Shown piece by piece: positions 1 to 64,000 of a stretch of 64,000 bases of DNA. Numbering within the stretch: the first letter of the stretch is position 1; every line of letters begins with the position of its first letter. Origin of the DNA: an uncultured Acidobacteriota bacterium (GTDB lineage Bacteria > Acidobacteriota > Thermoanaerobaculia > Multivoradales > UBA5704); the NCBI GenBank assembly GCA_963756455.1, contig CAVWNC010000003.1, positions 1,537,430-1,601,429 of the forward strand. The letters are read 5' to 3'. The position numbers were made by a program, and so were the translations under genes. The notes under the pieces are model-generated. The model was given only the letters and a program-made list of their open reading frames with translations, was not told the DNA's origin and did no database searches.

Positions 1-242
1 GACTTCCCAGCGTCCACATCGTCAATGCCCGGCTGGAGAAGGAGATCCCCTTGAAGCGCTGCGGGCTCACCCTCGGCGTGGACGTCTTCAATCTGTTCAA
101 CCGTGCCTACGTCCTACAGCGGCAGATCCGTCTGGGCGTCGGCGCGACCCCCGGCGACCCGACGTCCCTGGGCTCCGATTACGTCACCGAGGTGACCGCC
201 CCGCGCATCTTCCGCGTCGGCGTCCGCCTGAGCTTCCGCTAG
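1..242 (+). CDS. C-terminal fragment of an outer-membrane beta-barrel, TonB-dependent-receptor-like protein (5' end lies outside the window)
   Basis: The frame is open from position 3. The translation ...GVDVFNLFNRAYVLQ...RVGVRLSFR has the alternating hydrophobic C-terminal strands of TonB-dependent receptors and ends near an aromatic residue. Only the last ~80 codons are visible. Confidence 0.45.
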   Translation, partial: LPSVHIVNARLEKEIPLKRCGLTLGVDVFNLFNRAYVLQRQIRLGVGATPGDPTSLGSDYVTEVTAPRIFRVGVRLSFR

Positions 243-2908
243 ACCCTGAGCCGCACGGGCGGTGGCGCTTCCGACGTCTCCTGCGTATCCGGAGCGTCGG
301 GCGCCATCACCCCGGCGAGCGGCAGCCAGAGGATGAGCTCGCTTCCCTGGCCGCGCCCCGCGCTCGCCGCCTCCACCCGGCCGCCATGGAGCTCGACCAG
401 GCGGTGGACCATGGTGAGGCCGATCCCCAGCCCCGAGCTCCCGCGGTCGAGACCCTGCTCCCCCTGGGTGAAGAGGTCGAAGATCCGCGGCAGGAGCTCC
501 GGTGGAATCCCGGCTCCGGTGTCTTTGACCCGCACCACCGCCTCGCCGTCCACGGCCGCGGCGGAGATCGCGATGCGGCCGCCGGGCTCGGTGAACTTGG
601 CGGCATTGCGCAGCAGGTTGACGAGAACCTGCTCCAGACGGGTGAGGTCGGCGTCGAGCGGCAGCCGGTCCGCCGGCAAGGTGACGGAAAAGGCGATTCC
701 CTTCCCCTCGATCAGCGCCCGGTTGCTCTCGGTGGTCTGGCGTACCACCTCGGCGAGGTCGAGAGGCTCCCGCCGCAGCTCCACCTTGCCGCGGGTGATC
801 CGCGAGACGTCGAGCAGGTCGTCGACCATGCGCACCAGGTGCTGGACCTGGCGTTCGACGACCGCCACGGCACGCGAGGCCGGTGAATCCGCGGTGGTGG
901 CGGCCGTCAGATGGGCGAGGAGATGGGAGGCGTTGGAGATCGCGCCCAGAGGGTTGCGCAGCTCGTGTGCCAGCATGGCGAGGAACTCGTCTTTCCGGCG
1001 GTCGGCCTCCGCCAGAGCCTCGGCCCGTGCCAAGAGCTCCGCCGCCAGTCGCTCGCTCTCGGCGGTGCGCGCCACCAGGCGGTCGCGCAGTTCGCGGAAG
1101 GCAGCGGCTAGGCGGGCGACCTCGGAGATGGCGGAGGCCGGCACCGGGGCGTTGGAGTTGCCCGCGGTCAGCTGGTCCACGGCGTCGGCCAGGGTGCCCA
1201 AAGGATGGGCGATGCGCCGCCCGGTGACGATCCCGGCGAGCGCCGCGAGCCCGGCGCAGACCAGGAGCAGGACGAACGCCATGTCCCGCCCCCGGCGCAC
1301 CCCGGCGAGCGCGGCCGCCCGCGGCCGTTCGACCGCCACCGCCCAGCCGATCCGCGGTATCGACGCGAAGGCGGCGAGGCTCGCATCGGCCTGGAGCGGG
1401 CGCCCGGCGAGGACCGCCCCATCCCAGTGGAACGGCAGCGGCGGCACCGGCCGTTCCGCTTTGTCGAGGGTCGCGATGACCTGCCCACGACCATCCGCCA
1501 GGGTAACCCGGGAGCCCGGCCGATCGATCCGCCGGGAGAGCGGAGTGGTGTCGAAAGCGGTGAGCAGAATTCCGGCGAGGCGGCCGTCCGTACCCGGGAC
1601 CCCCGCGGTGAGCAGCAGGAGAGGGCGGCCCGAGAGGCGCGAGAAGCGAAGGACGAGAAGGGGCTCGGTCTGGCGCCGGATCTCGCTCGCCAACCGCCGC
1701 CAGGTTCTGCGGTCGAGCGGCAGGTCACCGGTCTGGGCGAGCGGTTCTCCCGTCAGGCTGGCGGCGGCGAAGGCGGTGACGTCCGGATAGAGCCCGCGGG
1801 TGCGTTCGAGGAACTGGGATTGCGGCCCGGCTTCCATGGGCACGCGCCCGGCGAGGGCGGCCACCGCGGACGTGCGGGCGATGTTGAAATCCAGATAGTC
1901 GGCGATGTTCTGGGCGATCGAGTCGGCCTCGACCTTCTGCATCTGGCGGACCTGGTCCGCGGCCAAGCGTTCCTCGGCGTCGGTGACGACCGCCACGGCG
2001 AGAATCAGGGTGACCGAGGTGGCCAGGGCGAGCGCCAGGGAGAGCCGGGTGCGCAAGGCGGCCGAGTCGACCTCGGCGAGGAGCGGACGAAGCCAGGGGA
2101 GGAGGGTGACGACGAGGCCCAGGCCACAGTAGATGCCGATCCCCGTCCAGGCCCGGCCGGGGAGGGCCACGAGGAGGCCGAAGGAGAGGAGCGAGAGGCC
2201 ACCCAGGAGATGGGAGATCGCCTTCGCCCGTCGCGAGAGCGGCCGGAGCTGGGCGCGGACGAGGAGCGGACCGGTGACGAGCCAGATCCCACCGAAGTAG
2301 GGGATGAGCATGCGCTGCTGCTGGTAGGACCCCTGGTAGGACCCAAAGCCCGGAGCGCCCTTGACCAGGACGGAGAGGCCGGCCAGGGTGGCGCCGATCC
2401 CCAGGAGCAGGGCGAGGACATCACCCGAGAGGAGCGCAGGGGCCCGGGCGCGGCGGGTACCCGGCCGCTCCCAGGCGAAGGGAGTCCCGACGCCCAGGCT
2501 CAGGTAGAAGAAGAAACCGGTCCACCCTCCCGCCCGGGCGAAACCGAGCGCGAGCCCGAGGAGCGCCATCCCGACGATTCCCTGGATCACCGCCGTGGCG
2601 GCCGGACCAGGCCGGGTGACCGGTACGGAGAGGAGGGCGATTCCGGCGGCGAGCCCGAGGAGGCCCCAGACGGGGAGGTAGGAGAGAAGAAAGGCGTAGG
2701 GTGGGCTCTCGAACTGGTGCGGTGCCACCAGCATGAAGGCCCCGATCCCGGCGCAGAGAAGCCCCAGGCTCCACTGCAGAGTGTCGACCGAAAGTCCGGC
2801 GAAGACCGTCTGGAGGTCGCGCCGAGCCGGATTTTCCACCTTGGATGGATGGGACAACATGTCTCGTGGCCGACCTTCCTCGCCCACTCCCGGGCCCGTG
2901 CGGAGCAA
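239..2908 (-). CDS. Membrane-bound sensor histidine kinase with a large polytopic N-terminal domain
   Basis: An H-box HELRNPLGAIS precedes the HATPase motifs (DTGAGIPPELLPRIFDLF, GLGIGLTMV). The N-terminal ~300 aa has multiple hydrophobic helices. No cognate response regulator is adjacent. Confidence 0.85.
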   Translation of the reverse strand: MLRTGPGVGEEGRPRDMLSHPSKVENPARRDLQTVFAGLSVDTLQWSLGLLCAGIGAFMLVAPHQFESPPYAFLLSYLPVWGLLGLAAGIALLSVPVTRPGPAATAVIQGIVGMALLGLALGFARAGGWTGFFFYLSLGVGTPFAWERPGTRRARAPALLSGDVLALLLGIGATLAGLSVLVKGAPGFGSYQGSYQQQRMLIPYFGGIWLVTGPLLVRAQLRPLSRRAKAISHLLGGLSLLSFGLLVALPGRAWTGIGIYCGLGLVVTLLPWLRPLLAEVDSAALRTRLSLALALATSVTLILAVAVVTDAEERLAADQVRQMQKVEADSIAQNIADYLDFNIARTSAVAALAGRVPMEAGPQSQFLERTRGLYPDVTAFAAASLTGEPLAQTGDLPLDRRTWRRLASEIRRQTEPLLVLRFSRLSGRPLLLLTAGVPGTDGRLAGILLTAFDTTPLSRRIDRPGSRVTLADGRGQVIATLDKAERPVPPLPFHWDGAVLAGRPLQADASLAAFASIPRIGWAVAVERPRAAALAGVRRGRDMAFVLLLVCAGLAALAGIVTGRRIAHPLGTLADAVDQLTAGNSNAPVPASAISEVARLAAAFRELRDRLVARTAESERLAAELLARAEALAEADRRKDEFLAMLAHELRNPLGAISNASHLLAHLTAATTADSPASRAVAVVERQVQHLVRMVDDLLDVSRITRGKVELRREPLDLAEVVRQTTESNRALIEGKGIAFSVTLPADRLPLDADLTRLEQVLVNLLRNAAKFTEPGGRIAISAAAVDGEAVVRVKDTGAGIPPELLPRIFDLFTQGEQGLDRGSSGLGIGLTMVHRLVELHGGRVEAASAGRGQGSELILWLPLAGVMAPDAPDTQETSEAPPPVRLRV

Positions 2909-3014
2909 GGATACCGGAAGTCGGGTGCCACCGTCCCCGCAGGCCTTGTGTTAACGTCCGGCGGTCGCTCTTTTCCCGCTACCGGACGCTTTTGGACGCT
3001 TTCGGAGATAGCCC

Positions 3015-5282
3015 ATGCGCCTCATCCGTATCCTGCCGATCTTCGTCTCCCTTTCCCTTGCCGGCATCGCCACCGCCGCCCCGGTCGCCGATCCCCCGCT
3101 CCTCGGCTTCAGCGCCGCCCGAGCCGGGGAGGAGCGGGCTCTCGAGTCCCGCTTCGCCGCCGCCGTCGAGCGCAACGACCTCAAGCCGTGGATGCAGCGC
3201 CTGTCCGCCCGCCCCCATCCGGTGGGCTCGGCCTATGGCGGGGACAATGCGCAGTTCCTGGCCGGCCTCTTCCGCTCCTGGGGCTACGACACCCGGATCG
3301 AAGAGTTCCGGGTCCTCTTCCCCACCCCGAAGACTCGGCTCGTCGAGCTTCTGGCCCCTACCCATTTCACCGCCAAGCTGGCCGAGCCGCCCGTCGCCGG
3401 AGACCCGACCTCCAGTCAGACCGCCGAGCAGCTGCCGACCTACAACGCCTACTCGATCGATGGGGACGTCACCGGCGACCTCGTCTACGTCAACTACGGC
3501 GTTCCCAAGGACTACGAAGAGTTGGAGAAGCGGGGGATCGACGTCAAGGGCAAGATCGTACTCTCCCGCTACGGCGGCTCCTGGCGCGGGATCAAACCCA
3601 AGGTCGCCGCCGAGCACGGGGCGATCGGCTGCATCATCTACTCCGATCCGCACGACGATGGCTACTTCGAGGGCGACGTCTACCCCAAGGGGGCCTATCG
3701 GAACGAGAACGGGGTGCAGCGCGGCTCGGTCGCCGACATGCCGCTCTATCCCGGCGACCCGCTCACTCCCGGGGTCGGCGCCACGGCCGACGCCAAGCGC
3801 CTGGACCGCAAGGACGCGGCGACCCTCACCAAGATCCCCGTCCTCCCCATCTCCTACGGCGACGCCAAGCCGCTCCTCGCCGCTCTCGGCGGACCGGTGG
3901 CGCCCGATGCCTGGCGTGGCGCTCTCCCCCTGACCTACCACCTCGGACCCGGCCCCGCTCGCGTCCACGTCAAGCTCGAATTCAACTGGAACCTGGTGCC
4001 GGCGCGCGACGTCATCGCGACGCTCCCGGGGAGCGAGCGGCCGGACGAGTGGGTGGTGCGCGGCAACCATCATGACGGATGGGTGAATGGCGCCGACGAT
4101 CCGATCTCCGGCCTGGTCGCTCTCCTCGCAGAGGCCAAGGCCGTGGGCACCCTGGCGAAAAGCGGCTGGAAGCCGAAGCGGACGATCGTTTACGCCGCCT
4201 GGGACGGGGAGGAGCCCGGCCTCCTCGGCTCGACCGAGTGGGCGGAGACCCACGACGCCGAGCTGCAGAAAAAGGCGGTCCTCTACATCAATACCGATTC
4301 GAACAGCCGCGGCTTCTTCGGCGTCGGCGGCTCTCACATCCTGGAGCGCTTCATCAACCAGGTGGCGAGAGACGTCAAGGATCCCGAGCGCGGGATGAGC
4401 GTCCTCGAGCGCCGGAGGGCCGTCGAGCTGGTCAACGGCCCCGCCAACGAGAAGCAGGAGCTGCGGAGTCGGACCGACCTCCACATCCCCGCCCTCGGCT
4501 CGGGCTCCGATTTCACCCCGTTCCTCCAGCACCTGGGCATCCCGTCGCTCAACCTGGGCTACGGCGGCGAGGCCGGCGGCGGCTCCTACCATTCGGTCTA
4601 TGACTCCTTCACCCACTACACCCGCTTCATGGATCCGACCTTCCAGTACGGGGCGACCATGGCCGAAACCGGGGGCCGCGCCGTCCTGCGCTTCGCCAAC
4701 GCCGACGTCCTCCCCTACGAGTTCACCAGCCTGGCCGAGACCGTGGGAACCTACGTGAAGGAGGTGGAGGAGCTCTCCAACACCCTCCGGAAGGACACCG
4801 CCGAAACCAATCGGCAGATCGAGGACGGCCTCCTCCTCGCCGCCGCCGATCCCACCGAGACCTATGTGATCCCGAAGCCGAAGGACCCGGTTCCGCATCT
4901 CAACTTCGCTCCCCTGGACAACGCGCTCGCCACTCTGGATCTGAGCGCCCGGGCCTACGACAAGGCCGCGGCCGCGACCGAGAAGGGTCTTCCCGAGGCC
5001 ACCCAGAAAGATCTGGACACCGCTCTCATGGGCGTCGAACGGGCCCTCCTCCACAACGAAGGGCTCCCCCGCCGCCCCTGGTTCCGTCACGAGATCTACG
5101 CCCCGGGCTTCTACACGGGCTATGGGGTGAAGACTCTGCCTGGGGTGCGCGAGGCCCTGGAGCAGCGCAACTGGAACGAGGCGACCGAGCAGGTGACGGT
5201 CGTCGCGAAGACGCTCGAAGCCGCTGCCGCGGCGATCGACAAGGCGACCGCGGTGCTGAAGGCGGGAATCGCCAAGAGCTGA
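3015..5282 (+). CDS. Secreted M28-family peptidase with PA domain (glutamate carboxypeptidase II / transferrin-receptor-like)
   Basis: There is a signal peptide. The PA-domain region, the M28 Zn-ligand regions and a C-terminal TfR-like dimerisation region resemble the PSMA/NAALADase family. Confidence 0.8.
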   Translation: MRLIRILPIFVSLSLAGIATAAPVADPPLLGFSAARAGEERALESRFAAAVERNDLKPWMQRLSARPHPVGSAYGGDNAQFLAGLFRSWGYDTRIEEFRVLFPTPKTRLVELLAPTHFTAKLAEPPVAGDPTSSQTAEQLPTYNAYSIDGDVTGDLVYVNYGVPKDYEELEKRGIDVKGKIVLSRYGGSWRGIKPKVAAEHGAIGCIIYSDPHDDGYFEGDVYPKGAYRNENGVQRGSVADMPLYPGDPLTPGVGATADAKRLDRKDAATLTKIPVLPISYGDAKPLLAALGGPVAPDAWRGALPLTYHLGPGPARVHVKLEFNWNLVPARDVIATLPGSERPDEWVVRGNHHDGWVNGADDPISGLVALLAEAKAVGTLAKSGWKPKRTIVYAAWDGEEPGLLGSTEWAETHDAELQKKAVLYINTDSNSRGFFGVGGSHILERFINQVARDVKDPERGMSVLERRRAVELVNGPANEKQELRSRTDLHIPALGSGSDFTPFLQHLGIPSLNLGYGGEAGGGSYHSVYDSFTHYTRFMDPTFQYGATMAETGGRAVLRFANADVLPYEFTSLAETVGTYVKEVEELSNTLRKDTAETNRQIEDGLLLAAADPTETYVIPKPKDPVPHLNFAPLDNALATLDLSARAYDKAAAATEKGLPEATQKDLDTALMGVERALLHNEGLPRRPWFRHEIYAPGFYTGYGVKTLPGVREALEQRNWNEATEQVTVVAKTLEAAAAAIDKATAVLKAGIAKS

Positions 5283-5318
5283 GAGTGGATCACCCGGTGG
5301 CTGAATGTCGGCCACCGG

Positions 5319-8756
<3,438 letters not shown>

Positions 8757-8864
8757 GGGTGCGGCGAGCGAGGGGGCTTTTTACGAGAGCGACTTTTCCT
8801 GGGAGCGCTTATAGCTCCCAGGAAACCGTTTCCAAATTCAATCCATACATCCACGGGTCGAGCC

Positions 8865-9032
8865 CTATTTCGTCCCCAGCGGCTTAGCGTTGATGACCGC
8901 GAGAGTGTCCGGGCAACAGATCTGGGAGGAAGGCGGCTCAGCAACCCCTCCCATCAGCCCGCCGAAGGCTCCATCCAAGCGCTGGATCGTTTCGCGGTGA
9001 AGGACGAGGCGGTTTGGCTGCATCTTTTTCAT
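8865..9032 (-). CDS. Small precursor-like peptide (55 aa) with a double-glycine-type leader and a Cys/Ser/Thr-containing core; candidate RiPP precursor 2
   Basis: Hand translation gives MKKMQPNRLVLHRETIQRLDGAFGGLMGG|VAEPPSSQICCPDTLAVINAKPLGTK. The RBS GAAAGGAAG sits 5 nt before the ATG. It is a paralogue of the upstream 52-aa peptide and is absent from the ORF track because it falls below the length cutoff. Confidence 0.55.
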   Translation of the reverse strand: MKKMQPNRLVLHRETIQRLDGAFGGLMGGVAEPPSSQICCPDTLAVINAKPLGTK

Positions 9033-9086
9033 TGTTTCTTCCTTTCGTCGAGCGGCGGCTTGCGGTCAGGCTTGGAGGTCCGACGG

Positions 9087-9245
9087 CTACCCGCCCGTGG
9101 TGTTGGGGTCCGTGCAAACCGGGCAGATGGTGCACTGCGTGGAGGGCGGGTCTTCCCCTCCTGCCAGCCCGCGGAGGGCCGGCTCGTCGAGACGCCGTAG
9201 CGTCTCCCGGTGAAGGGTGAGTCGTGGTAATTCTCGCTTCTTCAT
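9087..9245 (-). CDS. Small precursor-like peptide (52 aa) with a double-glycine-type leader and a Cys/Thr-rich core; candidate RiPP precursor 1
   Basis: It reads MKKRELPRLTLHRETLRRLDEPALRGLAGG|EDPPSTQCTICPVCTDPNTTGG. A strong RBS AAGGAGAG lies 5 nt upstream. The ATG overlaps the TGA of the sigma-54 activator gene (ATGA). Leader hydrophobics at -4/-7/-12/-15 relative to the GG fit the bacteriocin double-glycine leader pattern. Confidence 0.6.
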   Translation of the reverse strand: MKKRELPRLTLHRETLRRLDEPALRGLAGGEDPPSTQCTICPVCTDPNTTGG

Positions 9246-10930
9246 GCGATCTCTCCTTTGCGGCTTGGATGAGCCTCTAATATTCCAGGTGCGCGCTCGG
9301 AGGTTTTCGTTGCCAAGATAAAACTTGTGGCCTCGGGGCCGATCTCCGCCAGCAGATCCTCCGCCACCCGGCTTTTGACCGTCCGCCGGTCGAGCCCCAG
9401 CCGGCGGCCGGCCTCCTCGTAGCTGCCGACCCGCGCGTAGACCAAGGTGCAGTAGCGGCGTAGAACCTCCTCGGCCGAGAGCTCCCCGGAGAGGATCTCG
9501 GCTGCCAGCCGCGCGCGGGCTCCTCCCTGCTCTCCCGGAGCTTCCAGCGGTCTCGCCGGCCGGTATTCGCCGCGGATGAGGACGTTGTGGACACACTGGG
9601 CGAGCTCGCGGACGTTGCCCGGCCAGGGGTAGTCCGGTCCCAGGTGACGGTCGATCCAGCCCTCCACCTCCCGCGCTACCTCCGTAGCCAGCTCCTCCAG
9701 TCCCTCCCCCAGGGCGCGCTGGGAGAGGAAGAGAACCAGGTTGGCGCGCTCCTCGGGCGCCGCGGCGATCCGCTCGTGGAGGGTGGGGGTGACCAGGAGG
9801 TCGGAGCAGAGCCGGTAGTAGAGGTCGGCGCGGAAGCGGCCGGCCTGCATCTCGCGAGAGAGGTCGCGGTTGGTCGCCGCCACCACCTTGCCCTCGAAGG
9901 AGCGGAACCGGGTCTCTCCCAGGCGCTCGAAGCTGCGGGTCTCCAATACCCGGAGGAGCTTCACCTGGATGGCGAGATCCGTCTCGCCGATCTCGTCCAG
10001 AAAGACGGTGCCGAGCGGCGGGCAGACCTCCAGCCAGCCGACGCGGTCCGCCACCGCGCCGGTGAAAGCGCCGCGCCGGTGGCCGAAGAGCTCCGACTCG
10101 ATCAAGGTTGGCGACAGAGCCGAAAGATTCAGGGGGTAGAAGGAAGTGGCCCAACTCTCCCGGAACTTGAGCGTCGCCGGGTCGAAGGGGAGGTAGCGCG
10201 AGTGACCGATGGCCCGTGCCACCAGCTCCTTGCCCGTCCCCGAGGGGCCGCTGACGAGGGTGGTCCAGTCTCCCATGTTGCGGTAGAGAGCTCGCAGGTA
10301 CCGCTTCAGATCGTGGGTGAAGATCGACTGCCAGACCTGGGCTCGGAGGCGGGCCGCGGGTGGCGAGCCGCCGACGATCGAGTGGAAGGTGAAGTGGAAG
10401 GCGCGGCGGATCTGGAAGCAGCAGGCAAAGAGGTGGGCCGAATCCGTAGGGCTCTTCCTGAGCTTCGGCAGAGCGAGGAAATAGTCGAGGTCGGCCACGA
10501 AGTCGCGGTAGAAGCCGAAGGAAGGGTGGCCGCCGGCCTGAGCCTCGATTGCCGCCAGGAAGCGGTCTTCGTTTCGACTGTAGAGCAGGTAGAGGACGAG
10601 GTCGCGGTAGAGATCGAGCTCGAGATCGGCGGGGTCGGGCGCGGGGTCGGTCACCCCGGAGCTCGGGGTCAGGCGGGAGCGCAGGATGGAGGCGAGCTCT
10701 TCGGCCCGTGCCCGGATGCGGGGAACGTTGGGGTTGTCCCGGGACGGGTCGACTTGGGCGTGCCAGACGACGTCGAACGGGGTGAAGGCCTCACCCAGGG
10801 CCTGGCGTTCGAGCGTCAGGCGCTCGGGGGTGAACGGATTGCAGTAGACGAGTCGGGAGATCGCCTCCACCACCTCCCGCTCCGCTTCTTTGAGGAGCGG
10901 CTCTCCGCCGGACCGATGTTTCTGTGGCAT
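9242..10930 (-). CDS. Sigma-54-dependent transcriptional activator (bacterial enhancer-binding protein) with a non-receiver N-terminal domain
   Basis: The AAA+ sigma-54 interaction domain has Walker A GPSGTGKE, GAFTGA (ESELFGHRRGAFTGA), FLDEIGE and an R-finger region. A C-terminal HTH (GLDRRTVKSRV) is followed by an unusual ~40-aa tail. Confidence 0.9.
   Translation of the reverse strand: MPQKHRSGGEPLLKEAEREVVEAISRLVYCNPFTPERLTLERQALGEAFTPFDVVWHAQVDPSRDNPNVPRIRARAEELASILRSRLTPSSGVTDPAPDPADLELDLYRDLVLYLLYSRNEDRFLAAIEAQAGGHPSFGFYRDFVADLDYFLALPKLRKSPTDSAHLFACCFQIRRAFHFTFHSIVGGSPPAARLRAQVWQSIFTHDLKRYLRALYRNMGDWTTLVSGPSGTGKELVARAIGHSRYLPFDPATLKFRESWATSFYPLNLSALSPTLIESELFGHRRGAFTGAVADRVGWLEVCPPLGTVFLDEIGETDLAIQVKLLRVLETRSFERLGETRFRSFEGKVVAATNRDLSREMQAGRFRADLYYRLCSDLLVTPTLHERIAAAPEERANLVLFLSQRALGEGLEELATEVAREVEGWIDRHLGPDYPWPGNVRELAQCVHNVLIRGEYRPARPLEAPGEQGGARARLAAEILSGELSAEEVLRRYCTLVYARVGSYEEAGRRLGLDRRTVKSRVAEDLLAEIGPEATSFILATKTSERAPGILEAHPSRKGEIA
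9351..9366 (-). promoter_or_regulatory. Candidate sigma-54 (-24/-12) promoter TGGCGG-N5-CTGCT inside the 3' end of the activator gene, ~95 nt upstream of precursor 1
   Basis: The minus-strand sequence TGGCGGAGGATCTGCT has GG and GC at the canonical 10-nt spacing and matches TGGC...TGCT. This rests on sequence inspection only. A weaker alternative is CTGGAATATTAGAGGCT at 9272..9290. Confidence 0.25.
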
Positions 10931-11111
10931 CGCTGGTGCTCCGTCTGGACATTCCGTGCAGAGCCACTATACATCCTATGTCCAGTTGCGACTTCCAATT
11001 TTCGCCTTCCTCACCTCCTCCTCTCGCCTAAGCCCTTCTCTGGCCAGAGTTTGATCTCGGCTCCCCGAATTGGCACGCCCATGGCTCTTCTCCGCGGCAA
11101 GAAGAACCTCC

Positions 11112-11705
11112 ATGCCCCCCAAGCTTCCTCACCTTTTGTTCCTCGCCGTCGGTCTCGTTGGTGGCGTCGCCTTCGCCGGCTGTAGCACCTCGCTACGGCC
11201 GCGGCCCTTGACCGCGGCCCAGTCGTCCCTCGTCGACCGGGCGGGGAGTCTCGGCGTCGTCGCCGTCGTGGACGACCCCTGCGCCCGGCCCGGCAGGCTC
11301 GCCCCCTTGCTCGAACGCACCGGGCTGTTTCGTGCCGTCGTCCCGTCCGGCTCGGGCGGACCCGCTCCGGACTATGTCGCGACGATCCGGGGACACTGCG
11401 GCCTCGGCAATGACCCTTCGCTCGCCATGCTGCTTCCCTTCGTCACGTTAGGAATCGTGCCCGAGTTCCACTGGAGAGGGCTGGGTGTCTCTTTCACGCT
11501 CCGCGATCTGGCGACCGGTCAGGAGGCGGTGGTCCCCTGCGAAATCGGCTCGCTCACCGGCACCGGCTGGATTCCCGGATTGATGAACGTCCTCCCCGGC
11601 TGGAGCAGCGGAGACGTGGAGAAGACACGGAGCTTCGGCCGCCGGCTGGCGTACGGGATCGTCTCGCGGCTTCAGCCTCCGCCGCCTCCGCAACGCTCGG
11701 AGTGA
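11112..11705 (+). CDS. Hypothetical lipoprotein
   Basis: A signal peptide with lipobox-like VAFAGC follows MPPKLPHLLFLAVGLVGG. No recognisable domain. The start was chosen at the internal Met. Confidence 0.45.
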   Translation: MPPKLPHLLFLAVGLVGGVAFAGCSTSLRPRPLTAAQSSLVDRAGSLGVVAVVDDPCARPGRLAPLLERTGLFRAVVPSGSGGPAPDYVATIRGHCGLGNDPSLAMLLPFVTLGIVPEFHWRGLGVSFTLRDLATGQEAVVPCEIGSLTGTGWIPGLMNVLPGWSSGDVEKTRSFGRRLAYGIVSRLQPPPPPQRSE

Positions 11706-11739
11706 TCCTCAAAGCCGCGGACCGCCGTATCCTCTCCAT

Positions 11740-11991
11740 ATGGATATGGATACGGCGATCGACCTCCCCCGCGTCACCCCCATCGGCATCCTGGAGCAGC
11801 CGGAGGGTTATGCCGCCACCCCGCGCCGCTTCTCCCGCGGCATGCGCGCGCTCGCCCTGGCGCTCCTGGTCGCCTTCGCCGCGGTGACGGTGGCGACCAC
11901 GGTGGCCAGTCTGGGCGTCTACTGTCTGACGACTGAGCCGGGAGATGTCCGCTCCCTCCCGGCCCATCCCGTTTCCACCGCTCCTCGATGA
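11740..11991 (+). CDS. Small hypothetical membrane protein
   Basis: An 83-aa ORF with one hydrophobic helix (ALALALLVAFAAVTVATTVASLGVY). Support is weak. Confidence 0.3.
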   Translation: MDMDTAIDLPRVTPIGILEQPEGYAATPRRFSRGMRALALALLVAFAAVTVATTVASLGVYCLTTEPGDVRSLPAHPVSTAPR

Positions 11992-11997
11992 CCGTCG

Positions 11998-12921
11998 CTA
12001 CTGCTTGACGATCTCGATCAGCTCGATATCGAAGACCAGGGTCCCCGCCGGGACTCCTTCGGCCCCCCTGTAGGCGAGCTTTTCGGGAATCCAGAAGCGG
12101 GCGGTCTCTCCCGGGGCCATGAGCTGGATGCCTTCGGTCCAGCCGGGGATCACTTTCGACAGGTTGAAATTGGCCGGCGTGCCGCGGGCGATCGAGGAGT
12201 CGAACATCTTGCCGTCCGTCGTCCAGCCCGTGTAGTTGACCTTGACGATGCTGTCCCCCTTGGGGTGCTTGCCGGCGGCGGGGGTCAGAATCTTGTAGGC
12301 GAGACCGGATTTCGTGTGCTGGGCGTCGGCCGGCGGCGCCGCCACGTCGGGCGGGGCGGGGGGCGGGGCCATCTGAAGGTCGATGAGCGTGACGTCGAAG
12401 ACCAGCATCCCCTGCGGCTTTTTGGGCAGCCCCTCGTAGGCGAGCTTGGCGGGAATCCAGAGGCGCCGAGTCTCGCCCTTGACCATGAGCTGCAACCCCT
12501 CGCCCCAACCGGCGATGACCTTGTCCAGGGGGAGGATGGCCGGTTTACCGCGAGCGATCGAGGAGTCGAACATCTTGCCGTCCGTCGTCCAGCCCGTGTA
12601 ATCGACCTTGACCCGGTCGTTGGGGCCAGGATGAACGGTGCCGGTGCCGGCCGTCAGAACCTTCGAGGCCAGCCCGGAGGCGGTCGTCTGGGCGTCGGCC
12701 GGCGGCGCCGCCACATCGGGCGGAGCGGGGATGGCGGCGACCGCCGGTCGAGCCGCCGGAGCCGCCGCCGATGTCGCCGATGCCGCCGGAGTCGCCGGCG
12801 CGGTCGTCTGGGCGTCGGGAGCGGGCGTGGCCGGGGGTTCGGCGGCGCGGACGCGAGAAGAGGAGGCGAGGACAGGCAGCAGGGTGAGCAGGATGGCGGT
12901 TCTGAGCGTTCTCCGTTTCAT
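11998..12921 (-). CDS. Secreted FKBP-type peptidyl-prolyl cis-trans isomerase with two tandem FKBP domains
   Basis: There is a signal peptide. Two copies of the FKBP signature are present (KV.Y.GWTTDGKMFDSS...G...F.L..VI.GW.EG.QLM..GE...WIP..LAY). The region between them is Pro/Ala-rich. Confidence 0.85.
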   Translation of the reverse strand: MKRRTLRTAILLTLLPVLASSSRVRAAEPPATPAPDAQTTAPATPAASATSAAAPAARPAVAAIPAPPDVAAPPADAQTTASGLASKVLTAGTGTVHPGPNDRVKVDYTGWTTDGKMFDSSIARGKPAILPLDKVIAGWGEGLQLMVKGETRRLWIPAKLAYEGLPKKPQGMLVFDVTLIDLQMAPPPAPPDVAAPPADAQHTKSGLAYKILTPAAGKHPKGDSIVKVNYTGWTTDGKMFDSSIARGTPANFNLSKVIPGWTEGIQLMAPGETARFWIPEKLAYRGAEGVPAGTLVFDIELIEIVKQ

Positions 12922-12970
12922 GGCGCGTTACCCTACCGCGCCAGGCGGCGGCGGAGCAACCGGGGAACCG

Positions 12971-13417
12971 CTAAAGCTTGGGATCGCCGCCGTCGCCCCG
13001 GAGCGGTGCGGCGTCGACGCTCTTGTAGCGCCCGAGAGCGACCTTGCCGGCGGCGAAGCCACGCGGTTTGCTGATCTCGGCGCAGGTCGAGACGTGAACC
13101 GCCACCCGTCCGCCGCGGCGGGCCTTCGAGTAGCCGGCGGCGAGGCCGGCGGCAAAGCGGAGGGTTTCCCTCGGCAGGCGATCGAGCCCCTCGGGGTTTC
13201 TCACCACCACGTGCGAGCCCGACTCTCCCGCCACGTGCAGCCAGAAGTCGCCCGGCGCTCCAAGCTTGAAGGTGAGGACGTCGTTGTCCTCGGCGGTCCG
13301 GCCGACGAGCACGGTCAGGCCGTCGGGCGAGAGGAAACGGCGCGCCACCGAGCGCCCCTGCCAGATGCCCGCCTCCGGATCGGACGGCGGCGGCGACTGG
13401 CGATCGGCTCTCCCCAT
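12971..13417 (-). CDS. DUF814 / NFACT-R family RNA-binding-domain protein
   Basis: The motif LTVLVGRTAEDNDVLTF...DFWLHV...GSHVVV matches the DUF814 (NFACT RNA-binding) pattern. Confidence 0.55.
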   Translation of the reverse strand: MGRADRQSPPPSDPEAGIWQGRSVARRFLSPDGLTVLVGRTAEDNDVLTFKLGAPGDFWLHVAGESGSHVVVRNPEGLDRLPRETLRFAAGLAAGYSKARRGGRVAVHVSTCAEISKPRGFAAGKVALGRYKSVDAAPLRGDGGDPKL

Positions 13418-13461
13418 GGGGCCGCTACCCTACCGCGAGAGCGCGGTCCGGGCAACCGGCC

Positions 13462-13683
13462 TTATGTCGTAGCGGCAGGCGCCACCCTGCGGGCGAGGGA
13501 TTCGAGGTCGACCCCCCGCGCGGCGATCTCCCGCCGGAGTTCCGAGGTGAAGACCCGCTCGCCCTGGAGACAGAGGTGGAGCGCGTGGAGAAGCTCGTCT
13601 CTCCCCGGGCCGGCGAAGGTGCCGGCGAGGGAATCGTGGTGCATGCGGGTCTGGGGGATGCCGTGGTCGCGGACTCGGGTCAT
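13462..13683 (-). CDS. Small hypothetical protein upstream of the DUF814 gene
   Basis: A 73-aa ORF on the same strand immediately upstream. No recognisable motif. Confidence 0.25.
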   Translation of the reverse strand: MTRVRDHGIPQTRMHHDSLAGTFAGPGRDELLHALHLCLQGERVFTSELRREIAARGVDLESLARRVAPAATT

Positions 13684-13819
13684 GGAAGGGGCCTCTTTCT
13701 ATCTCAACAGGCGCCGGCGGCCGGCCGTTCGTTACACGGCCCCCGCCGGCCCACCGCAGATCCCCTCTCTCCCCGGAAGCCCGACGTGCTACCGTACCCC
13801 GGTTTTGGCCCCGCCCTCC

Positions 13820-14821
13820 ATGAGCCGGTCCCTGCTCACTCCAGGGCCCCTGCCGCCGCTCTCCCATTTCGGGGTGACCCTGCTGCGGCATGCGGTGGGG
13901 AGCGGCCTGCGCTACGCGCTCTACCTCCTCAACCTCCCCGTCCCCGAGGCGCCCCCGGTGCGGATCGTCCGCCTGCGTCTCTATCTGGACGACGTCAAGC
14001 TCGCCGCCCTCTTGGGCGAGGTTCCCGGAGGCACCGAGGTCGCGGCTGCCCTGGCGGACCCCGGCGGTAGCGGCTCCCTTCCCTCCGGAGCCCGCGGCTT
14101 CGCCGCGGCGGCGGCGTTTCATCGCCTTCGCCTGCGCCTGACCCGCTCCGGCGGTGACAGGGGGGCGCCCTCCTCGGGTGGGTTCCCCGGAATGGGCTCG
14201 CCGGAGAGCCTCGCCGAACGCTTCCGAGTCGAGCTCTCGCGCGGTCTGCCGCACACCAACGAGGCGCTCCTCGCCGACCTGCTCGCCGCCCTCGCCCGCC
14301 GTCGGCGCCGCGCCCGGGGCGAGGAGGTTCCCCCGGTCCTCAGCCGGGCGGCGCGCCGGCTCCTCACCGGACGCCGGGTCGACCTCCACCGCTTCGGTCC
14401 CCCCGATCTCCTTCTCCCCTCCTGGGCCGAGACCCCGGAGCGCGCCGCCGAGGCTCGCTCTCCCATGGCCTCCACTCCGCTCCCCGCCGACCCGCTCCGC
14501 GGCCGTTTCCGCGAGGCCTACCGCACCCTCCTCGACCGCCTCCGCCCCCTCTACCTCGCCACGGCCGCCTCCGCGGTCTCCCGCGGTCTCCTGGAATCGC
14601 CCGAAGATGCCTTCTTTCTCCCCTTGGACCTGGCGGGCGACCTCGCCCAGGAGCAGAGGCCCGCCTGGCTCGACGGCGCCGTCCGCGCCAACCGCGCCGA
14701 GCACGAGGCCTTGAGGCGTTCTCCCGCGCCTCCCGAGCGGGTGACCGGACCGGACGAGGGGACCGTCACCCTCGGCGCTTCGCGGGAGTGGGAAAGGGGA
14801 CCGGTCCTGCCGCTGCCCTGA
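13820..14821 (+). CDS. Hypothetical protein (Ala/Arg/Leu-rich)
   Basis: Only the 3' third of the 727-aa track ORF is not antisense to real genes. It starts at MSRSLLTPG and looks protein-like, but no domain is recognised. Confidence 0.35.
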   Translation: MSRSLLTPGPLPPLSHFGVTLLRHAVGSGLRYALYLLNLPVPEAPPVRIVRLRLYLDDVKLAALLGEVPGGTEVAAALADPGGSGSLPSGARGFAAAAAFHRLRLRLTRSGGDRGAPSSGGFPGMGSPESLAERFRVELSRGLPHTNEALLADLLAALARRRRRARGEEVPPVLSRAARRLLTGRRVDLHRFGPPDLLLPSWAETPERAAEARSPMASTPLPADPLRGRFREAYRTLLDRLRPLYLATAASAVSRGLLESPEDAFFLPLDLAGDLAQEQRPAWLDGAVRANRAEHEALRRSPAPPERVTGPDEGTVTLGASREWERGPVLPLP

Positions 14822-14824
14822 ACG

Positions 14825-14942
14825 GTCCCGTGAGCCGACCTCTGAAGCTCGCTTGAGGAGTTGCCGGCGCCGTCGCGACCTCTTCGCCGGTCGTGAAGTC
14901 CGGCTCGCGGCAGGTTTCGATGCCATATTGGCAGGTAAGGAG
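14825..14942. repeat. Intergenic repeat, copy A (~115 bp), between convergent genes
   Basis: It aligns with 35822..35907 plus 36147..36177. Shared blocks include gaagctcgc..ag..gttgccggcgccgt..g..cctcttcgc.ggtcgtg and gtttc.atgccatattggcaggt.agg.ag. Confidence 0.7.
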
Positions 14943-14969
14943 CCTCGGCCGAACACCCTTAAAGCCACC

Positions 14970-17069
14970 TCAGGCCGCCCGGCGCGCCGCTGCCCGGACC
15001 CGGACCCTGAAGTTGGCCGCGGACCCACCCGTGTCGTCGAACCAGCAGACCCCTTCCTGGACGACCGTGATGCGGAGCCGGTAGGCCCCGGGCTCTGCCG
15101 GGACCGGGATGCGCGTCGTGACCTCCGTCGAGGCCCCCGGCGGGACATCCCGGGGGAGACGGGAACGCTCACCTTCGGCGACGACGACGCCTCCCTGGTC
15201 GTTCAGCCAGCGATAGCCGACCGCCACCCGATAGATCCCGGTGTCGAACGTGCCCACGGCGGACCAGGGGCGGTCGCTCCGGTTGGTCACGGTGACCGGC
15301 ACGCTCAGAGTCTCTCCCGGCAGCACAACACCGGGGACCCGGGCGACGATCCCGGCGCGCGGGTGGAGGAGCGGCCGAGGGTTCACGATCGGCGGCAGCA
15401 GGCGCCGATGCTCCGGGCTGGTATAGACGAGATTGCCGTCGATCGTGCGCACGACGAAGGGCCGGCCGGCGAGCCGGGCGGGGAAGCCGGCGCGCGCCGC
15501 CTCCTCGGGACCGCCGAAGACATAGGCCTCGGTCGACAGGGTCGCCACCCGCTGTGAATAGAGAGGATAGCGGTCCCAGTCCTCAAGCGGGGTCACGACG
15601 ACCTGCTCGCCGGAGAGGAGGGTCACCTTGTAGGAGATCCAGTAGTTGCCGTAGCCCCCCGAGATCCCCTCCTGGCGGAGATACCGCAGGACGTCCGTCA
15701 TCGGGTCCGGCGGATGGAGGAGCCGGAGCCGTGCGTCGAGATAGCCCGAGTCCTCGTGCCAGCGGGCGATCTGTACCAGAGGGAACGCCACGAGGAGAGC
15801 CCCGAGAAGCCAGGCGGCGAGCCGGGCCGATCGCTTCCCGGTCCCGGGCCTGCCGCCGAGCCGGACGAGGAGAGCCCCGGCGAGCACCGGCAGGCTGGTG
15901 AGCCAGGGGAGCAGGTAGCGGTTGGAGAACGCATCCTGGGGATTGGGGCTGAGAACGAAGAGCAGCCCCACGATGGGCACGAGGAGGACGACAAGGGTTG
16001 CGGCGTCGAGCTCTCCGGGCGGCCGCCTGAAGGCGCTCCGGACTCGCGGCCAGGCTCGCAGAGCGCCGGCTCCCCAGGCCGTGAGGTACACCGCGGCGAC
16101 GAGGAGGCCGAGGACACCCGAGAGCAGCCACGGGTGGCGGCCCACCGTTTCGCCGAGCCGCGGGTCCGCTCCCGGATCGATGCCGAGGAACGCCGGGATG
16201 CACTGGGTGACGAGGAGTCGCAGATTGGCGAAGGCCGCCCGGGGATGGGCGAGGGCATAGATCGGCCGCTTGCCGGCGGCCGAGGTTCCGGTCAAGAGGA
16301 GGGCGAGCTTGGGCGCCCACCCGAGAACGAATCCGGCGAGAAACAGGGCCGCACGGCCGAGGATCTGGGGAAAGGTGCGGATCTCGCGCTCGGCCGCCGC
16401 GCGGTCGGGAGCGAGGAGCACCCGCCAGGGGAGCGAGGCGACCACCCAGGCGCAGGCGAGGGTCGCCACGTAAACCAGGAAGAGCTCGTAGATGTAGAGC
16501 CCGAACCCCACCATGAAACCGAGACCGACGAGTCGGGCGAGGCTGGGCGCCGCCCGATACCGGTCGAATTGGACGAAGGTGAGGGTCCCCCACGCGACGA
16601 CCAGAGCATAGCCGCCGCTCGCGAGGACGCTCCACTGCACGACCTGGGGAGAGAACCCGAGGAGGAGAGCGGCCGCGGCGAGGCCGGCAGCCGAGCCGTA
16701 GAGCCGCCGGCCGAGGAGGAAGACCCCCACCATCAGGGCGAGAAAGCCGACGAGCGACCCGAGCTTCGAGGCGAGCGGGATCGCGAGTCCCGCGGCGAGA
16801 AAGGGGATGGTGAGGATACCTTCGACGATGCCGTAATAGTGGGCATCCCAGTTGTAGAGCGTCAGCTCTCCCCGGTGGAGCAGGTGCTGGACGACCAGGG
16901 CGTCGACCGCTTCATCGGCATTGAAGCTGCGGGTGGCATTGGCGAGCCAGGGAAGCCGCGGCAGAATGCTCAAAGCGAGCAGAAGCACCAGCAGACCCCA
17001 GACGAGGAGCGGGCGGGACTCCCACCCTGAGGCGGGAGGCGTCGGCCTCTCCGGGCTCGGTTCACTCAC
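14970..17069 (-). CDS. GT-C superfamily membrane glycosyltransferase (ArnT/PMT, GT39-like) with a C-terminal periplasmic domain
   Basis: The N-terminal ~450 aa has about 12 TM helices with an organisation typical of dolichyl-phosphate-mannose / undecaprenyl-phosphate sugar transferases. A soluble beta-rich C-terminal domain follows. Confidence 0.75.
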   Translation of the reverse strand: MSEPSPERPTPPASGWESRPLLVWGLLVLLLALSILPRLPWLANATRSFNADEAVDALVVQHLLHRGELTLYNWDAHYYGIVEGILTIPFLAAGLAIPLASKLGSLVGFLALMVGVFLLGRRLYGSAAGLAAAALLLGFSPQVVQWSVLASGGYALVVAWGTLTFVQFDRYRAAPSLARLVGLGFMVGFGLYIYELFLVYVATLACAWVVASLPWRVLLAPDRAAAEREIRTFPQILGRAALFLAGFVLGWAPKLALLLTGTSAAGKRPIYALAHPRAAFANLRLLVTQCIPAFLGIDPGADPRLGETVGRHPWLLSGVLGLLVAAVYLTAWGAGALRAWPRVRSAFRRPPGELDAATLVVLLVPIVGLLFVLSPNPQDAFSNRYLLPWLTSLPVLAGALLVRLGGRPGTGKRSARLAAWLLGALLVAFPLVQIARWHEDSGYLDARLRLLHPPDPMTDVLRYLRQEGISGGYGNYWISYKVTLLSGEQVVVTPLEDWDRYPLYSQRVATLSTEAYVFGGPEEAARAGFPARLAGRPFVVRTIDGNLVYTSPEHRRLLPPIVNPRPLLHPRAGIVARVPGVVLPGETLSVPVTVTNRSDRPWSAVGTFDTGIYRVAVGYRWLNDQGGVVVAEGERSRLPRDVPPGASTEVTTRIPVPAEPGAYRLRITVVQEGVCWFDDTGGSAANFRVRVRAAARRAA

Positions 17070-17199
17070 GCGCGGACGCCTGGGTGCCGTAGCGCGGAGG
17101 CGGGGAAGGGGCGGGCGGGGGCCATAGGGCGGCTATTTTAGCCGTTGCGGCCGGGTAGTGCCGTGGAGGAGTCTGGTGATGGCGGGGCGCGTCGAACCT

Positions 17200-18177
17200 T
17201 CAACCCGTGAAAACAGAGGTCTGCGAGGGGATCGGCGCATGGAAAGCGAGCACGTCCTCCAACTCGATCTCCCAGCAGTTTTCGAGAGCAGCGGGGATGG
17301 AGCGGATGATCACGCTCGGGATATCGCCGGGAATCTCCAGGTCATAGCTGTCGGGGTACTGCCCCTCCAGTCTGTTCGTGAGCCGGATCTTGATCGACCC
17401 CAAGGCGGGGCGCCTCTTGGGCGGGTGGAAATCGAGACGGAGGCCGATTGAGGTGAGATCGGCCCGAGTGAGATAGAGGCCATGATGCAGAAAGGTCGAA
17501 GAAGGGACCTGCTCGATGACGATCTGATCCCGGAAGCCTGGCTTATCCTCACCGAGCAGGTGAAGCAGGGTGCGCCGATCCAGCGGAGTTCTACAGACCA
17601 CGAAGCGGAGATGCTGTGACAGTGGCAACCGCCCAGGTACGACGACCTCAGCCATTCGGGCGTCCTGAATGGACTCTTTGTCCATGACATCGGGAACGGA
17701 GTCGTGGTAAACCCACTCGAAAGGAATCTGATCGAAAAGGCGAATGTCTCTACCGATCTGGCGTCTTCTCGACAGCATGCCTGGAGAGAACCCGACCTCA
17801 GGAAGCGTGAGGACGGACAAGGCATCGAAGACCAGCATGATCGGGACCGACATCTGATACCTGTCCCGATAGGGATCATCACGGCACTTTATGCCCTCGG
17901 TTTTGAAATGAAAATTGTTTTTGGGCCTGAAGTAGAGGCGGACAGAGCCGTGAGGCTGCGGGTTATTGTGTAAGGCTCCCTGATTTGCGACGTCGTGCTT
18001 GATGGTGCCCAGTCGGCTCCTGCAGATGAGGTGGCCCGAGCGGAGAATCTCGACCGCTGTCGTTACATGGGCTGCGTGGAAAAGATATTTCGGCCAGAGG
18101 CTATTACGGGAGAAGAGGCCTGACCACCCGGACCACTCGGCGATATGCCGTGCGGCCCGCTCCGGTGTCAGGCCCAC
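17200..18177 (-). CDS. darT: DarT-like ssDNA ADP-ribosyltransferase (DUF4433) with a ~120-aa C-terminal extension
   Basis: It aligns block by block with Thermus DarT: YLFHAAHV (cf. IYHITHI), VRLYFRPK (cf. VPFYFCPR), and DARMAEVVVPGRLPLSQHLRFVVC (cf. KQAEFLVYKAFPWALIEEIAVY, including the catalytic Glu). Its start overlaps the 3' end of the macrodomain gene by 10 nt. Local G+C is reduced. Confidence 0.65.
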   Translation of the reverse strand: MGLTPERAARHIAEWSGWSGLFSRNSLWPKYLFHAAHVTTAVEILRSGHLICRSRLGTIKHDVANQGALHNNPQPHGSVRLYFRPKNNFHFKTEGIKCRDDPYRDRYQMSVPIMLVFDALSVLTLPEVGFSPGMLSRRRQIGRDIRLFDQIPFEWVYHDSVPDVMDKESIQDARMAEVVVPGRLPLSQHLRFVVCRTPLDRRTLLHLLGEDKPGFRDQIVIEQVPSSTFLHHGLYLTRADLTSIGLRLDFHPPKRRPALGSIKIRLTNRLEGQYPDSYDLEIPGDIPSVIIRSIPAALENCWEIELEDVLAFHAPIPSQTSVFTG

Positions 18178-19061
18178 AACTTTCCCTGGACCTGCTCGCG
18201 CCTGGCCTCCACGTGAAGGGAGGGGCGGCGCTCACGGAAAAACAAGCCATGGCCTGGCTGGTAGGCATTCCCACGCAAATGTTGAATCTTGGCAGCCTGC
18301 ACATAAGGAAGGCGAGCCAGGACGCTCAACAGATAGTCGTTGTGCCGACGGGAGAGCTCTCCGTCCAACTGATCCGCTGTCAGTAGTCCCACCTGAAGAG
18401 CAGACCATGCGGTCTCGAGCTCTTCGTGGAGAACCTTCTCCTTTTCACCGGACTCGTGGATCTCCAGATCGCCATTGTCGAGGATCGCGGCGGTGAAAAG
18501 CGAGTCGCGGTCCAGGGTTTCGAAGGAAGGCTCAGCAGTCAGCGTGCGGATGTCGTCCAGGAAATGCTCATAGTCGACCGCCGGCGGGATCTTCTCCAAG
18601 TGCTCGGGTACGAAGTCCGTTGCCACGTACCGCTCATGAACGTAGACCTGAATAGGCAGATCTTGGAGGTAGGACTCGATCAGCGGCTTGACGTCCGCCC
18701 AGTCAAGATTGCCATTGCCACAGCCGAGCGGCGGGAAGGAAATCGAGGTGATCCCGAGATTTTCATAGCTCGCCACGAACTTCTCGAGCCCTTCCCTCAC
18801 ATAGGGGAGGGTCGAGGGAAGGCGCCATGTGGTTTTGGTCGGGAAGTTGAGGACCCACTTGTCCGGTCCCCTCCATAGCTGGAGCGTCCCGGTCCGCAGC
18901 TCTCCCCGGTCGCAGAGCCACTTGTACTCCCCGAACATTTCGGGATACCGCTCCTTGAAGCTTTTCGCGATCCCCTTCCCCATGACTCCGACGGTGTTGA
19001 CCGCATTGACCAGCGTCTGGGCGGGTGAGGCGAAGAGGTCGGTTTGAAGGTAGACGATCAT
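18168..19061 (-). CDS. darG: DarG-type (TARG1-like) macrodomain protein with a C-terminal domain; putative DarG antitoxin
   Basis: The N-terminal motifs TDLFASPAQTLVNAVNTVGVMGKGIAKSFKERYPEMF and ...ISFPPLGCGNGNLDW match the TARG1/DarG macrodomain. A ~150-aa C-terminal region is unassigned. Confidence 0.75.
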   Translation of the reverse strand: MIVYLQTDLFASPAQTLVNAVNTVGVMGKGIAKSFKERYPEMFGEYKWLCDRGELRTGTLQLWRGPDKWVLNFPTKTTWRLPSTLPYVREGLEKFVASYENLGITSISFPPLGCGNGNLDWADVKPLIESYLQDLPIQVYVHERYVATDFVPEHLEKIPPAVDYEHFLDDIRTLTAEPSFETLDRDSLFTAAILDNGDLEIHESGEKEKVLHEELETAWSALQVGLLTADQLDGELSRRHNDYLLSVLARLPYVQAAKIQHLRGNAYQPGHGLFFRERRPSLHVEARREQVQGKLWA

Positions 19062-19127
19062 CCAGGCCCCCTGCGGCTTTACCCCTCGAAGTGTAACGGC
19101 ATTTGCGGCGTAAGTCGAGCGTTATGG

Positions 19128-19164
19128 GGGGAGATTCGGAGGAGATTCGGGGGAGATTCTGGGG
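19128..19164. repeat. Three tandem copies of a ~11-nt unit (GGAGATTCGG) about 70-100 nt upstream of the darG start
   Basis: The sequence is gggggagattcggaggagattcgggggagattctgggg. It is a candidate operator or promoter-associated repeat for the darG-darT operon. Confidence 0.6.
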
Positions 19165-19175
19165 CAGCCCCTCGC

Positions 19176-20975
19176 TCACGCGAAGATCCGCGGCGGCTCG
19201 GGGATCGGGGGTACGTCCTCGGCGGTGAGGACTTGGCCCCGGGGATCCTGGTAACGCCCCTGGCCTAAGTCCAGAAGGCAGCGGTTGCGGCCGCGGCGCT
19301 TCGCTTCGTAGAGGGCGCCGTCGGCGAAGAGGAGCAGCTCCGAGGCGGTCTTGATGTGGAGCTCGGGGAAGGCGGCCACCCCCGCCGACATCGTGAGGGG
19401 GACCCGGTGCTCGCCGGCGGTGAATTCCAGGGCTTCGACGGAACGACGCAGGCGATCGGCGATGGCGAGGGCGGTGTCGCCGTCCGTCGCTTCCAAGAGG
19501 AGGGTGAACTCCTCGCCGCCGTAGCGGCAGCAGAGATCGGTGTCGCGGCGGGCGCCGTCCAGGATACGGGCGACGGCGATCAGGGCCTCGTCGCCCGCGC
19601 CGTGACCGTAGGTGTCGTTGATCCGCTTGAAGAAGTCGAGGTCGCAAAGGACGACCGCCATCGTGCCCCCCTCTTCGAGGCAGCGGGCGTGGACCTCCTG
19701 CAGCCGGCGCTCCAGCACCCGGCGGACGACGACTCCGGTGAGGGGGTCCTCGCGCGCCTCGCGATCCAGGAGCGAGCGGTGGATCGAGGCCGCCATCTGC
19801 GGGAGGAGGCGATCGAGGAGACCGAGGGCATCCGGTTCGAGACGCCGGGGATCGCACCAGAGGCGCAGAGTGGCGAGAGAGACGCCGTCCGAACGCAGGT
19901 TGCGCTCGAGAACCTGCCAGGGGGCCCGGCGGTGGAAGCCGTGGAGGGAGGGCGGATAGCGCTCGGGCTCCGGGGCGCCGGGGGCGAGCTCGCCCTCGTG
20001 GGCCGCGTACCAGCTCTTCGCCGGGTTGCCCGGCGCGGTGAGCTCGAACTGGAACCAGTGAAAGGGGACGACGTGGCCGCACTCGTCGCGGATCTGCTCG
20101 ACGACCGCGACGAGCTCCTGGCCCGTGCCGCGGACCTTCTCGGCCGCTTTGTGCACCTTCTCCATGTTCTCGTACCGCTCGTCCGAGACCTCGGAGCGCA
20201 GGGCGTTTCTCGCCGCTTCGAGGCTCAGGGCGGCGAAGCCCACGAGGAGGAGGCCCCCCACCGTCCAGCCGGCGGTCTGGCCGGCGCGCGCCGCGGCGGT
20301 GCCGAGGATCCAGGCCGCGGCATCGAGGAGCGGCGGCAGGAAGAGGGGGCCGGGGAGGAGCGGGCGGTCGGGGCGACGGATCTTTCTGTCCGCAGCCTCC
20401 AGGCCGATCCAGAGGACCAGGTAGGCGGCGAGCCCCCAGGCCGAGGCGAGGGCGAGCGTCCGTGCCTCGTCGCCCGGAGGAAGCCGGCGGGCGGTCCACT
20501 CCCAGGCGAGGCCCGCTCCGAGAGCAGCGAGGGCGGCGCGTCCGGTGCTTTCGAGCGAACGCACGACCCGCCGCCGCTCGGGGAGCTGGACGGCGGGGCT
20601 CCGCCGGGCCAGACGCTGGAAGAGCTCGGCGACGAGGAACGCCGCGGCGGCGAGGCAGGCGGCGGGGACGGCCCCGGCGAGCAGGAGCGCGGCCGGCAGG
20701 ACCACCGCCCCGAGCCCCAAGGTCGCCCCCCCCAGGGGCGGCCGGTGCCAGGCCGCCGCGGCGCCGCAGAAGACGAGGACGAGGAGCAGCCCGGCGCCGG
20801 CCGGTCCGGCGCTCCAGGCGAAGGGCGGAAAGCGCGCCACGACGAGGAGGGCCAAGGCCGCCCCGGCCGTGGGCAGGAGAGAGGCCCAGAGGTCCCGGCG
20901 GGAAGGGGAGGCGGAGCGTTTCATCAGGGATCGTGAGAGCTGAGGCATGGTACGCGCTCGGTGAAGCGGTGGCAA
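19176..20975 (-). CDS. Membrane-anchored GGDEF-domain diguanylate cyclase
   Basis: The N-terminal half is hydrophobic (6-8 helices). The C-terminal GGDEF domain has RYGGEEF and an inhibitory-site-like region. The start may be at the internal Met (20948). Confidence 0.85.
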   Translation of the reverse strand: MPPLHRARTMPQLSRSLMKRSASPSRRDLWASLLPTAGAALALLVVARFPPFAWSAGPAGAGLLLVLVFCGAAAAWHRPPLGGATLGLGAVVLPAALLLAGAVPAACLAAAAFLVAELFQRLARRSPAVQLPERRRVVRSLESTGRAALAALGAGLAWEWTARRLPPGDEARTLALASAWGLAAYLVLWIGLEAADRKIRRPDRPLLPGPLFLPPLLDAAAWILGTAAARAGQTAGWTVGGLLLVGFAALSLEAARNALRSEVSDERYENMEKVHKAAEKVRGTGQELVAVVEQIRDECGHVVPFHWFQFELTAPGNPAKSWYAAHEGELAPGAPEPERYPPSLHGFHRRAPWQVLERNLRSDGVSLATLRLWCDPRRLEPDALGLLDRLLPQMAASIHRSLLDREAREDPLTGVVVRRVLERRLQEVHARCLEEGGTMAVVLCDLDFFKRINDTYGHGAGDEALIAVARILDGARRDTDLCCRYGGEEFTLLLEATDGDTALAIADRLRRSVEALEFTAGEHRVPLTMSAGVAAFPELHIKTASELLLFADGALYEAKRRGRNRCLLDLGQGRYQDPRGQVLTAEDVPPIPEPPRIFA

Positions 20976-21071
20976 TCGGCGAATCGGCGAATCGGCGAGG
21001 CAGGGCGCGCGATGGGGCTCCCGATCCTCTATGCTCTGCGGCGCCGCTCACCGATCTTCCACCCACTTGCC

Positions 21072-22577
21072 ATGCGCCGCCTGCCCGTCTTCCTCGCTCT
21101 CGTCACCCTGCTCACGCTGGCACTGATCGCCGCGGTCTGGCTGCGGCTGCCGGGCGTGAACGGCCCCGGGGAATGGCGGTGGGAGTACCGTACTCCTGGG
21201 CTCGACGGCGGTCCGCTCGCCCTCCTCCTCGCCCTCGCCGTCCTGATGATCGCCGCCGTTCTCCGCAACAGCGGCCGTTTCGCCGGCTCGCGGACCGGCC
21301 TCACCCTCCTGGTCGGCCTCGGATTCGGGCTCACCCTGGCGGTCGAGAGCGCCCAGCCCGGTGGATTCGGCCGGGTGCTCCAGTCGCTCGTCTCCCGGCA
21401 CAGCTTCAGCTATGTCTACGACGCCGGGGTGGCTCCCGGGACCCGGGAGCTGCTCGCCGACTTTCCGGCCGCGAGCGAGGATCTCGACCTGCACTCCCGC
21501 ACCCACCCGCCAGGCCCCCTTCTTCTCGTGCGCGGGCTGGATGTTTTGACCCGCGGTTTCGCGGTGCCTGGCGAAGAGCTGGCAGGATCGGGGCAGGGGC
21601 TGGTGATCCGGGCGCGCGACGCCTTCGACCGCGAGATCCGCCGGGCTCGTGAGCGCGGCCGGCCGGTGCCGGAAACGCCGGCTGGACCGTGGTCCGTTCT
21701 CACCCTGGCCTTTCTCCTCCCGGCCCTCTCCGCCCTCGCCGCCTGGCCCCTCCACCGTCTCGCCCGCGCCTGGGGCCTGTCGCCCGAGGCGTCGGCGCTC
21801 GCCGTCCTCCTCTGGCTGCTCACCCCGGCACGGTCGCTCTTCACCCCGTCTTTAGACCAGGCTCTGCCGCTCCTTCTCGTGGGGGCGGCGGCGCTCGCCG
21901 CGTCGGGCGGCAGGGCGCGCGCGGGTGCCGCGGGCCTCCTCGCCGCCGCGGCCTGCTTCCTGAGCTACGGCTGCCTCGCCGTTCTTCCCTGGCTCGGCCT
22001 CGTAGTCCTCGCCGCCGATCCACGCGTGGATCCTCAGGAGCCAACGCCCTGGCGGCAGCGTTCCGTCTGGGTCCGGGCGGTGCTCCTGGGAGTCGGCTTC
22101 CTCGCTCCCTGGGCGATCCTCTCGCTGGCGACCGGCTACGCTCCCTGGCGAGACTTCCGGATCGCCATCGCCGCCCACCGGGGAATGGCGGTTCTGACCC
22201 GTTCCTATTCCACCTGGGTGGGCTGGAATCTCTATGACTTCACCCTCCTCCTCGGCCCGGCGGTCGTCGGCTTCGCGGGCTTGGCGCTCGTCGGCTTCGG
22301 GCGAGGGCGGCTTTCGCGACCGTTCCGGTGGGGGCTCTGGAGCTTCTGGGGGCTCCTCCTTCTCCTCGACCTCTCGGGAAGCGTGCGCGGCGAGGTAGGA
22401 CGGATCTGGCTCTTCCTCATGCCGCTCGCCGGCCTCTTCGCCGCCGCGGCGCTCGTCGACTCCCGGGGCGAGGCTCGCCCGCCCACCAGCCACCCGGCCG
22501 GAGAGATGGCGATCGTTGCCGTCCTTGAGCTCGCCCTCCTCCTCACGCTCGCCGCGAATCTCGTCTTCGTGAGCTAG
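21072..22577 (+). CDS. Polytopic membrane protein, possible GT-C-type glycosyltransferase or membrane remodelling protein
   Basis: About 12 predicted TM helices and no soluble domain. The start was chosen at MRRLPVFLAL. The function is not determinable from sequence alone. Confidence 0.55.
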   Translation: MRRLPVFLALVTLLTLALIAAVWLRLPGVNGPGEWRWEYRTPGLDGGPLALLLALAVLMIAAVLRNSGRFAGSRTGLTLLVGLGFGLTLAVESAQPGGFGRVLQSLVSRHSFSYVYDAGVAPGTRELLADFPAASEDLDLHSRTHPPGPLLLVRGLDVLTRGFAVPGEELAGSGQGLVIRARDAFDREIRRARERGRPVPETPAGPWSVLTLAFLLPALSALAAWPLHRLARAWGLSPEASALAVLLWLLTPARSLFTPSLDQALPLLLVGAAALAASGGRARAGAAGLLAAAACFLSYGCLAVLPWLGLVVLAADPRVDPQEPTPWRQRSVWVRAVLLGVGFLAPWAILSLATGYAPWRDFRIAIAAHRGMAVLTRSYSTWVGWNLYDFTLLLGPAVVGFAGLALVGFGRGRLSRPFRWGLWSFWGLLLLLDLSGSVRGEVGRIWLFLMPLAGLFAAAALVDSRGEARPPTSHPAGEMAIVAVLELALLLTLAANLVFVS

Positions 22578-22587
22578 CGCTGGCGGC

Positions 22588-25500
22588 TCAGCCCCCCACC
22601 TGCATCGGCGGCAGCTCCGGCAGCAGCCGGAGGTCGGAGTCCCCAACTTTTTTCCGGAACGCGGCCACGTCCTCGGCCGCGAAGCGGTTCAGAGCGTCGA
22701 CCGCGTCTTTCGTCGTCTGGCGGGCGATCTCCAGGTAGGCCTCCTGGGCGGGAGTCGGGGCGTCCCAAGAGGACTGGAGCGACTGGAGAGCGCGGCCGAT
22801 CTTCGACTGGGCGTCGTTGTCGGGGAGCTCTCCCTCTTCGGTCGGGGCGTGCCAGAAGCGCTGCTCCAGGGTCTTGAGCTTGTCGAGGAGCTTCTGGCTG
22901 GCGTCGGTGATCTCCTTGGTGGCCGGATCGGGCTTCGTCGTGTCCTCGCGGCGCTTCCTCTCGTCGTCGTTCTTCTTCACCTGGGCCGTCAGCGCCTGGA
23001 CGTCGGTGCGGATGCGGCCGATGCGCTCGACGGCGTTGGCGATCGTCTCCTGGAGGGCGCCGCTCTCCGCAAAGGCTTTCTCGCGCGCGTCGCGGGCGGT
23101 CTGCGGGATGTCGAAGCGCGGATCGGGGAGCACCTGGAGCCTCCCCTCCGCCTTGTGGTCGCCGTAGGTCACCCGCACGCGGTAGGTTCCGGGCATCACT
23201 TCGGGTCCAGCGTCGCGGAAGAAGCCACCGCGGTTGCGCCGGTTGGGCGACTTGTAGGACTTGCGGCCGAGGTCCCAGACCGCCCGGTTGATACCGAGGG
23301 TCGCGGGCTGCTCGAAGCTCCGGATCACCTTGCCCGAGACGTCGAGGATCTCGATCCGCGCCTTGGGTCCGTCTTTGTCTCTGCCGCCTCCCCCCCTGCC
23401 ACCGTCCCCCGGCGGTTTCCCGCCGGCCGGAGCCACCGTGGGCTGGTCCTCGCCGGAGGACCGCGCCTCCCGTTCGGCGGCGAGGGCCTTCTCGCGCTCT
23501 TTTTCGAGCTCGGCGTTCTTCCGGTCCCGCTCCGCCTGGGCGTCCGGCAGAGGGAGACCGGGAACGTTCAGGGTATAGGTGATGAGAGCGCCGTAGGGCC
23601 GGCCGTCCCCGCGGTACTCGCCGGTGCCGGGGAAGTGACTGCCGCCCGGTTGCCCCACCCGGTGCTGGATGGTGTCGGAGATCTCGAAGAGATGGAGCGG
23701 CTCCTTCAAAACCGCCGGCGAGAGGGTGCGGAGGGGGCGGATGTCGTCGATGATGTAGATGCCGCGGCCATGGGTGGCGGCGATCAGGTCGCCCTCCCGG
23801 GGCTGGATGGCGAGGGCCATATAGGAGGTCGTGGGGAGGCCGCCCTTCAAGGGGAGCCAGGCCTTGCCGCCGTCCTCTGTAAACCAGAGGCCGTACTCGG
23901 TGCCCAGGAAGAGGAGGTTCCGGTCGACCGGGTCCTCGACGGTCGCGAGGGCGTAGCCGCGGAGGTCCGGGGTGACCAGGCTCTGCCAGGTGCGGCCGAA
24001 GTCGGTCGTCCTGACGACATAGGGGGCGACGTCGGAGCGGCGGTGGTTGTCGAAGACGACGTAGGCGGTCCCGGCGTCGAACCGGGAGGCGGTGATCTGG
24101 GGGATCCAGGTATGGGCGGGCACGCCGTGGACGTTCCCCTCGACGCTCTGCCAGGTCTTGCCGCCGTCCCGGGTCACCTGGAGGCGGCCGTCGTCGGTCC
24201 CCACCCAGATCACCCCACGCTCCAGGGGTGAGGGAGCGATGGCGAGAAGGGTCGTGAAGTTCTCCGCCGCCGTGGCGTCGATGATCAGGCCGCCGCTCTC
24301 GTCCTGGTGCTGCCACTCCGGCCGGTTGGTCGTCAGATCGGGAGAGATCACCGTCCAGGTCTCGCCGCGGTCGGTCGAGCGGTGGAGGTACTGGCTCCCC
24401 AGGTAGATCGTGTCGGGATCGAAGGGATCGACGGCGAAACCGGTGTTCCAGTTGAAGCGCAGCTTGCCGCCCGCGGGAGGCGCCGGCTGGATGTCCTTGC
24501 GCTCGCCGCGGTTCAAATCCCAGCGCACCAGGTGGCCGCCCTGGGAGAGCGAGTAGCCGCGGCTGGGGTCCTTGAGATCCGGAGCGGTGTCGAAGCCGTC
24601 CCCGAAGCCCACCTCCTTCCAGTCGGAGTTGCGGATGCCGCCGTTCACCCAGACCGTGCTCGGACCCTTCCAGGCACCGTTGTCCTGCATGCCGCCGTAG
24701 ACGTTGTAGGGCACGGCATCGTCGAAGCGCACGTGGTAGAACTGGGGGATCGGCAGGTTCTGCACGTAAGCCCAGTTCTTCCCCCGGTCGCGCGAGATCG
24801 CCACGCCGCCGTCGTTGCCGAGGAGGATGTTGTTCCCATCCCTGGGATCGATCCAGATGGCATGGAAGTCCGGGTGGACGTCTCTGAACGGCACCAGGGT
24901 GCTCCAGGTCTTGCCGCCGTCGTCCGAGCTGTCGACCTCGGTCGCCAGGCGGTAGATGCGGTCGGCGTCCTGGGGATCGACGGCGATGTGCGAGAAGTAG
25001 AAGGGGCGGGAGGTGACGTTGGGCTCGCTGTTGATGCTCTTCCAGGTCCGGCCGTCGTCGTCCGAGCGCAGGAAGGCGCTCTGCTTGGCCTCGACCAGGG
25101 CATAGACCCGCCGCGGGTCACCGGGGGCGAAGGCGAGGGCGATCCGGCCGAGGTTCCCCTTCGGCAGGCCGTCCTCCTCGGTCAGCCGCTTCCAGGTCTC
25201 ACCGCCGTCGTGGCTCTCGAAGAGCCCGGAGCCCGGGCCGCCGGAGCGGAAGAACCAGGGCCAGCGGCGGAACTGCCACATCGCGGCATAGAGATGGTCA
25301 GGATTGCCGGGCTCGGCCACCAGATCGGCGGCACCGGTCTTGTCGTCGACGTAGAGAACCTTCCGCCAGCTCTTCCCGCCGTCCTCGGTCTTGAAGATGC
25401 CGCGCACCGGACCGTCCCCCCAGGCGGGACCCAGGGCCGCCACCCAGGCCACCCGTGGGTCGGTGGGGTGGAGGACGATCTTAGGGATGCGCTCGCTGCC

Positions 25501-25929
25501 GTCGAGCCCCAGGTGAGCCCAGGTCTTGCCGCCGTCGAGCGACTTGTAGACCCCGTTGCCCAGCGAGACGCTGTTTCGCGGGTTGGCCTCGCCGGTCCCC
25601 ACCCAGACGATGTCGGGACTCTGGGGATGGGTGGCGATGGCGCCGATCGAGGCGACCTCTTGGTCGTCGAAGATCGGCTCCCAGGTGAGACCGGCGTCGA
25701 GCGACTTCCAGACCCCGCCCGCGGCGGCCCCCACGTAGACGATCGACGGGTTGGACGCCACAGCCTCGACCGCGGCGACCCGCCCGCTGACGACCGACGG
25801 ACCGATCGAGCGCGCCCGGAGGCCCGCAAGGAGGGTCGGGTCGAAGGCGGGGGCGGCGACGAGCGGTGCTGCCAGTAGAACGGCGAGGGTGAGAACGAGC
25901 GGCAAGGCGGCGGACGGGGAGCTCTTCAT
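22588..25929 (-). CDS. Secreted sortilin/VPS10-type BNR (Asp-box) repeat protein with a C-terminal coiled-coil/low-complexity region
   Basis: There is a signal peptide. Multiple S-x-D-G-G-x-T-W Asp-box repeats (SLDGGKTW, TEDGGKSW, SHDGGETW, SDDGGKTW, TRDGGKTW...) span two propeller-like halves. Confidence 0.8.
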   Translation of the reverse strand: MKSSPSAALPLVLTLAVLLAAPLVAAPAFDPTLLAGLRARSIGPSVVSGRVAAVEAVASNPSIVYVGAAAGGVWKSLDAGLTWEPIFDDQEVASIGAIATHPQSPDIVWVGTGEANPRNSVSLGNGVYKSLDGGKTWAHLGLDGSERIPKIVLHPTDPRVAWVAALGPAWGDGPVRGIFKTEDGGKSWRKVLYVDDKTGAADLVAEPGNPDHLYAAMWQFRRWPWFFRSGGPGSGLFESHDGGETWKRLTEEDGLPKGNLGRIALAFAPGDPRRVYALVEAKQSAFLRSDDDGRTWKSINSEPNVTSRPFYFSHIAVDPQDADRIYRLATEVDSSDDGGKTWSTLVPFRDVHPDFHAIWIDPRDGNNILLGNDGGVAISRDRGKNWAYVQNLPIPQFYHVRFDDAVPYNVYGGMQDNGAWKGPSTVWVNGGIRNSDWKEVGFGDGFDTAPDLKDPSRGYSLSQGGHLVRWDLNRGERKDIQPAPPAGGKLRFNWNTGFAVDPFDPDTIYLGSQYLHRSTDRGETWTVISPDLTTNRPEWQHQDESGGLIIDATAAENFTTLLAIAPSPLERGVIWVGTDDGRLQVTRDGGKTWQSVEGNVHGVPAHTWIPQITASRFDAGTAYVVFDNHRRSDVAPYVVRTTDFGRTWQSLVTPDLRGYALATVEDPVDRNLLFLGTEYGLWFTEDGGKAWLPLKGGLPTTSYMALAIQPREGDLIAATHGRGIYIIDDIRPLRTLSPAVLKEPLHLFEISDTIQHRVGQPGGSHFPGTGEYRGDGRPYGALITYTLNVPGLPLPDAQAERDRKNAELEKEREKALAAEREARSSGEDQPTVAPAGGKPPGDGGRGGGGRDKDGPKARIEILDVSGKVIRSFEQPATLGINRAVWDLGRKSYKSPNRRNRGGFFRDAGPEVMPGTYRVRVTYGDHKAEGRLQVLPDPRFDIPQTARDAREKAFAESGALQETIANAVERIGRIRTDVQALTAQVKKNDDERKRREDTTKPDPATKEITDASQKLLDKLKTLEQRFWHAPTEEGELPDNDAQSKIGRALQSLQSSWDAPTPAQEAYLEIARQTTKDAVDALNRFAAEDVAAFRKKVGDSDLRLLPELPPMQVGG

Positions 25930-26024
25930 ATCGACCTCCGATATACCGAGGGAAGACTATGCGCCGGGATGGGCGGGGAGCAAGGGTTGGAGGGTCTGAC
26001 CTCCGTGCCTGCCCGGACAGAAAC

Positions 26025-27173
26025 CTAGAGCCGGGTCAGCCCGGAGAGCAGGGCCAGATACTCCGGAGCGCCCATGGGTCGCGGGTTCGAAGCATTCGAG
26101 CCATTCTGAGCGGCGCGCTTGGCGATCCAGGGGTAGTCCGCGGGGGGGATGCCGAGGTCGGCGAACTCCGGAGTGTGGAGGGTACGGACGAGCGCCTCGA
26201 CCGAAACGAGGAAGCGTTCGGCCCGCTCGCGATCGTCCGCCCCCGTGGGACCGCCGGGGAGAGTCGCTTCGAGGACGGCGAGCCGCGGCGCGATCGAATC
26301 TCCGTGCGAACGCAGGACCGGGGCGAGGAGGACGGCGTTGGCGAGCCCGTGTGGGGTATCCCAGCGGGCGCCGATCGTCTCCGAGAGGCAGTGGACGGCC
26401 GCCACGTCGGCGTTGCCGAAGGCCATGCCGGCGAGGGTCGCGGCCTCGGCCATCCCCTCCCGCGCCTCGGCGTCGAGCCCGATGTCCTCGACCGCCCGCT
26501 TGAGATAGCGGAAGAGGAGGGTGATGGCGCGCGCCGCGAGCGCGTCCGAGGCGGGGTTGGCGGCGCGACCGGTCACCGCCTCCAGGGCGTGGGTCAAGGC
26601 GTCGAGCCCGGTCCAGGCGACGAAGGAGGGCGGGAGGGTCTTCAAGAGGTCGGCGTCGACGAGCGCCCAGTCGGGATACATGGAATCGCCCTTGAGGCTC
26701 ATCTTCCATAGCCGCTCGGGGTGGGTGATCACCGACACCCAGGTAACCTCGGAGCCGGTGCCGCAGGTGGTGGGCACGGCGAGGAAGGGGAGCGAGGGCT
26801 TCGGGGCGCGGTTCTTCCCTTCGTAGTCCTCCGCGCGGCCGCCGTTGGGGACGAGCATCGCTAGGGCCTTGGCGGCGTCGAGGACGCTGCCGCCGCCCAG
26901 GCCGATGACGAGCGACGCTCCCTCGGCCCGCACCCGCTCGGCCAGGCGGTCGACGGTCGTCGCTCGGGGATTGGGCTCGATCTCGTCGGTGATGAGAACG
27001 GTGAGGGACTGAGCGGCGAGGTCGCGGGCCACCCGCTCCGGGGTGCCGGTCGCCCGGTAGCCCCGGTCGGTGACGAGGAGAACCTTCCGTGGCGCGTAGC
27101 TCGCCGCGATCTCCGGCAGACGCGCGACGCACCCCGGTTCGAGGACGGTGCGCGTCGGCAGACGGAAGGGCAT
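26025..27173 (-). CDS. Iron-containing alcohol dehydrogenase family protein
   Basis: The GGGS..D.AK NAD-binding motif (GLGGGSVLDAAKA) and conserved His/Asp metal-ligand regions of the Fe-ADH family are present. Confidence 0.85.
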   Translation of the reverse strand: MPFRLPTRTVLEPGCVARLPEIAASYAPRKVLLVTDRGYRATGTPERVARDLAAQSLTVLITDEIEPNPRATTVDRLAERVRAEGASLVIGLGGGSVLDAAKALAMLVPNGGRAEDYEGKNRAPKPSLPFLAVPTTCGTGSEVTWVSVITHPERLWKMSLKGDSMYPDWALVDADLLKTLPPSFVAWTGLDALTHALEAVTGRAANPASDALAARAITLLFRYLKRAVEDIGLDAEAREGMAEAATLAGMAFGNADVAAVHCLSETIGARWDTPHGLANAVLLAPVLRSHGDSIAPRLAVLEATLPGGPTGADDRERAERFLVSVEALVRTLHTPEFADLGIPPADYPWIAKRAAQNGSNASNPRPMGAPEYLALLSGLTRL

Positions 27174-27226
27174 GGAGAGACGTCCGAGAGAGCGGGAAGC
27201 GCGCTCAGAGGCGAGCGCGCGATCGC

Positions 27227-28663
27227 CTACTGCGGCTTCTTCTGGCTGGTGCGGAAGAAGTCGGCCATCGAGCCGAAGCCCGATCCGCTGCTCACGGAGG
27301 ACGCTGCCGGCACCCCCTCGTCTCCACGCTCGGCACGATGGTCCCGCTCGCGCTCCCGGCTGCCACCGCCGCCGCCACGCTCGCCTCCACCACCGCCACC
27401 GCGCTCGCGACGCGGCCGCTCCTGGCGCCCGCCGCCACCCCCTCCAGAACCGCCGCGCTCACCGCCCCCGCCCCCACCGCGTTCGCCGCGCGGCGGAGCC
27501 GGTTCGCGCATCTCGCCGCCGCCGCGTTGCGGAGCCTCTTCGCGCTCGCCCTGGAGCGAGAGGGAGATCCGGCGCTTGGCGGTGTCCACGCTCAGCACCG
27601 TCACCTCGACGTCCTGGCCGAGTTGCAGCACCTCGCGGGCGTGGTTGATCCGCCGTCCGGCGCCCAGCTCGCTGATGTGGGCGAGGCCTTCGAGACCCGG
27701 CGCCACCTCGATGAAAGCGCCGAAGGTCTCGAGGCGCATGACCCGACCCTTGACCTTGGTGGCGTCGGGGAAGCGGGTCGCCGCCTCCTTCCAGGGATCG
27801 GCCTCCAGGGCCTTGCGGGAAAGCGAGATCCGCTCCCCCTGCTTGCCGCCCTTGGCGGGCTCGATCTTCAGGATCTGGACTTCCAGCTCCTGGCCGACCT
27901 GGAGCACGTCCTTGGGGTGGGCCGTCCGCGCGTAGCCGATCTCGCTTACGTGGAGCATCCCTTCGAGGCCGCCCAGATCCAAAAAGGCGCCGTACTCGGT
28001 GAGCGACGTCACCTTGCCGTGCACCACCGCGCCGGGCTGGAGCCTCTCGCGGGTCTCCGCCGCCTTGGCCTTCTGCTCCTCTTCGAGGAGAGCGCGGCGG
28101 GAGAGGATGATGTTGGGGCGCCGCCCCTTGCCCCCCTCCTCGTACTTGGTGACCCGGAAGGTCAGCCGCTGGCCGACGAAGCGCTCGGGGTCCTCGACGT
28201 AGCGCAGGTCGAGCTGGGAGACCGGGCAGAAGCCGCGCAACCCGGAGACCTGCACCTCGACGCCGCCCTTGACGACCGCGGTCACCAGCCCCTCGACAGG
28301 GACGCCGTTCTGGTGCGCCGACTCGATCTCGGAACGCGCCTCGGCGCCGCGCCCGCCGGCCCGGCGCTTCAGCACCAGGCTGCCGGTGTCGCTGTCGACC
28401 CCGGTGACCGTCGCCTCCAGGTTGTCGCCGACCTGGACCGTGACCTGGCCCTCGGCGTCCTTGACCTGGGCGAGCTCGATCATGCCTTCGGCCTTGCCGC
28501 CCAAATCCACGAACGCCGCCTCCGGCCCGATCGAGAGAATCTTGCCGCTCACCTTGTCCCCCACCTTGGGGGCCTGGGCGCCGTCGGCAGCCGGCTTGTC
28601 CTGCTCGAATTCGGCCAGAATGGAGCCGAAATCGGTTTTGTCTTCAGTCTCGTTCTCGTTCAT
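27227..28663 (-). CDS. S1 RNA-binding-domain protein (ribosomal protein S1-like, four S1 repeats) with an Arg/Gly-rich C-terminal tail
   Basis: It has four S1 motifs (G..V.G.V......GAF.....G..G..H.SE). The C-terminal ~110 aa is RGG/GGGGER low complexity. The start was chosen at MNENETEDK. Confidence 0.8.
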   Translation of the reverse strand: MNENETEDKTDFGSILAEFEQDKPAADGAQAPKVGDKVSGKILSIGPEAAFVDLGGKAEGMIELAQVKDAEGQVTVQVGDNLEATVTGVDSDTGSLVLKRRAGGRGAEARSEIESAHQNGVPVEGLVTAVVKGGVEVQVSGLRGFCPVSQLDLRYVEDPERFVGQRLTFRVTKYEEGGKGRRPNIILSRRALLEEEQKAKAAETRERLQPGAVVHGKVTSLTEYGAFLDLGGLEGMLHVSEIGYARTAHPKDVLQVGQELEVQILKIEPAKGGKQGERISLSRKALEADPWKEAATRFPDATKVKGRVMRLETFGAFIEVAPGLEGLAHISELGAGRRINHAREVLQLGQDVEVTVLSVDTAKRRISLSLQGEREEAPQRGGGEMREPAPPRGERGGGGGGERGGSGGGGGGRQERPRRERGGGGGGERGGGGGSRERERDHRAERGDEGVPAASSVSSGSGFGSMADFFRTSQKKPQ

Positions 28664-28890
28664 AGGTGCACAACTGTAGCGAAGCGGAGGCTCGAAGTCG
28701 ACCCCATCTAGCACATTTCCTATCCCAAACCGCTCCAGCTCGGCTACAATGGTGTGCCCTCAAGAGGACAGACGGGCCGAACCGTGGGCTTTCGCTCCAG
28801 GGTAGCACTCTCTTTGCTCGTCCCCTGCATCTCCCCTCCCTGCGAACCGCGTGGTAACTTTGTTGCCCAGGCCCCGTAGGAGATTCCTGT

Positions 28891-30099
28891 ATGGCATCCG
28901 TCACCCCTCTCCTCCAACGTTCTGCCGCCTCGGATCCCCTCGCCCTGCCGGGCGCACCGGTCGCCCCTGTCGCCCAAAGCCGCAGTGCCACCCTCCCCTG
29001 GTACCTCTATGCCGCCCTCTTCGGCTCGACGAGCATCGCCGTCGGCCTGATCTGGGACATCTCCTGGCACGCGACGATCGGCCGCGACACCTTCTGGACC
29101 CCGGCGCATCTCGCGATCTACCTGGGCGGGGTCCTCTCCGGGCTCTCCTGTGGCTGGCTGGCGCTCCGCACCACCTTCGCGAGCTCGGCCGAAGAGCCGG
29201 CCGCGGCGGTCCGCTTCTGGGGTTTCCGCGCTCCGCTCGGCGCCTGGATGGTGATCTGGGGCGCCTTTGCCATGCTCACCTCGGCTCCCTTCGACGACTG
29301 GTGGCACAACGCCTATGGCCTGGACGTCAAGGTCATCTCGCCGCCCCACATGGTTCTCGCCGCCGGGATGATCGCCATCCAGCTCGGCACCATGCTGCTC
29401 GCCGTGGCCTGGGCGAACCGGGTGCCGCCAGCGGCCAAGCCGCGGCTCACCCTGGCCTTCACCTACGCCGCCGGCATCCTCTTAGTCCTCGTCGCCACCG
29501 TGGTGATGGAGTACAGCGAGCCCAACCGCCAGCACACCGGGCTCTTCTATAAGGTCTCGGCCGCCCTCTATCCGCTCCTCCTGCTCGCCGTCGCCCGCGG
29601 CTCGCGCCTGCGCTGGGGAGCGACCTGGGCGGCCCTCTCCTACACCGCGATCCGGCTCGCCCTGCTGTGGATCCTGCCGCTCTTCCCGGCGCACCCCCTT
29701 CTCGCCCCGATCTACAACCCGGTCCATCACATGTGGCCGACGGAGTTCCCCCTCCTGCTGATCCTGCCGGCGCTCGCGATCGACCTCCTCGTCCAGCGGA
29801 CGGGAGCGGGGAGCGACGGCCGTCTGGCTCTCTTTGCCGGCCTGGCTTTCCTCGCCGTCTTCTTCGTCGCCCAGTGGCTCTTCGCCGGCTTCATGCTCAC
29901 CCCCTACGCCCGCAACGGGTTCTTCGCCGCCGACCAGTGGACCTACTACAGCCGGATCGGCCCCTGGCGCCATACGTTCTGGGACACCGACATTGACCCG
30001 GTGACCCCGTTGAAGCTCGTCGTGGCTCTCGTCTTCGCCACCGTCTCGGCCCGGCTGGGTCTCCTCTGGGGGAGCTGGATGGGCCGGGTGCAGCGCTGA
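28891..30099 (+). CDS. Polytopic membrane protein of unknown function
   Basis: About 10 hydrophobic helices with conserved Trp/His-rich loops. It is translationally coupled (ATGA) to the next gene. Confidence 0.55.
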   Translation: MASVTPLLQRSAASDPLALPGAPVAPVAQSRSATLPWYLYAALFGSTSIAVGLIWDISWHATIGRDTFWTPAHLAIYLGGVLSGLSCGWLALRTTFASSAEEPAAAVRFWGFRAPLGAWMVIWGAFAMLTSAPFDDWWHNAYGLDVKVISPPHMVLAAGMIAIQLGTMLLAVAWANRVPPAAKPRLTLAFTYAAGILLVLVATVVMEYSEPNRQHTGLFYKVSAALYPLLLLAVARGSRLRWGATWAALSYTAIRLALLWILPLFPAHPLLAPIYNPVHHMWPTEFPLLLILPALAIDLLVQRTGAGSDGRLALFAGLAFLAVFFVAQWLFAGFMLTPYARNGFFAADQWTYYSRIGPWRHTFWDTDIDPVTPLKLVVALVFATVSARLGLLWGSWMGRVQR

Positions 30100-31637
30100 T
30101 GCGGCAGCCCGGCGGGCCGTCCGGCTTGCTGCGGCGTCTCGCGGGATGGGCCGGCATAGCGGTCGTGGCCCTCGTCACCTGGGGGCACGTGGGGAGCCCG
30201 GACGTCTACTTCGAGAGCCTCGAAGGCCCCTACCCGGTGCGGGTCGTCATCCGGCCGCCGATCGTCGTTCCCGGGCAGGCGGAGATCACGGTGCGGACGC
30301 TCTCGCCCGCCGGCTCCCCAGCCTCTCAAGTCACCGGCATCGGCGTGCAGCCGGTGGTGTGGAACGCCGGTCCCGAGGGGGTGCCCCCGCCAGAGCCGGC
30401 GCGCCGGGTGCGCGGCGACCTGAGCCTGTGGAGCGCCCAGCTCTGGCTGATGCGCCCGACCTCCTACAGCGTTCGGGTCCAGGTGAAGGGCCCCGCCGGC
30501 ACCGGCACGGTGCTCGTCCCGGTCGTCGCTTTCGCCACCCGCCGCCTCCCCATGCAGCGCGGGATGGCGATCGTCCTCACCGTCCTCGGCGCCTTCCTCC
30601 TCGCCGGAGCCCTCACCGCGATCGGCGCCGCCGTGCGGGAGAGCGAGCTCCCCCCCGGAGTGGAGCCCGATCCGCGGCGCCGGCGCCGGGCCCGCTGGGT
30701 GGTGGTGGGGACCGCGGTCTTCTTCGGCCTCCTCCTCTGGGGCGGCCGGGTCTGGTGGCGCCGGGTCGACGTCGAGTTCGCGCGGACGATCTACCGCCCC
30801 TTCGCGGTCGCCGCGAACGTTCTTCCCGCCGGGCCGGGCCGGGAGCTCACCCTGAAGGTCGATACGCGGAACCGCGAGTGGCTCCCCCTGATCCTCGACC
30901 ACGGCAAGCTCCTGCACCTCTTCCTCGTCCGGGAGCCGGGGCAGGACGCCTTCGCCCACCTCCACCCGGTCCCGCAGAACCGCGACGAGACCGTCTTCGC
31001 CGCCACCCTGCCGCCGCTCCCCGCCGGCTCCTACCGCCTCTACGCCGACGTCACTCACGAGAACGGCTTCGCCGCGACTCTGACGACGGAGGTGGACGTC
31101 CCGCCGCTCGCGCCGAACGCAACCGCGAGCACGCCGGCCTCCCCGGCGCCGGACCCCGACGACTCTTTCCGCACCGATTCCGGAGCCGTGGCCGGCCCCG
31201 GCGGCACCTTTGCCCTCGGCGACGGCCTCACCCTGACCTGGCTGGGGCCGGCCGGATTACGGGTGGCGGGAAAGGATGCCGGCCTCCGCTTCGCTTTCCA
31301 CGGCGCGGACGGCAAGCCGGCGCCGCTCGAGCCCTACATGGGGATGCTCTCTCATGCCGCGATCGTAAGGGACGATACGGATGGGGGTGGCCCGGTCTTC
31401 ATCCATCTCCACCCGGAGGGGACGATCTCCATGGCGGCGCTCCAGTTTTTCGAGAAGCAGCAGGGGAGAGGCGGCGACGGCATGGCCGGAATGGGGAGCA
31501 TGGCGATGTCTCCAGCCGATGGCATCCTCGCTTTCCCCTGGTCGTTCCCCCAGCCTGGCCGCTATCACCTCTGGGTGCAGGTGAAGAGCGGTGGCCGGGT
31601 GCGGACCGGGGTGTTCGCGGTCGATGTAACGAACTGA
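30099..31637 (+). CDS. Hypothetical membrane-anchored periplasmic protein with repeated beta-sandwich-like modules and a His/Met-rich motif (possible metal binding)
   Basis: An N-terminal TM segment is followed by two similar ~120-aa modules, a TM segment, and then HLHP...HLHPEG and GDGMAGMGSMAMS motifs reminiscent of Cu-binding Met-rich loops. Confidence 0.55.
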   Translation: MRQPGGPSGLLRRLAGWAGIAVVALVTWGHVGSPDVYFESLEGPYPVRVVIRPPIVVPGQAEITVRTLSPAGSPASQVTGIGVQPVVWNAGPEGVPPPEPARRVRGDLSLWSAQLWLMRPTSYSVRVQVKGPAGTGTVLVPVVAFATRRLPMQRGMAIVLTVLGAFLLAGALTAIGAAVRESELPPGVEPDPRRRRRARWVVVGTAVFFGLLLWGGRVWWRRVDVEFARTIYRPFAVAANVLPAGPGRELTLKVDTRNREWLPLILDHGKLLHLFLVREPGQDAFAHLHPVPQNRDETVFAATLPPLPAGSYRLYADVTHENGFAATLTTEVDVPPLAPNATASTPASPAPDPDDSFRTDSGAVAGPGGTFALGDGLTLTWLGPAGLRVAGKDAGLRFAFHGADGKPAPLEPYMGMLSHAAIVRDDTDGGGPVFIHLHPEGTISMAALQFFEKQQGRGGDGMAGMGSMAMSPADGILAFPWSFPQPGRYHLWVQVKSGGRVRTGVFAVDVTN

Positions 31638-31737
31638 ATTTGAACGACGAAAGCGGATAGCGAGAGGGCCGGCGCGGGGCCTATTCTCTCTCTTGTCGCC
31701 ACCCCTCCAGGTGGTGCCTTCGAGAGAGAGGGAGATC

Positions 31738-32421
31738 ATGCACACCGTCATCGACCCCGCGATCCTCTACTTCGGTACCCCCGTCGTCCTCGTCAGCACG
31801 GAGAACGAGGACGGCTCGCCCAATTTAGCGCCGATGTCCTCCGCCTGGTGGTTGGGAAAGAGCTGCATGCTCGGCTTCGGCGCCCGTTCGAAGACCCCCG
31901 GAAACCTCCTGCGGACCGGTGAATGCGTGCTCAACCTGCCGTCCGTCGCGCAGGTCGCCGCAGTCGACCGGCTGGCGCGGACGACGGGCTCGAATCCCGT
32001 GCCGCCGCACAAGAGGGCCATGGGCTACCGCTTCGAGCCCGACAAGTTCGGAGTCGCCGAGCTGACCCCGCTCCCTTCCCACACCGTGCGCCCGCCGCGG
32101 GTCGCCGAGTGCCCGGTGCAGCTCGAAGCCGTCCTCGCCGGGAGCCATCCGCTCGCTGCCGGCGATCCCGACCGGCGGGGCAACCTAGTGGGGATTGAAG
32201 TGCGAATCAAAAAGGTTCACATTGAGGAGAGCCTGCTCTTAGCCGGTCACATCGACCGCATCGATCCAGAGAAGTGGCGCCCCCTGATCATGAATTTCTG
32301 CCAGTTCTTCGGCCTCGGCCCCCTCCTCCACCCGTCGCGGCTCGCCGAGATCCCGGAATCCGCCTATCGCCCCGCGGCCCGTCCCGCGGCCCTTCCGCCC
32401 CAACTTCACTCGGCAGCCTGA
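31738..32421 (+). CDS. Flavin reductase-like (FMN-binding split-barrel) domain protein
   Basis: The N-terminal pattern PVVLVST.....PN.APMS....G fits the flavin reductase-like domain. Confidence 0.7.
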   Translation: MHTVIDPAILYFGTPVVLVSTENEDGSPNLAPMSSAWWLGKSCMLGFGARSKTPGNLLRTGECVLNLPSVAQVAAVDRLARTTGSNPVPPHKRAMGYRFEPDKFGVAELTPLPSHTVRPPRVAECPVQLEAVLAGSHPLAAGDPDRRGNLVGIEVRIKKVHIEESLLLAGHIDRIDPEKWRPLIMNFCQFFGLGPLLHPSRLAEIPESAYRPAARPAALPPQLHSAA

Positions 32422-32433
32422 GGAGAGATCGCC

Positions 32434-33504
32434 ATGCTCGACGAACGTACCTGCTGGAACGCGGTTCTCGCCAAGGACGCCGGCCAGGATGGCCGCTTCT
32501 ACTTCGGCGTCTTAACGACCGGAGTCTACTGCCGCCCCTCCTGCCCCGCCCGCAAGCCGCGCCGCGAGAACGTCCGCTTCTACGAGGCGCCCGAGGCGGC
32601 GGAGAAAGCTGGCCTCCGGGCCTGCCTGCGCTGCCGTCCGAAGGAGACGCCGGAGGTCCAGAGCGCGAAGATGGGAGAGATCTGCGACTTCCTCCGTCAG
32701 GCCTCCCTCTCCGGCGAGCCGGTGACCCTGGAGATCTTGAGCGAGCGGGCCGGGATGAGCCCCTTCCGCTTCCAGCGCGTCTTCCGCGCCGCCCTCAAAG
32801 TGACGCCCCGACAATATCTCCAGGCCTGCCGCTTCGAGGCGCTCAAAAAGAGCTTGCGGAGCGAGGGCTCGGTGACGGACGCCATCTACGAGGCGGGTTT
32901 CGGTTCGAGCAGCCGGGTCTACGAACAGACCGACGCGCGTCTCGGCATGACTCCCGCCGAGTACCAGGCGGGCGGCCGGAACCTCGCGATCTCCTGCGCT
33001 TCCTTCGAGAGCCCGATCGGCCGGTTGATGGTGGCCGCTACGGATCGCGGCCTCTGCTTCGTACAGTTCGGAGATTCCCACGAAGCGCTTCTCGCGGCGC
33101 TCCGCAAGGAATATCCCGAGGCCACGATCGAGACGCTGGCGGCGCCCTTCGAGGCGCCTTTCGATCGCTACGTCGAAGCGCTCCGCCGCCATCTCGCCGG
33201 CGACCAGCCGCACTTGGACCTGCCCGTCGCCGTCCGCGCCACGGCCTTCGAGCTCAAAGTCTGGAGCTACCTCCAGTCGATTCCCTACGCCGAAAAGCGT
33301 TCCTACTCCGCCGTGGCCGCCGCGGTCGGCCAACCCCAAGCCGCCCGCGCCGTGGCCCGCGCCTGCGCCGCCAACCGGGTGGCCCTGGTGATCCCCTGCC
33401 ATCGAGTGATCCGGGCGAACGGAGATCCTGGAGGGTATCGGTGGGGGTTGGAACGGAAGAAGCGCCTGTTGGAGGGAGAACGGACGAGCGCCAACGCTCT
33501 GTAG
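32434..33504 (+). CDS. ada: Bifunctional Ada: zinc-finger methylphosphotriester methyltransferase, AraC HTH regulator and O6-methylguanine-DNA methyltransferase
   Basis: An Ada Zn-binding domain (CRPSCPARKP...CLRCRP) is followed by an AraC-type HTH and a C-terminal MGMT active site PCHRVI. Confidence 0.85.
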   Translation: MLDERTCWNAVLAKDAGQDGRFYFGVLTTGVYCRPSCPARKPRRENVRFYEAPEAAEKAGLRACLRCRPKETPEVQSAKMGEICDFLRQASLSGEPVTLEILSERAGMSPFRFQRVFRAALKVTPRQYLQACRFEALKKSLRSEGSVTDAIYEAGFGSSSRVYEQTDARLGMTPAEYQAGGRNLAISCASFESPIGRLMVAATDRGLCFVQFGDSHEALLAALRKEYPEATIETLAAPFEAPFDRYVEALRRHLAGDQPHLDLPVAVRATAFELKVWSYLQSIPYAEKRSYSAVAAAVGQPQAARAVARACAANRVALVIPCHRVIRANGDPGGYRWGLERKKRLLEGERTSANAL

Positions 33505-33564
33505 ACAAACTATACGACGACGGCGGGTGCTAAAATGACGTCTCTCCGATTGGCATGAGGCCCA

Positions 33565-34836
33565 ATGACGAACGTCACTGCCCTGCCCCTCCGCATCGTC
33601 TTCTGCCATGCCTCGCAGCCCGACGGCCTGGACAAGGCTCCGCCTTCTTGGGGTGCCATCACGGCGTCGGAGCTCGAGCTGACACTCTTCGGTGATCCCG
33701 CGAAGGATCGTTCCCGGCGCTGGGAGCCGCTCGATCTCGCCGCCGCCATCCCGCTCAAGGACGACATCGGTTTCCGGACCTTTACGGCTCGGTCACGTCG
33801 GCCGGATGGGAGCCTCCAGCCCGCGGCGGAATTCTTCGACGAGGTGCTGCACACGATTCTGGTCGTGTTCGTGGACGATCTCCTGCAGGGGGATTTGGAC
33901 CTGGTCGACTGGCTGACGGACTGCCTGCGGCACTGCGACGCTTCCTCAGGACGGCACCGCTTCGTGTCCGTGGTACCCGGTGACGAGACGAGGAGACGAT
34001 GTCTCGCTAAGCCCGGTCTCGGAACCCACAATGCGGTCGACTTCTCTCAGCTGGGCGAAGAGGCGGAGCGCCTGGACTGGCTCTCTCTTCAGGTGCTGGA
34101 CTGGGCGATGCAGGCGGCGGCTAGAGGGGCCGGCGAGGGCAAACAGTGGAAAGTGCGATTCTTCGTGTCCCATGCCAAGCGGGACGGAATCTCGCTGGCC
34201 CAGAGCCTGCGGGACCGTGTGAAGGAGATCCACTGGCTGGAGAGCTTCTACGACGCCTGGAGCCTGGACCCGAGCCGGCCGTGGATCGAACAGTTGGAAG
34301 AGGCGGTCGCCTCCTCGGTGGTGGTGGCGCTGCGCACGGACAACTATGACCACCGGCCCTGGTGCCAGGCGGAGGTTCTCTGGGCCGAGCAGCACGGCTC
34401 TCCCCTGATTCTGGTGGATGCGCGGAGCGGCCTCGTCCATGCGGCGAGCAATCTCCCCTATGAGAGCGCTCCCTGTGTGCGGATTCCGGACGGCAATCTC
34501 GTCCGCATCCTGCATGCGGCCTTGCGCGTCGCCCTGCGGGCGCGGATCTTCGTTCGCCGAGCCCAGGAGCTCAAAAACCTGGGACTTCTGAACGGGACGG
34601 TCGAGCTCATCCCGGTCACCCCGGGGCTTCGCGCGATCGTCGGCGCTTGCAGTAAGTTGGAACGTGCAGCGAAGGATGCGGCGAAGAATCCACCGCCCTA
34701 TTCGGTCTGCTACCCCGATCCGGGGCTCCGGGACGTGATCAGCCGGGCGGCGCAGGCGCTGGCCGCGAGTGCCTCGGTTCCGATCCAGATCGTGACTCCA
34801 CGAACCCTGCTTTCCGCTCCGGGGGTGACGGTATGA
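33565..34836 (+). CDS. TIR-domain protein (central TIR with a WC..E catalytic motif) with N-terminal TIR-like and C-terminal unknown regions
   Basis: The central KVRFFVSHAKRDG...LEEAVASSVVVALRTDNYDHRPWCQAEVLWA matches the bacterial TIR fold, including the conserved Glu. The N-terminal ~175 aa (LRIVFCHASQPDG..., ILVVFVDDLL) may be a second, degenerate TIR-like domain. Its stop overlaps the start of the next gene (ATGA). Confidence 0.65.
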   Translation: MTNVTALPLRIVFCHASQPDGLDKAPPSWGAITASELELTLFGDPAKDRSRRWEPLDLAAAIPLKDDIGFRTFTARSRRPDGSLQPAAEFFDEVLHTILVVFVDDLLQGDLDLVDWLTDCLRHCDASSGRHRFVSVVPGDETRRRCLAKPGLGTHNAVDFSQLGEEAERLDWLSLQVLDWAMQAAARGAGEGKQWKVRFFVSHAKRDGISLAQSLRDRVKEIHWLESFYDAWSLDPSRPWIEQLEEAVASSVVVALRTDNYDHRPWCQAEVLWAEQHGSPLILVDARSGLVHAASNLPYESAPCVRIPDGNLVRILHAALRVALRARIFVRRAQELKNLGLLNGTVELIPVTPGLRAIVGACSKLERAAKDAAKNPPPYSVCYPDPGLRDVISRAAQALAASASVPIQIVTPRTLLSAPGVTV

Positions 34837-35762
34837 GCGTCCACGCCCAGCCGCTCGCCGGGCTCCGCGTGGGGATCTCGATCTCTGAGAGCGACGATCT
34901 GGAGGCCCGGGGTTTCACGCGTTCCGCGATGAACCGTCTGACGGTCCGCTTGACCGACGCGTTGCTGGCTGCCGGGGCGACTGTGGTGTTCGGCCACGAC
35001 TGGCGAGAGGACGGCATTATGGATGCCGTCTGCCGCTCCGCCCTTTGGTCTTTCGGAGTTCCGGAGCCGGACGCCCGACCCCCGGTTCTCAACCTGCTCC
35101 CCTGGCCGGATGAAACCCGCGTGGACAGCGAAATTCGCCTCCGTTTGCACCAGGTCATCGACATCCGCTCCGCGGGCCTGCCCGAGAGCCTGCTCAGGGA
35201 GGCTCCAAAGGCAGCGGAGGATCGGGATCTCCGGCGTTACTTGCGTTCTCGCGGCCTCACTCACCTTCGGCGTAGGTTGACGGAGGAGTGTCAGGCACGC
35301 ATTTGCCTGGGCGGTCGAGAGAGCGGATACCAGGGCCGCTATCCCGGGGTCCTGGAGGAGGCGCTGCTCGCGTTCGAGGCACGCCAACCGGTGTATCTGG
35401 TCGGCCTGCTCGGTGGGGTTGCCGAGCACCTGGGCCGCAGCATCCTTGCTCTGCCGAATCCGCGCGCGGGACAGGAGAGGGTCCCTCCCCCGGCAATGGG
35501 GCCTGGAAAGTCTTTGGAAGATCTCTACAGGGACCATCGCGACGGGGACCGCCCCTCTCGTGATCCTTTGGACGACACGAGCTTCGAGTTGGAGCGCGCG
35601 TGGGAGGCTGCAAGAAACGTCGGCCGGGAAAGACTCGGAGACAATCGGCTGGATTACGACGAGGGCCGCCGGTTGGTGGAGAGCCGGTCCGAGGAGGAGG
35701 TGATCATCCTCGTGCTGAGGGGGTTACGGCGGAAGGTTGACCCAGAGAGGAGGCGGCGGTGA
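34833..35762 (+). CDS. SLOG/LOG-like Rossmann-domain protein (putative nucleotide-signal sensor) with a charged C-terminal tail
   Basis: The order of motifs mirrors the LOG/SLOG family: LRVGISISESDD, then TVVFGHDW.EDGIMDAV, then ICLGGRESGYQGRYPGVLEEALLA....PVYLVGLLGG (cf. the LOG PGGyGTleE motif). The assignment is by pattern only. Confidence 0.5.
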   Translation: MSVHAQPLAGLRVGISISESDDLEARGFTRSAMNRLTVRLTDALLAAGATVVFGHDWREDGIMDAVCRSALWSFGVPEPDARPPVLNLLPWPDETRVDSEIRLRLHQVIDIRSAGLPESLLREAPKAAEDRDLRRYLRSRGLTHLRRRLTEECQARICLGGRESGYQGRYPGVLEEALLAFEARQPVYLVGLLGGVAEHLGRSILALPNPRAGQERVPPPAMGPGKSLEDLYRDHRDGDRPSRDPLDDTSFELERAWEAARNVGRERLGDNRLDYDEGRRLVESRSEEEVIILVLRGLRRKVDPERRRR

Positions 35763-35821
35763 GCTCTCTGCCTGGACCTCCGAACCGGGTCAGCTCGGGA
35801 GCGTGGCGGATACGTCTCGCT

Positions 35822-36177
35822 GTCCCGTGGGTCGGCCTCCGAAGCTCGCCTCAGGGGTTGCCGGCGCCGTTGTGGCCTCTTCGCGGGTCGTGCCGCCTGG
35901 CTCGCGGGTCGAAAAACGCCGTTCACGGACCGAAAAACTCGCGAAACGGGCGTTTCGAGGCGCTCGCGCGCCGATATGGCGCCTTACGGGCCAGTTCGCG
36001 GGTTTCACGTGTCGATTTTGGCGTTTTTCGGCCCGGTAAGATCGCGAATCGAGCGATTCGCGCCCTGATTCGACTTGTCGTCGCGTTTTTCGGGACGTGC
36101 GTCGCGTTTTTCGACTCGTCGAGGGCATTTTTCGAGGTTCACGACGGGTTTCCATGCCATATTGGCAGGTGAGGGAG
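35822..36177. repeat. Intergenic repeat, copy B, interrupted by a ~239-bp A/T-containing palindrome-rich insertion (35908..36146)
   Basis: 35822..35907 and 36147..36177 align with copy A (14825..14942). The intervening segment carries CGAAAAAC/GTTTTTCG motifs and perfect hairpins (cgaaacgggcgtttcg; gcgccgatatggcgc; cgcgaatcgagcgattcgcg). Confidence 0.7.
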
Positions 36178-36335
36178 GCCCGTCAAGGGCCATCGTTGAG
36201 GAGGACATACATCGGGTCCTGTTCCCGGATTCGCCTCAGCCCCGGATCTTGGAAGAGCTAAGGGAGGGCGTACGGCAGCACGCAAAAAACCGCCCTACAG
36301 CCGTTGATAGCTCTTCTACACCCAAATCTCCGAAG

Positions 36336-37067
36336 TCATAGAAGCGCCCGTAGATCCAGCGCATTGCGGGTCGCGGCGTCTCGCGCTGTGTTGTCGAAGA
36401 TGCACCAGACGTTCCGCTCCGCCGCTCGGTCCGCTTGGAGGCGCGAGGCCAGGCTTTCGAGGTACTCCCTGGAATACTCCGAGTAGTACATTCTGGGCGA
36501 GCCGTGGAGCCGATAGTAGACGAGACCGCGCCATCCCCCCGGCTCTCCGGCCTCCGGCACCCGCGCGGGATCGGCGGCGACCCGGGCCACCCCGAGATCT
36601 TGGAGGAGATCGGCGACCGGAACCTCGAACCAACTCGGATGACGGGGCTCACAAACTACGGGAATCGACGAAAGCGATCGAAAGTTCGCGAAGAACTCGG
36701 CCACGGGATCGGGCTCGAACCCGAGGCTGGGAGGGAGTTGGACGAGAAAGCATCCGAGCCGGTCCCCCAGGCCGGCCGCCTCGGCGAGAAACGTTTGGAG
36801 AAGACCCCGGGCGTCGCGCAGCCGGAGGCCGTGGGTGATCGCCTTCGGCACCTTGACCGAGAAGCGGAACGAGGAGGGAACGCTGGCGGCCCAGCGGGCG
36901 TAGGTGGATGGGCGATGCGGACGGTAGAAGGAGCTGTTGATCTCGACCGCGTCGAACCGGGCGGCGTACCGCTCCAGGTGGCTGCCCTCCGCGGGGAAGC
37001 ACGCCTGCTCCGCACGCGGCAGGTTCCAGCCGGCGCAACCGACTCTCCAGAGCGGATCAGGCGGCAT
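36336..37067 (-). CDS. DUF72 (YecE-like) family protein
   Basis: VGCAGWN...YA..F..VEINSSFYR..... matches the DUF72 signature. Confidence 0.75.
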   Translation of the reverse strand: MPPDPLWRVGCAGWNLPRAEQACFPAEGSHLERYAARFDAVEINSSFYRPHRPSTYARWAASVPSSFRFSVKVPKAITHGLRLRDARGLLQTFLAEAAGLGDRLGCFLVQLPPSLGFEPDPVAEFFANFRSLSSIPVVCEPRHPSWFEVPVADLLQDLGVARVAADPARVPEAGEPGGWRGLVYYRLHGSPRMYYSEYSREYLESLASRLQADRAAERNVWCIFDNTARDAATRNALDLRALL

Positions 37068-37155
37068 CGGATCACTCGGGGGATCGGCGCTCGGGCTTCA
37101 TGATGCGAAAAAGACAGTGCAAGAGGAGCGCCGACCTCGCATAGAATCCTCGACC

Positions 37156-37671
37156 ATGACTCCCTTGACGACGACCCACCTCGCCCACATCCTCGCGACC
37201 GACTCCGGGATCGACCCGGCCTATCGGCACGCCCCCAAGCGCGTCACCCCGGGGGAGCCGCTCGAAGTGCCGGGGACGTTTCTCAAGTGGTACGGCCTCC
37301 ACGCCGGGGACCGGCCGATTCCCTCCGAGTTGACGCGCCTGGCGCGCGAGCGGCTGACCGGAGCTCCGATCGACGCCAAGGGGATGGGCTTCGTGATCCT
37401 TCACCGCTGCGGAAAAGATTTCTACTTCCTCATCGTCTGCACCTGGCGCAACTCGAACGAGATGTGGCAAACCGTGTTCTACAAGGACGGCGACGCCATG
37501 GCCGAGTTCGAGCTCTTCCCGCGGGACGACGCCCATAAGCCTACGCTCTGTGTCTGGGAGCTGGTGCCCGTCTGGCACGAGCAGCAGGCTTGGTCGCGCC
37601 TCCTCCTCTCCGCGCGGGACGAGGCCGCGGCAGAGGCGTGGCGAGACGATCATTTCGCCGGTCCCGCCTAG
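37156..37671 (+). CDS. Hypothetical protein
   Basis: A 171-aa ORF starting MTPLTTTHL with protein-like composition. No domain is recognised. Confidence 0.45.
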   Translation: MTPLTTTHLAHILATDSGIDPAYRHAPKRVTPGEPLEVPGTFLKWYGLHAGDRPIPSELTRLARERLTGAPIDAKGMGFVILHRCGKDFYFLIVCTWRNSNEMWQTVFYKDGDAMAEFELFPRDDAHKPTLCVWELVPVWHEQQAWSRLLLSARDEAAAEAWRDDHFAGPA

Positions 37672-37715
37672 AGGCGGGAGGGCCGGGAGGCCCTCCCTTC
37701 CTTTCTCTCAGCCCC

Positions 37716-38078
37716 TCAACCTTCCCGATGCACGAGAGTCGGCGAGAAGGCCGGCAGGCAGACGGCGATGTATTCGGCGCCTTCCGGGTCGGGGGTGCTG
37801 TAGCGCACCCACTCGCCGCGGCCGACGACGATCGCCTCTCCGGCTTTGACGTCGTAGGTCTTCTCGCGGGTCTCGACTCGGAGCGCGCCGCGGAGGACGA
37901 CCGTGTATTCGTCGAATTCCGGGGTCTGCGCGGGTTCCTCCCAGCCGCCGGGGCTCGTCATCCGGGCGATGCTCGTCGATTGGGTTCCCGAATTCACATT
38001 GCCGACGAATTCCTCGATCAGCTTGGGCTTGTTGCCCGCGGGAGCGATCCGGGTCGGCGCGGTCAGGTGCTTCACCAT
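37716..38078 (-). CDS. Cupin-domain protein
   Basis: The cupin beta-barrel motifs (G.....H......Y.V.G) are present. The start is at MVKHLT, with an RBS GAAAGGAA that lies inside the upstream 27-bp repeat. Confidence 0.6.
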   Translation of the reverse strand: MVKHLTAPTRIAPAGNKPKLIEEFVGNVNSGTQSTSIARMTSPGGWEEPAQTPEFDEYTVVLRGALRVETREKTYDVKAGEAIVVGRGEWVRYSTPDPEGAEYIAVCLPAFSPTLVHREG

Positions 38079-38086
38079 AGGCTCAA

Positions 38087-38113
38087 TTCCTTTCTCGTCA
38101 AGCCTCGACAGGG
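38087..38113. repeat. 27-bp direct repeat, copy 1 (ttcctttctcgtcaagcctcgacaggg), immediately upstream of the cupin gene
   Basis: It is identical to 38768..38794. Together the two copies bracket the higB-higA cassette. Confidence 0.8.
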
Positions 38114-38125
38114 CGCGAGCTGATC

Positions 38126-38446
38126 CTACCCTGCTCGGTGAGCGGGGATCTTCTCCAACTCGTGGCGTAGTCGTTTCTCGGCATGCCACAGATCGAAGCG
38201 CTGTTGCATGCGAAGCCAGAGCCCCGGCCCGTTGCCGCAGAACTTGCCCAGACGGACGGCCATCTCGGGACTGATGGCCGACTTTCCGGCCAGGACCCTA
38301 TGCAAGGTCTGGCGGGTGACACGAAGCTGGCGTGCCGCTTCGCTCACGGAAAGGTTCAAGGCCGGCAACACGTCCTCCCGCAGAAGCTCTCCCGGATGAG
38401 TGGGTGGGCGGCGAGGTTTCTCAGGCGGTGTCGTTTCTCGGGCCAT
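38126..38446 (-). CDS. higA: HigA-family antitoxin (XRE-type HTH)
   Basis: PTHPGELLREDVL..L.LSVSEAARQLRVTRQTLHRVLAGKSAISPEMAVRLGKFCGNGPGLWLRMQQRFDLW is the canonical HigA signature. The ATG lies 11 nt downstream of the higB stop in the reconstructed frame. Confidence 0.8.
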   Translation of the reverse strand: MARETTPPEKPRRPPTHPGELLREDVLPALNLSVSEAARQLRVTRQTLHRVLAGKSAISPEMAVRLGKFCGNGPGLWLRMQQRFDLWHAEKRLRHELEKIPAHRAG

Positions 38447-38457
38447 ACTCGTCCCCG

Positions 38458-38696
38458 CTAGTGGTATTGCACCAAATCTACCTGCACGGCGCCGTCCTGC
38501 GCCCATTGTACCGCTGCGGCTTGCCCCGCAAAGAATGAAAGTCGAAGCCCGGCACGTTGAGATCCAGCAAACCGGCTGCTTCATCCAGGGCGTCGAGCCT
38601 ACGGATTGCGCGAGCTCGTAGATCCTGCGGTACTTTCCGGCTGGAGCCCGTTTCGAACAACTCCTTGAGCCCTTTGTGCCGGAAGCTCTGGATCAC
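38458..38696 (-). pseudogene. higB: higB (RelE/ParE-superfamily toxin) disrupted by a frameshifting indel
   Basis: The N-terminus MIQSFRHKGLKELFETGSSRKVP...HSLRGKPQR is typical HigB. The track frame then ends in nonsense (YNGRRTAPCR*). The +2 frame continues as ...QWAQDGAVQVDLVQYH* with the family's C-terminal DGDA..VD..DYH-like motif, ending 11 nt before the higA ATG. The total length is ~12 aa short, suggesting a small deletion. Confidence 0.55.
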
Positions 38697-38767
38697 ATGG
38701 AGGAGTGTAACTAGATACGCTACAGTCTGTCAAAGTGGCTCGTTCCCTCCCTGACCATGAACTCACG

Positions 38768-38794
38768 TTCCTTTCTCGTCAAGCCTCGACAGGG
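38768..38794. repeat. 27-bp direct repeat, copy 2, overlapping the stop codon and last codons of the RND permease gene
   Basis: A perfect copy of 38087..38113. On the minus strand it is followed by a degenerate duplicate of the cupin start (ATGGTCAGGGAGGGAACG, MVREGT..., versus ATGGTGAAGCACCTGACC, MVKHLT). Confidence 0.8.
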
Positions 38795-41700
38795 GTTTTC
38801 GGCGGCTCGGGTCGCGGCGCCCGGCGGAGGAGCCGGTCGCCCAGGCGGCCGAAGATTCGCGCCTCCACGAGATCGTCGAAGAGGCTGTAGGCGACCGGGG
38901 TACCGATCAGGGTGAGCAGCAGGGCGAGCGTCTGGCCGCCGATGATCACCGAGCCGATGGCCCGGTTGGTGGCGGCGCCGGTGCCGCTCGAGACGACGAG
39001 CGGAATCATACCGGCGACGAACGCCATGGTGGTCATGAGGATCGGCCGCAACCGATCGCGGTTGGCCTCGCGGATCGCCTCCGCCCGCGTAAGGCCCTGG
39101 GCGCGCAGGTTGATCGTGTGGTCGATCTGCAGAATGCTGTTCTTTTTGACGATACCGAAAAGGACGAGCACGCCGAGCGCCGAGAAAATGTTGAGCGACT
39201 GGTTGAGCACGATGAGCGAGAAGAGGGCGAACGGCACCGTCATGGGGAGAGCGAGGAGGATCGTCGCCGGGTGGAGCCAGCTCTCGAACTGGGCGGCGAG
39301 GATGAGATACATGAAGACGATCGAGAGCAGGAAGGCGAGGCCGAAGTTTTTGGCCGCCTTGCCCTGCTCGCGCGAGCGGCCGGTGAAGCCCGAGGAGTAG
39401 GCGGGCGGCATCTTCAGCTCCTGGGCGCTTTTCGCCAGCTTGTCGAGCACGGCCTGCGAGGAGAAGCCGGGGAGCATGTTGGCGTAGATCAACACCTGCC
39501 GCTGGCGGGAGATGCGGTTGATGAGGGACGGCCCGGTGCCGGGTTTGAGCTGGACGACGTCTCTGAGCGCCACCGAGCCGCGGACCCCGGAGGGCACCTC
39601 GGCCTGGGCGATGCCCTGCGGGTCGCGGCGGTAGCGCTCGTCGGCCCGCACGTGCACCTCGTACTGCTCGCCGGCCTCCATATAAGAGGTCACCTCCTGG
39701 CCGCCGACTAAAACGTTGACCGTCGAGGCGACGTCCTGCACGTGGACCCCGAGATCGGCCGCCTTGGCGCGGTCGACGCGGACCCCGAGCTCCGGCTGGC
39801 CGACGATCAGGTTCGAGTCGGCGTCGACGACACCCGGCACGGCCTTCAGATCGACGAGGAGCTTCTGCGAGTACTTGGCGAGCTGATCCAAATCCGGGCC
39901 GCCGACCCAGAACTGGATCTCGGCGTTGTTGCCGCCGCCGATCGCCGAGACCGGCGCCACCTGGGTGCGCAGGTTGAGCCGCGCGTACTCGGGCAGCACC
40001 TGCTTGCGGATGCGGTCCATGACGGCGAACTGGTCGACCTTGCGCTTATTGACCGGGACGAGCTTGACATAGACCGAAGCCAGGTTCTGGGTGAGCTGCG
40101 GATCGTTGGCCACGGTCAAGACGGTGGTCTCGACCTCGTGGAACTGGCGGACGCGCTTGGCGATCGACTCGGCGACCGTCTGCGTCGCCTCGAGGCTCGA
40201 ACCCTCGGGGGTCCTCAAGGTGACCTCGAACTGCGATTCGTCGTCCTCCGGCAGGAAGTTCTTGTTCACCCGGCTGAAGAGCGGACCGGTCGAGACGAAG
40301 ACGGCCAAAAGCGCCAGGACGACGATCCAGCGGTGGGCCATGGAGCCGTCGAGAAGCCAGAGATAGCCACGCTCGATGACGGCATAGAAACCTTTCTGCC
40401 GGGTGCTCGCATGGCCCCCGCTTGCGCTGGGGGTGCCGGCATCCTGGGGTTTCAACCAGCGCGAGCACATCATCGGGGTCAAGGTGAAGGAGACGAGGAG
40501 CGACACCGCGATGGCGAAGGCCATGGTGACGCCGAAGGAATTCATGAAGCGGCCGACGATGCCGCCCATGAAGGCGACGGGGAGGAAGACGGCGATGAGC
40601 GAGAGAGACGTTGCGAGGACGGCGAGCGCGATTTCCCCGGTTCCTTCAGCCGCCGCCTCGCTCGGCGAGAGCTTCTTTTCTTCTAAGAACCGGAAGACGT
40701 TTTCGAGCACGACGACGGCGTCGTCGATGACGATGCCGACGACCAGGGCGAGCGCCAGGAGGGTGATGACGTTGAGTGTGAAACCCATGTACTGCATCGC
40801 CGCGAACGTCGCGATGAGCGAGGTGGGAATGGCGACCGCGGCGATGATCGTGAGCCTGAAGCGACGGAGGAAGAGGAGCACCGTGGCGGCGGCCAGGAGC
40901 GAGCCTAAGACGAGGTGCTCCTTGACGGCGTCGACGGCGGCCGTGATGTATTCCGACTGGTCGCGGGCGATGTCCATCTTCCAGCCCTTGGGCAGCTGGG
41001 AGCGCAGCTGGTTGATCCGTTCTTTCAAGCGATCGATGACCTCGATTGTGTTGGTGCCGGACTGTTTTCGCACCTGGAGGATGACCGCCGGCTTGCCGTC
41101 GACGCTCGCGAGCGTCTCGGCTTCGGCCTGGCCGTCCTCCACCCGGGCGACATCTCTAAGCTTCACCGGATAGCCGTTCTTTTGGGCGACGGGAATGTCG
41201 CCGAACTCGGCCGGCGAGCCCACCCGGCCGTAGGTGCGGAGCGTCAGGTCGCGGATGCCCTGCTCGACCTGGCCGCCGGGGATCTGCACGTTCTGGGTCT
41301 GGAGGGCGCGGACGACGTCGGCCACGGTCAGGCCGACGCCCGAGAGCTTGGTCGAGTCGGTGATGACGTTGATCTGCCGCGGCCGACCGCCGACGAGCTT
41401 CGCCTGGCCGACGCCGTTGATCGATTCGATCTGCCGTTTCAAGCTCTTGTCGGCGAATTCCGTGATGTCGCGGATGGGCGCCGGGCCGGAGAGGGCGATC
41501 AGGAGGATGGGCTGGGCGTCGGGGTCGATCTTTTCGATGATCGGAGGATCGGCTTCCTTGGGGAGCTGGGCGAGGACGGTGTTGATCCGGTCGCGCACCT
41601 CTTGGGAGGCGATGTCGCCGTTCTTTTCGAGATCGAACGAGGCGACGACGACCGAGGTGCCCTCGGACGAGGTCGAGATGAGCTGGTCCATGCCGGAGAC

Positions 41701-41922
41701 GGTGTTGACCGCTTCCTCGATCTTGTCGGTGATCTCGGTCTCCATCTCCTCCGGGGAGGCGCCGACGAGGCGGGTGGTGATGGTGATCGTCGGCAGGTCG
41801 ACCTTGGGGAAACGATCGACCCCCAGCTTGACGTAGGCGAAGAGTCCGACGACGACCAGAGAGAGGATGAGGACGGTCGCGAAGACCGGCCTCCGGATGC
41901 AGAGCTCCGCCAGGGATTTCAT
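38779..41922 (-). CDS. RND efflux transporter permease (AcrB/HAE1 family)
   Basis: 1047 aa with 12-TM RND topology and conserved AcrB-type periplasmic loops. The start overlaps the MFP gene stop. Confidence 0.9.
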   Translation of the reverse strand: MKSLAELCIRRPVFATVLILSLVVVGLFAYVKLGVDRFPKVDLPTITITTRLVGASPEEMETEITDKIEEAVNTVSGMDQLISTSSEGTSVVVASFDLEKNGDIASQEVRDRINTVLAQLPKEADPPIIEKIDPDAQPILLIALSGPAPIRDITEFADKSLKRQIESINGVGQAKLVGGRPRQINVITDSTKLSGVGLTVADVVRALQTQNVQIPGGQVEQGIRDLTLRTYGRVGSPAEFGDIPVAQKNGYPVKLRDVARVEDGQAEAETLASVDGKPAVILQVRKQSGTNTIEVIDRLKERINQLRSQLPKGWKMDIARDQSEYITAAVDAVKEHLVLGSLLAAATVLLFLRRFRLTIIAAVAIPTSLIATFAAMQYMGFTLNVITLLALALVVGIVIDDAVVVLENVFRFLEEKKLSPSEAAAEGTGEIALAVLATSLSLIAVFLPVAFMGGIVGRFMNSFGVTMAFAIAVSLLVSFTLTPMMCSRWLKPQDAGTPSASGGHASTRQKGFYAVIERGYLWLLDGSMAHRWIVVLALLAVFVSTGPLFSRVNKNFLPEDDESQFEVTLRTPEGSSLEATQTVAESIAKRVRQFHEVETTVLTVANDPQLTQNLASVYVKLVPVNKRKVDQFAVMDRIRKQVLPEYARLNLRTQVAPVSAIGGGNNAEIQFWVGGPDLDQLAKYSQKLLVDLKAVPGVVDADSNLIVGQPELGVRVDRAKAADLGVHVQDVASTVNVLVGGQEVTSYMEAGEQYEVHVRADERYRRDPQGIAQAEVPSGVRGSVALRDVVQLKPGTGPSLINRISRQRQVLIYANMLPGFSSQAVLDKLAKSAQELKMPPAYSSGFTGRSREQGKAAKNFGLAFLLSIVFMYLILAAQFESWLHPATILLALPMTVPFALFSLIVLNQSLNIFSALGVLVLFGIVKKNSILQIDHTINLRAQGLTRAEAIREANRDRLRPILMTTMAFVAGMIPLVVSSGTGAATNRAIGSVIIGGQTLALLLTLIGTPVAYSLFDDLVEARIFGRLGDRLLRRAPRPEPPKTPVEA

Positions 41923-42980
41923 CGGCTGCCTCCTTTCGCCGGAGCGGCTGGGGCGGTCGGGGCCGTGGGCTCAACTTGCGGGGCGGGCGAGACCTGGAGC
42001 TCGACGCGGGCGAAGAGGCCGGGATAGAGCCGGCCGTCCCGATTCTCGAACTCGGTCTCGACGTTGAACGAACGGGTGGCGGGGTCGACGACGCCGCCGA
42101 CCAGGGTGACCCGCCCGCGGAACGGCTCCCGGGGATAGGGATCGACCGAGGCGGTGACCGCCTGCCCGCGGTGGACGGCGGAGAGGTAGCGCTCGGGGAG
42201 CTTGAAACGGAGCTTCAGAGGCGAGGTCTGGGCGACGACGAAGGCCACCGAGTTGTCGCCCAGGCGCTCGCCGACGTCGGTCCGCTTCTCGGCGACGACG
42301 CCGTCGATCGGCGAGCGGAGGACGGCGTCCGCCAGGCGCTGGCGGGCGAGGTCGCGGGCGACGACCGCCGACTGCTCGGCCGCCTTGGCCGAGTCGTAGG
42401 CCGAGCCCGAGCGGTCGTAGGCCGCCTGGGAGACAGAATTCTTGGCGATCAACTCTTTCTTGCGGCCGAGATCGCGCTCGGCGTCCTGGCTCGATGCGTG
42501 GGCGCGGGTGACGTCGGCTTCGGCACGTTGGAGATCGAGATTCAGATATTCAGTCTCGAGCTCCAGGAGCGGCTGGCCGCGGCGGACTCGGGCACCCTCG
42601 TCGACGAAGACCCGGCCGACCCGCCCGGGGAGGCGCATGGCGAGCTCGGAACGGACCGGGGAGACGAAGTCGCCGGTCGCCGCGACCCGGCCGCCATCGT
42701 CGGAGTCGCCGCCGCCAGGAGCGCCGGCGGAAGTGCCGTTGGAAGTGCCAGCCGATTCGTTGGCGCCGGCGGAATTGGGGGGATTGTCGGCAGCGGGGGC
42801 CGGCTTGGCGATCCCCGCGACCGGCGAGACGTCGGAGGGCAGGGCCGGCGCCGCTTCGGTGGCGGTCGCGGGATCGCCGGCGGCCGTTTGAGCGGCGGGG
42901 GATTTGGCATGCCCGCACCCGTCCAGCCCGACGAGGAGCAGGACGGAGGCGAGAAGGGACGGCATCGTATGGAGCTTCAT
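41919..42980 (-). CDS. RND efflux periplasmic adaptor (membrane fusion protein, HlyD/AcrA family)
   Basis: A lipoprotein-type signal, a coiled-coil hairpin, and beta-barrel/MP domains (VTLVGGVVDPATRSF.VE). Confidence 0.85.
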   Translation of the reverse strand: MKLHTMPSLLASVLLLVGLDGCGHAKSPAAQTAAGDPATATEAAPALPSDVSPVAGIAKPAPAADNPPNSAGANESAGTSNGTSAGAPGGGDSDDGGRVAATGDFVSPVRSELAMRLPGRVGRVFVDEGARVRRGQPLLELETEYLNLDLQRAEADVTRAHASSQDAERDLGRKKELIAKNSVSQAAYDRSGSAYDSAKAAEQSAVVARDLARQRLADAVLRSPIDGVVAEKRTDVGERLGDNSVAFVVAQTSPLKLRFKLPERYLSAVHRGQAVTASVDPYPREPFRGRVTLVGGVVDPATRSFNVETEFENRDGRLYPGLFARVELQVSPAPQVEPTAPTAPAAPAKGGSR

Positions 42981-44335
42981 CGGGCACTCTCCTCGAAAAC
43001 GGTCTTCTTGAGCAGCCCCGCCGACGCCCAGACGCGGAGCTCGGCCAGATCACGGTCCAGCTGGCCGGTCGCGACGGCGCGGCGGGCATCGGCCAGCGAG
43101 GCCTCGGCGGAGGCGAGATCGAGCGCGGTCGTCTCCTGGGCGTTATAGAGGTCCGAGGCCTGGGCATGCTCGGCCTCGCTCGCGGTCAACTGTTCCTTGG
43201 CGAGCACCAGGCTCGCCTCGGCGGCGTTCAGATCGACCAGGGCGCGGCGGACGTCCTCGCGCACCCCCTGGCGGGTCTCGGCGAGCTGAAACTCCGCCTG
43301 GTGCTCCTGCTCGCGGGCGACGGCCACCCGCGCCTTCACCTCGCCGCTGTCGAAGATGGGAACCGAGAGGTTGAGCGAGAATTGCCCATAGCGGTCGGCG
43401 GGGAAGAGGGAGCGCTGGTCGATGTAGTCACCGCTCGCGGTGACGACGGGGAGCGAGGCGCCGCGCTGCTTTCTGATCTCCAGCTGGGCGTTTTCGACCG
43501 CCAGTTGGGCCTCCGCCACCTCCGGACGCTCGCGCTCCGCCTCGACCAGGAGAGCGGCCTCGGGCGGCAGCTTGGGAAAGACGGAGCCGGGCGGGCCGAC
43601 GCGGATCGGCTGGTCGAGGGCGAGGTCGACCCTGAGGCGGCTCTCGCTCTGATCGCGCTGGCGCTGGGCTTCGGCCAGCCGGCGCTGGGCGGCCTTGGTG
43701 TCGGCCACGGCGCGCAGCACGTCGACCCGGGTGCTCTCGCCGGCGTCGAAAAGATTCTGCGCCTGCCCGTGGCGCTGCTCGGCGAGGGCGATGTTCTGCT
43801 TCTCGACGTCGATGAGAGCGTCCCCCTGGACGATCCCCAGAAAATCGGCGATGACGGCGATCAGCAGGTTTTCCTCGGCGCCCCGGGTCCCCTCCCGGGC
43901 GGTGGTGATGGCGAGCCGGGCCTGCTCCAGGGCGCGCCGCTCGCGGTTGCCGGCGTAGATCGGTTGATCCAGGTTCACCCGATAGTTCCAGTCGTTTCGA
44001 GCCAGGATGATCGTCTTGTCCTTCCCGGTGCCGAAGGCGGCTTCCAGGCTGTTGCGGGTGAGGGCACCGGCGAAGCTGATCTTGGGCAGGATCGACGACA
44101 GGGCGACCTGGGTCTGCGCCTGGGCGATCCCGATCTGCGCCCGGGTCCGCCCGAGGGCGGGATTGGCCTGGAGCGCCCGCCGCAAGGCGTCGTTCAAGGT
44201 CAGCGTGACCGACGCCGGCGAGGCGGCACCGGGCGGCGCTGGCGCGACGGGCGGCGCCTGCTGCCCGCGAGCGGGCAGGCCGCCTGAAAGAAGGGGCAGA
44301 AATCCCCCCCATAGAAGGATGGAACGGATCGTCAA
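42977..44335 (-). CDS. TolC-like outer membrane efflux protein (TTG start)
   Basis: Tandem OEP repeats. The signal peptide follows a TTG start codon that is preceded by the RBS AAAGGAGAG. No in-frame ATG exists upstream of the signal peptide. Confidence 0.75.
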   Translation of the reverse strand: MTIRSILLWGGFLPLLSGGLPARGQQAPPVAPAPPGAASPASVTLTLNDALRRALQANPALGRTRAQIGIAQAQTQVALSSILPKISFAGALTRNSLEAAFGTGKDKTIILARNDWNYRVNLDQPIYAGNRERRALEQARLAITTAREGTRGAEENLLIAVIADFLGIVQGDALIDVEKQNIALAEQRHGQAQNLFDAGESTRVDVLRAVADTKAAQRRLAEAQRQRDQSESRLRVDLALDQPIRVGPPGSVFPKLPPEAALLVEAERERPEVAEAQLAVENAQLEIRKQRGASLPVVTASGDYIDQRSLFPADRYGQFSLNLSVPIFDSGEVKARVAVAREQEHQAEFQLAETRQGVREDVRRALVDLNAAEASLVLAKEQLTASEAEHAQASDLYNAQETTALDLASAEASLADARRAVATGQLDRDLAELRVWASAGLLKKTVFEESAR

Positions 44336-44360
44336 CGGTCTCTCCTTTATCGTGGACGGC

Positions 44361-45023
44361 TCAGCAGTCCCGGCCGGTCTGGCCTTCGACCGGCGCCGGA
44401 GCGCGGAGCCCCGCCGCCAGGAAGGCCACCAGATGATCGGCCGCGCCCTCCGTGTCGCCCATGGGGCAGCGGCCCTCTGAATAGCGTTCGATGAGCTGGC
44501 CGCAGGCGACGGTGTGGCCGAGGGCGCCGGCGACGAAGTGGAAGCGCCAGACGATCTCGTCCTCCGGCACCTCCGGAAGAAGCTGGGCGAAAACGGTGGT
44601 GAAGCGGTGGAAGACCTCCGAGAATTGTTCGATGAGGATCTCCCGGGTCTCGTCGTCGGGCTCCATGAAGGCCCGTCCCATGAGCCGGCCGAAGGCGCCA
44701 TGGGACACGTCGCGGGCCATGTCGAGGGCCGGCACGAGGAAGGCGTGGAGCACGTCCTCGATCTCTCCTCCCGCCTCCTCACAACGCTTGAGGCGTCGCA
44801 GCCGCTCCTCGTTGAGCGGTGCCAGGCGCCGGGAGAAGACCGCCCGGACCAGCCCCTGCTTAGAACCGAAGTGGTAGTGGACGGCGGCGAGGTTCGCCCC
44901 CGCCCGCTCGGTGATGGCGCGGAGCGAGGCCGCCTGGATGCCCCGCTCGGAGAACAGGCTCTCCGCGGCGTCCAGCAGGCTCTCCCTCGTACCGGCTTCG
45001 ATCTGCTCGCTCGTCTTGGTCAT
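44361..45023 (-). CDS. TetR-family transcriptional repressor
   Basis: An N-terminal TetR HTH (LLDAAESLFSERGIQAASLRAITERAGANLAAVHYHFGSKQGL) with a divergent ligand-binding domain. It lies upstream of and co-directional with the efflux operon. Confidence 0.85.
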   Translation of the reverse strand: MTKTSEQIEAGTRESLLDAAESLFSERGIQAASLRAITERAGANLAAVHYHFGSKQGLVRAVFSRRLAPLNEERLRRLKRCEEAGGEIEDVLHAFLVPALDMARDVSHGAFGRLMGRAFMEPDDETREILIEQFSEVFHRFTTVFAQLLPEVPEDEIVWRFHFVAGALGHTVACGQLIERYSEGRCPMGDTEGAADHLVAFLAAGLRAPAPVEGQTGRDC

Positions 45024-45025
45024 AA

Positions 45026-45054
45026 TCAAACGTCCGATTGAAACGAACGTTTGA
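45026..45054. promoter_or_regulatory. Candidate TetR operator: 8-bp perfect inverted repeat TCAAACGT-N13-ACGTTTGA abutting the tetR start codon
   Basis: The sequence is tcaaacgtccgattgaaacgaacgtttga. Confidence 0.5.
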
Positions 45055-45157
45055 ATTGTGACGTGGAGAGAGCCTCTTGTCAACCCGCCTGCCAACCCGA
45101 TGACTTCCGTCGGGGTGAGCTGCTACTGTTCGGCCGCCCGAGCTTGAGAAGAACCCC

Positions 45158-46798
45158 ATGGAACCCAGCGCCCCCACCTCCGGCCCGGCAGCCCCTTCCT
45201 CCGACCGCCCCTCCCGGGCCCACACCTGGGCGCTCGGGGGGCTCTTCGCCTGGGCCTTCGTGCTCTTCGCGGTGGGGATCGAATGGGGGTTGCCGAACTG
45301 GATGGCCTGGGCGGGCGACGAGCTCAATCCGCCCACCTGGGTCAAGGCGATCTCGCCCGCCACCCCCACCGGCTGGCACGCCCGCTATCCGCCGCTCCAC
45401 TTCGCCCTCCTCTACTGGACCTCCTGGCCGCTCCGCCTGCTCCTCGACCACAAGATCCTGGCGCTCGACGACCTGGACGCCAACACCCTCCTCACCTACT
45501 TCGGCCGGATCGTGAGCCTGGTGATGGGCCTCGCGACCCTCTGGCTCGTCTACCGGGTGGGCTGCGAAGTCTACGACCGCCGTTCGGCTCTCTCAGCGGT
45601 CTTCGTCACCGCTTCGATCGCTCCGTTCGTCTACTACGCGAAGATGACGAACCTGGACGTCCCTTACATCTGCTGGTTCGCCCTCTCGCTCCTCGCCTAC
45701 GTCCGCGCCCTCAAGTATCAGCGCCTGCGGGACTATCTGCTCTTCGGAGCGGCGGCCGCCGCCGCGGTCTGCACCAAGGACCAGGCCTACGGCCTCTACA
45801 TGCTCGCCCCGCTCGCCCTGATCGCGGGCCTCTACCGGCGCGACTTCCGCGATCGCGGTCTCCCCCGAGGCCTCCTGCGCTCGCTCTTCGATCCCCGGCT
45901 GATCGCCGGCGGGGTGACTGCCGCCTTCTGCTTCGCCCTCTTCCAGAACCTCTTCGGCAACTTCCACCGCTTCCAGGTCCACGTCCACCTCCTCCTCGGG
46001 CCGATGAGCGAGGGCTACAAGGACTTCCCCGACACCTGGGCCGGTCACCGGGATCTGCTGGTGCTCTTCCTCCGCCAGATCGCCTTCGCGCTCAACCCGG
46101 CGATGACGGTCGCCTGCGTCCTCGGCCTGCTGCTCACGATCTACAAAGCGATGAAGCGGCGGGACCGGGAGGAAGTTTTCCTCCTCGGATGCATCTTCCT
46201 TCTCGTCGTCTCCTACTACGTGACCTTCCTGAACCTCATCCTCTTCACCTTCGACCGCTATGTTCTCCCCGTGACGGTGCTCCTCGCCCTCTTCGGCGGC
46301 CGCTTCCTGGGCGAGGTTCTGGCTCTGCCCGGCGCCCGGCCGGCTCTCCGTCGGGTGGCGGTGACGATCGTGGGGGTCGTCGGGCTCTACAGCGTCCTCT
46401 ACGCCAGCTCGGTCGATTTCCGGCTGCTCGCCGATTCGCGCTATTACGTGGAGGCCTGGCTGGAAAAGCGGGGGGTGAAGCCGGAGCAGGTGCTGGCGAT
46501 CGGGCGGACCCACCATGTGCCGCGCTTCGAACGCATCCCCTGGGAGAAGGTTCTGCGCTCGGACGGCCAGGCCCTCCTGGAGGAGAAACCGGACTATGTG
46601 ACGGTCAACCTGACCGACATCCGCCGCCCCTCCGAGGCGGACATGACGGAGCGCCTGAAGAACGGCGATCTCGGCTACCGGCTGGTCCTGGACCGCCAGT
46701 CGAAGCCGTTCCTCAATCTCCTCTCGAATAACGACGTTGGCTCGTCGCAACGCTTCGTCAATCCGGAGATCGCGGTCTACGCGCGGAACCCAGGCTGA
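45158..46798 (+). CDS. Polytopic membrane protein, putative GT-C-type glycosyltransferase
   Basis: About 11 TM helices in the N-terminal 400 aa and a soluble C-terminal domain, the same overall architecture as the GT39-like protein at 14970..17069. Confidence 0.55.
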   Translation: MEPSAPTSGPAAPSSDRPSRAHTWALGGLFAWAFVLFAVGIEWGLPNWMAWAGDELNPPTWVKAISPATPTGWHARYPPLHFALLYWTSWPLRLLLDHKILALDDLDANTLLTYFGRIVSLVMGLATLWLVYRVGCEVYDRRSALSAVFVTASIAPFVYYAKMTNLDVPYICWFALSLLAYVRALKYQRLRDYLLFGAAAAAAVCTKDQAYGLYMLAPLALIAGLYRRDFRDRGLPRGLLRSLFDPRLIAGGVTAAFCFALFQNLFGNFHRFQVHVHLLLGPMSEGYKDFPDTWAGHRDLLVLFLRQIAFALNPAMTVACVLGLLLTIYKAMKRRDREEVFLLGCIFLLVVSYYVTFLNLILFTFDRYVLPVTVLLALFGGRFLGEVLALPGARPALRRVAVTIVGVVGLYSVLYASSVDFRLLADSRYYVEAWLEKRGVKPEQVLAIGRTHHVPRFERIPWEKVLRSDGQALLEEKPDYVTVNLTDIRRPSEADMTERLKNGDLGYRLVLDRQSKPFLNLLSNNDVGSSQRFVNPEIAVYARNPG

Positions 46799-46816
46799 GG
46801 GGCGACGACGACGCCC

Positions 46817-47458
46817 TCAGTTCGGCTGCCAGCTGTCGAGCTCGGTCACTTGCGGGGAGACGGGGAGGAAGCGTACGAAGCGGTTGTGGTAGTACATGGT
46901 GACCGGCCAGTAGGTGTTCTGTTCCTGGTAGTCGCCGTTCGGCTTGGAGGGGTCGACGACGGCCAGCCGGCGGTCCGGGCTCGCTCCCGGCCAGGTGGCC
47001 TTGGCGAAGGCGACGACGATCGCGGTGCCGTAGCCGGTGGCGCAGGCGTCCAAAACCTCGACCTGGTTCGGCTGGCCGCTCCAGCCGCCGGGGTTCGTCA
47101 CCCCGAGGAGGGCGGGCTGGTTCTGGAAGGCCCAGCCCATCGCCTCGGCGACCGAGGCGGTGAGCTCGTTGTCCGGCCCCAGCCAGCGCTTCCGGGTGTA
47201 GCTCCCCGGTCCCCAGCGGCGCTCGAACTCAGGTCCGCTCGAGAGCGGATCGGTCACCGTGAAGTTGATCGTGGCGTCCCGCTCGCGCCAGGCCCCGGTC
47301 GTCGGGTTCTGGACGTAGTACCGCGAGGTGAGCTGGCCGACGGCCTGGGCATCGAATCCGACCCCCGCCTGGGTGGCATCGCTGGCGCTGGGAACCAGGA
47401 GGGAAAAGAGGGAGCAGGCGAGGACGAGCCCCGAGCAGCCGAGCGAGCGGATCTTCAT
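46817..47458 (-). CDS. Secreted hypothetical protein
   Basis: A signal peptide (MKIRSLGCSGLVLACSLFSLLVPSASDA) and no recognised domain. Confidence 0.55.
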   Translation of the reverse strand: MKIRSLGCSGLVLACSLFSLLVPSASDATQAGVGFDAQAVGQLTSRYYVQNPTTGAWRERDATINFTVTDPLSSGPEFERRWGPGSYTRKRWLGPDNELTASVAEAMGWAFQNQPALLGVTNPGGWSGQPNQVEVLDACATGYGTAIVVAFAKATWPGASPDRRLAVVDPSKPNGDYQEQNTYWPVTMYYHNRFVRFLPVSPQVTELDSWQPN

Positions 47459-47573
47459 CCGTTGAACCTCCAGAGACAGTTCGGCGCCCGGGGACGCCCG
47501 TTGGACTTCTTATGCTGCTCCCGCATCATCCCACTCCGGGCGCGAAATGCCAAGCGCCCGAGGGAGGCGTGGA

Positions 47574-48308
47574 TCAGGCGAACAGCTGGGCGATCGAGGC
47601 CTGGATGCCCTCGGCGGCCTGGCGGGGATCGGGGGCGTTCTGGATCGGCCGGCCGACGACGATGTAGTCGGCGCCGTTGCCGAACGCCTCTAGGACGGTG
47701 ACCACCCGCTTCTGGTCGTCGGCGGGCCGGTTCTCGACCGGCCGGATGCCGGGGGTGACGAGGAGGAGCTTCTCGCCCAGCTCTTCGCGGAGCTCCCGCG
47801 CTTCGAGCCCCGAGGAGACCACCCCGTCGCAGCCCAGGGCCAGAGCGCGCCGGGCGCGGGAGAGGACGAGCCGGTGGACGTCGACCGTGAACCCCAGGTC
47901 TTCCAGGTCGCCCTGGTCGAGGCTGGTGAGGACGGTGACCGCGAGGATCTTGAGAGGTCCCTTGGCGGAGACCGCGGCCTCCAGCAGGCGGTCGTTGCCA
48001 TGGACGGTCGTCAGGGTGATGGGGCGCTGGGCGAGCTGGCGCACCGCCTTCTTGACCGTCTCCGGTACGTCGAAGAGCTTCAGGTCGACGAAGACCTTCT
48101 TGCCGCGGGCGACGAGCCAGTCGACGAGGTCGAAGGACCCTCCCGAGAGGAAGAGCTCCAGGCCGACCTTATAGAAGAGGACGGAGTCCCCGAGGGTCTC
48201 GACGAGCTGGCGAGCCGCCTCGGGGCTCGCGACGTCGAGGGCGAAGATCAGTCGTTCGGCAGCGGGGATGGGCTTGGCGGACAGCAGGGCTGGAGCGGTT
48301 GGAGTCGA
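47574..48308 (-). CDS. pyrF: Orotidine 5'-phosphate decarboxylase
   Basis: LIFALDV...KVGLELF, the active-site DLKLFDVPETV, and VTPGIRP are present. The start was chosen at MSTPTAP. Confidence 0.85.
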   Translation of the reverse strand, partial: STPTAPALLSAKPIPAAERLIFALDVASPEAARQLVETLGDSVLFYKVGLELFLSGGSFDLVDWLVARGKKVFVDLKLFDVPETVKKAVRQLAQRPITLTTVHGNDRLLEAAVSAKGPLKILAVTVLTSLDQGDLEDLGFTVDVHRLVLSRARRALALGCDGVVSSGLEARELREELGEKLLLVTPGIRPVENRPADDQKRVVTVLEAFGNGADYIVVGRPIQNAPDPRQAAEGIQASIAQLFA

Positions 48309-49126
48309 CATTAAAGCCAGATCGTAGCATGGACGCCGACGCCCGCCCGACGATCGCATGCCCGGCGCGCCACCCGGTTGGGTATACTCCCTCCGTGCTC
48401 CCGACGAGCCCGCGCCGGCCGCTTCTCGCTCCCCTCTCCCTGGGGCTGCTGGTCGTGGTCATGATTTCCGCCTGCGCTCCGCCGCCCCGGCCCGTCACGG
48501 CGGCGGCCGCTCCCTCCCGGGCCGCGGCCGCTCCCGACATCCCGCGCGAGGCCGACGAGTACACCCGCTACGAGCTCCTCGATCCCGGCTCGGCCCAATT
48601 CCATATCCTCTTCGAGGTCACCGCCATCACCCCCGGCGCGACGGTCTATTTCAATCCCATCCGCAAGGGAAGCGTCGCGAGCGGGGAATCGGTCCGGGAC
48701 CGGGCGACGTCGCAACCGCTCCCCTTCGAGGTGGTGAGCGGCGCCGAAGCGAGGAAGAGCGGTCTTCCCGAGGCGGATCTCGATACGGACTACATCCGCG
48801 TCCACCTGCCCCATCCCGTGCCGCCGGAGGGCGGGGTCCGGCTGCTGATCGAGAAGACCTACAAGGATGCCCAGAGCTACCACCTCCAGGGAACCGACCG
48901 GATCGTCTTCTCCCGTCCCCTCGGCATCCGGCGCAACGCGGTCGTTCTGCCCGCAGGATACGAGATCGTCTCGTTGAATATCCCTTCGCAGGTCCAGAGC
49001 GAGCCGGCCGGCTCCCGCGGCGCCCCCGGCACCCCCGGCACCCAAAACCGGCTGGTCGTGAGCTTCCTGCATACCGGCCCGGAAGCGGCACCGCTGGTGA
49101 TCGAGGCGCGGAGGATCGCGCCTTGA
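48299..49126 (+). CDS. Hypothetical lipoprotein/secreted protein, first of a tandem paralogue pair (start uncertain)
   Basis: There is a signal/lipobox region (LLVVVMISAC). It is a paralogue of the next gene (shared YT.Y.LLDP...F..........Y.......G..VRL.I.ETY.D..SY). Confidence 0.45.
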   Translation: MESTLKPDRSMDADARPTIACPARHPVGYTPSVLPTSPRRPLLAPLSLGLLVVVMISACAPPPRPVTAAAAPSRAAAAPDIPREADEYTRYELLDPGSAQFHILFEVTAITPGATVYFNPIRKGSVASGESVRDRATSQPLPFEVVSGAEARKSGLPEADLDTDYIRVHLPHPVPPEGGVRLLIEKTYKDAQSYHLQGTDRIVFSRPLGIRRNAVVLPAGYEIVSLNIPSQVQSEPAGSRGAPGTPGTQNRLVVSFLHTGPEAAPLVIEARRIAP

Positions 49127-49797
49127 GAGCCTTCACGCCCCTGGCCCTCCTCGCCCTTCTGGCCACTCTCCCGGCGGCCGGCCAGGCGCCTTCTACCCCG
49201 AGGACTCCGGCGGACGAAGCCGAGCGGCTCTCGGAGCGGGCGCACCAGGATCGCGAGATCGTCTACTTCCTCCGCCAGCCCGAGAGCCATGCCTTCGATC
49301 TCTACCACGACTACACGGAGTCGCGACCGGGAGTGGACCGCTATCTGAACGTCGTGCGGACAGGGAGCTCCGCCTCCAACCCGTCGGCCAAAAACCTCGA
49401 CACCGGCGAGACCCTGCGGGTGGAAACCCTCTCGGCGCAGGAGGTTCGGGCGAGCGGCTCGACCCAGGGGGAGGACATTCCGGCCGACGCTTCGGTGGTG
49501 GTCGCCCACTTCCCCGCGGTACCGCCGGGAGGCTCGGTCCGCCTGCGGATCGCGGAGACCTACACCGATCCCAAGAGCTATCGACTGGAGGGAGGTGAGC
49601 TGGTCTTCGATCGCAGCTTCGGCCGGCCGCGCGATTCCGTCGTCCTCCCCGCCGGCTGGTATCTCACGGCCAGCTCGATTCCAGCCCGGGTGACGGAGAC
49701 CCCGGACGGCCGCATTCGGCTCGACTTCGTCAATCCCCGAAACGACGAGATCTCCGTCCTGATCAAGGCCCGGCGCCGGCCGACCCAGCCCCGGTAG
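49123..49797 (+). CDS. Hypothetical secreted protein, second paralogue (TTG start overlapping the preceding stop)
   Basis: The signal peptide RAFTPLALLALLATLPAAGQA follows a TTG codon at 49123. Sequence similarity to the preceding gene holds across the mature region. Confidence 0.45.
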   Translation: MRAFTPLALLALLATLPAAGQAPSTPRTPADEAERLSERAHQDREIVYFLRQPESHAFDLYHDYTESRPGVDRYLNVVRTGSSASNPSAKNLDTGETLRVETLSAQEVRASGSTQGEDIPADASVVVAHFPAVPPGGSVRLRIAETYTDPKSYRLEGGELVFDRSFGRPRDSVVLPAGWYLTASSIPARVTETPDGRIRLDFVNPRNDEISVLIKARRRPTQPR

Positions 49798-49830
49798 GTT
49801 CCCACCAGCACCTCGTCGAAGGCCAGCCTC

Positions 49831-50079
49831 ATGCTCGAACGGCTCTTCCACATCCGCGAGCTGGGCTCGACCCCCGGCCGTGAGGCTCTGGGAGGGCTCA
49901 CCACCTTCCTCACCATGGCCTACATCCTCGCCGTCAACCCGGTTTTCCTGACTGCCGCCGGCATGCCGCTCGAAGGGGCGATCGTCGCCACGGCGCTCGC
50001 GGCCGCCCTCGGCACCCTGCTCATGGTTGGGAAAGCGCCTCTGGGAGCTGGCCCGCCAGAGGCGCTCCCACCGCCCTGA
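49831..50079 (+). pseudogene. N-terminal remnant of an NCS2-family purine permease (AzgA/PbuG-like)
   Basis: MLERLFHIRELGSTPGREALGGLTTFLTMAYILAVNPVFLTAAGMPLEGAIVATALAAALGTLLMV matches the first ~70 residues of PbuG/AzgA permeases almost position for position. The ORF then terminates after 82 aa, whereas family members are ~430 aa. Confidence 0.5.
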
Positions 50080-50174
50080 CTCCTTTTTGCAACCCCCCTC
50101 CCGCCTCACTCTGCAATTCCGGCTGCGGAAATCCTGCGCAGATCTTGTGGAGCTGTAATTCTTTCTTCGGCGCA

Positions 50175-50221
50175 TGGCTATTTATAGGTGTGGACCCTAC
50201 CAGGACCACAAGATGTTGTGG
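50175..50221. promoter_or_regulatory. Two NrdR-box-like palindromes (tggCTATTTATAGgtg and ccaCAAGATGTTGtgg) with centres 31 bp apart, upstream of nrdJ
   Basis: Both resemble the 16-bp NrdR consensus acaCwAtATaTwGtgt. The 31-bp centre-to-centre spacing is the canonical tandem-box arrangement. They sit ~250 nt upstream of the nrdJ ATG, in a lower-GC non-coding stretch. Confidence 0.55.
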
Positions 50222-50466
50222 TGGGGCCCTTGACAGGCCCCCAAGGAAGGCGTAGTCTCACTCTTGCGCCGATTCGCGCCATGAAGGCCCAAGACCCCAT
50301 AGAGAGCTGAGTTCGAGGGTAGCAAAGGGGGTTCCGTACCCCCTCCCCCCGGACGGAAGTCCGTTCATTTTGCGTCGGATCCAGAGGAAGCAGGGCGGCA
50401 GCCGGCAGCAGTCGGCGGCAGTCCCGCCCATCCGGTCAACCAGGGAAACTTCGAGGAGAGGAAAGC

Positions 50467-53277
<2,811 letters not shown>

Positions 53278-53301
53278 GAGAATCGAGAGAGGGAATCGCA
53301 A

Positions 53302-53337
53302 GGGCCGGGCGCGAGGGATCGCGCCCCGGCCCTTTTT
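53302..53337. terminator. Bidirectional intrinsic terminator between convergent nrdJ and the transglutaminase-like gene
   Basis: A GC hairpin gggccgggcgcg-aggga-tcgcgccccggccc is followed by TTTTT. Confidence 0.6.
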
Positions 53338-54396
53338 CTATTTCGACCCGGTCGGGGCGCCCGCCGCTACCGCCGGGACTACCGTGGCGTCCAGATCCTT
53401 GAATGCGAACTTCCTGGCGATTCCGGTGTAGGGCTTGCCGTCGACCTCGACGTACGGGTAGATGAAGTAGTTGAGGGGCGGCCCGGCCTGGCGGGGGAGG
53501 AGGGTGAGATCCCGCCCCACGGAGAGCTGCACCCGGTTCTCGTCCAGCCCGCCGAAGAAGTAGTCCTTCTTCTCCAAATGCTTCTTGGCCTCCGAGGCGT
53601 CGACCGGCACCCAGCCGTAGCCCGTCAGGTAGAACTCGGCCCAGCAGTGGTAGCCCGCCACCTCGGCCTGGCCGTGCTCGGGCGGCAGCGGAAAGCCGAT
53701 CTCGAACTTGGCCGGGATGCCGGCGGCGCGGGCGAGACCGGTGAAGAGAGCATGGAAGTCCGTGCAGTTGCCGCGTTTGGCGTCGCACGCCCAGTAGATG
53801 TCGCCGTTCCCCCAGCCGGTCCCGCTCTTGTCGTAGGACATCGTCGCGACGACGTAGTCGTAGATCGCCCGCGCCTTCTCGAGCGGCGTCGTTTTCCCCG
53901 TGGTGACCTCTTTCGCCAGCTTCTGGATGCGGGCGTCCAGGGGGACGAGGCGGTCGGGCTTGAGCCAGCGGGCGAGGTCCGCGGGGGCGGCGGCAGGAGT
54001 GGCGCCGGTGGGGAGGTCGCGGCGGAGGTACTCGGTCCGCTCGGCGGTGAAGGTGAGGCCGATCTCGATCGGCGGCTCGGGTTTCTCGATCACCAGGTGG
54101 GCCACCCAATTGCCGTCGGTCGTGTCCTTGCTGATGTCGACCTGACCCGGGGCGGTCAGGTGGATGTCGGTGATCTGCTGGTGCTCGTCGTTCTGCGGGT
54201 AGGGCACCCAGATCTCGATCTTGGAGGCGCCCGCCGGGATCGACTCGACGGTTGTGGTGTAGTTGAACTCGAACTTCCGCTGGTGGAGGGGAGCGGCGGT
54301 GTCGTCGTCGGCTGCGGTGGTGGACGGGAGCGCCAGGAGCAGACCCGTGCCGGCGAGAAGGGCTAGGAGCAGAGAGCCTTTCCGAATCGTTCTCAT
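53338..54396 (-). CDS. Secreted transglutaminase-like cysteine protease domain protein
   Basis: It has a signal peptide and the transglutaminase core GNCTDFHALF with downstream His/Asp. Confidence 0.75.
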   Translation of the reverse strand: MRTIRKGSLLLALLAGTGLLLALPSTTAADDDTAAPLHQRKFEFNYTTTVESIPAGASKIEIWVPYPQNDEHQQITDIHLTAPGQVDISKDTTDGNWVAHLVIEKPEPPIEIGLTFTAERTEYLRRDLPTGATPAAAPADLARWLKPDRLVPLDARIQKLAKEVTTGKTTPLEKARAIYDYVVATMSYDKSGTGWGNGDIYWACDAKRGNCTDFHALFTGLARAAGIPAKFEIGFPLPPEHGQAEVAGYHCWAEFYLTGYGWVPVDASEAKKHLEKKDYFFGGLDENRVQLSVGRDLTLLPRQAGPPLNYFIYPYVEVDGKPYTGIARKFAFKDLDATVVPAVAAGAPTGSK

Positions 54397-54529
54397 GGAG
54401 GGCATTATGGGGAAGGACGCCCTCTCGCCACAAGCGGAAAACAGGGGAGGGAGAACCCCGGCGCGGAAATTCCCGCCCCCTCGGCCCGGTTCCACCCGGT
54501 GAGGGTCACGCTTCCGTGCCGGGGCGGCG

Positions 54530-55102
54530 ATGCCTTATGCTTGGGAGACTATGATGACCCCGATGCGGCTCCACCCTCGCCTCTCCTCCCGGTCCATCCT
54601 GACCGCTGCCTTCGTCTCGACCCTGCTGCTCTTCGGCTGTCGCGAGGGGAACACCTCCGCGGCGGTGGCGGCCGTGTCCGGGGGAGCTCCGGCGCCGGGC
54701 TCCAAGGTCTCCTTCGAGCTGCAGACCCTGGAAGGGCAGCCGCTCGGCCCCAAGAACTTCGCCGGCCAGGTGGTGGTCGTCGACTTCTGGGCGACCTGGT
54801 GCGGTCCCTGCCACGTGCAGCAGCGGATCCTGGAGGACGTCTACAAGGACTACCACGGCAAGGGAGTGCAGTTCCTGGCCGCCGACGTCGGCGAGGAGCT
54901 CGAGACGGTGCGCGGCTTCCTCAAGGGGAAGCCCATGTCCTCCACCGTCCTGCTCGACCCCCACGACGTGGCGGGGCAGCTCGGCATCAACGCCCTCCCC
55001 ACCTTGATGGTGATCGACAAGAAGGGCAAGCTCACCTTCTTCGAGGCCGGCCTGACCGACGGCGACACCATCCGCCGCCTCCTCCGCCAGGCCGGCGCCT
55101 AG
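54530..55102 (+). CDS. TlpA-like thiol:disulfide oxidoreductase (thioredoxin fold) lipoprotein
   Basis: The lipobox LLLFGC, and WCGPC within VVVDFWATWCGPCHVQ. Confidence 0.8.
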   Translation: MPYAWETMMTPMRLHPRLSSRSILTAAFVSTLLLFGCREGNTSAAVAAVSGGAPAPGSKVSFELQTLEGQPLGPKNFAGQVVVVDFWATWCGPCHVQQRILEDVYKDYHGKGVQFLAADVGEELETVRGFLKGKPMSSTVLLDPHDVAGQLGINALPTLMVIDKKGKLTFFEAGLTDGDTIRRLLRQAGA

Positions 55103-55117
55103 GCTCTTCTTCTCTCG

Positions 55118-55918
55118 CTATCTCCCCGGCCCCGGTCGCCGCGTCGGAACGGGTGGGGGACCGCCCTGGCCGGGGGTGGCGAAGGGCTTCTGGGTGTAGC
55201 CCACGGGGGGCGCGAAGGTGCCGGGGGGCGGCTCCTTCGTCTCGACCGAGATCAGCTCTTCGTGGGTCTTGGCGTCTTTCGGGGTGCCGAAGTTGAGCGT
55301 CGACTCCTGGAGGACTGGGAAGCCCTCGATCTGCTGCATCTTCTTCACCCACGAGAGGCTCCCGGGCTGGAGCGCCGCCATGTTGAGCTGCATCTGGCGC
55401 AGAGCGTTCATGTCGACGCCTACCTCCTTGCTCACCCACATGTCGGTGATCACCTTGGTCTCGGAGTTCTGCAGCTCGACGTGGTACTTGCGGGTGTTCC
55501 ACTTGCCGATCTTCTTGGTCTCGTCGGTCCGGGTGATCTTGATGTCGAGCTTCGCCGAGGCGCTCATCTCCTTCATCATCATCTCGCCCTGAGCGCCGGG
55601 GAGGAGCTTGGTGAAGTCGACCGGCAGGTCGATCGCGGTGTAGCTCTTGTCCTCGTGGTCCACGATGTAGAGCTTCTTTTTGTCCAAGAGGACGATCGAG
55701 GCGGCCTTCCCGTCGTCGCGGCGCACCCGGTTGGGGCCCACCCAGAGGGTGACCTTCCGGCTGTCCTGCCGGGTGCTGTTGCCGACCATGGCGGGGAGCT
55801 CGGAGTGGGTCTGGATGGTGAGGAGGGTATCGGCGCTCGCCGGTGCGGGCATCGCGGGGATCGCCGGGATCGCGAGCAGCAGGGCGAGAACGAAGGCGTG
55901 AGGGGTACGAATCGGCAT
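55118..55918 (-). CDS. Secreted hypothetical protein (Lys-rich)
   Basis: A signal peptide and no recognised catalytic motif. Confidence 0.55.
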   Translation of the reverse strand: MPIRTPHAFVLALLLAIPAIPAMPAPASADTLLTIQTHSELPAMVGNSTRQDSRKVTLWVGPNRVRRDDGKAASIVLLDKKKLYIVDHEDKSYTAIDLPVDFTKLLPGAQGEMMMKEMSASAKLDIKITRTDETKKIGKWNTRKYHVELQNSETKVITDMWVSKEVGVDMNALRQMQLNMAALQPGSLSWVKKMQQIEGFPVLQESTLNFGTPKDAKTHEELISVETKEPPPGTFAPPVGYTQKPFATPGQGGPPPVPTRRPGPGR

Positions 55919-55964
55919 GGGGGTCTCCGGTTGGGCTTTCGCCTTTCAAAACGAGCCTGCCATC

Positions 55965-56486
55965 TTAACTCGAACCCTCCCGGCCGCGATCCTTGCGCCG
56001 CACGTAGAGGAGCTTCTCGACCTCGGCCACCACCTCGCCCGACTGGGCCAGAACCTGGACGGTGAAGCGGGGCTCGGTCTTTCTCTCGGCATCGGCGGCG
56101 GCGCGGATCTCTTCCACCCGCTCGGGCGGCAGCTCGAAGCGGGCGGTGACCGTGCCGCGCCCCGGGCTCTTGAAGCGGATGACGGCCTCCTTGTCCCAGA
56201 CGACGTAGCCCGGCCCCAGCGCCTCCATCAGGAGGAGCATGAAGAAGGGGTCGACCATGCTGTAGAGCGAGCCCCCGAAGTGGGTGCCGACGTAGTTGCG
56301 GTTCCAGAAGGAGAGCTTCATGCGGACCGCGATCGAGGACAGGTCGGGCGCCACGTGGGTGACGCGCACCCCGGCCCCCAGATAAGGGGGATAGAGACTC
56401 AACAGCCGGAAGAGCCATGCTTTGCGCCTGAGGCGACCGCCCGTCGTCCCTGCCATCTCGGACCTCCAGGCGTAGACTAGCCTCAA
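55965..56486 (-). CDS. DUF4442-like hot-dog/thioesterase-fold protein
   Basis: FGGSLYSMVDPFFMLLLMEALG resembles the DUF4442 / YiiD C-terminal hot-dog domain. The start is uncertain (possibly MAGTT). Confidence 0.55.
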   Translation of the reverse strand: MRLVYAWRSEMAGTTGGRLRRKAWLFRLLSLYPPYLGAGVRVTHVAPDLSSIAVRMKLSFWNRNYVGTHFGGSLYSMVDPFFMLLLMEALGPGYVVWDKEAVIRFKSPGRGTVTARFELPPERVEEIRAAADAERKTEPRFTVQVLAQSGEVVAEVEKLLYVRRKDRGREGSS

Positions 56487-56570
56487 GGGCGAAGGTTTTG
56501 GCCACGCCGAGGGTTATAGAAGTGTCGAGGGAGAGGAATTCTCCTCGGACGTGAAGAAAGAGAGCCGCGC

Positions 56571-58634
56571 ATGAGACCGCCTTTAGAAGCCCGAGCCCAG
56601 GCCATCGCCAGATCCATCGCCGCCGTGGCCGTGCTGGCCGGGCTGGCGGTGGGCGTTCCCTGGCGGGCTCACGCCGCCAGCGCCGGCTCACGCTCTCTTC
56701 CCGCGATGCCCTGGAAGGAGGCCGGGCTCACCGAGCGCCAGGCGGCCGCCCAGCTCCTCGCCCGCTTCACCTACGGGCAGCGCCCCGGCGACGTCGAGAA
56801 GGTCGTCGCCCTGGGGCTCGATCGCTGGTTCGAGCAGCAGCTCGCGGGCCACCTGCCCGACCCTCAGGTGGCGGAGCGCCTGCGTCCCTACCCGGCCCTC
56901 GCGATGTCGAGCGAGGAGGTCTTCCACCGCTATCCCACGAACGGGATGATCTTGGCCGAGATGCGCCAGGAGGGGCTTCTCCCCGGTAAGAAGGCGGGAG
57001 CTGCCGCCGCCAATCTCGCCAACCCCCCCGGCGCCGCCAATCCCGGCGATCTCGACAAGGACGAGATCAAGCAGAAGGCCCGGGTCTTCGCCCGCGAGAA
57101 GGGGTACCGGCCGGAGCGCGAGCTCCTCGGCCAGGTGATGACCCAGAAGCTCGTCCGCGCCGTCTACTCGGAGAACCAGCTCACCGAGGTGATGACCGAC
57201 TTCTGGTTCAACCACTTCAACGTCTCGCTGACCAACAACCGGGTCCGCCCCTATCTCCTCTCCTATGAGCGGGATGCGATCCGGCCGAACGTCCTCGGCC
57301 ACTTCCGCGACCTCCTTGAGGCGACCGCCCGGCATCCGGCGATGCTCGTCTACCTGGACAACGCCCAGTCCTCGGCCGCCATGAACGCCGAGACGACGAT
57401 GGCCGACGAGATGGAACGCCTCCCCCGGCAGCGTCCGGGGCGGCTCGGGCAGGCGGCAGGCGCGGGGAAGGGGAAGAAGGAACGGGGCCTGAACGAAAAC
57501 TATGCCCGGGAGCTGATGGAGCTCCACACCCTGGGGGTCGACGGCGGCTACACCCAGGAGGACGTCGTCGAGGTGGCCCGCGCCTTCACCGGCTGGAGCG
57601 TCCTGCCCTACGGCCCGGGCCGGCAGCAGGCGGAGAACCGGCTCGCCCGGGTGCAGCGGGTGGGGGGGCTCGGCTTCCAGGAGCAGGGGGACTTCCTCTT
57701 CCGCGCCGACATCCACGATTCCGGGGTGAAGGTCGTCCTCGGCCAGACCCTCCCCGCCCGGCGGGGGATCGAGGATGGCGAGCAGGTCCTCGACATCCTC
57801 GCCAGCCAGAAGGCGACCGCCCGGCACCTCGCGACGCAGATCGCCGCGCGCTTCGTCGCCGACCAGCCGCCCCCGGCGCTCGTCGACCGGCTGGCTGCGG
57901 TCTATCTGCGGAGCCCAGGTGGGACCGGCGACATCCGCCAGGTGCTCCGGGCGCTCGTCGCCTCTCCCGAGTTCTGGAGCCCGGCGGCGCGCGGGGTGAA
58001 GATCAAGTCGCCCTTCGAGCTCGCCGCCTCGGCGATCCGGGCCGTCCACGGTGACCTCCGCGATCCCAAGGAGACCCTCCAGTGGGTGGCGAAGATCGGC
58101 CAGCCGCTCTACGCCTACCAGGCGCCGACCGGCTATCCCGACCGCGCCGAGAGCTGGGTCAACACGGGCTCGCTTTTAAACCGGATGAATTTCGGCCTTC
58201 AGCTCGCCTCTGGCCGGGTGCGGGGGGTGAACGTCGACCTGGCGGCGCTCTCCGCGCTCTCCGGTGGCCACGAGCCGGAGTCCCGCGAGCAGGCGCTCCA
58301 CACCTACGCCCACCTCCTCATGCCGGAGCGCGACCTGACCCATGCGATCGAGGTCTTGAAACCCATGGTGACCGCGCCCGACCTCGCCCGCCGGATCGAC
58401 GAGGCGACCCCCGGCACCGCACAGGCGGGGAAGACCGCCTCGATGGGGGCGGCCGGCGCGAGCGCGGAAGATGCCGAGGAGGAGATGATCTTCGGCGACC
58501 TCCCCGCGGCCGGCAGGCCGAAGCAGCTGTCGAAAGAGGAGCGCCGCGCCGCGCGAGCGAGCCTCCCGGAGCCCACCCCGGTCGAAGAAGTCGTGGGGGT
58601 GATCCTCGGATCGCCGGAGTTCCAGAGACGCTAG
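56571..58634 (+). CDS. DUF1800-family protein
   Basis: DFWFNHFNV, YLDN..S and ELHTLGVDGGYTQ.DV are DUF1800 hallmarks. It is paired with the DUF1501 gene downstream. Confidence 0.85.
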   Translation: MRPPLEARAQAIARSIAAVAVLAGLAVGVPWRAHAASAGSRSLPAMPWKEAGLTERQAAAQLLARFTYGQRPGDVEKVVALGLDRWFEQQLAGHLPDPQVAERLRPYPALAMSSEEVFHRYPTNGMILAEMRQEGLLPGKKAGAAAANLANPPGAANPGDLDKDEIKQKARVFAREKGYRPERELLGQVMTQKLVRAVYSENQLTEVMTDFWFNHFNVSLTNNRVRPYLLSYERDAIRPNVLGHFRDLLEATARHPAMLVYLDNAQSSAAMNAETTMADEMERLPRQRPGRLGQAAGAGKGKKERGLNENYARELMELHTLGVDGGYTQEDVVEVARAFTGWSVLPYGPGRQQAENRLARVQRVGGLGFQEQGDFLFRADIHDSGVKVVLGQTLPARRGIEDGEQVLDILASQKATARHLATQIAARFVADQPPPALVDRLAAVYLRSPGGTGDIRQVLRALVASPEFWSPAARGVKIKSPFELAASAIRAVHGDLRDPKETLQWVAKIGQPLYAYQAPTGYPDRAESWVNTGSLLNRMNFGLQLASGRVRGVNVDLAALSALSGGHEPESREQALHTYAHLLMPERDLTHAIEVLKPMVTAPDLARRIDEATPGTAQAGKTASMGAAGASAEDAEEEMIFGDLPAAGRPKQLSKEERRAARASLPEPTPVEEVVGVILGSPEFQRR

Positions 58635-58695
58635 CCGAGACGACGTTTGCAGGACGTTTTAGGACGCTTGTAGGACGCTTGTAGGAGATACCACG

Positions 58696-59994
58696 ATGTT
58701 TTCACGCAGAGTCTTCATGAAGGCGGGCGGCATCGCCCTCTTTTCCCTCGGAGCCGGCCCCAAGTTCCTCACCCGCGCCGCCCTGGCCGCCCCCGGCCCG
58801 GGTCCGTCCCAGCGCCGCAAGGTGCTGGTGACGATCTTCCAGCGCGGCGCCATGGACGGCCTGGCCGCCGTGCCGCCGGTCGATGCCGCGGCTCTCCAAA
58901 GTCTGCGGCCCCGCCTGGCGCTCTCCGCCACCCGCGCCGCGGCGCTGACCGGCGCCAATGCCGCCAATGCCGCCAACGCCGCCAACACCGGAGCTCCCGG
59001 CCTGATCGACCTCGGGGTGGGCTTCGGGCTCCACCCGGCCCTCGCCCCCTTCCAGCCGCTCTGGCAGGAGAAGCGTTTGGCGATCGTCCACGCCGTGGGC
59101 TCGCCCGATCCCACCCGCTCCCATTTCGACGCCCAGGACTTCATGGAATCGGGCACCCCCGGTCGCAAGGGCACGCCCTCCGGCTGGCTCAACCGCGCCG
59201 TCGGCCTCCTCGGCCACGAGGGGACGCCGCTCCGCGCGGTCTCGATGACGCCGTCGCTCCCGCGCTCGCTCTATGGCGACCAGCCGGCGATCGCGGTGAC
59301 CAACTTGAACGACTTCAAGCTCCGTCTCCCCGGGGCGGACCAGGCGGCGACCGCGGCGGCGGGGCAGGGCTTCGAGGCGCTCTACGGCCAGGCGGCCCAG
59401 GGCCTCCTCCACGACACCGCCCACGAGACCTTCGACGCCGTGCAGATGCTCGGGGCGGCGGAGATCGCCAAGTACCGGCCGGCCCCGGGCGCGGACTACC
59501 CGCAGAGCCCGCTCGGCCAGGCCCTCCGGCAGATCGCCTTCCTCATCAAGTCGAACGTGGGCCTGGAGATCGCCTTCGCCGAGTCGGGCGGCTGGGACAC
59601 CCACGTGCAGCAGGTCGCCACCTTCAACCGCCAGGCGGCCGACCTCGCGAAGTCGATCCACGCCTTCTGGACCGACCTCGGGACCTACCAGGACGACGTC
59701 GTCCTGACGACGATGACCGAGTTCGGCCGCACCGTCCGCGAGAACGGCTCCGGAGGCACCGACCACGGCCACGGCTCCTGCCTCTTCGTCCTCGGCAACC
59801 ACGTCCAGGGCGGCCAGGTGCACGGCAACTTTCCCGGCCTCACCGAGGGCGCCCTCCACGAAGGCCGGGATCTCCCGGTGACGACCGACTTCCGGGCCGT
59901 CTTCTGCGAGCTGGCCGGCAAGCACCTCGGGGTGCGCCGGGACGACGTGCTGTTCCCGGGGTGGGATGGAAAGCGGTTGAGCCTGATCGCCTGA
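58696..59994 (+). CDS. DUF1501-family protein (Tat-signal, sulfatase-like fold)
   Basis: A Tat-like N-terminus RRVFMKAGGIALFSLGA, and the GGWDTH and TEFGRT motifs. It contains an ANAANAANAAN insertion encoded by a 9-nt x4 tandem repeat at 58954..58989. Confidence 0.85.
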   Translation: MFSRRVFMKAGGIALFSLGAGPKFLTRAALAAPGPGPSQRRKVLVTIFQRGAMDGLAAVPPVDAAALQSLRPRLALSATRAAALTGANAANAANAANTGAPGLIDLGVGFGLHPALAPFQPLWQEKRLAIVHAVGSPDPTRSHFDAQDFMESGTPGRKGTPSGWLNRAVGLLGHEGTPLRAVSMTPSLPRSLYGDQPAIAVTNLNDFKLRLPGADQAATAAAGQGFEALYGQAAQGLLHDTAHETFDAVQMLGAAEIAKYRPAPGADYPQSPLGQALRQIAFLIKSNVGLEIAFAESGGWDTHVQQVATFNRQAADLAKSIHAFWTDLGTYQDDVVLTTMTEFGRTVRENGSGGTDHGHGSCLFVLGNHVQGGQVHGNFPGLTEGALHEGRDLPVTTDFRAVFCELAGKHLGVRRDDVLFPGWDGKRLSLIA

Positions 59995-60083
59995 GAGGGG
60001 GCGTTATTGAGAGCGTAGGGCGGCCCCCCTGGCCGCCTTCTTCTTTCCCCCGCAACCTTTTCCCGACCCCCGCCGTATACCCT

Positions 60084-60111
60084 CTTGACCATCAACTACC
60101 CGGGTAGTACT
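60084..60111 (+). promoter_or_regulatory. Candidate promoter (TTGACC-N16-TACTAT) overlapping a perfect 14-bp palindrome ACTACCCGGGTAGT (60094..60107); putative BlaI operator
   Basis: The palindrome resembles the TACAnnTGTA-type BlaI/MecI/CopY boxes, with C/G substitutions. A second partial copy (cggtagttgat) follows before the blaI RBS GGAGGAAC. Confidence 0.45.
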
Positions 60112-60144
60112 ATCTCGGTAGTTGATCGGTAGGAGGAACGGTTC

Positions 60145-60531
60145 ATGGAAGAAACATCTCATCACTTGGGCGACCTGCAGCTGGCCATCATGCGCTCTCT
60201 CTGGCGACGGGAGGAGGGCACGGTGGTCGACGTGCATGAGGATCTGGCGGCCGAGCGCGGCCTCGCCCTGACGACGATTGCCACCATGCTCGCCAAGCTC
60301 GAGAAGAAGGGGGTCGTCGAGCATCGGATGGACGGCCGCCGTTTCGTCTACCGGCCGCGGATCGACGAGGGGCAGGTGCGCCGCTCGATGGTCGCCGAGC
60401 TCACGTCCCAGCTTTTCCGCGGTGACGTCACCGCCCTCGTCGACCATCTGTTGTCCGAGCACGAAATCGAGACCGGGGAGCTGGCGCAACTGAAGGCGCT
60501 CATCTCGGCCCGTGAGAAGGAGGAAGTCTGA
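60145..60531 (+). CDS. BlaI/MecI/CopY-family transcriptional repressor
   Basis: A winged-helix N-terminus (LGDLQLAIMRSLW...TTIATMLAKLEKKGVV) and a C-terminal dimerisation helix. Its stop overlaps the start of the next gene (ATGA). Confidence 0.85.
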   Translation: MEETSHHLGDLQLAIMRSLWRREEGTVVDVHEDLAAERGLALTTIATMLAKLEKKGVVEHRMDGRRFVYRPRIDEGQVRRSMVAELTSQLFRGDVTALVDHLLSEHEIETGELAQLKALISAREKEEV

Positions 60532-62738
60532 TGTTCGGTCACGCTACCGCCTGGCTCTTGACCTACGCGCTCCACAGCACTCTTCTCCTCGCCCTCGCCT
60601 GGCTGGCCTCCGGGCCGCTCGCGCGGCGCTCGCTCCGGCTGGAGGAGGCGGTCTGGCGGGTGGCGCTCCTGGGCGCTCTCGCCACCAGCACCTTCCAGGT
60701 CGCGACCGGCTGGCACCCCGTCGCCGCCCTCCGCCTGCCGGCGACCTCCGTAGCGAGCACGGTGTCGGAGGGGACCGCGACCTCCATGGCACCTATAGAT
60801 AAGGTCGCGGCGTCCGCTCCCGCCTCCTTCTCCGCCAGCCTGCCGATGCCGGAGGTCTCCCTCTCCAGGGTGGCCGAGCTCTCGCCGGCTCCCGCCGCGG
60901 TCCTCCCGGCTGCAGGTCGCCCGATGCCGGTCCCCGCGGCCTCGCGTTCGGCGGTCTGGATGGCGAGGCTGATCGGTCTCTGGGCCACGATCGCCTTCCT
61001 TCTCTCGCTCCGCCTGGCGTTCGCGCATCTGGGGCTCCGCCGGCGGCTGCGGGCTCGCCTGGAGGTCTCGGGCGGTACTCTCTTCCGCATCCTCGACCGG
61101 CTGGCTTCGGAGACCGGGATCTCCCGGCCCATCCGGCTGACCTGCTCGACCGCGCTGCCGGTGCCGGTCGCCCTGGGGGTGCTGCGGCCGGAGATCGCGG
61201 TGCCGCCGCGGGCCCTGTCGCACCTCTCGGCCGGCGAGCAGGAGAGCCTTCTCGCCCATGAGCTCGCCCACCTCGTCCGCCGCGATCCGGCCTGGCTCGC
61301 GGGCGGCCAGCTCTTGGCGAGCCTCCTCTTCTTCCAGCCGCTCAACTGGGTGGCCCGGCGGCGCCTCCGCGAGATCTCGGAGCTCCTCTCGGACGAGTGG
61401 GCGGTCGGCCGGACGGGGGAGCCGCTGGCGCTCGCCCGCTGCCTGACGGAAGTCGCCCAGTGGACGCTCGGACCGGTCCGCCTCCTCCCCGTCCCCGGCA
61501 TGGCCGACCGGCCGTCGAACCTCGGTCGCCGCATCCACCGCCTCCTCGACGGCGAGCGGGAACGCCACCGGATGCCGCGATGGGGACTGGCGGCCCTCGG
61601 GGTCCTCCTCCTCTCGATCGCCGTGGCGGCCCCCGGCTTCACGGCGCCGGAGAAGCCCGCGCCGCCCAGCGCTCCCGAAATCGCCGCGGCTCCCGAGCCG
61701 CCGGAAGCTCCGGAAGCGCTCGAAGCGCCGGATGCCCCCGAGCTTGCGGAAGCCCCGGAGGTCGCGGCGCCGCCCGTCCTCGCCCCGGCGCCGCCCGCCC
61801 TTCCCGCTCCACCGCTCCGGGCACCCCGGGCCGCCAAACCGCGGCGGTTGTCCACACCGCTGCGCCCGGACCTCGCTCCCCTGGCCCCGCCGCGCCTCTA
61901 CGGCCTCACCGCGGAGGAGAAGGCGGAGATCGACTCGGCCGGCGCCGAGGGAGCCGCTGAAGCCGCAGAGATCGCCCGGATCGCCGCGGCCGGTCGCTTC
62001 AACCAGGAGGAGATCGCCCGCATCGAGTCCGACGCCGATCGCATGGCGCGGGACATGGAGGAGCGCCTGAAGCCGCAGATGAAGGAGATCGAGAAGCTCG
62101 CCGCGCAGATGGCGGCCGAGCGGCCGAGCGACGCCGAGATCCGCGTCCTGGAGCACCAGGTCGACATCGCCACCCGGCATCTCCGGTCGCCCGAGGACGA
62201 GGCCCGCTTCGAGGCCGACGTCAAGAAGCTCACCGAGTCCGCCGGCACTCTGAGCGCGGAGGAGAAGAAGCACCTCCACGAGGACATCCGGCGGATGGCG
62301 GAGTCGATGCGCCCCCGCCCGGAGGACATCGCGGCGATGAAAAAGCTGGCCGAGCGCCACGGCGAGCTCGCGCGCCAGCTGAGCCGCGAGCAGGTCGAAA
62401 GGATGAAGGCCCTCCACGGCCAGATGGAAAAAGAGATGGCCGCCATGCGGCAGACGATGCGGCACGACCTCGCGCAGCAGCTCAAAGGCTTGCACGAGGA
62501 ACTGCAGCACGAGAAGGAGCTGCGGGAAGCCCGGCCCCGGTCGCTCCACCCCCGGCCCCGGATCGCTCCTCAGGCCGCCCCGGCTCCCTGGGCTCCCTTG
62601 GCTCCGATCGCTCCGACGCCGCGTCCGGAAGCGATCCCGGCTCCGGCTCCCCAGGCTGCCCCCGCCCCCCTGCCCCGCCTGGCGTTGCCGGAGAGTGCGG
62701 TCCCGCCTCCTCCTCCCCCCGCCGGCCCCCCGGTGTAA
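60531..62738 (+). CDS. BlaR1-like M56-family membrane metalloprotease sensor, with a Pro/Ala-rich and coiled-coil C-terminal region in place of a penicillin-binding sensor domain
   Basis: Four TM helices, an HEXXH motif (HELAHLVRRD), and a C-terminal (P-E-A-P)n linker followed by long charged helices. Confidence 0.8.
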   Translation: MFGHATAWLLTYALHSTLLLALAWLASGPLARRSLRLEEAVWRVALLGALATSTFQVATGWHPVAALRLPATSVASTVSEGTATSMAPIDKVAASAPASFSASLPMPEVSLSRVAELSPAPAAVLPAAGRPMPVPAASRSAVWMARLIGLWATIAFLLSLRLAFAHLGLRRRLRARLEVSGGTLFRILDRLASETGISRPIRLTCSTALPVPVALGVLRPEIAVPPRALSHLSAGEQESLLAHELAHLVRRDPAWLAGGQLLASLLFFQPLNWVARRRLREISELLSDEWAVGRTGEPLALARCLTEVAQWTLGPVRLLPVPGMADRPSNLGRRIHRLLDGERERHRMPRWGLAALGVLLLSIAVAAPGFTAPEKPAPPSAPEIAAAPEPPEAPEALEAPDAPELAEAPEVAAPPVLAPAPPALPAPPLRAPRAAKPRRLSTPLRPDLAPLAPPRLYGLTAEEKAEIDSAGAEGAAEAAEIARIAAAGRFNQEEIARIESDADRMARDMEERLKPQMKEIEKLAAQMAAERPSDAEIRVLEHQVDIATRHLRSPEDEARFEADVKKLTESAGTLSAEEKKHLHEDIRRMAESMRPRPEDIAAMKKLAERHGELARQLSREQVERMKALHGQMEKEMAAMRQTMRHDLAQQLKGLHEELQHEKELREARPRSLHPRPRIAPQAAPAPWAPLAPIAPTPRPEAIPAPAPQAAPAPLPRLALPESAVPPPPPPAGPPV

Positions 62739-62763
62739 ACGGCCGGCTCCAGCGTGCAGCGGC

Positions 62764-62797
62764 CCTCCTCCCCGCCGCTACGGGGGGGAGGGTTTTT
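62764..62797 (+). terminator. Intrinsic terminator after the blaR1-like gene
   Basis: A ccctcctcccc...ggggggaggg hairpin followed by TTTTT. Confidence 0.6.
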
Positions 62798-63069
62798 CGT
62801 CTCCGGCCCCCCGGGAATCGGCCTGTTTGTGATAAGGTGCGCAGCCGGTTCGACGCTTTCGGTGGCCCTGCTCGTCCCTCTCGATTTTCGCGCCAGGGAG
62901 TTGCGGCTCTCCGTACGTCGACCCGCCCGAGGCTCAGGTCCGGCACACCCGAGGGAGCCGGCGAGAACGCCCTAAAACGTCCCGGAACGGGCAGCGCAAG
63001 CCCGCTTCGGAGAGTTCCATTGCCACGAATGGCCGCGCAGGCGAGCCATTCGTCCGATCTGGAGGAACC

Positions 63070-64000
<931 letters not shown>

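What the first reader, a model, noticed from the sequence alone, without database searches (positions are those of the whole stretch)
14825..14942. Intergenic repeat family placed between convergent genes; one copy carries a 239-bp palindrome-rich insertion
A ~115-bp sequence at 14825..14942 recurs at 35822..36177. Both copies sit in convergent-gene intergenic gaps. In the second copy the repeat is split by a ~239-bp segment that is unusually A/T-containing for this genome. That segment is packed with CGAAAAAC/GTTTTTCG motifs arranged as forward copies on the left and reverse copies on the right, plus three perfect hairpins: CGAAACG-GG-CGTTTCG, GCGCC-GATAT-GGCGC, and CGCGAATCG-AG-CGATTCGCG. 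The 3' block atgccatattggcaggt(a/g)agg is the best-conserved part. This could be a REP/MITE-like element with a nested insertion, a structured sRNA, or a clustered protein-binding site.
Basis: seen in the sequence. Interest (0 to 1): 0.55.

Follow-up and report, generated by a model that had tools for sequence, protein, structure and literature searches.

The report
Nested small mobile non-coding repeats
Two copies of a small non-coding mobile repeat sit between genes of an uncultured acidobacterium, and one copy has a second palindromic mini-transposon nested inside it; this is an ordinary kind of bacterial mobile DNA, although the outer element's insertion signature is unusual.

Summary
A unit I call X (86-nt 5' block plus about 30-nt 3' block) occurs at 14825-14942 and, split, at 35822-36177.

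- **Copy A is a recent insertion.** It is 164 nt (14822-14985) and is flanked by a 13-nt duplication. Five close relatives have the empty site, with a single 13-mer.
- **The "239-bp insert" is a separate element, Y.** It is 228 nt (35908-36135), has terminal inverted repeats and 21-nt sub-repeats, and is flanked by a 9-nt duplication of X sequence. Copy A carries that site uninterrupted.
- **The composite is not a one-off.** X::Y recurs at 81-85% identity at a different locus in a related metagenomic genome (L064).
- **It is not a known or coding sequence.** There is no Rfam match, no conserved reading frame, and no plasmid, phage or viral relative.
- **Folding favours the + strand.** It folds better than the - strand, with wobble and compensatory changes, so co-transcription as a 3' UTR structure is plausible but untested.

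Best reading: a lineage-restricted family of non-autonomous repeats, a MITE (Y) nested in a repeat without terminal inverted repeats (X). It is a new family of a known kind and of modest interest. X's mechanism (no terminal repeats, 13-nt duplication) is unresolved.

The parts
14809..14821 (+). Left copy of the 13-nt target duplication of X copy A (GCCGCTGCCCTGA). It includes the stop codon of the upstream + gene.
   Evidence: a single 13-mer in L065, L071, L072 and L073 aligns to both window flanks; this pattern hits only these two places in the window.
14822..14985 (+). X copy A (short form), the DNA present in the window but absent from relatives. It has three parts: 5' block 14825-14910, 3' block 14911-14942, and a non-family tail 14943-14985 that now supplies the last codons and stop of the - strand glycosyltransferase.
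   Evidence: Predicted + strand helices: P1 14828-14837/14901-14910, H1 14846-14850/14858-14862, H2 14863-14869/14885-14891, and hairpin 14921-14925/14929-14933.
14902..14910 (+). Uninterrupted 9-nt target of Y (GGCTCGCGG) inside X copy A, followed directly by CAGGTTTCG.
   Evidence: compare with the two long forms.
14986..14998 (+). Right copy of the 13-nt target duplication (GCCGCTGCCCGGA, 12 of 13 identical to the left copy).
35822..35907 (+). X copy B, 5' block. Its last 9 nt (35899-35907, GGCTCGCGG) are the left copy of Y's target duplication.
35908..36135 (+). Y, a 228-nt palindromic element nested in X. Its termini are GTCGAAAAACGCC... and ...GGCATTTTTCGA. It has 21-nt sub-repeats (two forward on the left, three reverse on the right, one internal) and three perfect internal hairpins. 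G+C is 58%.
   Evidence: (I1, I3, I8, D2, D3, D7). It is 85% identical to L064 5638-5862.
36136..36144 (+). Degenerate right copy of Y's 9-nt target duplication (GGTTCACGA, 6 of 9). In L064 the pair is GGCTCACGG / GGCTCGCAG (7 of 9).
36145..36199 (+). X copy B, 3' block (CGGGTTTCCATGCCATATTGGCAGGTGAGGGAG...). It runs up to the point where synteny with relative L066 resumes, at 36199/36200.
33493..35821 (+). Context, not part of the repeat. This is window-specific DNA to the left of copy B. It holds a TIR-domain gene (33565-34836) and a SLOG gene (34833-35762). It begins inside the 3' end of the Ada-like gene.

Best explanation
The finding is a small, lineage-restricted family of non-autonomous mobile DNA in a Thermoanaerobaculia-like acidobacterium. 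It is made of two different elements.

**X** is a non-coding unit of about 120-165 nt without terminal inverted repeats. It inserts into the 3'-proximal space of genes. At the one site where empty alleles are available, it is flanked by a 13-nt target duplication.

**Y** is a classical MITE of about 226 nt, with terminal inverted repeats, 21-nt sub-terminal repeats (inferred transposase-binding sites) and a 9-nt target duplication. It inserted into a fixed position at the end of X's 5' block.

The composite X::Y has itself been copied to new loci. Alternatively, Y specifically targets that site in X.

**Shown:** repetition, presence/absence polymorphism, both flanking duplications, Y's inverted repeats, and lack of coding potential.

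**Inferred:**
- Both elements are mobilised in trans by enzymes encoded elsewhere.
- Because all three copies are co-oriented with the upstream gene and the + strand folds better, the elements are probably co-transcribed as structured 3' UTR or intergenic RNA, and tolerated or selected as such.
- As dispersed repeats, they take part in genome rearrangement. Copy B sits exactly at a synteny breakpoint.
For: **Repeat is real.**

**X copy A is an insertion.**
- Window 14821 and 14986 map to positions 13 nt apart and overlapping in L065, L071, L072 and L073, which are 89-94% identical. In L064 the overlap is 10 nt.
- In those genomes the two convergent genes overlap.
- The 13-mer pair is unique in the window.
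- Copy A differs from copy B by about 16%, while the flanking genome differs from the empty-site relatives by only 6-8%. Copy B is therefore not the donor, and further copies must exist or have existed.

**Y is nested in X.**
- Inverted arms of 37 nt at 78%, with a perfect 10-nt core CGAAAAACGC/GCGTTTTTCG.
- 9-nt flanking repeats in both long forms, and an uninterrupted GGCTCGCGG-CAGGTTTCG in copy A.

**A third copy exists.** The long form lies at L064 5568-5926, between a GGDEF gene and the glycosyltransferase gene. This is a different locus. Identity is 81% over 342 nt, and 85% within Y.

**Non-coding.**
- Indels of 1, 2 and 11 nt separate the copies.
- Translations of the open frames have no homologues among 5.8 billion and 1.84 billion proteins.

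**Structure.**
- Consensus fold of the two long forms is -111 kcal/mol on the + strand against -81 on the - strand.
- There are 7 compensatory pairs, against 0-1 when partners are slid.
- For X alone (three copies) the values are -38.6 against -26.4. L064's 11-nt deletion removes only the loop of helix H2.

**Definition.** The MITE definition, and the known placement of such repeats at gene 3' ends where they are co-transcribed, are taken from PMC3184786.
Against: - Only three copies are known. None was found in roughly 240 kb of further DNA from eight related contig sets, so copy number may be low.
- X has no terminal inverted repeats. A 13-nt duplication without them does not match a standard transposase signature, so X may move by another route, for example templated patch repair or recombination.
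- The outer ends of X are defined at only one site. The flanking repeats at L064 and at copy B are ambiguous.
- No candidate transposase with Y-like ends was seen.
- The free energy of X alone is not better than that of shuffled sequence (z -0.3).
- The public scans used the 3' 17-mer, which turned out to be variable, so they say little about how widely the family is distributed.
Confidence: 0.68

Rival explanations
1. X, with or without Y as an expansion hairpin, is primarily a structured small RNA gene or 3' UTR RNA element transcribed from the + strand. The copies would be paralogous RNA genes whose function is selected.
For: - The + strand folds better than the - strand: -111 against -81 kcal/mol and -38.6 against -26.4.
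- Many differences between copies are G-U wobbles that pair only on the + strand.
- There are 7 compensatory pairs.
- The L064 deletion is confined to a loop.
- All three copies are co-oriented with the upstream gene.
Against: - No Rfam family matches, even at E<=10.
- No promoter-like or terminator-like site lies in or next to X.
- X alone folds no better than shuffles.
- The element is absent from the orthologous site in all close relatives and sits at a different locus in L064. It therefore behaves as an insertion, not a conserved gene.
- Only 2-3 sequences were available, and the structure was derived from those same sequences.
Confidence: 0.15
2. Y is a cluster of protein-binding sites with a cellular role, such as iteron-like origin, partition or operator sites spaced 21 nt apart, rather than a transposon relic.
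For: - 21-nt periodic repeats of CG.CGCGTTTTTCG lie in two opposed clusters around a palindromic centre.
- The segment is A+T-enriched relative to the genome.
- It is well conserved, at 85%, between two genomes.
Against: - It is flanked by a 9-nt duplication of X, with an intact empty site in copy A.
- It lies at unrelated loci in the two genomes, with no adjacent Rep, Par or regulator gene.
- It has no relatives in plasmids or phages.
- The motif occurs nowhere else in about 300 kb of related DNA.
Confidence: 0.05
3. X or X::Y is a recombination site or module that travels with, or marks the border of, defence and toxin-antitoxin gene cassettes, analogous to integron attC or pdif modules.
For: - Copy B ends the window-specific TIR+SLOG segment exactly at the synteny breakpoint 36199/36200.
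- The L064 copy occupies the same GGDEF-glycosyltransferase spacer that holds a DarT/DarG island in the window and in L062/L063.
- GTTGAGG, at the 3' end of copy B, resembles the attC core GTTRRRY.
Against: - Copy A carries no cargo.
- The DarTG island has no X-like sequence at either border.
- No integrase or Xer-type gene lies nearby.
- The GTTRRRY-like motif is imperfect and is absent from copy A and from L064.
- The flanking duplications differ between sites, which is unlike a fixed att core.
Confidence: 0.05
4. The two copies are a chance or purely local duplication with no family behind them.
For: Only two copies occur in 64 kb. The exact-pattern scans of public genome and metagenome collections returned only chance matches.
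Against: - A third copy lies in another genome at another locus.
- Empty sites exist in five relatives.
- Chance expectation for the shared patterns is about 0.
Confidence: 0.01

Closest known systems
Bacterial MITEs such as Correia/NEMIS (Neisseria), ERIC (Enterobacteriaceae) and RUP (definition and examples in PMC3184786 and PMC2229807)
   Same: - Small (about 100-400 bp) and non-coding.
- Intergenic, and often just 3' of genes.
- Flanked by target duplications.
- Able to fold into long hairpins as RNA.
- Occur in long and short size variants (from my own knowledge for Correia and ERIC).
- Presence/absence differences between close strains.

Y meets every sequence criterion that could be tested here.
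   Different: - There is no sequence similarity to any of them.
- X lacks terminal inverted repeats and makes a 13-nt duplication, rather than the TA or short duplications of those families.
- Copy number appears low.
- No cognate insertion sequence (IS) is known.
IS-derived MITEs with 9-bp target duplications, e.g. MITEAba12 (PMC6382973; the 9-bp figure and its IS5-family origin are from my own knowledge)
   Same: Y has terminal inverted repeats and a 9-nt duplication, and it is non-coding. It therefore probably depends on a transposase supplied in trans.
   Different: - Y is twice as long.
- It carries 21-nt sub-terminal repeats in both arms. This is more like the multi-site ends of Mu, Tn7 or IS21-type elements, which make duplications of other lengths (own knowledge).
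- No parent IS has been identified.
Insertion sequences that insert at a fixed position inside REP/BIME repeats (IS621, IS1397/ISKpn1; cited in the reference list of PMC3184786)
   Same: One mobile element sits at one precise position within another short repeat. In both long forms, Y sits at the same nucleotide of X.
   Different: Those are autonomous, transposase-encoding IS elements, whereas Y is non-coding. Here a single ancestral insertion followed by spread of the composite explains the data equally well.
REP/REPIN elements mobilised by RAYT transposases
   Same: They are extragenic, lie between convergent genes, form hairpins, and have proposed roles in mRNA stability and termination.
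   Different: - REPs are 20-40-nt units with a GTAG or CGTC head and hundreds of copies (PMC3733652 abstract).
- X is larger and is not a global palindrome.
- X is flanked by a duplication.
- No RAYT gene was looked for or seen.
Eukaryotic SINEs (comparison of mechanism only)
   Same: X has no terminal inverted repeats, a duplication of more than 10 nt, a variable 3' tail, strand-specific RNA-like folding, and one orientation relative to transcription.
   Different: No reverse transcriptase, internal promoter or 3' repeat tail is evident. Target-primed retroposition of such RNAs is not known in bacteria. This is a resemblance only.

Membership tests
MITE (non-autonomous DNA transposon; criteria as in PMC3184786) | Small size (about 100-400 bp) with no transposase or other conserved coding capacity | tested here: met
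   X is 164 nt and Y is 225-228 nt. Indels of 1, 2 and 11 nt separate the copies. Translated frames have no homologues.
MITE (non-autonomous DNA transposon; criteria as in PMC3184786) | Terminal inverted repeats, tested for Y | tested here: met
   The ends are GTCGAAAAACGCC... and ...GGCATTTTTCGA. There is a perfect 10-nt inverted core and 33-37-nt arms that are 76-78% complementary (I1, I3, I8). The same holds in L064.
MITE (non-autonomous DNA transposon; criteria as in PMC3184786) | Terminal inverted repeats, tested for X | tested here: not met
   Local alignment of the first 90 nt against the reverse complement of the last 90 nt gives only 7-15-nt chance-level matches in all three copies. 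Only an internal inverted repeat (P1) bounds the 86-nt block.
MITE (non-autonomous DNA transposon; criteria as in PMC3184786) | Flanking target-site duplication, confirmed against an empty site | tested here: met
   X copy A has a 13-nt duplication (12 of 13 identical) with empty sites in L065, L071, L072 and L073, and a 10-nt overlap in L064. Y has a 9-nt duplication (7 of 9 and 6 of 9), with the uninterrupted site in copy A. The flanks of X at copy B and at L064 are ambiguous.
MITE (non-autonomous DNA transposon; criteria as in PMC3184786) | Multiple dispersed copies, with different locations in related genomes | tested here: inconclusive
   Three copies at three loci in two genomes. No others were found in the related DNA fetched. 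The rest of the 3.16-Mb source contig could not be read.
MITE (non-autonomous DNA transposon; criteria as in PMC3184786) | A cognate autonomous IS sharing the terminal repeats | not testable with these tools
   No transposase was found among the window ORFs scanned, which were only those near the elements. The Y terminal motif occurs nowhere else in the window or the first eight related loci. Whole genomes were not available.
REP / BIME / REPIN | A 20-40-nt palindromic unit, or an inverted pair of such units, in high copy number | tested here: not met
   The 86-nt block is not a global palindrome (z 1.2-2.7 against shuffles). Only three copies were found in all the DNA examined.
Curated structured RNA family (Rfam 15) | A match to a covariance model | tested here: not met
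   No hit at gathering score anywhere in the window. Only chance-level hits at E<=10 over both copies. No tRNA or tmRNA.
Conserved chromosomal sRNA gene | Presence at the syntenic position in related genomes, with its own promoter and terminator | tested here: not met
   Absent from the orthologous sites in L062-L065 and L071-L073. No promoter-like or terminator-like signals.
Integron attC / gene cassette | An imperfect palindrome ending in the GTTRRRY core, arranged in cassette arrays near an intI integrase | tested here: not met
   Only copy B has GTTGAGG near its end. There is no array, no integrase in the neighbouring ORFs, and copy A has no cargo.

The most novel reading that the evidence does not exclude
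X is not a conventional DNA transposon. It could be a structured RNA-like element that is copied into gene-3'-proximal sites by an undescribed route, for example reverse-transcriptase-dependent or other templated insertion. That route would leave duplications of 10 nt or more, no terminal inverted repeats and a variable 3' tail, making X a bacterial analogue of a SINE. A variant of this reading is that X is a recombination module that seeds or borders defence and toxin-antitoxin islands.
Probability: 0.07. Interest if true: 0.8.

Novelty: new member of a known kind. Interest (0 to 1): 0.3.

Why it matters
- **Evidence of recent mobility.** It shows recently active, non-autonomous mobile DNA in an uncultured Thermoanaerobaculia lineage, where almost nothing is known about mobile elements.
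- **Effect on genes.** The insertion at copy A pulled apart two convergent genes that overlap by about 56 nt in relatives, and it rewrote the C-terminal tail of a membrane glycosyltransferase.
- **Link to genome plasticity.** Copy B sits exactly at a synteny breakpoint beside a TIR+SLOG gene pair. The third copy occupies a spacer that holds a DarTG island in other genomes. The family therefore marks, and may promote, plasticity at defence and toxin-antitoxin hot spots.
- **Practical use.** The elements are useful strain markers.
- **If X proves unconventional.** A mechanism that explains the missing terminal repeats and the 13-nt duplication would be of wider interest.

Tried and rejected
1. 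**Public scans with the 3' block.**
   - The genome-contig scan with the exact 17-mer gave 60 hits. All were chance matches in unrelated taxa, mostly coding "DAILAG". One intergenic Planctomycetota site (L003) lacks the 5' block.
   - The metagenome-contig scan with a 21-nt pattern gave one chance hit.
2. **Viral contigs.** Four patterns from X and Y gave only chance hits, in a methyltransferase gene and in P-loop (GAGK) coding sequence.
3. **Plasmid and phage collections.** blastn found no match.
4. **Fishing for copies through spurious ORFs.** The - strand 121-aa frame and the + strand 137-aa frame found nothing.
5. **Rfam.** Nothing at gathering score or at E<=10. This also argues against a group II intron fragment, an omega RNA, or a retron-like ncRNA.
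6. **Sigma-54 or sigma-70 promoter in the 3' block.** Spacing fits in copy A only, and the scan found none. Rejected.
7. **Coding fragment.** The frame encoding ..FDAILAGKEP.. is open only because of the high G+C, and substitutions between copies are not conservative. Rejected.
8. **Outer terminal inverted repeats for X, and a global palindrome for the 86-nt block.** Not found.
9. **Target duplications for X at L064 and at copy B.** Candidate repeats exist (GGATCTTC..; GGA.TAC.TC) but cannot be verified, because no clean empty site is available there.
10. **Deletion between two X::Y copies as the origin of the breakpoint at copy B.** The relative L066 has no X on its side of the junction. Unsupported.

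Full report
**1. Observation**

The two regions were read directly.
- Gap-free repeat finding gives 14825-14910 against 35822-35907 at 83% identity (D7).
- The 3' block GGTTTCnATGCCATATTGGCAGGTrAGG is present at 14912-14942 and 36147-36177.
- Its 17-nt core occurs exactly twice in the window, against 0.01 expected. A 30-nt degenerate 5'-block pattern also occurs twice, against 0 expected.
- The intervening segment in copy B has 58% G+C in a 69% genome, the lowest 2% of windows.
- It holds 5 of the window's 7 CGAAAAAC/GTTTTTCG octamers, against 0.77 expected.

Codon-position G+C and Pfam show that both copies lie between convergent genes.
- Copy A lies between a + gene ending at 14821 and a - strand GT39-like membrane glycosyltransferase ending at 14970.
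- Copy B lies between a + strand SLOG gene ending at 35762, preceded by a TIR-domain gene, and a - strand DUF72 gene ending at 36336.

**2. Organism and comparison material**

Homologues of the flanking proteins are annotated as Thermoanaerobaculia or Acidobacteriota MAG proteins. The window comes from a 3.16-Mb contig that could not be read beyond the window.

Through the flanking proteins I fetched related DNA at several distances.

| Loci | Nucleotide identity to window |
|---|---|
| L065, L071-L077 | about 89-94% |
| L066/L067 | about 91% |
| L064/L068 | about 85% |
| L062, L063/L069 | about 79% |

**3. Copy A is a recent insertion with a 13-nt duplication**
- In L065, L071, L072 and L073 the window sequence up to 14821 and the window sequence from 14986 align to stretches that overlap by 13 nt. 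In L064 the overlap is 10 nt.
- Those genomes therefore carry one copy of GCCGCTGCCCTGA. Their two convergent genes overlap by about 56 nt.
- The window has GCCGCTGCCCTGA at 14809-14821 and GCCGCTGCCCGGA at 14986-14998. These are the only two matches in 64 kb. They bracket 164 nt that the relatives lack.
- The more distant L062/L063 also lack the element. Insertion in the window's lineage is therefore the parsimonious reading.
- The inserted DNA is longer than the family unit. Its last 43 nt (14943-14985) match nothing else and now encode the end of the glycosyltransferase, whose C-terminal tail differs from that of relatives.
- Copy A is 84% identical to copy B and 90% identical to the L064 copy. 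The surrounding genome is 92-94% identical to the empty-site relatives. Copy B therefore cannot be the donor, and other copies must exist or have existed. This last step is inference.

**4. The "insert" is a second element (Y) nested in the first (X)**

The junctions line up as follows.

| Copy | Sequence at the junction |
|---|---|
| Copy A | ..TCC-GGCTCGCGG-CAGGTTTCG.. |
| Copy B | ..GGCTCGCGG-[228 nt]-GGTTCACGA-CGGGTTTCC.. |
| L064 | ..GGCTCACGG-[225 nt]-GGCTCGCAG-CAGGTTTCG.. |

- This is the signature of a 9-nt target duplication, with copy A as the uninterrupted site. Copy A could equally be a precise-excision product; three-taxon comparison cannot tell which.
- Y begins (G/A)TCGAAAAACGC and ends GCATTTTTCG(A/G).
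- It has 33-37-nt inverted arms (76-78% complementary) and a perfect 10-nt inverted core.
- It has 21-nt sub-repeats: two forward on the left, three reverse on the right, and one internal.
- Y therefore meets the sequence criteria of a MITE as summarised in PMC3184786.
- The 21-nt repeats are most simply read as multiple transposase-binding sites. This is inference.

**5. The long form is not a one-off**
- L064 5568-5926 carries X::Y at 81% identity over 342 nt, and 85% within Y.
- It sits at a different locus, between the stop of a GGDEF gene and the start of the glycosyltransferase gene.
- In the window, and in L062/L063, that spacer holds a DarT/DarG island (window 17081-19174, 60% G+C). 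In L065 and L071-L073 the spacer is only 8 nt.
- So either the composite moves as a unit, or Y targets that exact site in X.
- nhmmer profiles of X and Y found no further copies in the window or in any related locus. Y's terminal motif was absent outside Y in the window and the first eight related loci.

**6. Copy B lies at a synteny breakpoint**
- Homology with L066/L067 starts at window 36200, immediately after the 3' block of X. Window 36200-36308 is the remnant of a 153-aa gene that is intact in L066.
- On the left, homology with L071, L076 and L077 ends at about 33491, inside the 3' end of an Ada-like gene.
- The 2.7 kb in between (TIR gene, SLOG gene, X::Y) is specific to the window.
- In the L066/L071 contig the two flanks are collinear but about 79 kb apart. 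X::Y is thus associated with a rearrangement junction.
- A simple recombination between two X::Y copies is not supported, because L066 has no X at its side.

**7. Not coding, not a known RNA**
- The copies differ by 1-, 2- and 11-nt indels.
- The open frames are the usual high-G+C artefacts and have no homologues.
- Rfam gives nothing at gathering score or at E<=10. ARAGORN finds no tRNA or tmRNA.
- No sigma-70-like promoter or intrinsic terminator lies within X.
- Plasmid, phage and viral collections hold no relative.

**8. Strand and structure**
- The two long forms give a consensus fold of -111 kcal/mol (106 pairs) on the + strand, against -81 kcal/mol (93 pairs) on the - strand.
- On the + strand structure there are 7 pairs with compensatory double changes and 14 with one-sided G-U changes. 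There are 0-1 compensatory pairs when partners are slid by 1-3 columns.
- With Y removed, a hand-adjusted alignment of the three X copies folds into a three-way junction (P1, H1, H2) plus the UGCCA-UAU-UGGCR hairpin. The energy is -38.6 on the + strand against -26.4 on the - strand. L064's 11-nt deletion removes only the H2 loop.
- Caveats: only two or three sequences were available. The structures were derived from those same sequences. X alone folds no better than shuffled sequence. Y's z-scores are only about -2.
- The evidence is suggestive of selection on, or tolerance of, a + strand transcript or single strand. It is not proof.
- All three copies are co-oriented with the gene upstream. 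Two begin within 6 nt of its stop codon.

**9. Interpretation**

The best-supported account is a lineage-restricted family of non-autonomous repeats.
- Y is a typical MITE.
- X is a small mobile unit without terminal inverted repeats, whose one verifiable insertion made a 13-nt duplication.
- X does not pass the terminal-repeat criterion, so I do not file X as a MITE in the strict sense. It works like the broader class of small bacterial intergenic mobile repeats (Correia, ERIC, RUP, REP-like; PMC3184786, PMC2229807).
- The rivals are less well supported for the reasons given in their entries. They are: an sRNA gene family, a protein-binding array, a cassette-associated recombination site, and chance.

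**10. Novelty and score**
- The sequences define new families, since nothing similar was found in any library searched. The kind of element is well known.
- The unusual points are X's lack of terminal repeats combined with a 13-nt duplication, the fixed nesting of Y in X, and the association with defence and toxin-antitoxin hot spots.
- These leave a small probability (about 0.07) of an unconventional mechanism.
- Overall interest is about 0.3.

Noticed in passing
window 17081-19174: A DarT/DarG (ADP-ribosyltransferase toxin and macrodomain antitoxin) island with 60% G+C lies between the GGDEF and glycosyltransferase genes. It is absent from the closest relatives (L065, L071-L073), where only 8 nt separate the genes. 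It is present in the more distant L062/L063. L064 has the X::Y repeat at this same spacer.
   Followed up: partly
window 33493-35821: A window-specific gene pair encodes a TIR-domain protein (423 aa) and a SLOG cluster-2 protein (309 aa), with overlapping stop and start. This is a candidate defence or signalling pair. It replaces the last ~15 codons of the Ada-like gene. PADLOC gives only a weak ThsB-like hit for the TIR protein.
   Followed up: partly
window 38114-38749 (repeats at about 38073-38114 and 38753-38795): A 636-nt cassette carries a HigB-like toxin gene (38478-38696) and a small partner ORF. It is absent from L066 and L074. It is flanked by a direct repeat of about 40 nt, of which 27 nt are perfect (TTCCTTTCTCGTCAAGCCTCGACAGGG). 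The relatives carry this repeat once. Part of the cassette also occurs downstream of DUF72 in L068.
   Followed up: partly
window 36200-36308: This is the remnant of the 3' end of a 153-aa gene that is intact in L066 (10764-11225). In the L066/L071 contig, the window's two flanks of the TIR/SLOG segment are about 79 kb apart.
   Followed up: partly
window 22588-25929: A 1113-aa protein with internal BNR/Sortilin-like repeats (DNA repeat families D1, D3, D9, D12) is present in L072/L073. The region is missing from L071, whose alignment with the window skips 22589-26023.
   Followed up: no
window 12064-12730: A tandem duplication with a period of about 366-369 nt and 80% identity lies inside the - strand gene 11998-12921, whose orthologue in L064/L071 carries an FKBP_C domain.
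   Followed up: no
window 19125-19165 (- strand reading): Three tandem copies of CCGAATCTCC(C/T)C lie at the GGDEF-proximal edge of the DarTG island.
   Followed up: no
L003 4240-4275 (Planctomycetota MAG): An intergenic site reads ATGCCATATTGGCAGGTAGGGA. It matches 20 of 22 nt of the X 3' block but has no X 5' block. It is probably chance, though it is the only non-coding, high-G+C hit among the 60.
   Followed up: partly
L074 10765-11392: In the relative from sample 3300035672, the spot downstream of DUF72 holds a PIN/MazE-type toxin-antitoxin pair instead. The DUF72 3' flank therefore differs in every genome examined (window, L066, L068, L069, L074).
   Followed up: no

Follow-up and report, generated by a model that had tools for sequence, protein, structure and literature searches.

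Described Thoeris and TIR-SLOG systems

Innate immunity in bacteria, plants and animals is linked by TIR signalling of the Thoeris type, and to our knowledge each new Thoeris type so far has yielded a new signal molecule or effector. Type I combines the TIR protein ThsB with the SIR2-SLOG protein ThsA, type IV combines a TIR protein with a caspase-like protease, and type III, composed of ThcA and ThcB1-4, is reported to be anti-phage (van den Berg et al. 2024, as cited in bioRxiv 10.64898/2025.12.03.692087, PMC13276650). No mechanistic paper on type III was found in the literature. TIR-SLOG conflict systems have been credited to a 2015 survey by the Aravind group in a passage of PMC9503650, which also mentions "TIR-SLOG-based antiviral systems". 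SLOG cluster2 (Pfam PF18163) comes from the SLOG classification of that group and is a computational family; no paper naming or testing a cluster2 TIR-SLOG pair was found in a literature search that had the 2015 SLOG-defining paper outside its range.

A pair of this kind is present in the window, i.e., the whole 64-kb stretch of DNA analysed here. Its features are as follows.

33496..35818, + strand: whole two-gene cassette, the stretch missing from the close relatives L087 and L088
33565..34836, + strand: gene 1, 423-aa TIR-domain protein with three predicted modules (ORF; AF2 model)
33565..34134, + strand: N-terminal alpha/beta module of gene 1 (residues ~1-190) and linker helix (predicted secondary structure)
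34153..34485, + strand: TIR domain of gene 1 (residues ~197-307)
34372..34374, + strand: codon of E270, putative catalytic glutamate in R-P-W-C-Q-A-E (alignment)
34498..34833, + strand: C-terminal region of gene 1 (residues ~312-423), long helix and small alpha/beta module
34833..34836, + strand: ATGA start/stop overlap of genes 1 and 2, 4 nt (sequence)
34833..35762, + strand: gene 2, 309-aa stand-alone SLOG cluster2 protein
34854..35477, + strand: SLOG Rossmannoid core of gene 2 (residues 8-215; invariant motifs)
35514..35759, + strand: C-terminal helical region of gene 2 (residues ~228-309), with a basic tail at its end
35819..36171, - strand: right-hand boundary, inverted segment with 85% identity to L087 8131-8481, reversed (blastn)

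Comparison with the described types

The cassette looks like a relative of the Thoeris systems and, among them, is most like type III. In both, a small bare SLOG protein comes directly after a TIR_2 protein of ~380-420 aa that is extended at its N and C termini (in type III, the ~380-aa ThcB4 with ThcA directly after it), further TIR genes are often found near the cluster2 relatives too, and the loci lie on islands or plasmids. The type III reference set consisted of plasmid operons whose scores exceeded the thresholds of the NCBIfam models for ThcA and ThcB4. However, ThcA belongs to Pfam SLOG cluster3 and has ~190 aa, whereas gene 2 belongs to cluster2 and has an extra helical C-terminal region in its 309 aa, and no profile similarity between the two was detectable (hhalign probability 0.2%). 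Gene 1 scored 27.5 bits against ThcB4 (NF058526; cut-off 220), and the BLASTP match between them (E = 0.17) covered the TIR core only, which amounts to generic TIR similarity. Moreover, type III has four TIR genes (ThcB1-4) while the whole window has one. Membership of type III was rejected on the missing match to ThcA (NF058525), the ThcB4 score below cut-off and the single TIR gene.

Type I was rejected as well, since its SIR2 and STALD effector is lacking: the pair has no SIR2 match, gene 2 scores 16.5 bits (cut-off 24) for the STALD-type SLOG, and gene 1 is three times as large as the ThsB proteins of type I typically are. The TIR-to-protease logic of type IV is shared by TIR-SLOG cluster2-CHAT fusions in two related loci (L066 and L067), but the cassette in the window has no protease, and type IV effectors sense their signal by a different C-terminal domain, not by SLOG. 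Membership of the LOG cytokinin-activating phosphoribohydrolases was rejected because their PGGxGTxxE motif is altered to YPGVLEE in gene 2 and no LOG Pfam family matched at E <= 1; in addition, the genomic context is of the conflict type, not metabolic. As in Thoeris in the broad sense, a TIR gene stands in an operon with a protein that carries a nucleotide-ligand sensor domain.

The preliminary description had proposed that the module could be an undescribed TIR-signalling defence variant or a nucleotide-processing pair. The defence part agrees with the defence-island contexts of the relatives (see below), while "undescribed" went too far: gene 2 is covered by a curated Pfam family, TIR-SLOG systems are mentioned in PMC9503650 and the architecture parallels type III Thoeris, so that the module is not wholly new.

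The two proteins

The domain and fold assignments of both genes are firm. Gene 1 had been regarded as a TIR protein retaining a WC..E catalytic glutamate context, and both points were borne out. Its residues 199-282 match Pfam PF13676 (TIR_2) with 43.7 bits (cut-off 28) and the region adopts a TIR fold; the AF2 model of the protein has a pLDDT of 87.8 and a pTM of 0.88. E270 is invariant across 26 sequences and lines up with the Glu of WPQKE in PdTIR (3h16). Gene 1 thus has the conserved glutamate of the enzymatic (NADase/cyclase) TIRs and is a putative enzyme. Its start position is also used by homologues 83-87% identical, and its residues ~119-420 are conserved among relatives. The N-terminal module, earlier described as also looking TIR-like, was not TIR-like by hhalign and had no Pfam match; it is the least conserved part of the protein and a candidate infection-sensing region. 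After the strongly conserved VDAR...VRIPDGNL stretch comes the C-terminal region, a candidate surface for contact with the SLOG protein.

Gene 2, assigned earlier to the LOG/SLOG fold, does have the SLOG/LOG/DprA Rossmannoid fold and is a clear member of PF18163 (148.2 bits, cut-off 25.3, E = 4.3e-43), which was present in 120 of 120 gene 2 homologues among the matches listed. The invariant motifs of its core are FGHDWR, LPWPD, Y..R..L..LR, ARICLGG, GRYPGxxEE and GLLGG, and its pocket is structurally closest to the 3'cADPR-binding SLOG of ThsA. The C-terminal region has helices at 228-235, 253-271, 275-283 and 287-302 and the conserved residues D248, W257, N271, E277 and N278; it lies inside the Pfam model of the family, and fusions keep full-length Pfam coverage. 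No match was obtained for gene 2 in NCBIfam at E <= 1 or among the PADLOC v2 models, and the PDB profile search with its family gave nothing at E <= 10. By Pfam, no separate effector domain is present in the pair, in agreement with the earlier remark that gene 2 carries no SIR2, TM or nuclease effector domain.

Coupling, distribution and fusions of the pair

The overlap of the gene 2 start with the gene 1 stop, noticed in the preliminary description, is the 4-nt ATGA, with a G-rich Shine-Dalgarno-like run upstream of it, through which the two genes are translationally coupled. In 11 other loci the TIR stop likewise lies 4 nt beyond the start of the SLOG match. Relatives of gene 2 were recovered from the genome contigs by an alignment-based rescan, the single-sequence scan having given no match; the family as a whole comprises ~2,300 clusters at 50% identity from many phyla. 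The conserved co-occurrence that had been suggested as a check was clearly present: TIR and SLOG were adjacent or fused in 56 of the 60 evaluable loci (46 have a gene 1 relative immediately before the SLOG gene on the same strand, and 10 more have a fusion), always in the order TIR then SLOG. These loci come from Acidobacteriota, Planctomycetota, Verrucomicrobiota, Pseudomonadota, Actinomycetota, Myxococcota, Gemmatimonadota and others. The association fits the antiviral systems mentioned in the passage of PMC9503650.

Besides the TIR-SLOG-CHAT fusions, a SLOG-patatin fusion (L020) and metallophosphoesterase fusions were found among the relatives. The CHAT and patatin fusions would place the cluster2 SLOG in a sensor position beside classic cell-killing effectors. 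According to the supplement of bioRxiv 10.64898/2025.12.03.692087, SLOG-patatin candidates, which may or may not be cluster2, were unprotective in E. coli.

Genomic position of the cassette

Positions 26023-33495 of the window correspond to L087/L088 at 92% identity, and the similarity ends there (blastn). The left edge of the cassette is the 3' end of ada, and the right edge is an inverted copy of the post-ada gene of the relative. An ORF at 35790-36155 (- strand) belongs to this right-boundary segment; its counterpart in L087 is a small gene after ada, called at 8142-8480, and the gene has no Pfam match. The TIR-SLOG pair is missing from both L087 and L088, which share the ada neighbourhood. 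The cassette is an indel relative to these close relatives and is horizontally acquired, and the post-ada spot in this genome is a variable site that took up accessory, defence-type genes. A copy 88% identical, with a match that spans exactly 33565-35732, occurs elsewhere in an unrelated context, and the unit in common is the two genes.

The pair starts 60 nt 3' of ada, and its other neighbours are a flavin reductase, a DUF72 gene and an efflux pump. No promoter-like site was found upstream of the pair, so its transcription may rely on read-through from ada. Terminator-like sites occurred at chance level, and the Rfam search of 33000-37200 gave no RNA family. A functional link to ada was rejected because none of the 72 related loci has ada; DUF72 and flavin reductase genes were likewise in none of them.

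No known defence or mobility genes lie immediately around the pair in the window, which counts against a defence reading. The relatives, in turn, sit among extra TIR genes, Eco57I-type restriction-modification genes, integrases, transposases and Nmad2-MazG-UDG genes. Extra TIR genes were present within 8 kb in ~36 of 58 related pairs, often as a short TIR gene right after the SLOG gene, and minimal two-gene forms recur elsewhere (e.g., L076 on a 447-kb contig). No third conserved component was seen in the related loci. Viral contigs gave only trivial 29-residue matches and therefore no support for a phage-borne counterpart.

Possible function and alternative explanations

The pair is probably a TIR-SLOG conflict/signalling cassette. 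An anti-phage role is suggested by the island contexts of the relatives and by the indel status of the cassette, and type III Thoeris, with its matching layout, offers a precedent. The explanation that we favour, to which we give slightly better than an even chance as a whole, is an anti-phage cassette of the Thoeris kind that is self-contained in its two genes and was transferred horizontally. The variable N-terminal module of gene 1 would detect infection, and the TIR domain, via E270, would cleave NAD+ to an ADP-ribose-derived small molecule. Gene 2 would be the receptor, its SLOG pocket binding the product of gene 1. As there is no separate killing domain, the pair itself would have to provide the output. 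Most likely, the ligand-bound SLOG would assemble with the TIR protein into a high-activity, NAD+-depleting state, and the resulting feed-forward loop of NAD+ depletion could lead to growth arrest or abortive infection. This specific feed-forward output is put forward tentatively, as somewhat less likely than not.

Alternatively, the SLOG could itself be an enzyme, either a LOG-like N-glycosidase or phosphoribohydrolase effector that, once activated, degrades a nucleotide pool, or a protein that makes the end product, toxic or signalling, out of the TIR product. We consider this unlikely.

Two further explanations are improbable to about the same degree. In one, the TIR protein is a constitutive NADase toxin that the co-translated SLOG restrains, either by binding the TIR protein or by consuming its product, and toxicity is freed when the SLOG is lost or titrated in infection. 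The overlapping, tightly coupled genes in toxin-antitoxin style, their strict adjacency and the lack of a third conserved component would suit such a module, but the single TIR-SLOG polypeptide of ten independent loci is at odds with the logic of an unstable antitoxin, and signalling is what the extra TIR genes and the effector fusions suggest. In the other, the system is incomplete or depends on components in trans, i.e., the SLOG senses the TIR signal but has its target, an effector or a partner TIR, elsewhere in the genome, or local accessory genes were lost. The additional TIR genes near many related pairs, of which the window has none, and the right flank rearranged by inversion could be explained in this way; however, neither ORF is disrupted and every invariant residue is kept, minimal two-gene forms such as L076 recur in other genomes, and what the cassette shares with the 88% identical copy is precisely the gene pair.

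A housekeeping pair of nucleotide metabolism with no conflict role (e.g., in the metabolism of NAD+ or of cytokinin-like bases), perhaps with a link to ada, would agree with the ordinary neighbours and with the closeness to ada without a promoter-like site, but it is hardly credible given the absence of the pair from close relatives with the same ada neighbourhood, the lack of ada, DUF72 and flavin reductase genes in all 72 related loci and the patchy distribution across about nine phyla in island-like contexts.

Significance of the cluster2 pair

The cluster2 family is large and spans many phyla that are poorly covered by screens in model organisms. Since the cluster2 pair exists in nature as two genes, as a fusion and as a fusion with an effector (CHAT, patatin), it is a good system in which to ask if the SLOG serves as sensor, scaffold or enzyme. 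A possible, though doubtful, outcome is a closed two-protein immune circuit without a dedicated effector, in which the SLOG would sense the NAD+-derived product of the TIR protein and then either polymerise with the TIR protein, leading to runaway NAD+ depletion, or act as a ligand-activated nucleotide glycosidase. If true, such a circuit would be a Thoeris type with a logic unlike the generator-signal-effector scheme of types I, II and IV-XI, and type III Thoeris would be explained by it as well.

The gene pair and its surroundings

A preliminary description made from the sequence had placed two ORFs beside ada, and both lie at the positions it gave them. The features discussed here are as follows.

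33491-33504: 3' end of ada, with the synteny break
33565-34836, + strand: gene 1, ORF of 423 aa, TIR-domain protein
34833-35762, + strand: gene 2, ORF of 309 aa, SLOG cluster2 protein
35790-36155, - strand: small ORF in an inverted segment, Arg-rich protein of ~120 aa

The gene 1 start is preceded by GAGG and agrees in position with homologues of 83-87% identity. The junction reads GGGGGTGACGGTATGA, so that the start codon of gene 2 (ATG) and the stop codon of gene 1 (TGA) overlap, and a G-rich Shine-Dalgarno-like run lies upstream. The ada gene (Pfam domains Ada_Zn_binding, HTH_AraC and methyltransferase) ends 60 nt upstream of gene 1, and a DUF72 gene is found on the opposite strand 570 nt downstream of the pair. 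The G+C content is 0.64-0.68 in the pair, 0.68-0.76 upstream and 0.59-0.63 in the downstream gap.

Long ORFs overlap on opposite strands between DUF72 and a cupin gene (36937-37671, +, 244 aa, without a Pfam match; 37072-37653, -). The cupin-domain ORF (37716-38189, -) shares 64 nt with the upstream HTH_3/XRE-domain ORF (38126-38584, -), whose sequence we take to be reminiscent of HigA-type antitoxins.

The two proteins

Gene 1 was recognized as a TIR protein, as had been proposed, by Pfam TIR_2 at residues 199-282 (43.7 bits; cut-off 28). PADLOC and NCBIfam gave only weak TIR-level matches, to ThsB (the type I Thoeris TIR) and to ThcB4 (a type III TIR protein; 27.5 bits vs cut-off 220). The AlphaFold model is confident (pLDDT 87.8, pTM 0.88) and shows three alpha/beta modules.

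Residues ~9-160: N-terminal module, followed by a linker helix
Residues ~197-306: TIR domain
Residues ~345-416: small C-terminal module, preceded by a long helix

The TIR domain has a catalytic-type glutamate: in a profile search of PDB sequences, R-P-W-C-Q-x-E was paired with W-P-Q-K-E of a solved bacterial TIR. Invariant in the 26-member family alignment were F-x-S-H-A-K-x-D-G, F-Y-D, R-T and R-x-x-C-x-x-E-x-x-W-A, the last including the putative catalytic residue E270; a further strongly conserved stretch, V-D-A-R ... V-R-I-P-D-G-N-L, lies C-terminal to the TIR domain.

The SLOG assignment of gene 2 was likewise borne out by Pfam PF18163 'SLOG cluster2' (148 bits vs 25.3, E = 4.3e-43). Its Pfam match to STALD, the SLOG family of the type I effector ThsA, was below threshold, and no model of PADLOC v2 or NCBIfam matched it. 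When 1.84 billion representative proteins were searched by profile, 2,342 family members were recovered at E <= 1e-3, and 1,708 with the stricter limit of E <= 1e-10. The family consists mostly of stand-alone proteins of about 300 aa, and proteins of 620-770 aa with a C-terminal SLOG made up ~1/10 of the best 150 of the 2,342 matches. The invariant motifs are F-G-H-D-W-R-x-x-G, L-P-W-P-D, Y-x-x-x-R-x-L-x-x-L-R, A-R-I-C-L-G-G, G-R-Y-P-G-x-x-E-E and G-L-L-G-G, and the C-terminal helical region also holds several conserved positions.

Conservation and fusion of the pair

An alignment-based scan with one genome per species gave 72 SLOG loci. In most of them tblastn places a gene 1 relative right before the SLOG, in the same orientation. 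Twelve loci were set aside, 8 because the SLOG match was fragmentary and 4 because the sequence upstream was too short, which left 60 evaluable. The TIR gene is separate in 46 of the 60, and in 11 of these its stop falls 4 nt into the SLOG match, like the ATGA overlap in the window; in 10/60 the two are fused. The remaining partners (4/60) are a TPR protein upstream of a SLOG-patatin fusion, a ParA-like ATPase, a reverse transcriptase and a cytidylyltransferase. The loci belong to Acidobacteriota, Desulfobacterota, Verrucomicrobiota, Vulcanimicrobiota, Gemmatimonadota, Planctomycetota, Pseudomonadota, Actinomycetota and Myxococcota. The fusions are listed below.

TIR-SLOG, 665-751 aa: eight loci
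TIR-SLOG-CHAT protease, 1,224 and 1,293 aa: L066 6753-10427 and L067 6624-10505, from a Kofleriaceae and a Luteolibacter genome
SLOG-patatin, 1,196 aa: a Planctomycetota genome
Metallophosphoesterase-containing protein with a partial SLOG at its end

The cluster2 SLOG of these fusions occupies the place of the sensor domains in other signalling defence systems, and the TIR-SLOG-CHAT proteins look like an entire TIR-signal-to-protease pathway within one polypeptide.

In gene maps with Pfam labels the pair is constant and its surroundings variable. The neighbours include short ThsB-type TIR genes, SEFIR-TIR, TIR-NB-ARC-WD40, AAA ATPases, Nmad2-MazG_C-UDG, Eco57I-type methyltransferases, integrases and transposases. 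Of the 58 genome loci in which tblastn placed a gene 1 relative immediately before the SLOG or in fusion with it, about 36 have at least one extra TIR gene inside 8 kb by an iterated TIR HMM, often a short one immediately after the SLOG gene; the same HMM found none besides gene 1 in the 64-kb window. The minimal two-gene form also exists elsewhere, e.g., in L076 on a 447-kb contig.

A block of Nmad2, a MazG_C-type NTP pyrophosphohydrolase and a uracil-DNA glycosylase (L073 4354-6778 and L082 9072-11497) adjoins the cluster2 pair in a Bryobacteraceae genome, and both a type III Thoeris-like operon and a SIR2-TIR pair on a Cupriavidus plasmid. The association of this block with TIR systems is recurrent.

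Insertion-type difference after ada

The closest relative of the pair has 88% DNA identity exactly over 33565-35732, with no match elsewhere, and sits in a TIR/AAA island. Genes for Ada, DUF72 and the flavin reductase are absent from all the related loci. Two close relatives, L087 and L088, share 92% DNA identity with the window over 26023-33495 and the gene order Fe-ADH, S1, two membrane proteins, flavin reductase and ada, and both are devoid of the pair. Synteny ends at 33495, within the last ada codons and about 9 nt before the stop, and Ada is 356 aa long here, 370 aa in the two relatives and 370-372 aa in proteins that share its 90% identity cluster; an insertion or rearrangement has therefore replaced the C-terminal tail of the protein. 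Window positions 35819-36171 correspond, inverted and at 85% identity, to the small gene directly after ada in L087; the Arg-rich product has no Pfam match. Since synteny breaks at 33495 and the inverted copy begins at 35819, the segment 33496-35818 comprises the two genes and little else, and amounts to an insertion-type difference in a variable place.

No two of the three related genomes have the same stretch after ada: six small genes without a confident Pfam match follow in L087 (8142-12417), and three tiny ORFs and then a Suf/NifU cluster in L088 (8114-9822). This suggests that the site is a variable hotspot. In the inverted segment of the window, about six copies of a short motif, GTTTTTCG / CGAAAAAC, occur between 35909 and 36135.

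Relationship to Thoeris

Thoeris types I-XI have been catalogued in a 2025 Sorek laboratory preprint (10.64898/2025.12.03.692087), which describes type III (van den Berg et al. 2024) as a system of several TIR proteins and a coupled SLOG effector, with uncharacterised signalling. According to a 2026 review (PMC13276650), the SLOG of type III is distinct from the STALD type. With the P. aeruginosa type III TIR4 sequence (Table S1 of 10.64898/2025.12.03.692087), homologous operons were located on Cupriavidus and Klebsiella plasmids. They encode a 380-aa TIR_2 protein (477 bits on NCBIfam ThcB4) and, 3 nt after its gene, a ~190-aa protein (~250 bits each on NCBIfam ThcA and Pfam PF18180 'SLOG cluster3'), with additional TIR genes nearby. 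A 538-aa patatin-type protein annotated 'CBASS cGAMP-activated phospholipase' (NCBIfam, 219 bits; L083 4858-6474, L082 3138-4754) sits between TIR genes just upstream of ThcB4-ThcA and could be a further effector of these plasmid islands.

Like the window pair, type III combines TIR with a bare SLOG devoid of an effector domain, and it is reported to defend; the plasmid layout thus provides a precedent for this arrangement. However, ThcA is a cluster3 SLOG of ~190 aa whereas gene 2 is a cluster2 SLOG of 309 aa, without profile similarity to ThcA, and membership of the pair in type III was rejected. Gene 1 was also rejected as ThcB4, since the similarity is generic to TIR (E = 0.17). 'TIR-SLOG-based antiviral systems' are cited in a 2022 Aravind group paper (PMC9503650) from the group's own 2015 survey, and our literature search found no paper naming or testing a cluster2 TIR-SLOG pair. 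The preliminary reading of a TIR-SLOG signalling module is essentially right and the finding real, but the system is not categorically new.

Possible mechanism

The pair shows translational coupling, conserved adjacency, repeated fusion, effector fusions in relatives, an island context and mobility. TIR NADases are activated by oligomerisation, and ligand-bound SLOG of ThsA drives filament formation. The TIR protein would make an NAD+-derived signal upon infection and the SLOG protein would bind it; the nearest structure to the SLOG of gene 2 is a cADPR-isomer receptor. Given the lack of a conserved third gene and the repeated fusion of the two proteins, the pair itself would most likely deliver the output. 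The favoured route is an assembly driven by the SLOG, which would switch the TIR into NAD+ depletion.

The main rival is that SLOG acts as a LOG-like hydrolase, either as effector or as signal processor; SLOG domains have been proposed both as sensors of ADPr derivatives and as enzymes cleaving ribosyl N-glycosidic bonds (PMC9503650). Lesser candidates are a toxin-regulator pair, an effector encoded in trans and a housekeeping role; the indel status and patchy distribution of the pair are a poor match for the last.

Within TIR-SLOG (Thoeris-like) signalling, the pair stands as an experimentally uncharacterised variant and a sister of type III Thoeris, and its interest lies in the question of how effector-less TIR-SLOG systems work.

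What the first reader, a model, noticed from the sequence alone, without database searches (positions are those of the whole stretch)
38087..38794. higB-higA cassette bracketed by perfect 27-bp direct repeats that also duplicate the cupin gene start
The 27-mer ttcctttctcgtcaagcctcgacaggg occurs at 38087..38113, just upstream of the cupin start and containing its RBS. It occurs again at 38768..38794, overlapping the stop and last codons of the RND permease gene. The ~650 bp between the copies holds only higB and higA and has lower G+C. Downstream of copy 2 (minus strand) there is a decayed copy of the cupin start (ATGGTCAGGGAG, MVREGT…*) matching the real start ATGGTGAAGCAC (MVKHLT). This looks like an integrated TA cassette flanked by att-like or target-duplication repeats, inserted between the efflux operon and the cupin gene. 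It is a clean example of a footprint-bearing mobile TA module.
Basis: seen in the sequence. Interest (0 to 1): 0.55.

Follow-up and report, generated by a model that had tools for sequence, protein, structure and literature searches.

The report
Toxin-antitoxin cassette inserted with target duplication
A 654-bp foreign higB-higA "addiction" gene pair was inserted between an efflux-pump gene and a cupin gene in this lineage only, duplicating about 45 bp of the target, and its toxin gene has since been broken; it is a clean but fairly ordinary example of how such gene pairs move and decay.

Summary
The 27-mer occurs exactly twice in the window (38087-38113 and 38768-38794), against 0 expected by chance. 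The copies bracket a 654-bp segment that holds only a promoter, higB and higA.

Five related metagenomic lineages (cupin 94-95% nt identity) and a more distant one (87%) have the RND stop codon directly next to the cupin gene. Those five carry one copy of the same 26/27-nt block.

The duplication is longer than 27 bp. About 14-18 further bases, including a pseudo cupin ATG, follow copy 2 in diverged form. That extension resembles the spacer allele of a different lineage more than the window's own, which suggests recombination at the conserved block with a donor-borne copy of the site.

The insert has no recombinase, no terminal inverted repeats and no room for an attC site. Its G+C and GC3 are lower than the host's.

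One new point: higB is a pseudogene here. It has a 37-bp internal deletion, while a near-identical strain keeps it intact.

The closest known phenomenon is "insertion with long target duplication", described for restriction-modification systems. Integrase-less att-flanked islets are the alternative. I rate it a new member of a known kind, of moderate interest.

The parts
38779..41922 (-). RND (ACR_tran-type) efflux permease, last gene of an OEP-MFP-RND operon. Its last 16 nt (partial codon, P-V-E-A, stop) lie inside repeat copy 2.
   Evidence: ORF. The orthologue in L011 hits PF00873. The upstream MFP and OEP genes hit Pfam HlyD/OEP.
38768..38794 (.). Direct repeat copy 2 (attL-like, proximal). 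Read on the minus strand it is CCCTGTCGAGGCTTGACGAGAAAGGAA: the RND 3' end plus the former cupin ribosome-binding site.
   Evidence: It is identical to the single copy in the empty sites.
38750..38767 (-). Diverged extension of the duplication. It has a spacer ACGTGAGTTC-type sequence and a pseudo cupin start (ATG at 38758-38756, mini-ORF MVREGTSHFDRL*). It most resembles the spacer alleles of L110 and L011.
   Evidence: The blastn alignment of L011 7862-8009 runs through it. Anchored-similarity tests are, and the allele alignment.
38704..38733 (-). higBA promoter-like site TTGACA-18-TACACT. It marks the left edge of the DNA shared with higBA cassettes found in other genomic contexts.
   Evidence: Promoter scan. 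Homology with L017 and L019 starts at 38733.
38458..38696 (-). higB pseudogene. A 37-bp internal deletion (junction at about 38507/38508) shifts the frame, so the ORF 38478-38696 gives 72 aa that lack the C-terminal third.
   Evidence: Alignment with the intact 91-aa gene of L001. Pfam coverage is 2-62/91 here and 2-91/91 in L001.
38126..38446 (-). higA antitoxin / HTH autorepressor, 106 aa, intact.
   Evidence: Pfam HTH_3/HTH_31. Thousands of 106-aa homologues, many named HigA family antitoxin by their sources.
38114..38125 (-). 12-nt right junction (GATCAGCTCGCG) between the higA stop and repeat copy 1. It is not shared with cassettes found elsewhere.
   Evidence: Alignment; blastn limits.
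38087..38113 (.). Direct repeat copy 1 (attR-like, distal). It carries the working ribosome-binding site of the cupin gene and a now non-coding copy of the RND 3' end.
37716..38078 (-). Cupin_2 gene (120 aa), the ancestral downstream neighbour of the RND gene.
   Evidence: Translation. Pfam PF07883. Synteny in L011 and L111.

Best explanation
Shown:
- A foreign 654-bp higBA operon (own sigma-70-like promoter, toxin gene first, then HTH antitoxin) was inserted into the 19-nt gap between the RND stop codon and the cupin start. This happened only in the lineage of this genome.
- About 41-45 bp of the target is now present on both sides. The first 27 bp (RND 3' end plus cupin ribosome-binding site) is still perfect. 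The rest (spacer plus the first cupin codons) is diverged.
- The insert encodes no recombinase and has no transposon-like ends.

Inferred mechanism: the incoming DNA already carried a copy of the same RND-cupin junction next to the higBA promoter. That copy came from a related lineage with a different spacer allele. It recombined with the resident site inside the 26/27-bp block that is invariant among these lineages. Either host homologous recombination or a recombinase acting in trans could have done this. The product is a hybrid attL/attR-like pair. This places it in the class 'insertion with long target duplication' described for restriction-modification modules.

Later history: a 37-bp deletion killed higB. 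HigA is left as an orphan antitoxin/repressor, so the module can no longer kill cells that lose it. The cupin gene keeps its ribosome-binding site from copy 1 and must now be transcribed by read-through from the RND operon or the higBA promoter.
For: - Repeat: exact, two copies only, 0 expected by chance.
- Empty sites: L011, L110, L111, L112 and L113 each have one copy of the 26/27-nt block. Cupin nt identity to the window is 94-95%, and the lineages relate in a star-like way. The 87% outgroup L013 is also unoccupied.
- Synteny: the window and L011 align on both sides of the insert at 90-92% identity. L011 7966-8009 (44 nt) aligns to both sides of the insert.
- Extension after copy 2: matches the empty-site continuation with a null fraction of 5e-5 to 1e-4. 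Its spacer (ACGTGAGTTC) is closest to L110 (CGTGAAATC). The spacer of copy 1 (ATTGAGCCT) is closest to L112 (ATTGAACC), scoring 16 of 18.
- Foreign composition: G+C 0.61 against 0.686; GC3 0.70-0.72 against 0.84-0.91.
- Unit that moves: cassettes with 85-96% identical HigA sit in unrelated contexts. They share DNA only from the -35 box to the higA stop.
- No mobility features: no terminal inverted repeats, and no integrase among the neighbouring or low-GC3 ORFs tested.
- Toxin decay: intact 91-aa HigB in the near-identical strain L001, and a 37-bp deletion here.
- Precedent: RM modules inserted with 46-47-bp unique target duplications that overlap 3' gene ends, with no mobility genes (PMC2853133).
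Against: - No donor molecule, circular form or recombinase was seen.
- The allele-type argument rests on 18 nt. The scores are 13 of 18 against L110 and L011 and 11 of 18 against copy 1, so it is suggestive only.
- The contrast between the perfect 27-mer and the diverged tail could partly reflect faster evolution of the spacer. The spacer also differs among the empty-site lineages, while the 26-nt block is invariant in all of them.
- 27 bp is near the lower limit for RecA-dependent recombination (my own knowledge).
- The rest of the source genome could not be searched for integrases, for further copies of the 27-mer or for other higBA copies.
Confidence: 0.6

Rival explanations
1. The insert is a remnant of a larger integrative element, or a cis-mobilizable (CIME-like) islet. 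A tyrosine-recombinase element integrated at the 3' end of the RND gene, with a 27-bp identity core. Everything except the addictive higBA pair was later deleted, or the pair is moved in trans by an integrase encoded elsewhere.
For: The repeat overlaps the 3' end of a gene and restores it, as att sites typically do. Related higBA modules sit alone between long repeats of tRNA 3' ends. L049 has a 50-nt perfect repeat of the tRNA-Leu(CAA) 3' half around a 934-bp insert. L080 has a 31-nt repeat of a tRNA-like 3' end. An addiction module would be expected to be the last part of an island to be lost (inference).
Against: There is no integrase in the insert or in the flanking genes. Only 34 nt and 12 nt separate the operon from the repeats. 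That leaves no room for arm-type sites and would need two very tidy deletions. The 27-mer has no 11-6-11 or 13-8-13 dyad symmetry expected of a simple core site (read directly from the sequence), and it has no significant fold.
Confidence: 0.25
2. The duplication arose in situ. A staggered double-strand break about 45 nt wide was filled in and a promoter-to-stop higBA fragment was ligated in, for example by end-joining repair. The non-functional tail of copy 2 then decayed neutrally.
For: The insert is almost exactly a bare operon. It has no mobility features. Duplication lengths in other loci are long and variable (31, 50-86, about 90 and 130 nt), which fits a repair process that is not site-specific.
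Against: The roughly 27 positions inside the two 27-mers that are unconstrained in one copy or the other show 0 changes. The adjacent 18 nt show about 7 changes plus an indel. By my rough estimate P is about 0.02-0.03 under uniform neutral decay. The copy-2 tail is nearer to other lineages' alleles than to the window's own copy.
Confidence: 0.12
3. The cassette is ancestral to the whole group and was lost from the relatives by recombination between the two repeats. That would leave exactly the single-copy 'empty' site.
For: Loss through direct repeats leaves no scar, so empty sites alone cannot tell 'never occupied' from 'excised' (inference). The lineages are star-like.
Against: It needs at least three or four independent losses, plus loss in the 87% outgroup, against one gain. 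The cassette has foreign G+C and GC3. Its closest relatives are in unrelated contexts.
Confidence: 0.06
4. The repeat is a chance match or an assembly artefact.
For: None beyond the general risk in metagenome-derived assemblies.
Against: 100 shuffles gave 0 matches. The left junction was seen in one independent sample, and the whole layout with the same spacing in another. The single-copy homologue in five relatives explains both copies.
Confidence: 0.01

Closest known systems
Insertion with long target duplication of restriction-modification gene complexes (Nobusato et al. 2000, Gene 259:99; Furuta, Abe and Kobayashi 2010, NAR, PMC2853133)
   Same: A small selfish or addiction-type gene unit is inserted with no transposase or integrase. 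The direct repeats are tens of bp long, unique in the genome, and align with a single copy in the empty-site genome. The repeat overlaps the 3' end of the upstream gene (their H. influenzae cases: 46 bp, overlapping 15 bp or 2 bp of a gene end). The insert's G+C differs from the host's.
   Different: The cargo is a type II toxin-antitoxin pair whose toxin is an RNase family member, not a DNA-cutting RM system. Their proposed link to DNA breakage by the cargo therefore cannot apply. Only 27 bp is perfect, below their 30-bp cut-off. The rest is diverged and appears to be of another allele type. I found no paper in the held library that reports this insertion mode for TA modules.
att-flanked integrative islets without integrase: cis-mobilizable elements (CIMEs) of streptococcal ICEs, and decayed genomic islands at tRNA or gene 3' ends (own knowledge)
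   Same: Direct repeats duplicate the 3' end of a gene and the target gene is restored. There is no recombination module between the repeats. Related higBA islets at tRNA 3' ends (L049, L080) look just like this.
   Different: No cognate integrase or parent element is known. There is almost no non-cargo DNA between the repeats and the operon. The core lacks recognisable recombinase-site symmetry.
higBA gene cassettes of chromosomal integrons such as the Vibrio superintegron (own knowledge)
   Same: A promoter-bearing higBA pair acts as a compact mobile cassette that stabilises its neighbourhood.
   Different: There is no attC. Only 12 nt follow the higA stop before the repeat, and the ends have no inverted-repeat structure. 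No integron integrase or cassette array is present. The flanking repeat derives from the target, not from the cassette.
Decay of chromosomal TA systems, toxin first (ccdO157 and hok/sok in E. coli; reviewed in PMC2654758)
   Same: The toxin gene is inactivated while the antitoxin stays intact. The state is polymorphic among very close strains (L001 intact, the window deleted).
   Different: A different TA family and a different host group. Here the lesion is a single 37-bp deletion.

Membership tests
HigBA type II toxin-antitoxin system | Toxin of the RelE/HigB-like family | tested here: met
   PF05015 matches at E 9e-8, but only over profile positions 2-62 of 91 in the window. The allele in L001 covers 2-91. 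The gene is therefore a member by descent but truncated here.
HigBA type II toxin-antitoxin system | HTH (Xre-type) antitoxin encoded immediately downstream of the toxin (reversed gene order) | tested here: met
   HigA hits HTH_3/HTH_31. The order is higB then higA, 11 nt apart in the intact allele. Homologues are named HigA family antitoxin by their sources.
HigBA type II toxin-antitoxin system | Functional toxicity and neutralisation | not testable with these tools
   This needs expression tests. The 37-bp frameshifting deletion predicts loss of toxicity (inference).
Insertion with long target duplication (Furuta et al. 2010 criteria) | The repeats flanking the insert align with a single-copy sequence in a related genome that lacks the insert | tested here: met
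   L011 7966-8009 aligns to both window 38793-38750 and 38113-38070. Four more empty alleles were found.
Insertion with long target duplication (Furuta et al. 2010 criteria) | Target duplication longer than 30 bp | tested here: inconclusive
   27 bp is perfect. Counting the diverged tail gives 41-45 bp, and the tail's homology is statistically supported.
Insertion with long target duplication (Furuta et al. 2010 criteria) | Insert under 20 kb with no mobility genes; the repeat is unique in the genome | tested here: met
   The insert is 654 bp and holds higB and higA only. The repeat has 2 copies in 64 kb and none in unrelated loci. The whole genome could not be searched.
Insertion with long target duplication (Furuta et al. 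2010 criteria) | Cargo is a restriction-modification system | tested here: not met
   The cargo is a TA pair. It works like this class but falls outside the set for which the class was described.
Tyrosine-recombinase integrative element (att sites) | Integrase gene within or next to the element | tested here: not met
   None is in the insert. The flanking genes are RND, cupin, an unassigned ORF and DUF72. Other low-GC3 ORFs of the window are DarT, Macro, TIR and SLOG. The remaining ORFs of the window and the rest of the genome were not searched.
Tyrosine-recombinase integrative element (att sites) | Identical core in attL and attR at the 3' end of a gene or tRNA | tested here: met
   A 27-bp identical block overlaps the last 16 nt of the RND gene.
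Insertion sequence / MITE / transposon | Terminal inverted repeats and a short (2-14 bp) target duplication | tested here: not met
   No inverted repeat pairs the two ends of the insert. The duplication is at least 27 bp.
Integron gene cassette | attC recombination site downstream of the cargo | tested here: not met
   Only 12 nt lie between the higA stop and the target-derived repeat, and no imperfect palindrome is present.

The most novel reading that the evidence does not exclude
higBA modules of this very abundant soil-bacterial family may be minimal mobile units without their own recombinase. They would carry a copy of their last target site and spread among related genomes by looping out and back in through long target-derived repeats. 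That is the life cycle Kobayashi's group proposed for RM systems, here applied to RNase-type TA pairs. The DR-bracketed higBA islets at tRNA-Leu (L049), at a tRNA-like 3' end (L080), at a gene 3' end (L094) and next to a gene-fragment copy (L038) would be further instances.
Probability: 0.2. Interest if true: 0.6.

Novelty: new member of a known kind. Interest (0 to 1): 0.36.

Why it matters
How chromosomal toxin-antitoxin pairs get into intergenic sites without any visible mobile element is still poorly documented. This locus provides several things together:
- the filled site and several empty sites;
- a long target duplication with a hybrid signature;
- the exact unit that moves (the -35 box to the stop codon);
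- the next step of decay (toxin deleted, antitoxin kept) as a polymorphism between near-identical strains.

If the same footprint proves common for TA pairs, it would extend the 'insertion with long target duplication' mode from RM systems to addiction modules in general. It would also point to a host-encoded or homology-driven route rather than one that depends on DNA cutting by the cargo.

On its own, this is a well-resolved example rather than a surprise.

Tried and rejected
1. **Coordinate error.** My first cupin coordinates (37719-38079) were one base off, so the wrong frame was used. The Pfam result for that protein, the genome-contig scan and one protein search were wasted. Their results are ignored. 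I corrected this.
2. **Metagenome scan.** An exact 24-mer from the repeat gave 0 hits in metagenome contigs. The empty sites came instead from cupin homologues and look-ups of the contigs that encode them.
3. **Viral and plasmid collections.** They hold only distant HigA relatives: at most 62% aa identity and about 70% nt identity. No close donor element was found.
4. **RNA structure in the 27-mer.** None was found (z = -0.43), so a conserved hairpin or terminator does not explain why the block is invariant.
5. **Transposon, integron and dif readings.** There are no terminal inverted repeats and no room for an attC. By inspection the 27-mer has no dif/lox-like dyad symmetry. I rejected the IS/MITE, integron and Xer/dif-module readings.
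6. **Survey of other higBA loci.** I checked 65 other usable higBA loci for flanking direct repeats. Four convincing cases were found. Mock cassettes shifted by 1.6 kb also gave repeats in 5 of 60 trials, probably because these neighbourhoods are island-rich. I therefore make no claim of enrichment. L027 and L037 involve hairpin or multi-copy repeats, and L039 and L077 look like chance.
7. **Third GAGAAAGGAA copy.** A third copy of this 10-mer after the cupin stop is not conserved in L011. I treat it as chance.
8. **Literature.** Searches for TA modules inserted with long target duplications found only the RM work.

Full report
**1. The observation**

The 27-mer TTCCTTTCTCGTCAAGCCTCGACAGGG is at 38087-38113 and 38768-38794. 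These are the only two matches in the window even with three mismatches allowed, and 100 shuffles gave none.

All genes in this stretch are on the minus strand. In reading order they are:
- an outer-membrane factor gene, a membrane-fusion protein gene and an RND permease gene (38779-41922);
- repeat copy 2;
- higB, then higA;
- repeat copy 1;
- a Cupin_2 gene (37716-38078).

On the minus strand the repeat reads CCCTGTCGAGGCTTGACGAGAAAGGAA. Its first 16 nt are the end of the RND gene (P-V-E-A-stop). Its last 8 nt, GAAAGGAA, are the cupin ribosome-binding site.

The 654 bp between the copies has G+C 0.61, against 0.686 for the window. Its GC3 is 0.70-0.72, against 0.84 for the cupin gene and 0.91 for the RND gene.

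**2. The structure is real**

- A 1222-bp contig from another sequencing run (L001) is 99.5% identical over RND end, 27-mer, higB and higA.
- A contig from a third run has the same gene layout, with the same 701-nt distance from RND end to cupin start.

**3. higB is a pseudogene here**

L001 encodes a 91-aa HigB that covers the Pfam HigB profile from position 2 to 91. The window lacks 37 bp (AGTCTGCACGTCAATGGACCTTGGTGTATCACCTTTG), with the junction at about 38507/38508. This shifts the frame, and the remaining 72-aa ORF matches only profile positions 2-62.

higA (106 aa, HTH_3/HTH_31) is intact and identical in both strains. The toxin has therefore been lost first, and the state is polymorphic between near-identical strains. 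Reviews describe the same pattern of decay for other chromosomal TA systems (PMC2654758).

**4. The empty site exists**

I found cupin homologues and fetched the contigs that encode them.
- L011 (95% aa identity) has TetR, OEP, MFP, RND and cupin, then a 171-aa ORF and DUF72. That is the same order as the window. RND stop and cupin ATG are 19 nt apart, and there is one copy of the 27-mer.
- L110, L111, L112 and L113 (cupin nt identity 94-95%) have the same arrangement, with one copy of the 26-nt block CCCTGTCGAGGCTTGACGAGAAAGGA.
- L012-L014 (88% aa identity) also have the RND gene directly next to the cupin gene, but with a diverged junction.

The window and L011 align at 90-92% identity over 8 kb on both sides of the insert. 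L011 7966-8009 aligns to both sides.

The lineages are about equally distant from one another. With the outgroup also unoccupied, one gain in the window/L001 lineage is the economical reading.

**5. How long is the duplication?**

After copy 2 the sequence continues ACGTGAGTTCATGGTCAGG. After the single copy in the relatives it continues with an 8-9-nt spacer and ATGGTGAAG (ATGGTGAGG in L011).

Anchored similarity of the copy-2 tail to the L011 and L110 continuations (13 of 18 after a gap penalty) is reached by only 5e-5 to 1e-4 of all window positions. Similarity to the window's own copy-1 continuation scores 10-11 over 18-22 nt, with a null fraction of 0.0025 to 0.03 depending on the scoring.

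The duplicated target is therefore about 41-45 bp: 27 perfect plus a diverged tail that ends around cupin codon 3.

**6. The tail looks like a different allele**

The 26-nt block is invariant in all lineages, but the spacer is hypervariable (the base after the shared 26-nt block counts as spacer here):

| Source | Spacer |
|---|---|
| L011 | ACTGAAATT |
| L110 | CGTGAAATC |
| L111, L113 | CTTGCAATC |
| L112 | ATTGAACC |
| Window copy 1 | ATTGAGCCT |
| Window copy 2 | ACGTGAGTTC |

Copy 1 is nearest to L112 (16 of 18). Copy 2 is nearest to L110 and L011, and shares CGTGA..TC with L110.

A plain duplication followed by uniform decay fits poorly. By my rough estimate it would produce about 3-4 changes among the roughly 27 positions of the two 27-mers that are unconstrained in one copy or the other. 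None is seen, while the adjacent 18 nt differ at about 7 positions plus an indel.

The simplest account is as follows. The DNA that brought higBA already carried a junction copy from another lineage. The crossover with the resident site then fell inside the conserved block. This step is inferred and rests on few bases.

**7. What moves**

HigA relatives with 85-96% identity occur in unrelated neighbourhoods (L016-L020). DNA similarity to the window starts at the -35 box of a TTGACA-18-TACACT promoter (38733) and stops at the higA stop codon.

The 34 nt to the left and the 12 nt to the right are specific to this locus. The insert has no terminal inverted repeats, no room for an attC site and no recombinase gene.

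The neighbouring ORFs and the low-GC3 ORFs I checked in the window are not recombinases. I did not check every ORF in the window.

**8. Other loci**

Among 65 further usable higBA loci (of 85 fetched) that I examined, four have the module between long target-derived direct repeats:
- **L049:** a 50-nt perfect repeat (86 nt imperfect) of the tRNA-Leu(CAA) 3' half around a 934-bp insert.
- **L080:** a 31-nt repeat of a tRNA-like 3' end, downstream of a sub-threshold group I intron match.
- **L094:** about 75-90 nt of the 3' end of a protein gene, around higBA plus an HNH-containing gene pair.
- **L038:** a 130-nt, 91.5% identical copy of an internal piece of the downstream DUF2867-like gene.

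None has an integrase between the repeats. A mock control also produced repeats in 5 of 60 trials, so I claim recurrence, not enrichment.

The tRNA cases look like classical att sites. That keeps the 'integrase-less islet' reading alive for the window as well.

**9. Comparison with known systems**

The nearest described phenomenon is 'insertion with long target duplication' of restriction-modification units (PMC2853133; PMC3874152). Its features are:
- unique 46-47-bp and longer repeats that align with a single copy in the empty genome;
- overlap of the repeat with a gene's 3' end;
- no mobility genes;
- deviant G+C in the insert.

The window meets those features, with three exceptions. The cargo is a TA pair. 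Only 27 bp is perfect. The rest appears to be of another allele type.

The authors linked the mechanism to DNA breakage by the cargo. That cannot hold for an RNase-family toxin.

The integron-cassette, IS/MITE and Xer/dif-module readings each fail a defining feature.

**10. Verdict**

It is a well-resolved, modestly interesting example of TA mobility and decay: a new member of a known kind. The recombination route is the uncertain part.

Noticed in passing
window 38458-38696; L001 612-887: The higB toxin gene is polymorphic between near-identical strains. It is intact (91 aa) in L001 and carries a 37-bp frameshifting deletion in the window. A contig from ERR11718634 has the same shortened spacing as the window.
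   Followed up: yes
window 38079-38086 and 38759-38767; L011 7993-8000; L110-L113: The 8-9-nt spacer between the cupin ribosome-binding site and its ATG differs in almost every lineage. The 26 nt just upstream are invariant and the flanking coding DNA is 94-98% identical. The reason for this local hypervariability is unexplained.
   Followed up: partly
window 17200-19061 (-): Two adjacent genes with lower GC3 (0.72-0.76) hit the DarT (ssDNA ADP-ribosyltransferase) and Macro domain families. This is a DarTG-like toxin-antitoxin or defence pair.
   Followed up: partly
window 33565-35762 (+) and 35790-36300: A TIR-domain gene and a SLOG-cluster2 gene (a defence-like pair, GC3 0.77-0.80) lie next to a low-G+C stretch (0.565-0.605). 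Synteny with L011 ends at about window 36200, so this is a second variable region, 1.4 kb from the cupin gene.
   Followed up: partly
L049 276-1345: A 934-bp insert that holds only higBA lies between 50-nt perfect repeats of the 3' half of tRNA-Leu(CAA). No integrase is present on the 1.8-kb contig.
   Followed up: partly
L094 2437-4473: A roughly 1.9-kb insert (higBA, a 138-aa ORF and an HNH endonuclease gene) is bracketed by an imperfect duplication of about 75-90 nt of the 3' end of the upstream gene.
   Followed up: partly
L038 2446-3613: higBA is preceded by a 130-nt, 91.5% identical copy of an internal fragment of the DUF2867-like gene that starts 15 nt after higA. The first 26 nt are perfect, which is the same 'perfect block then diverged tail' pattern as in the window.
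   Followed up: partly
L080 65-430 and 1099-1129: A sub-threshold group I intron match (33.9 bits against a cut-off of 50) is followed by a tRNA-like 3' end. That 3' end is repeated (31 nt, 2 mismatches) on the far side of a distant higBA pair.
   Followed up: no
L015 7301-8384; L111 4782-5409: Other TA modules sit beside the same conserved genes in relatives. A PIN-domain pair lies directly upstream of the 79%-identical cupin in L015. A PIN/MazE-type pair lies after DUF72 in L111. This neighbourhood seems to collect TA modules.
   Followed up: no
window 37698-37707: A third copy of the 10-mer GAGAAAGGAA (0.11 expected in the window) lies just after the cupin stop codon. It is not conserved in L011, so it is probably chance.
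   Followed up: yes
window 38074-38101 (-): Repeat copy 1 plus the cupin start forms a promoter-like match (TTGACG-16-TATGGT, 9 of 12). It overlaps the start codon and is probably fortuitous.
   Followed up: no
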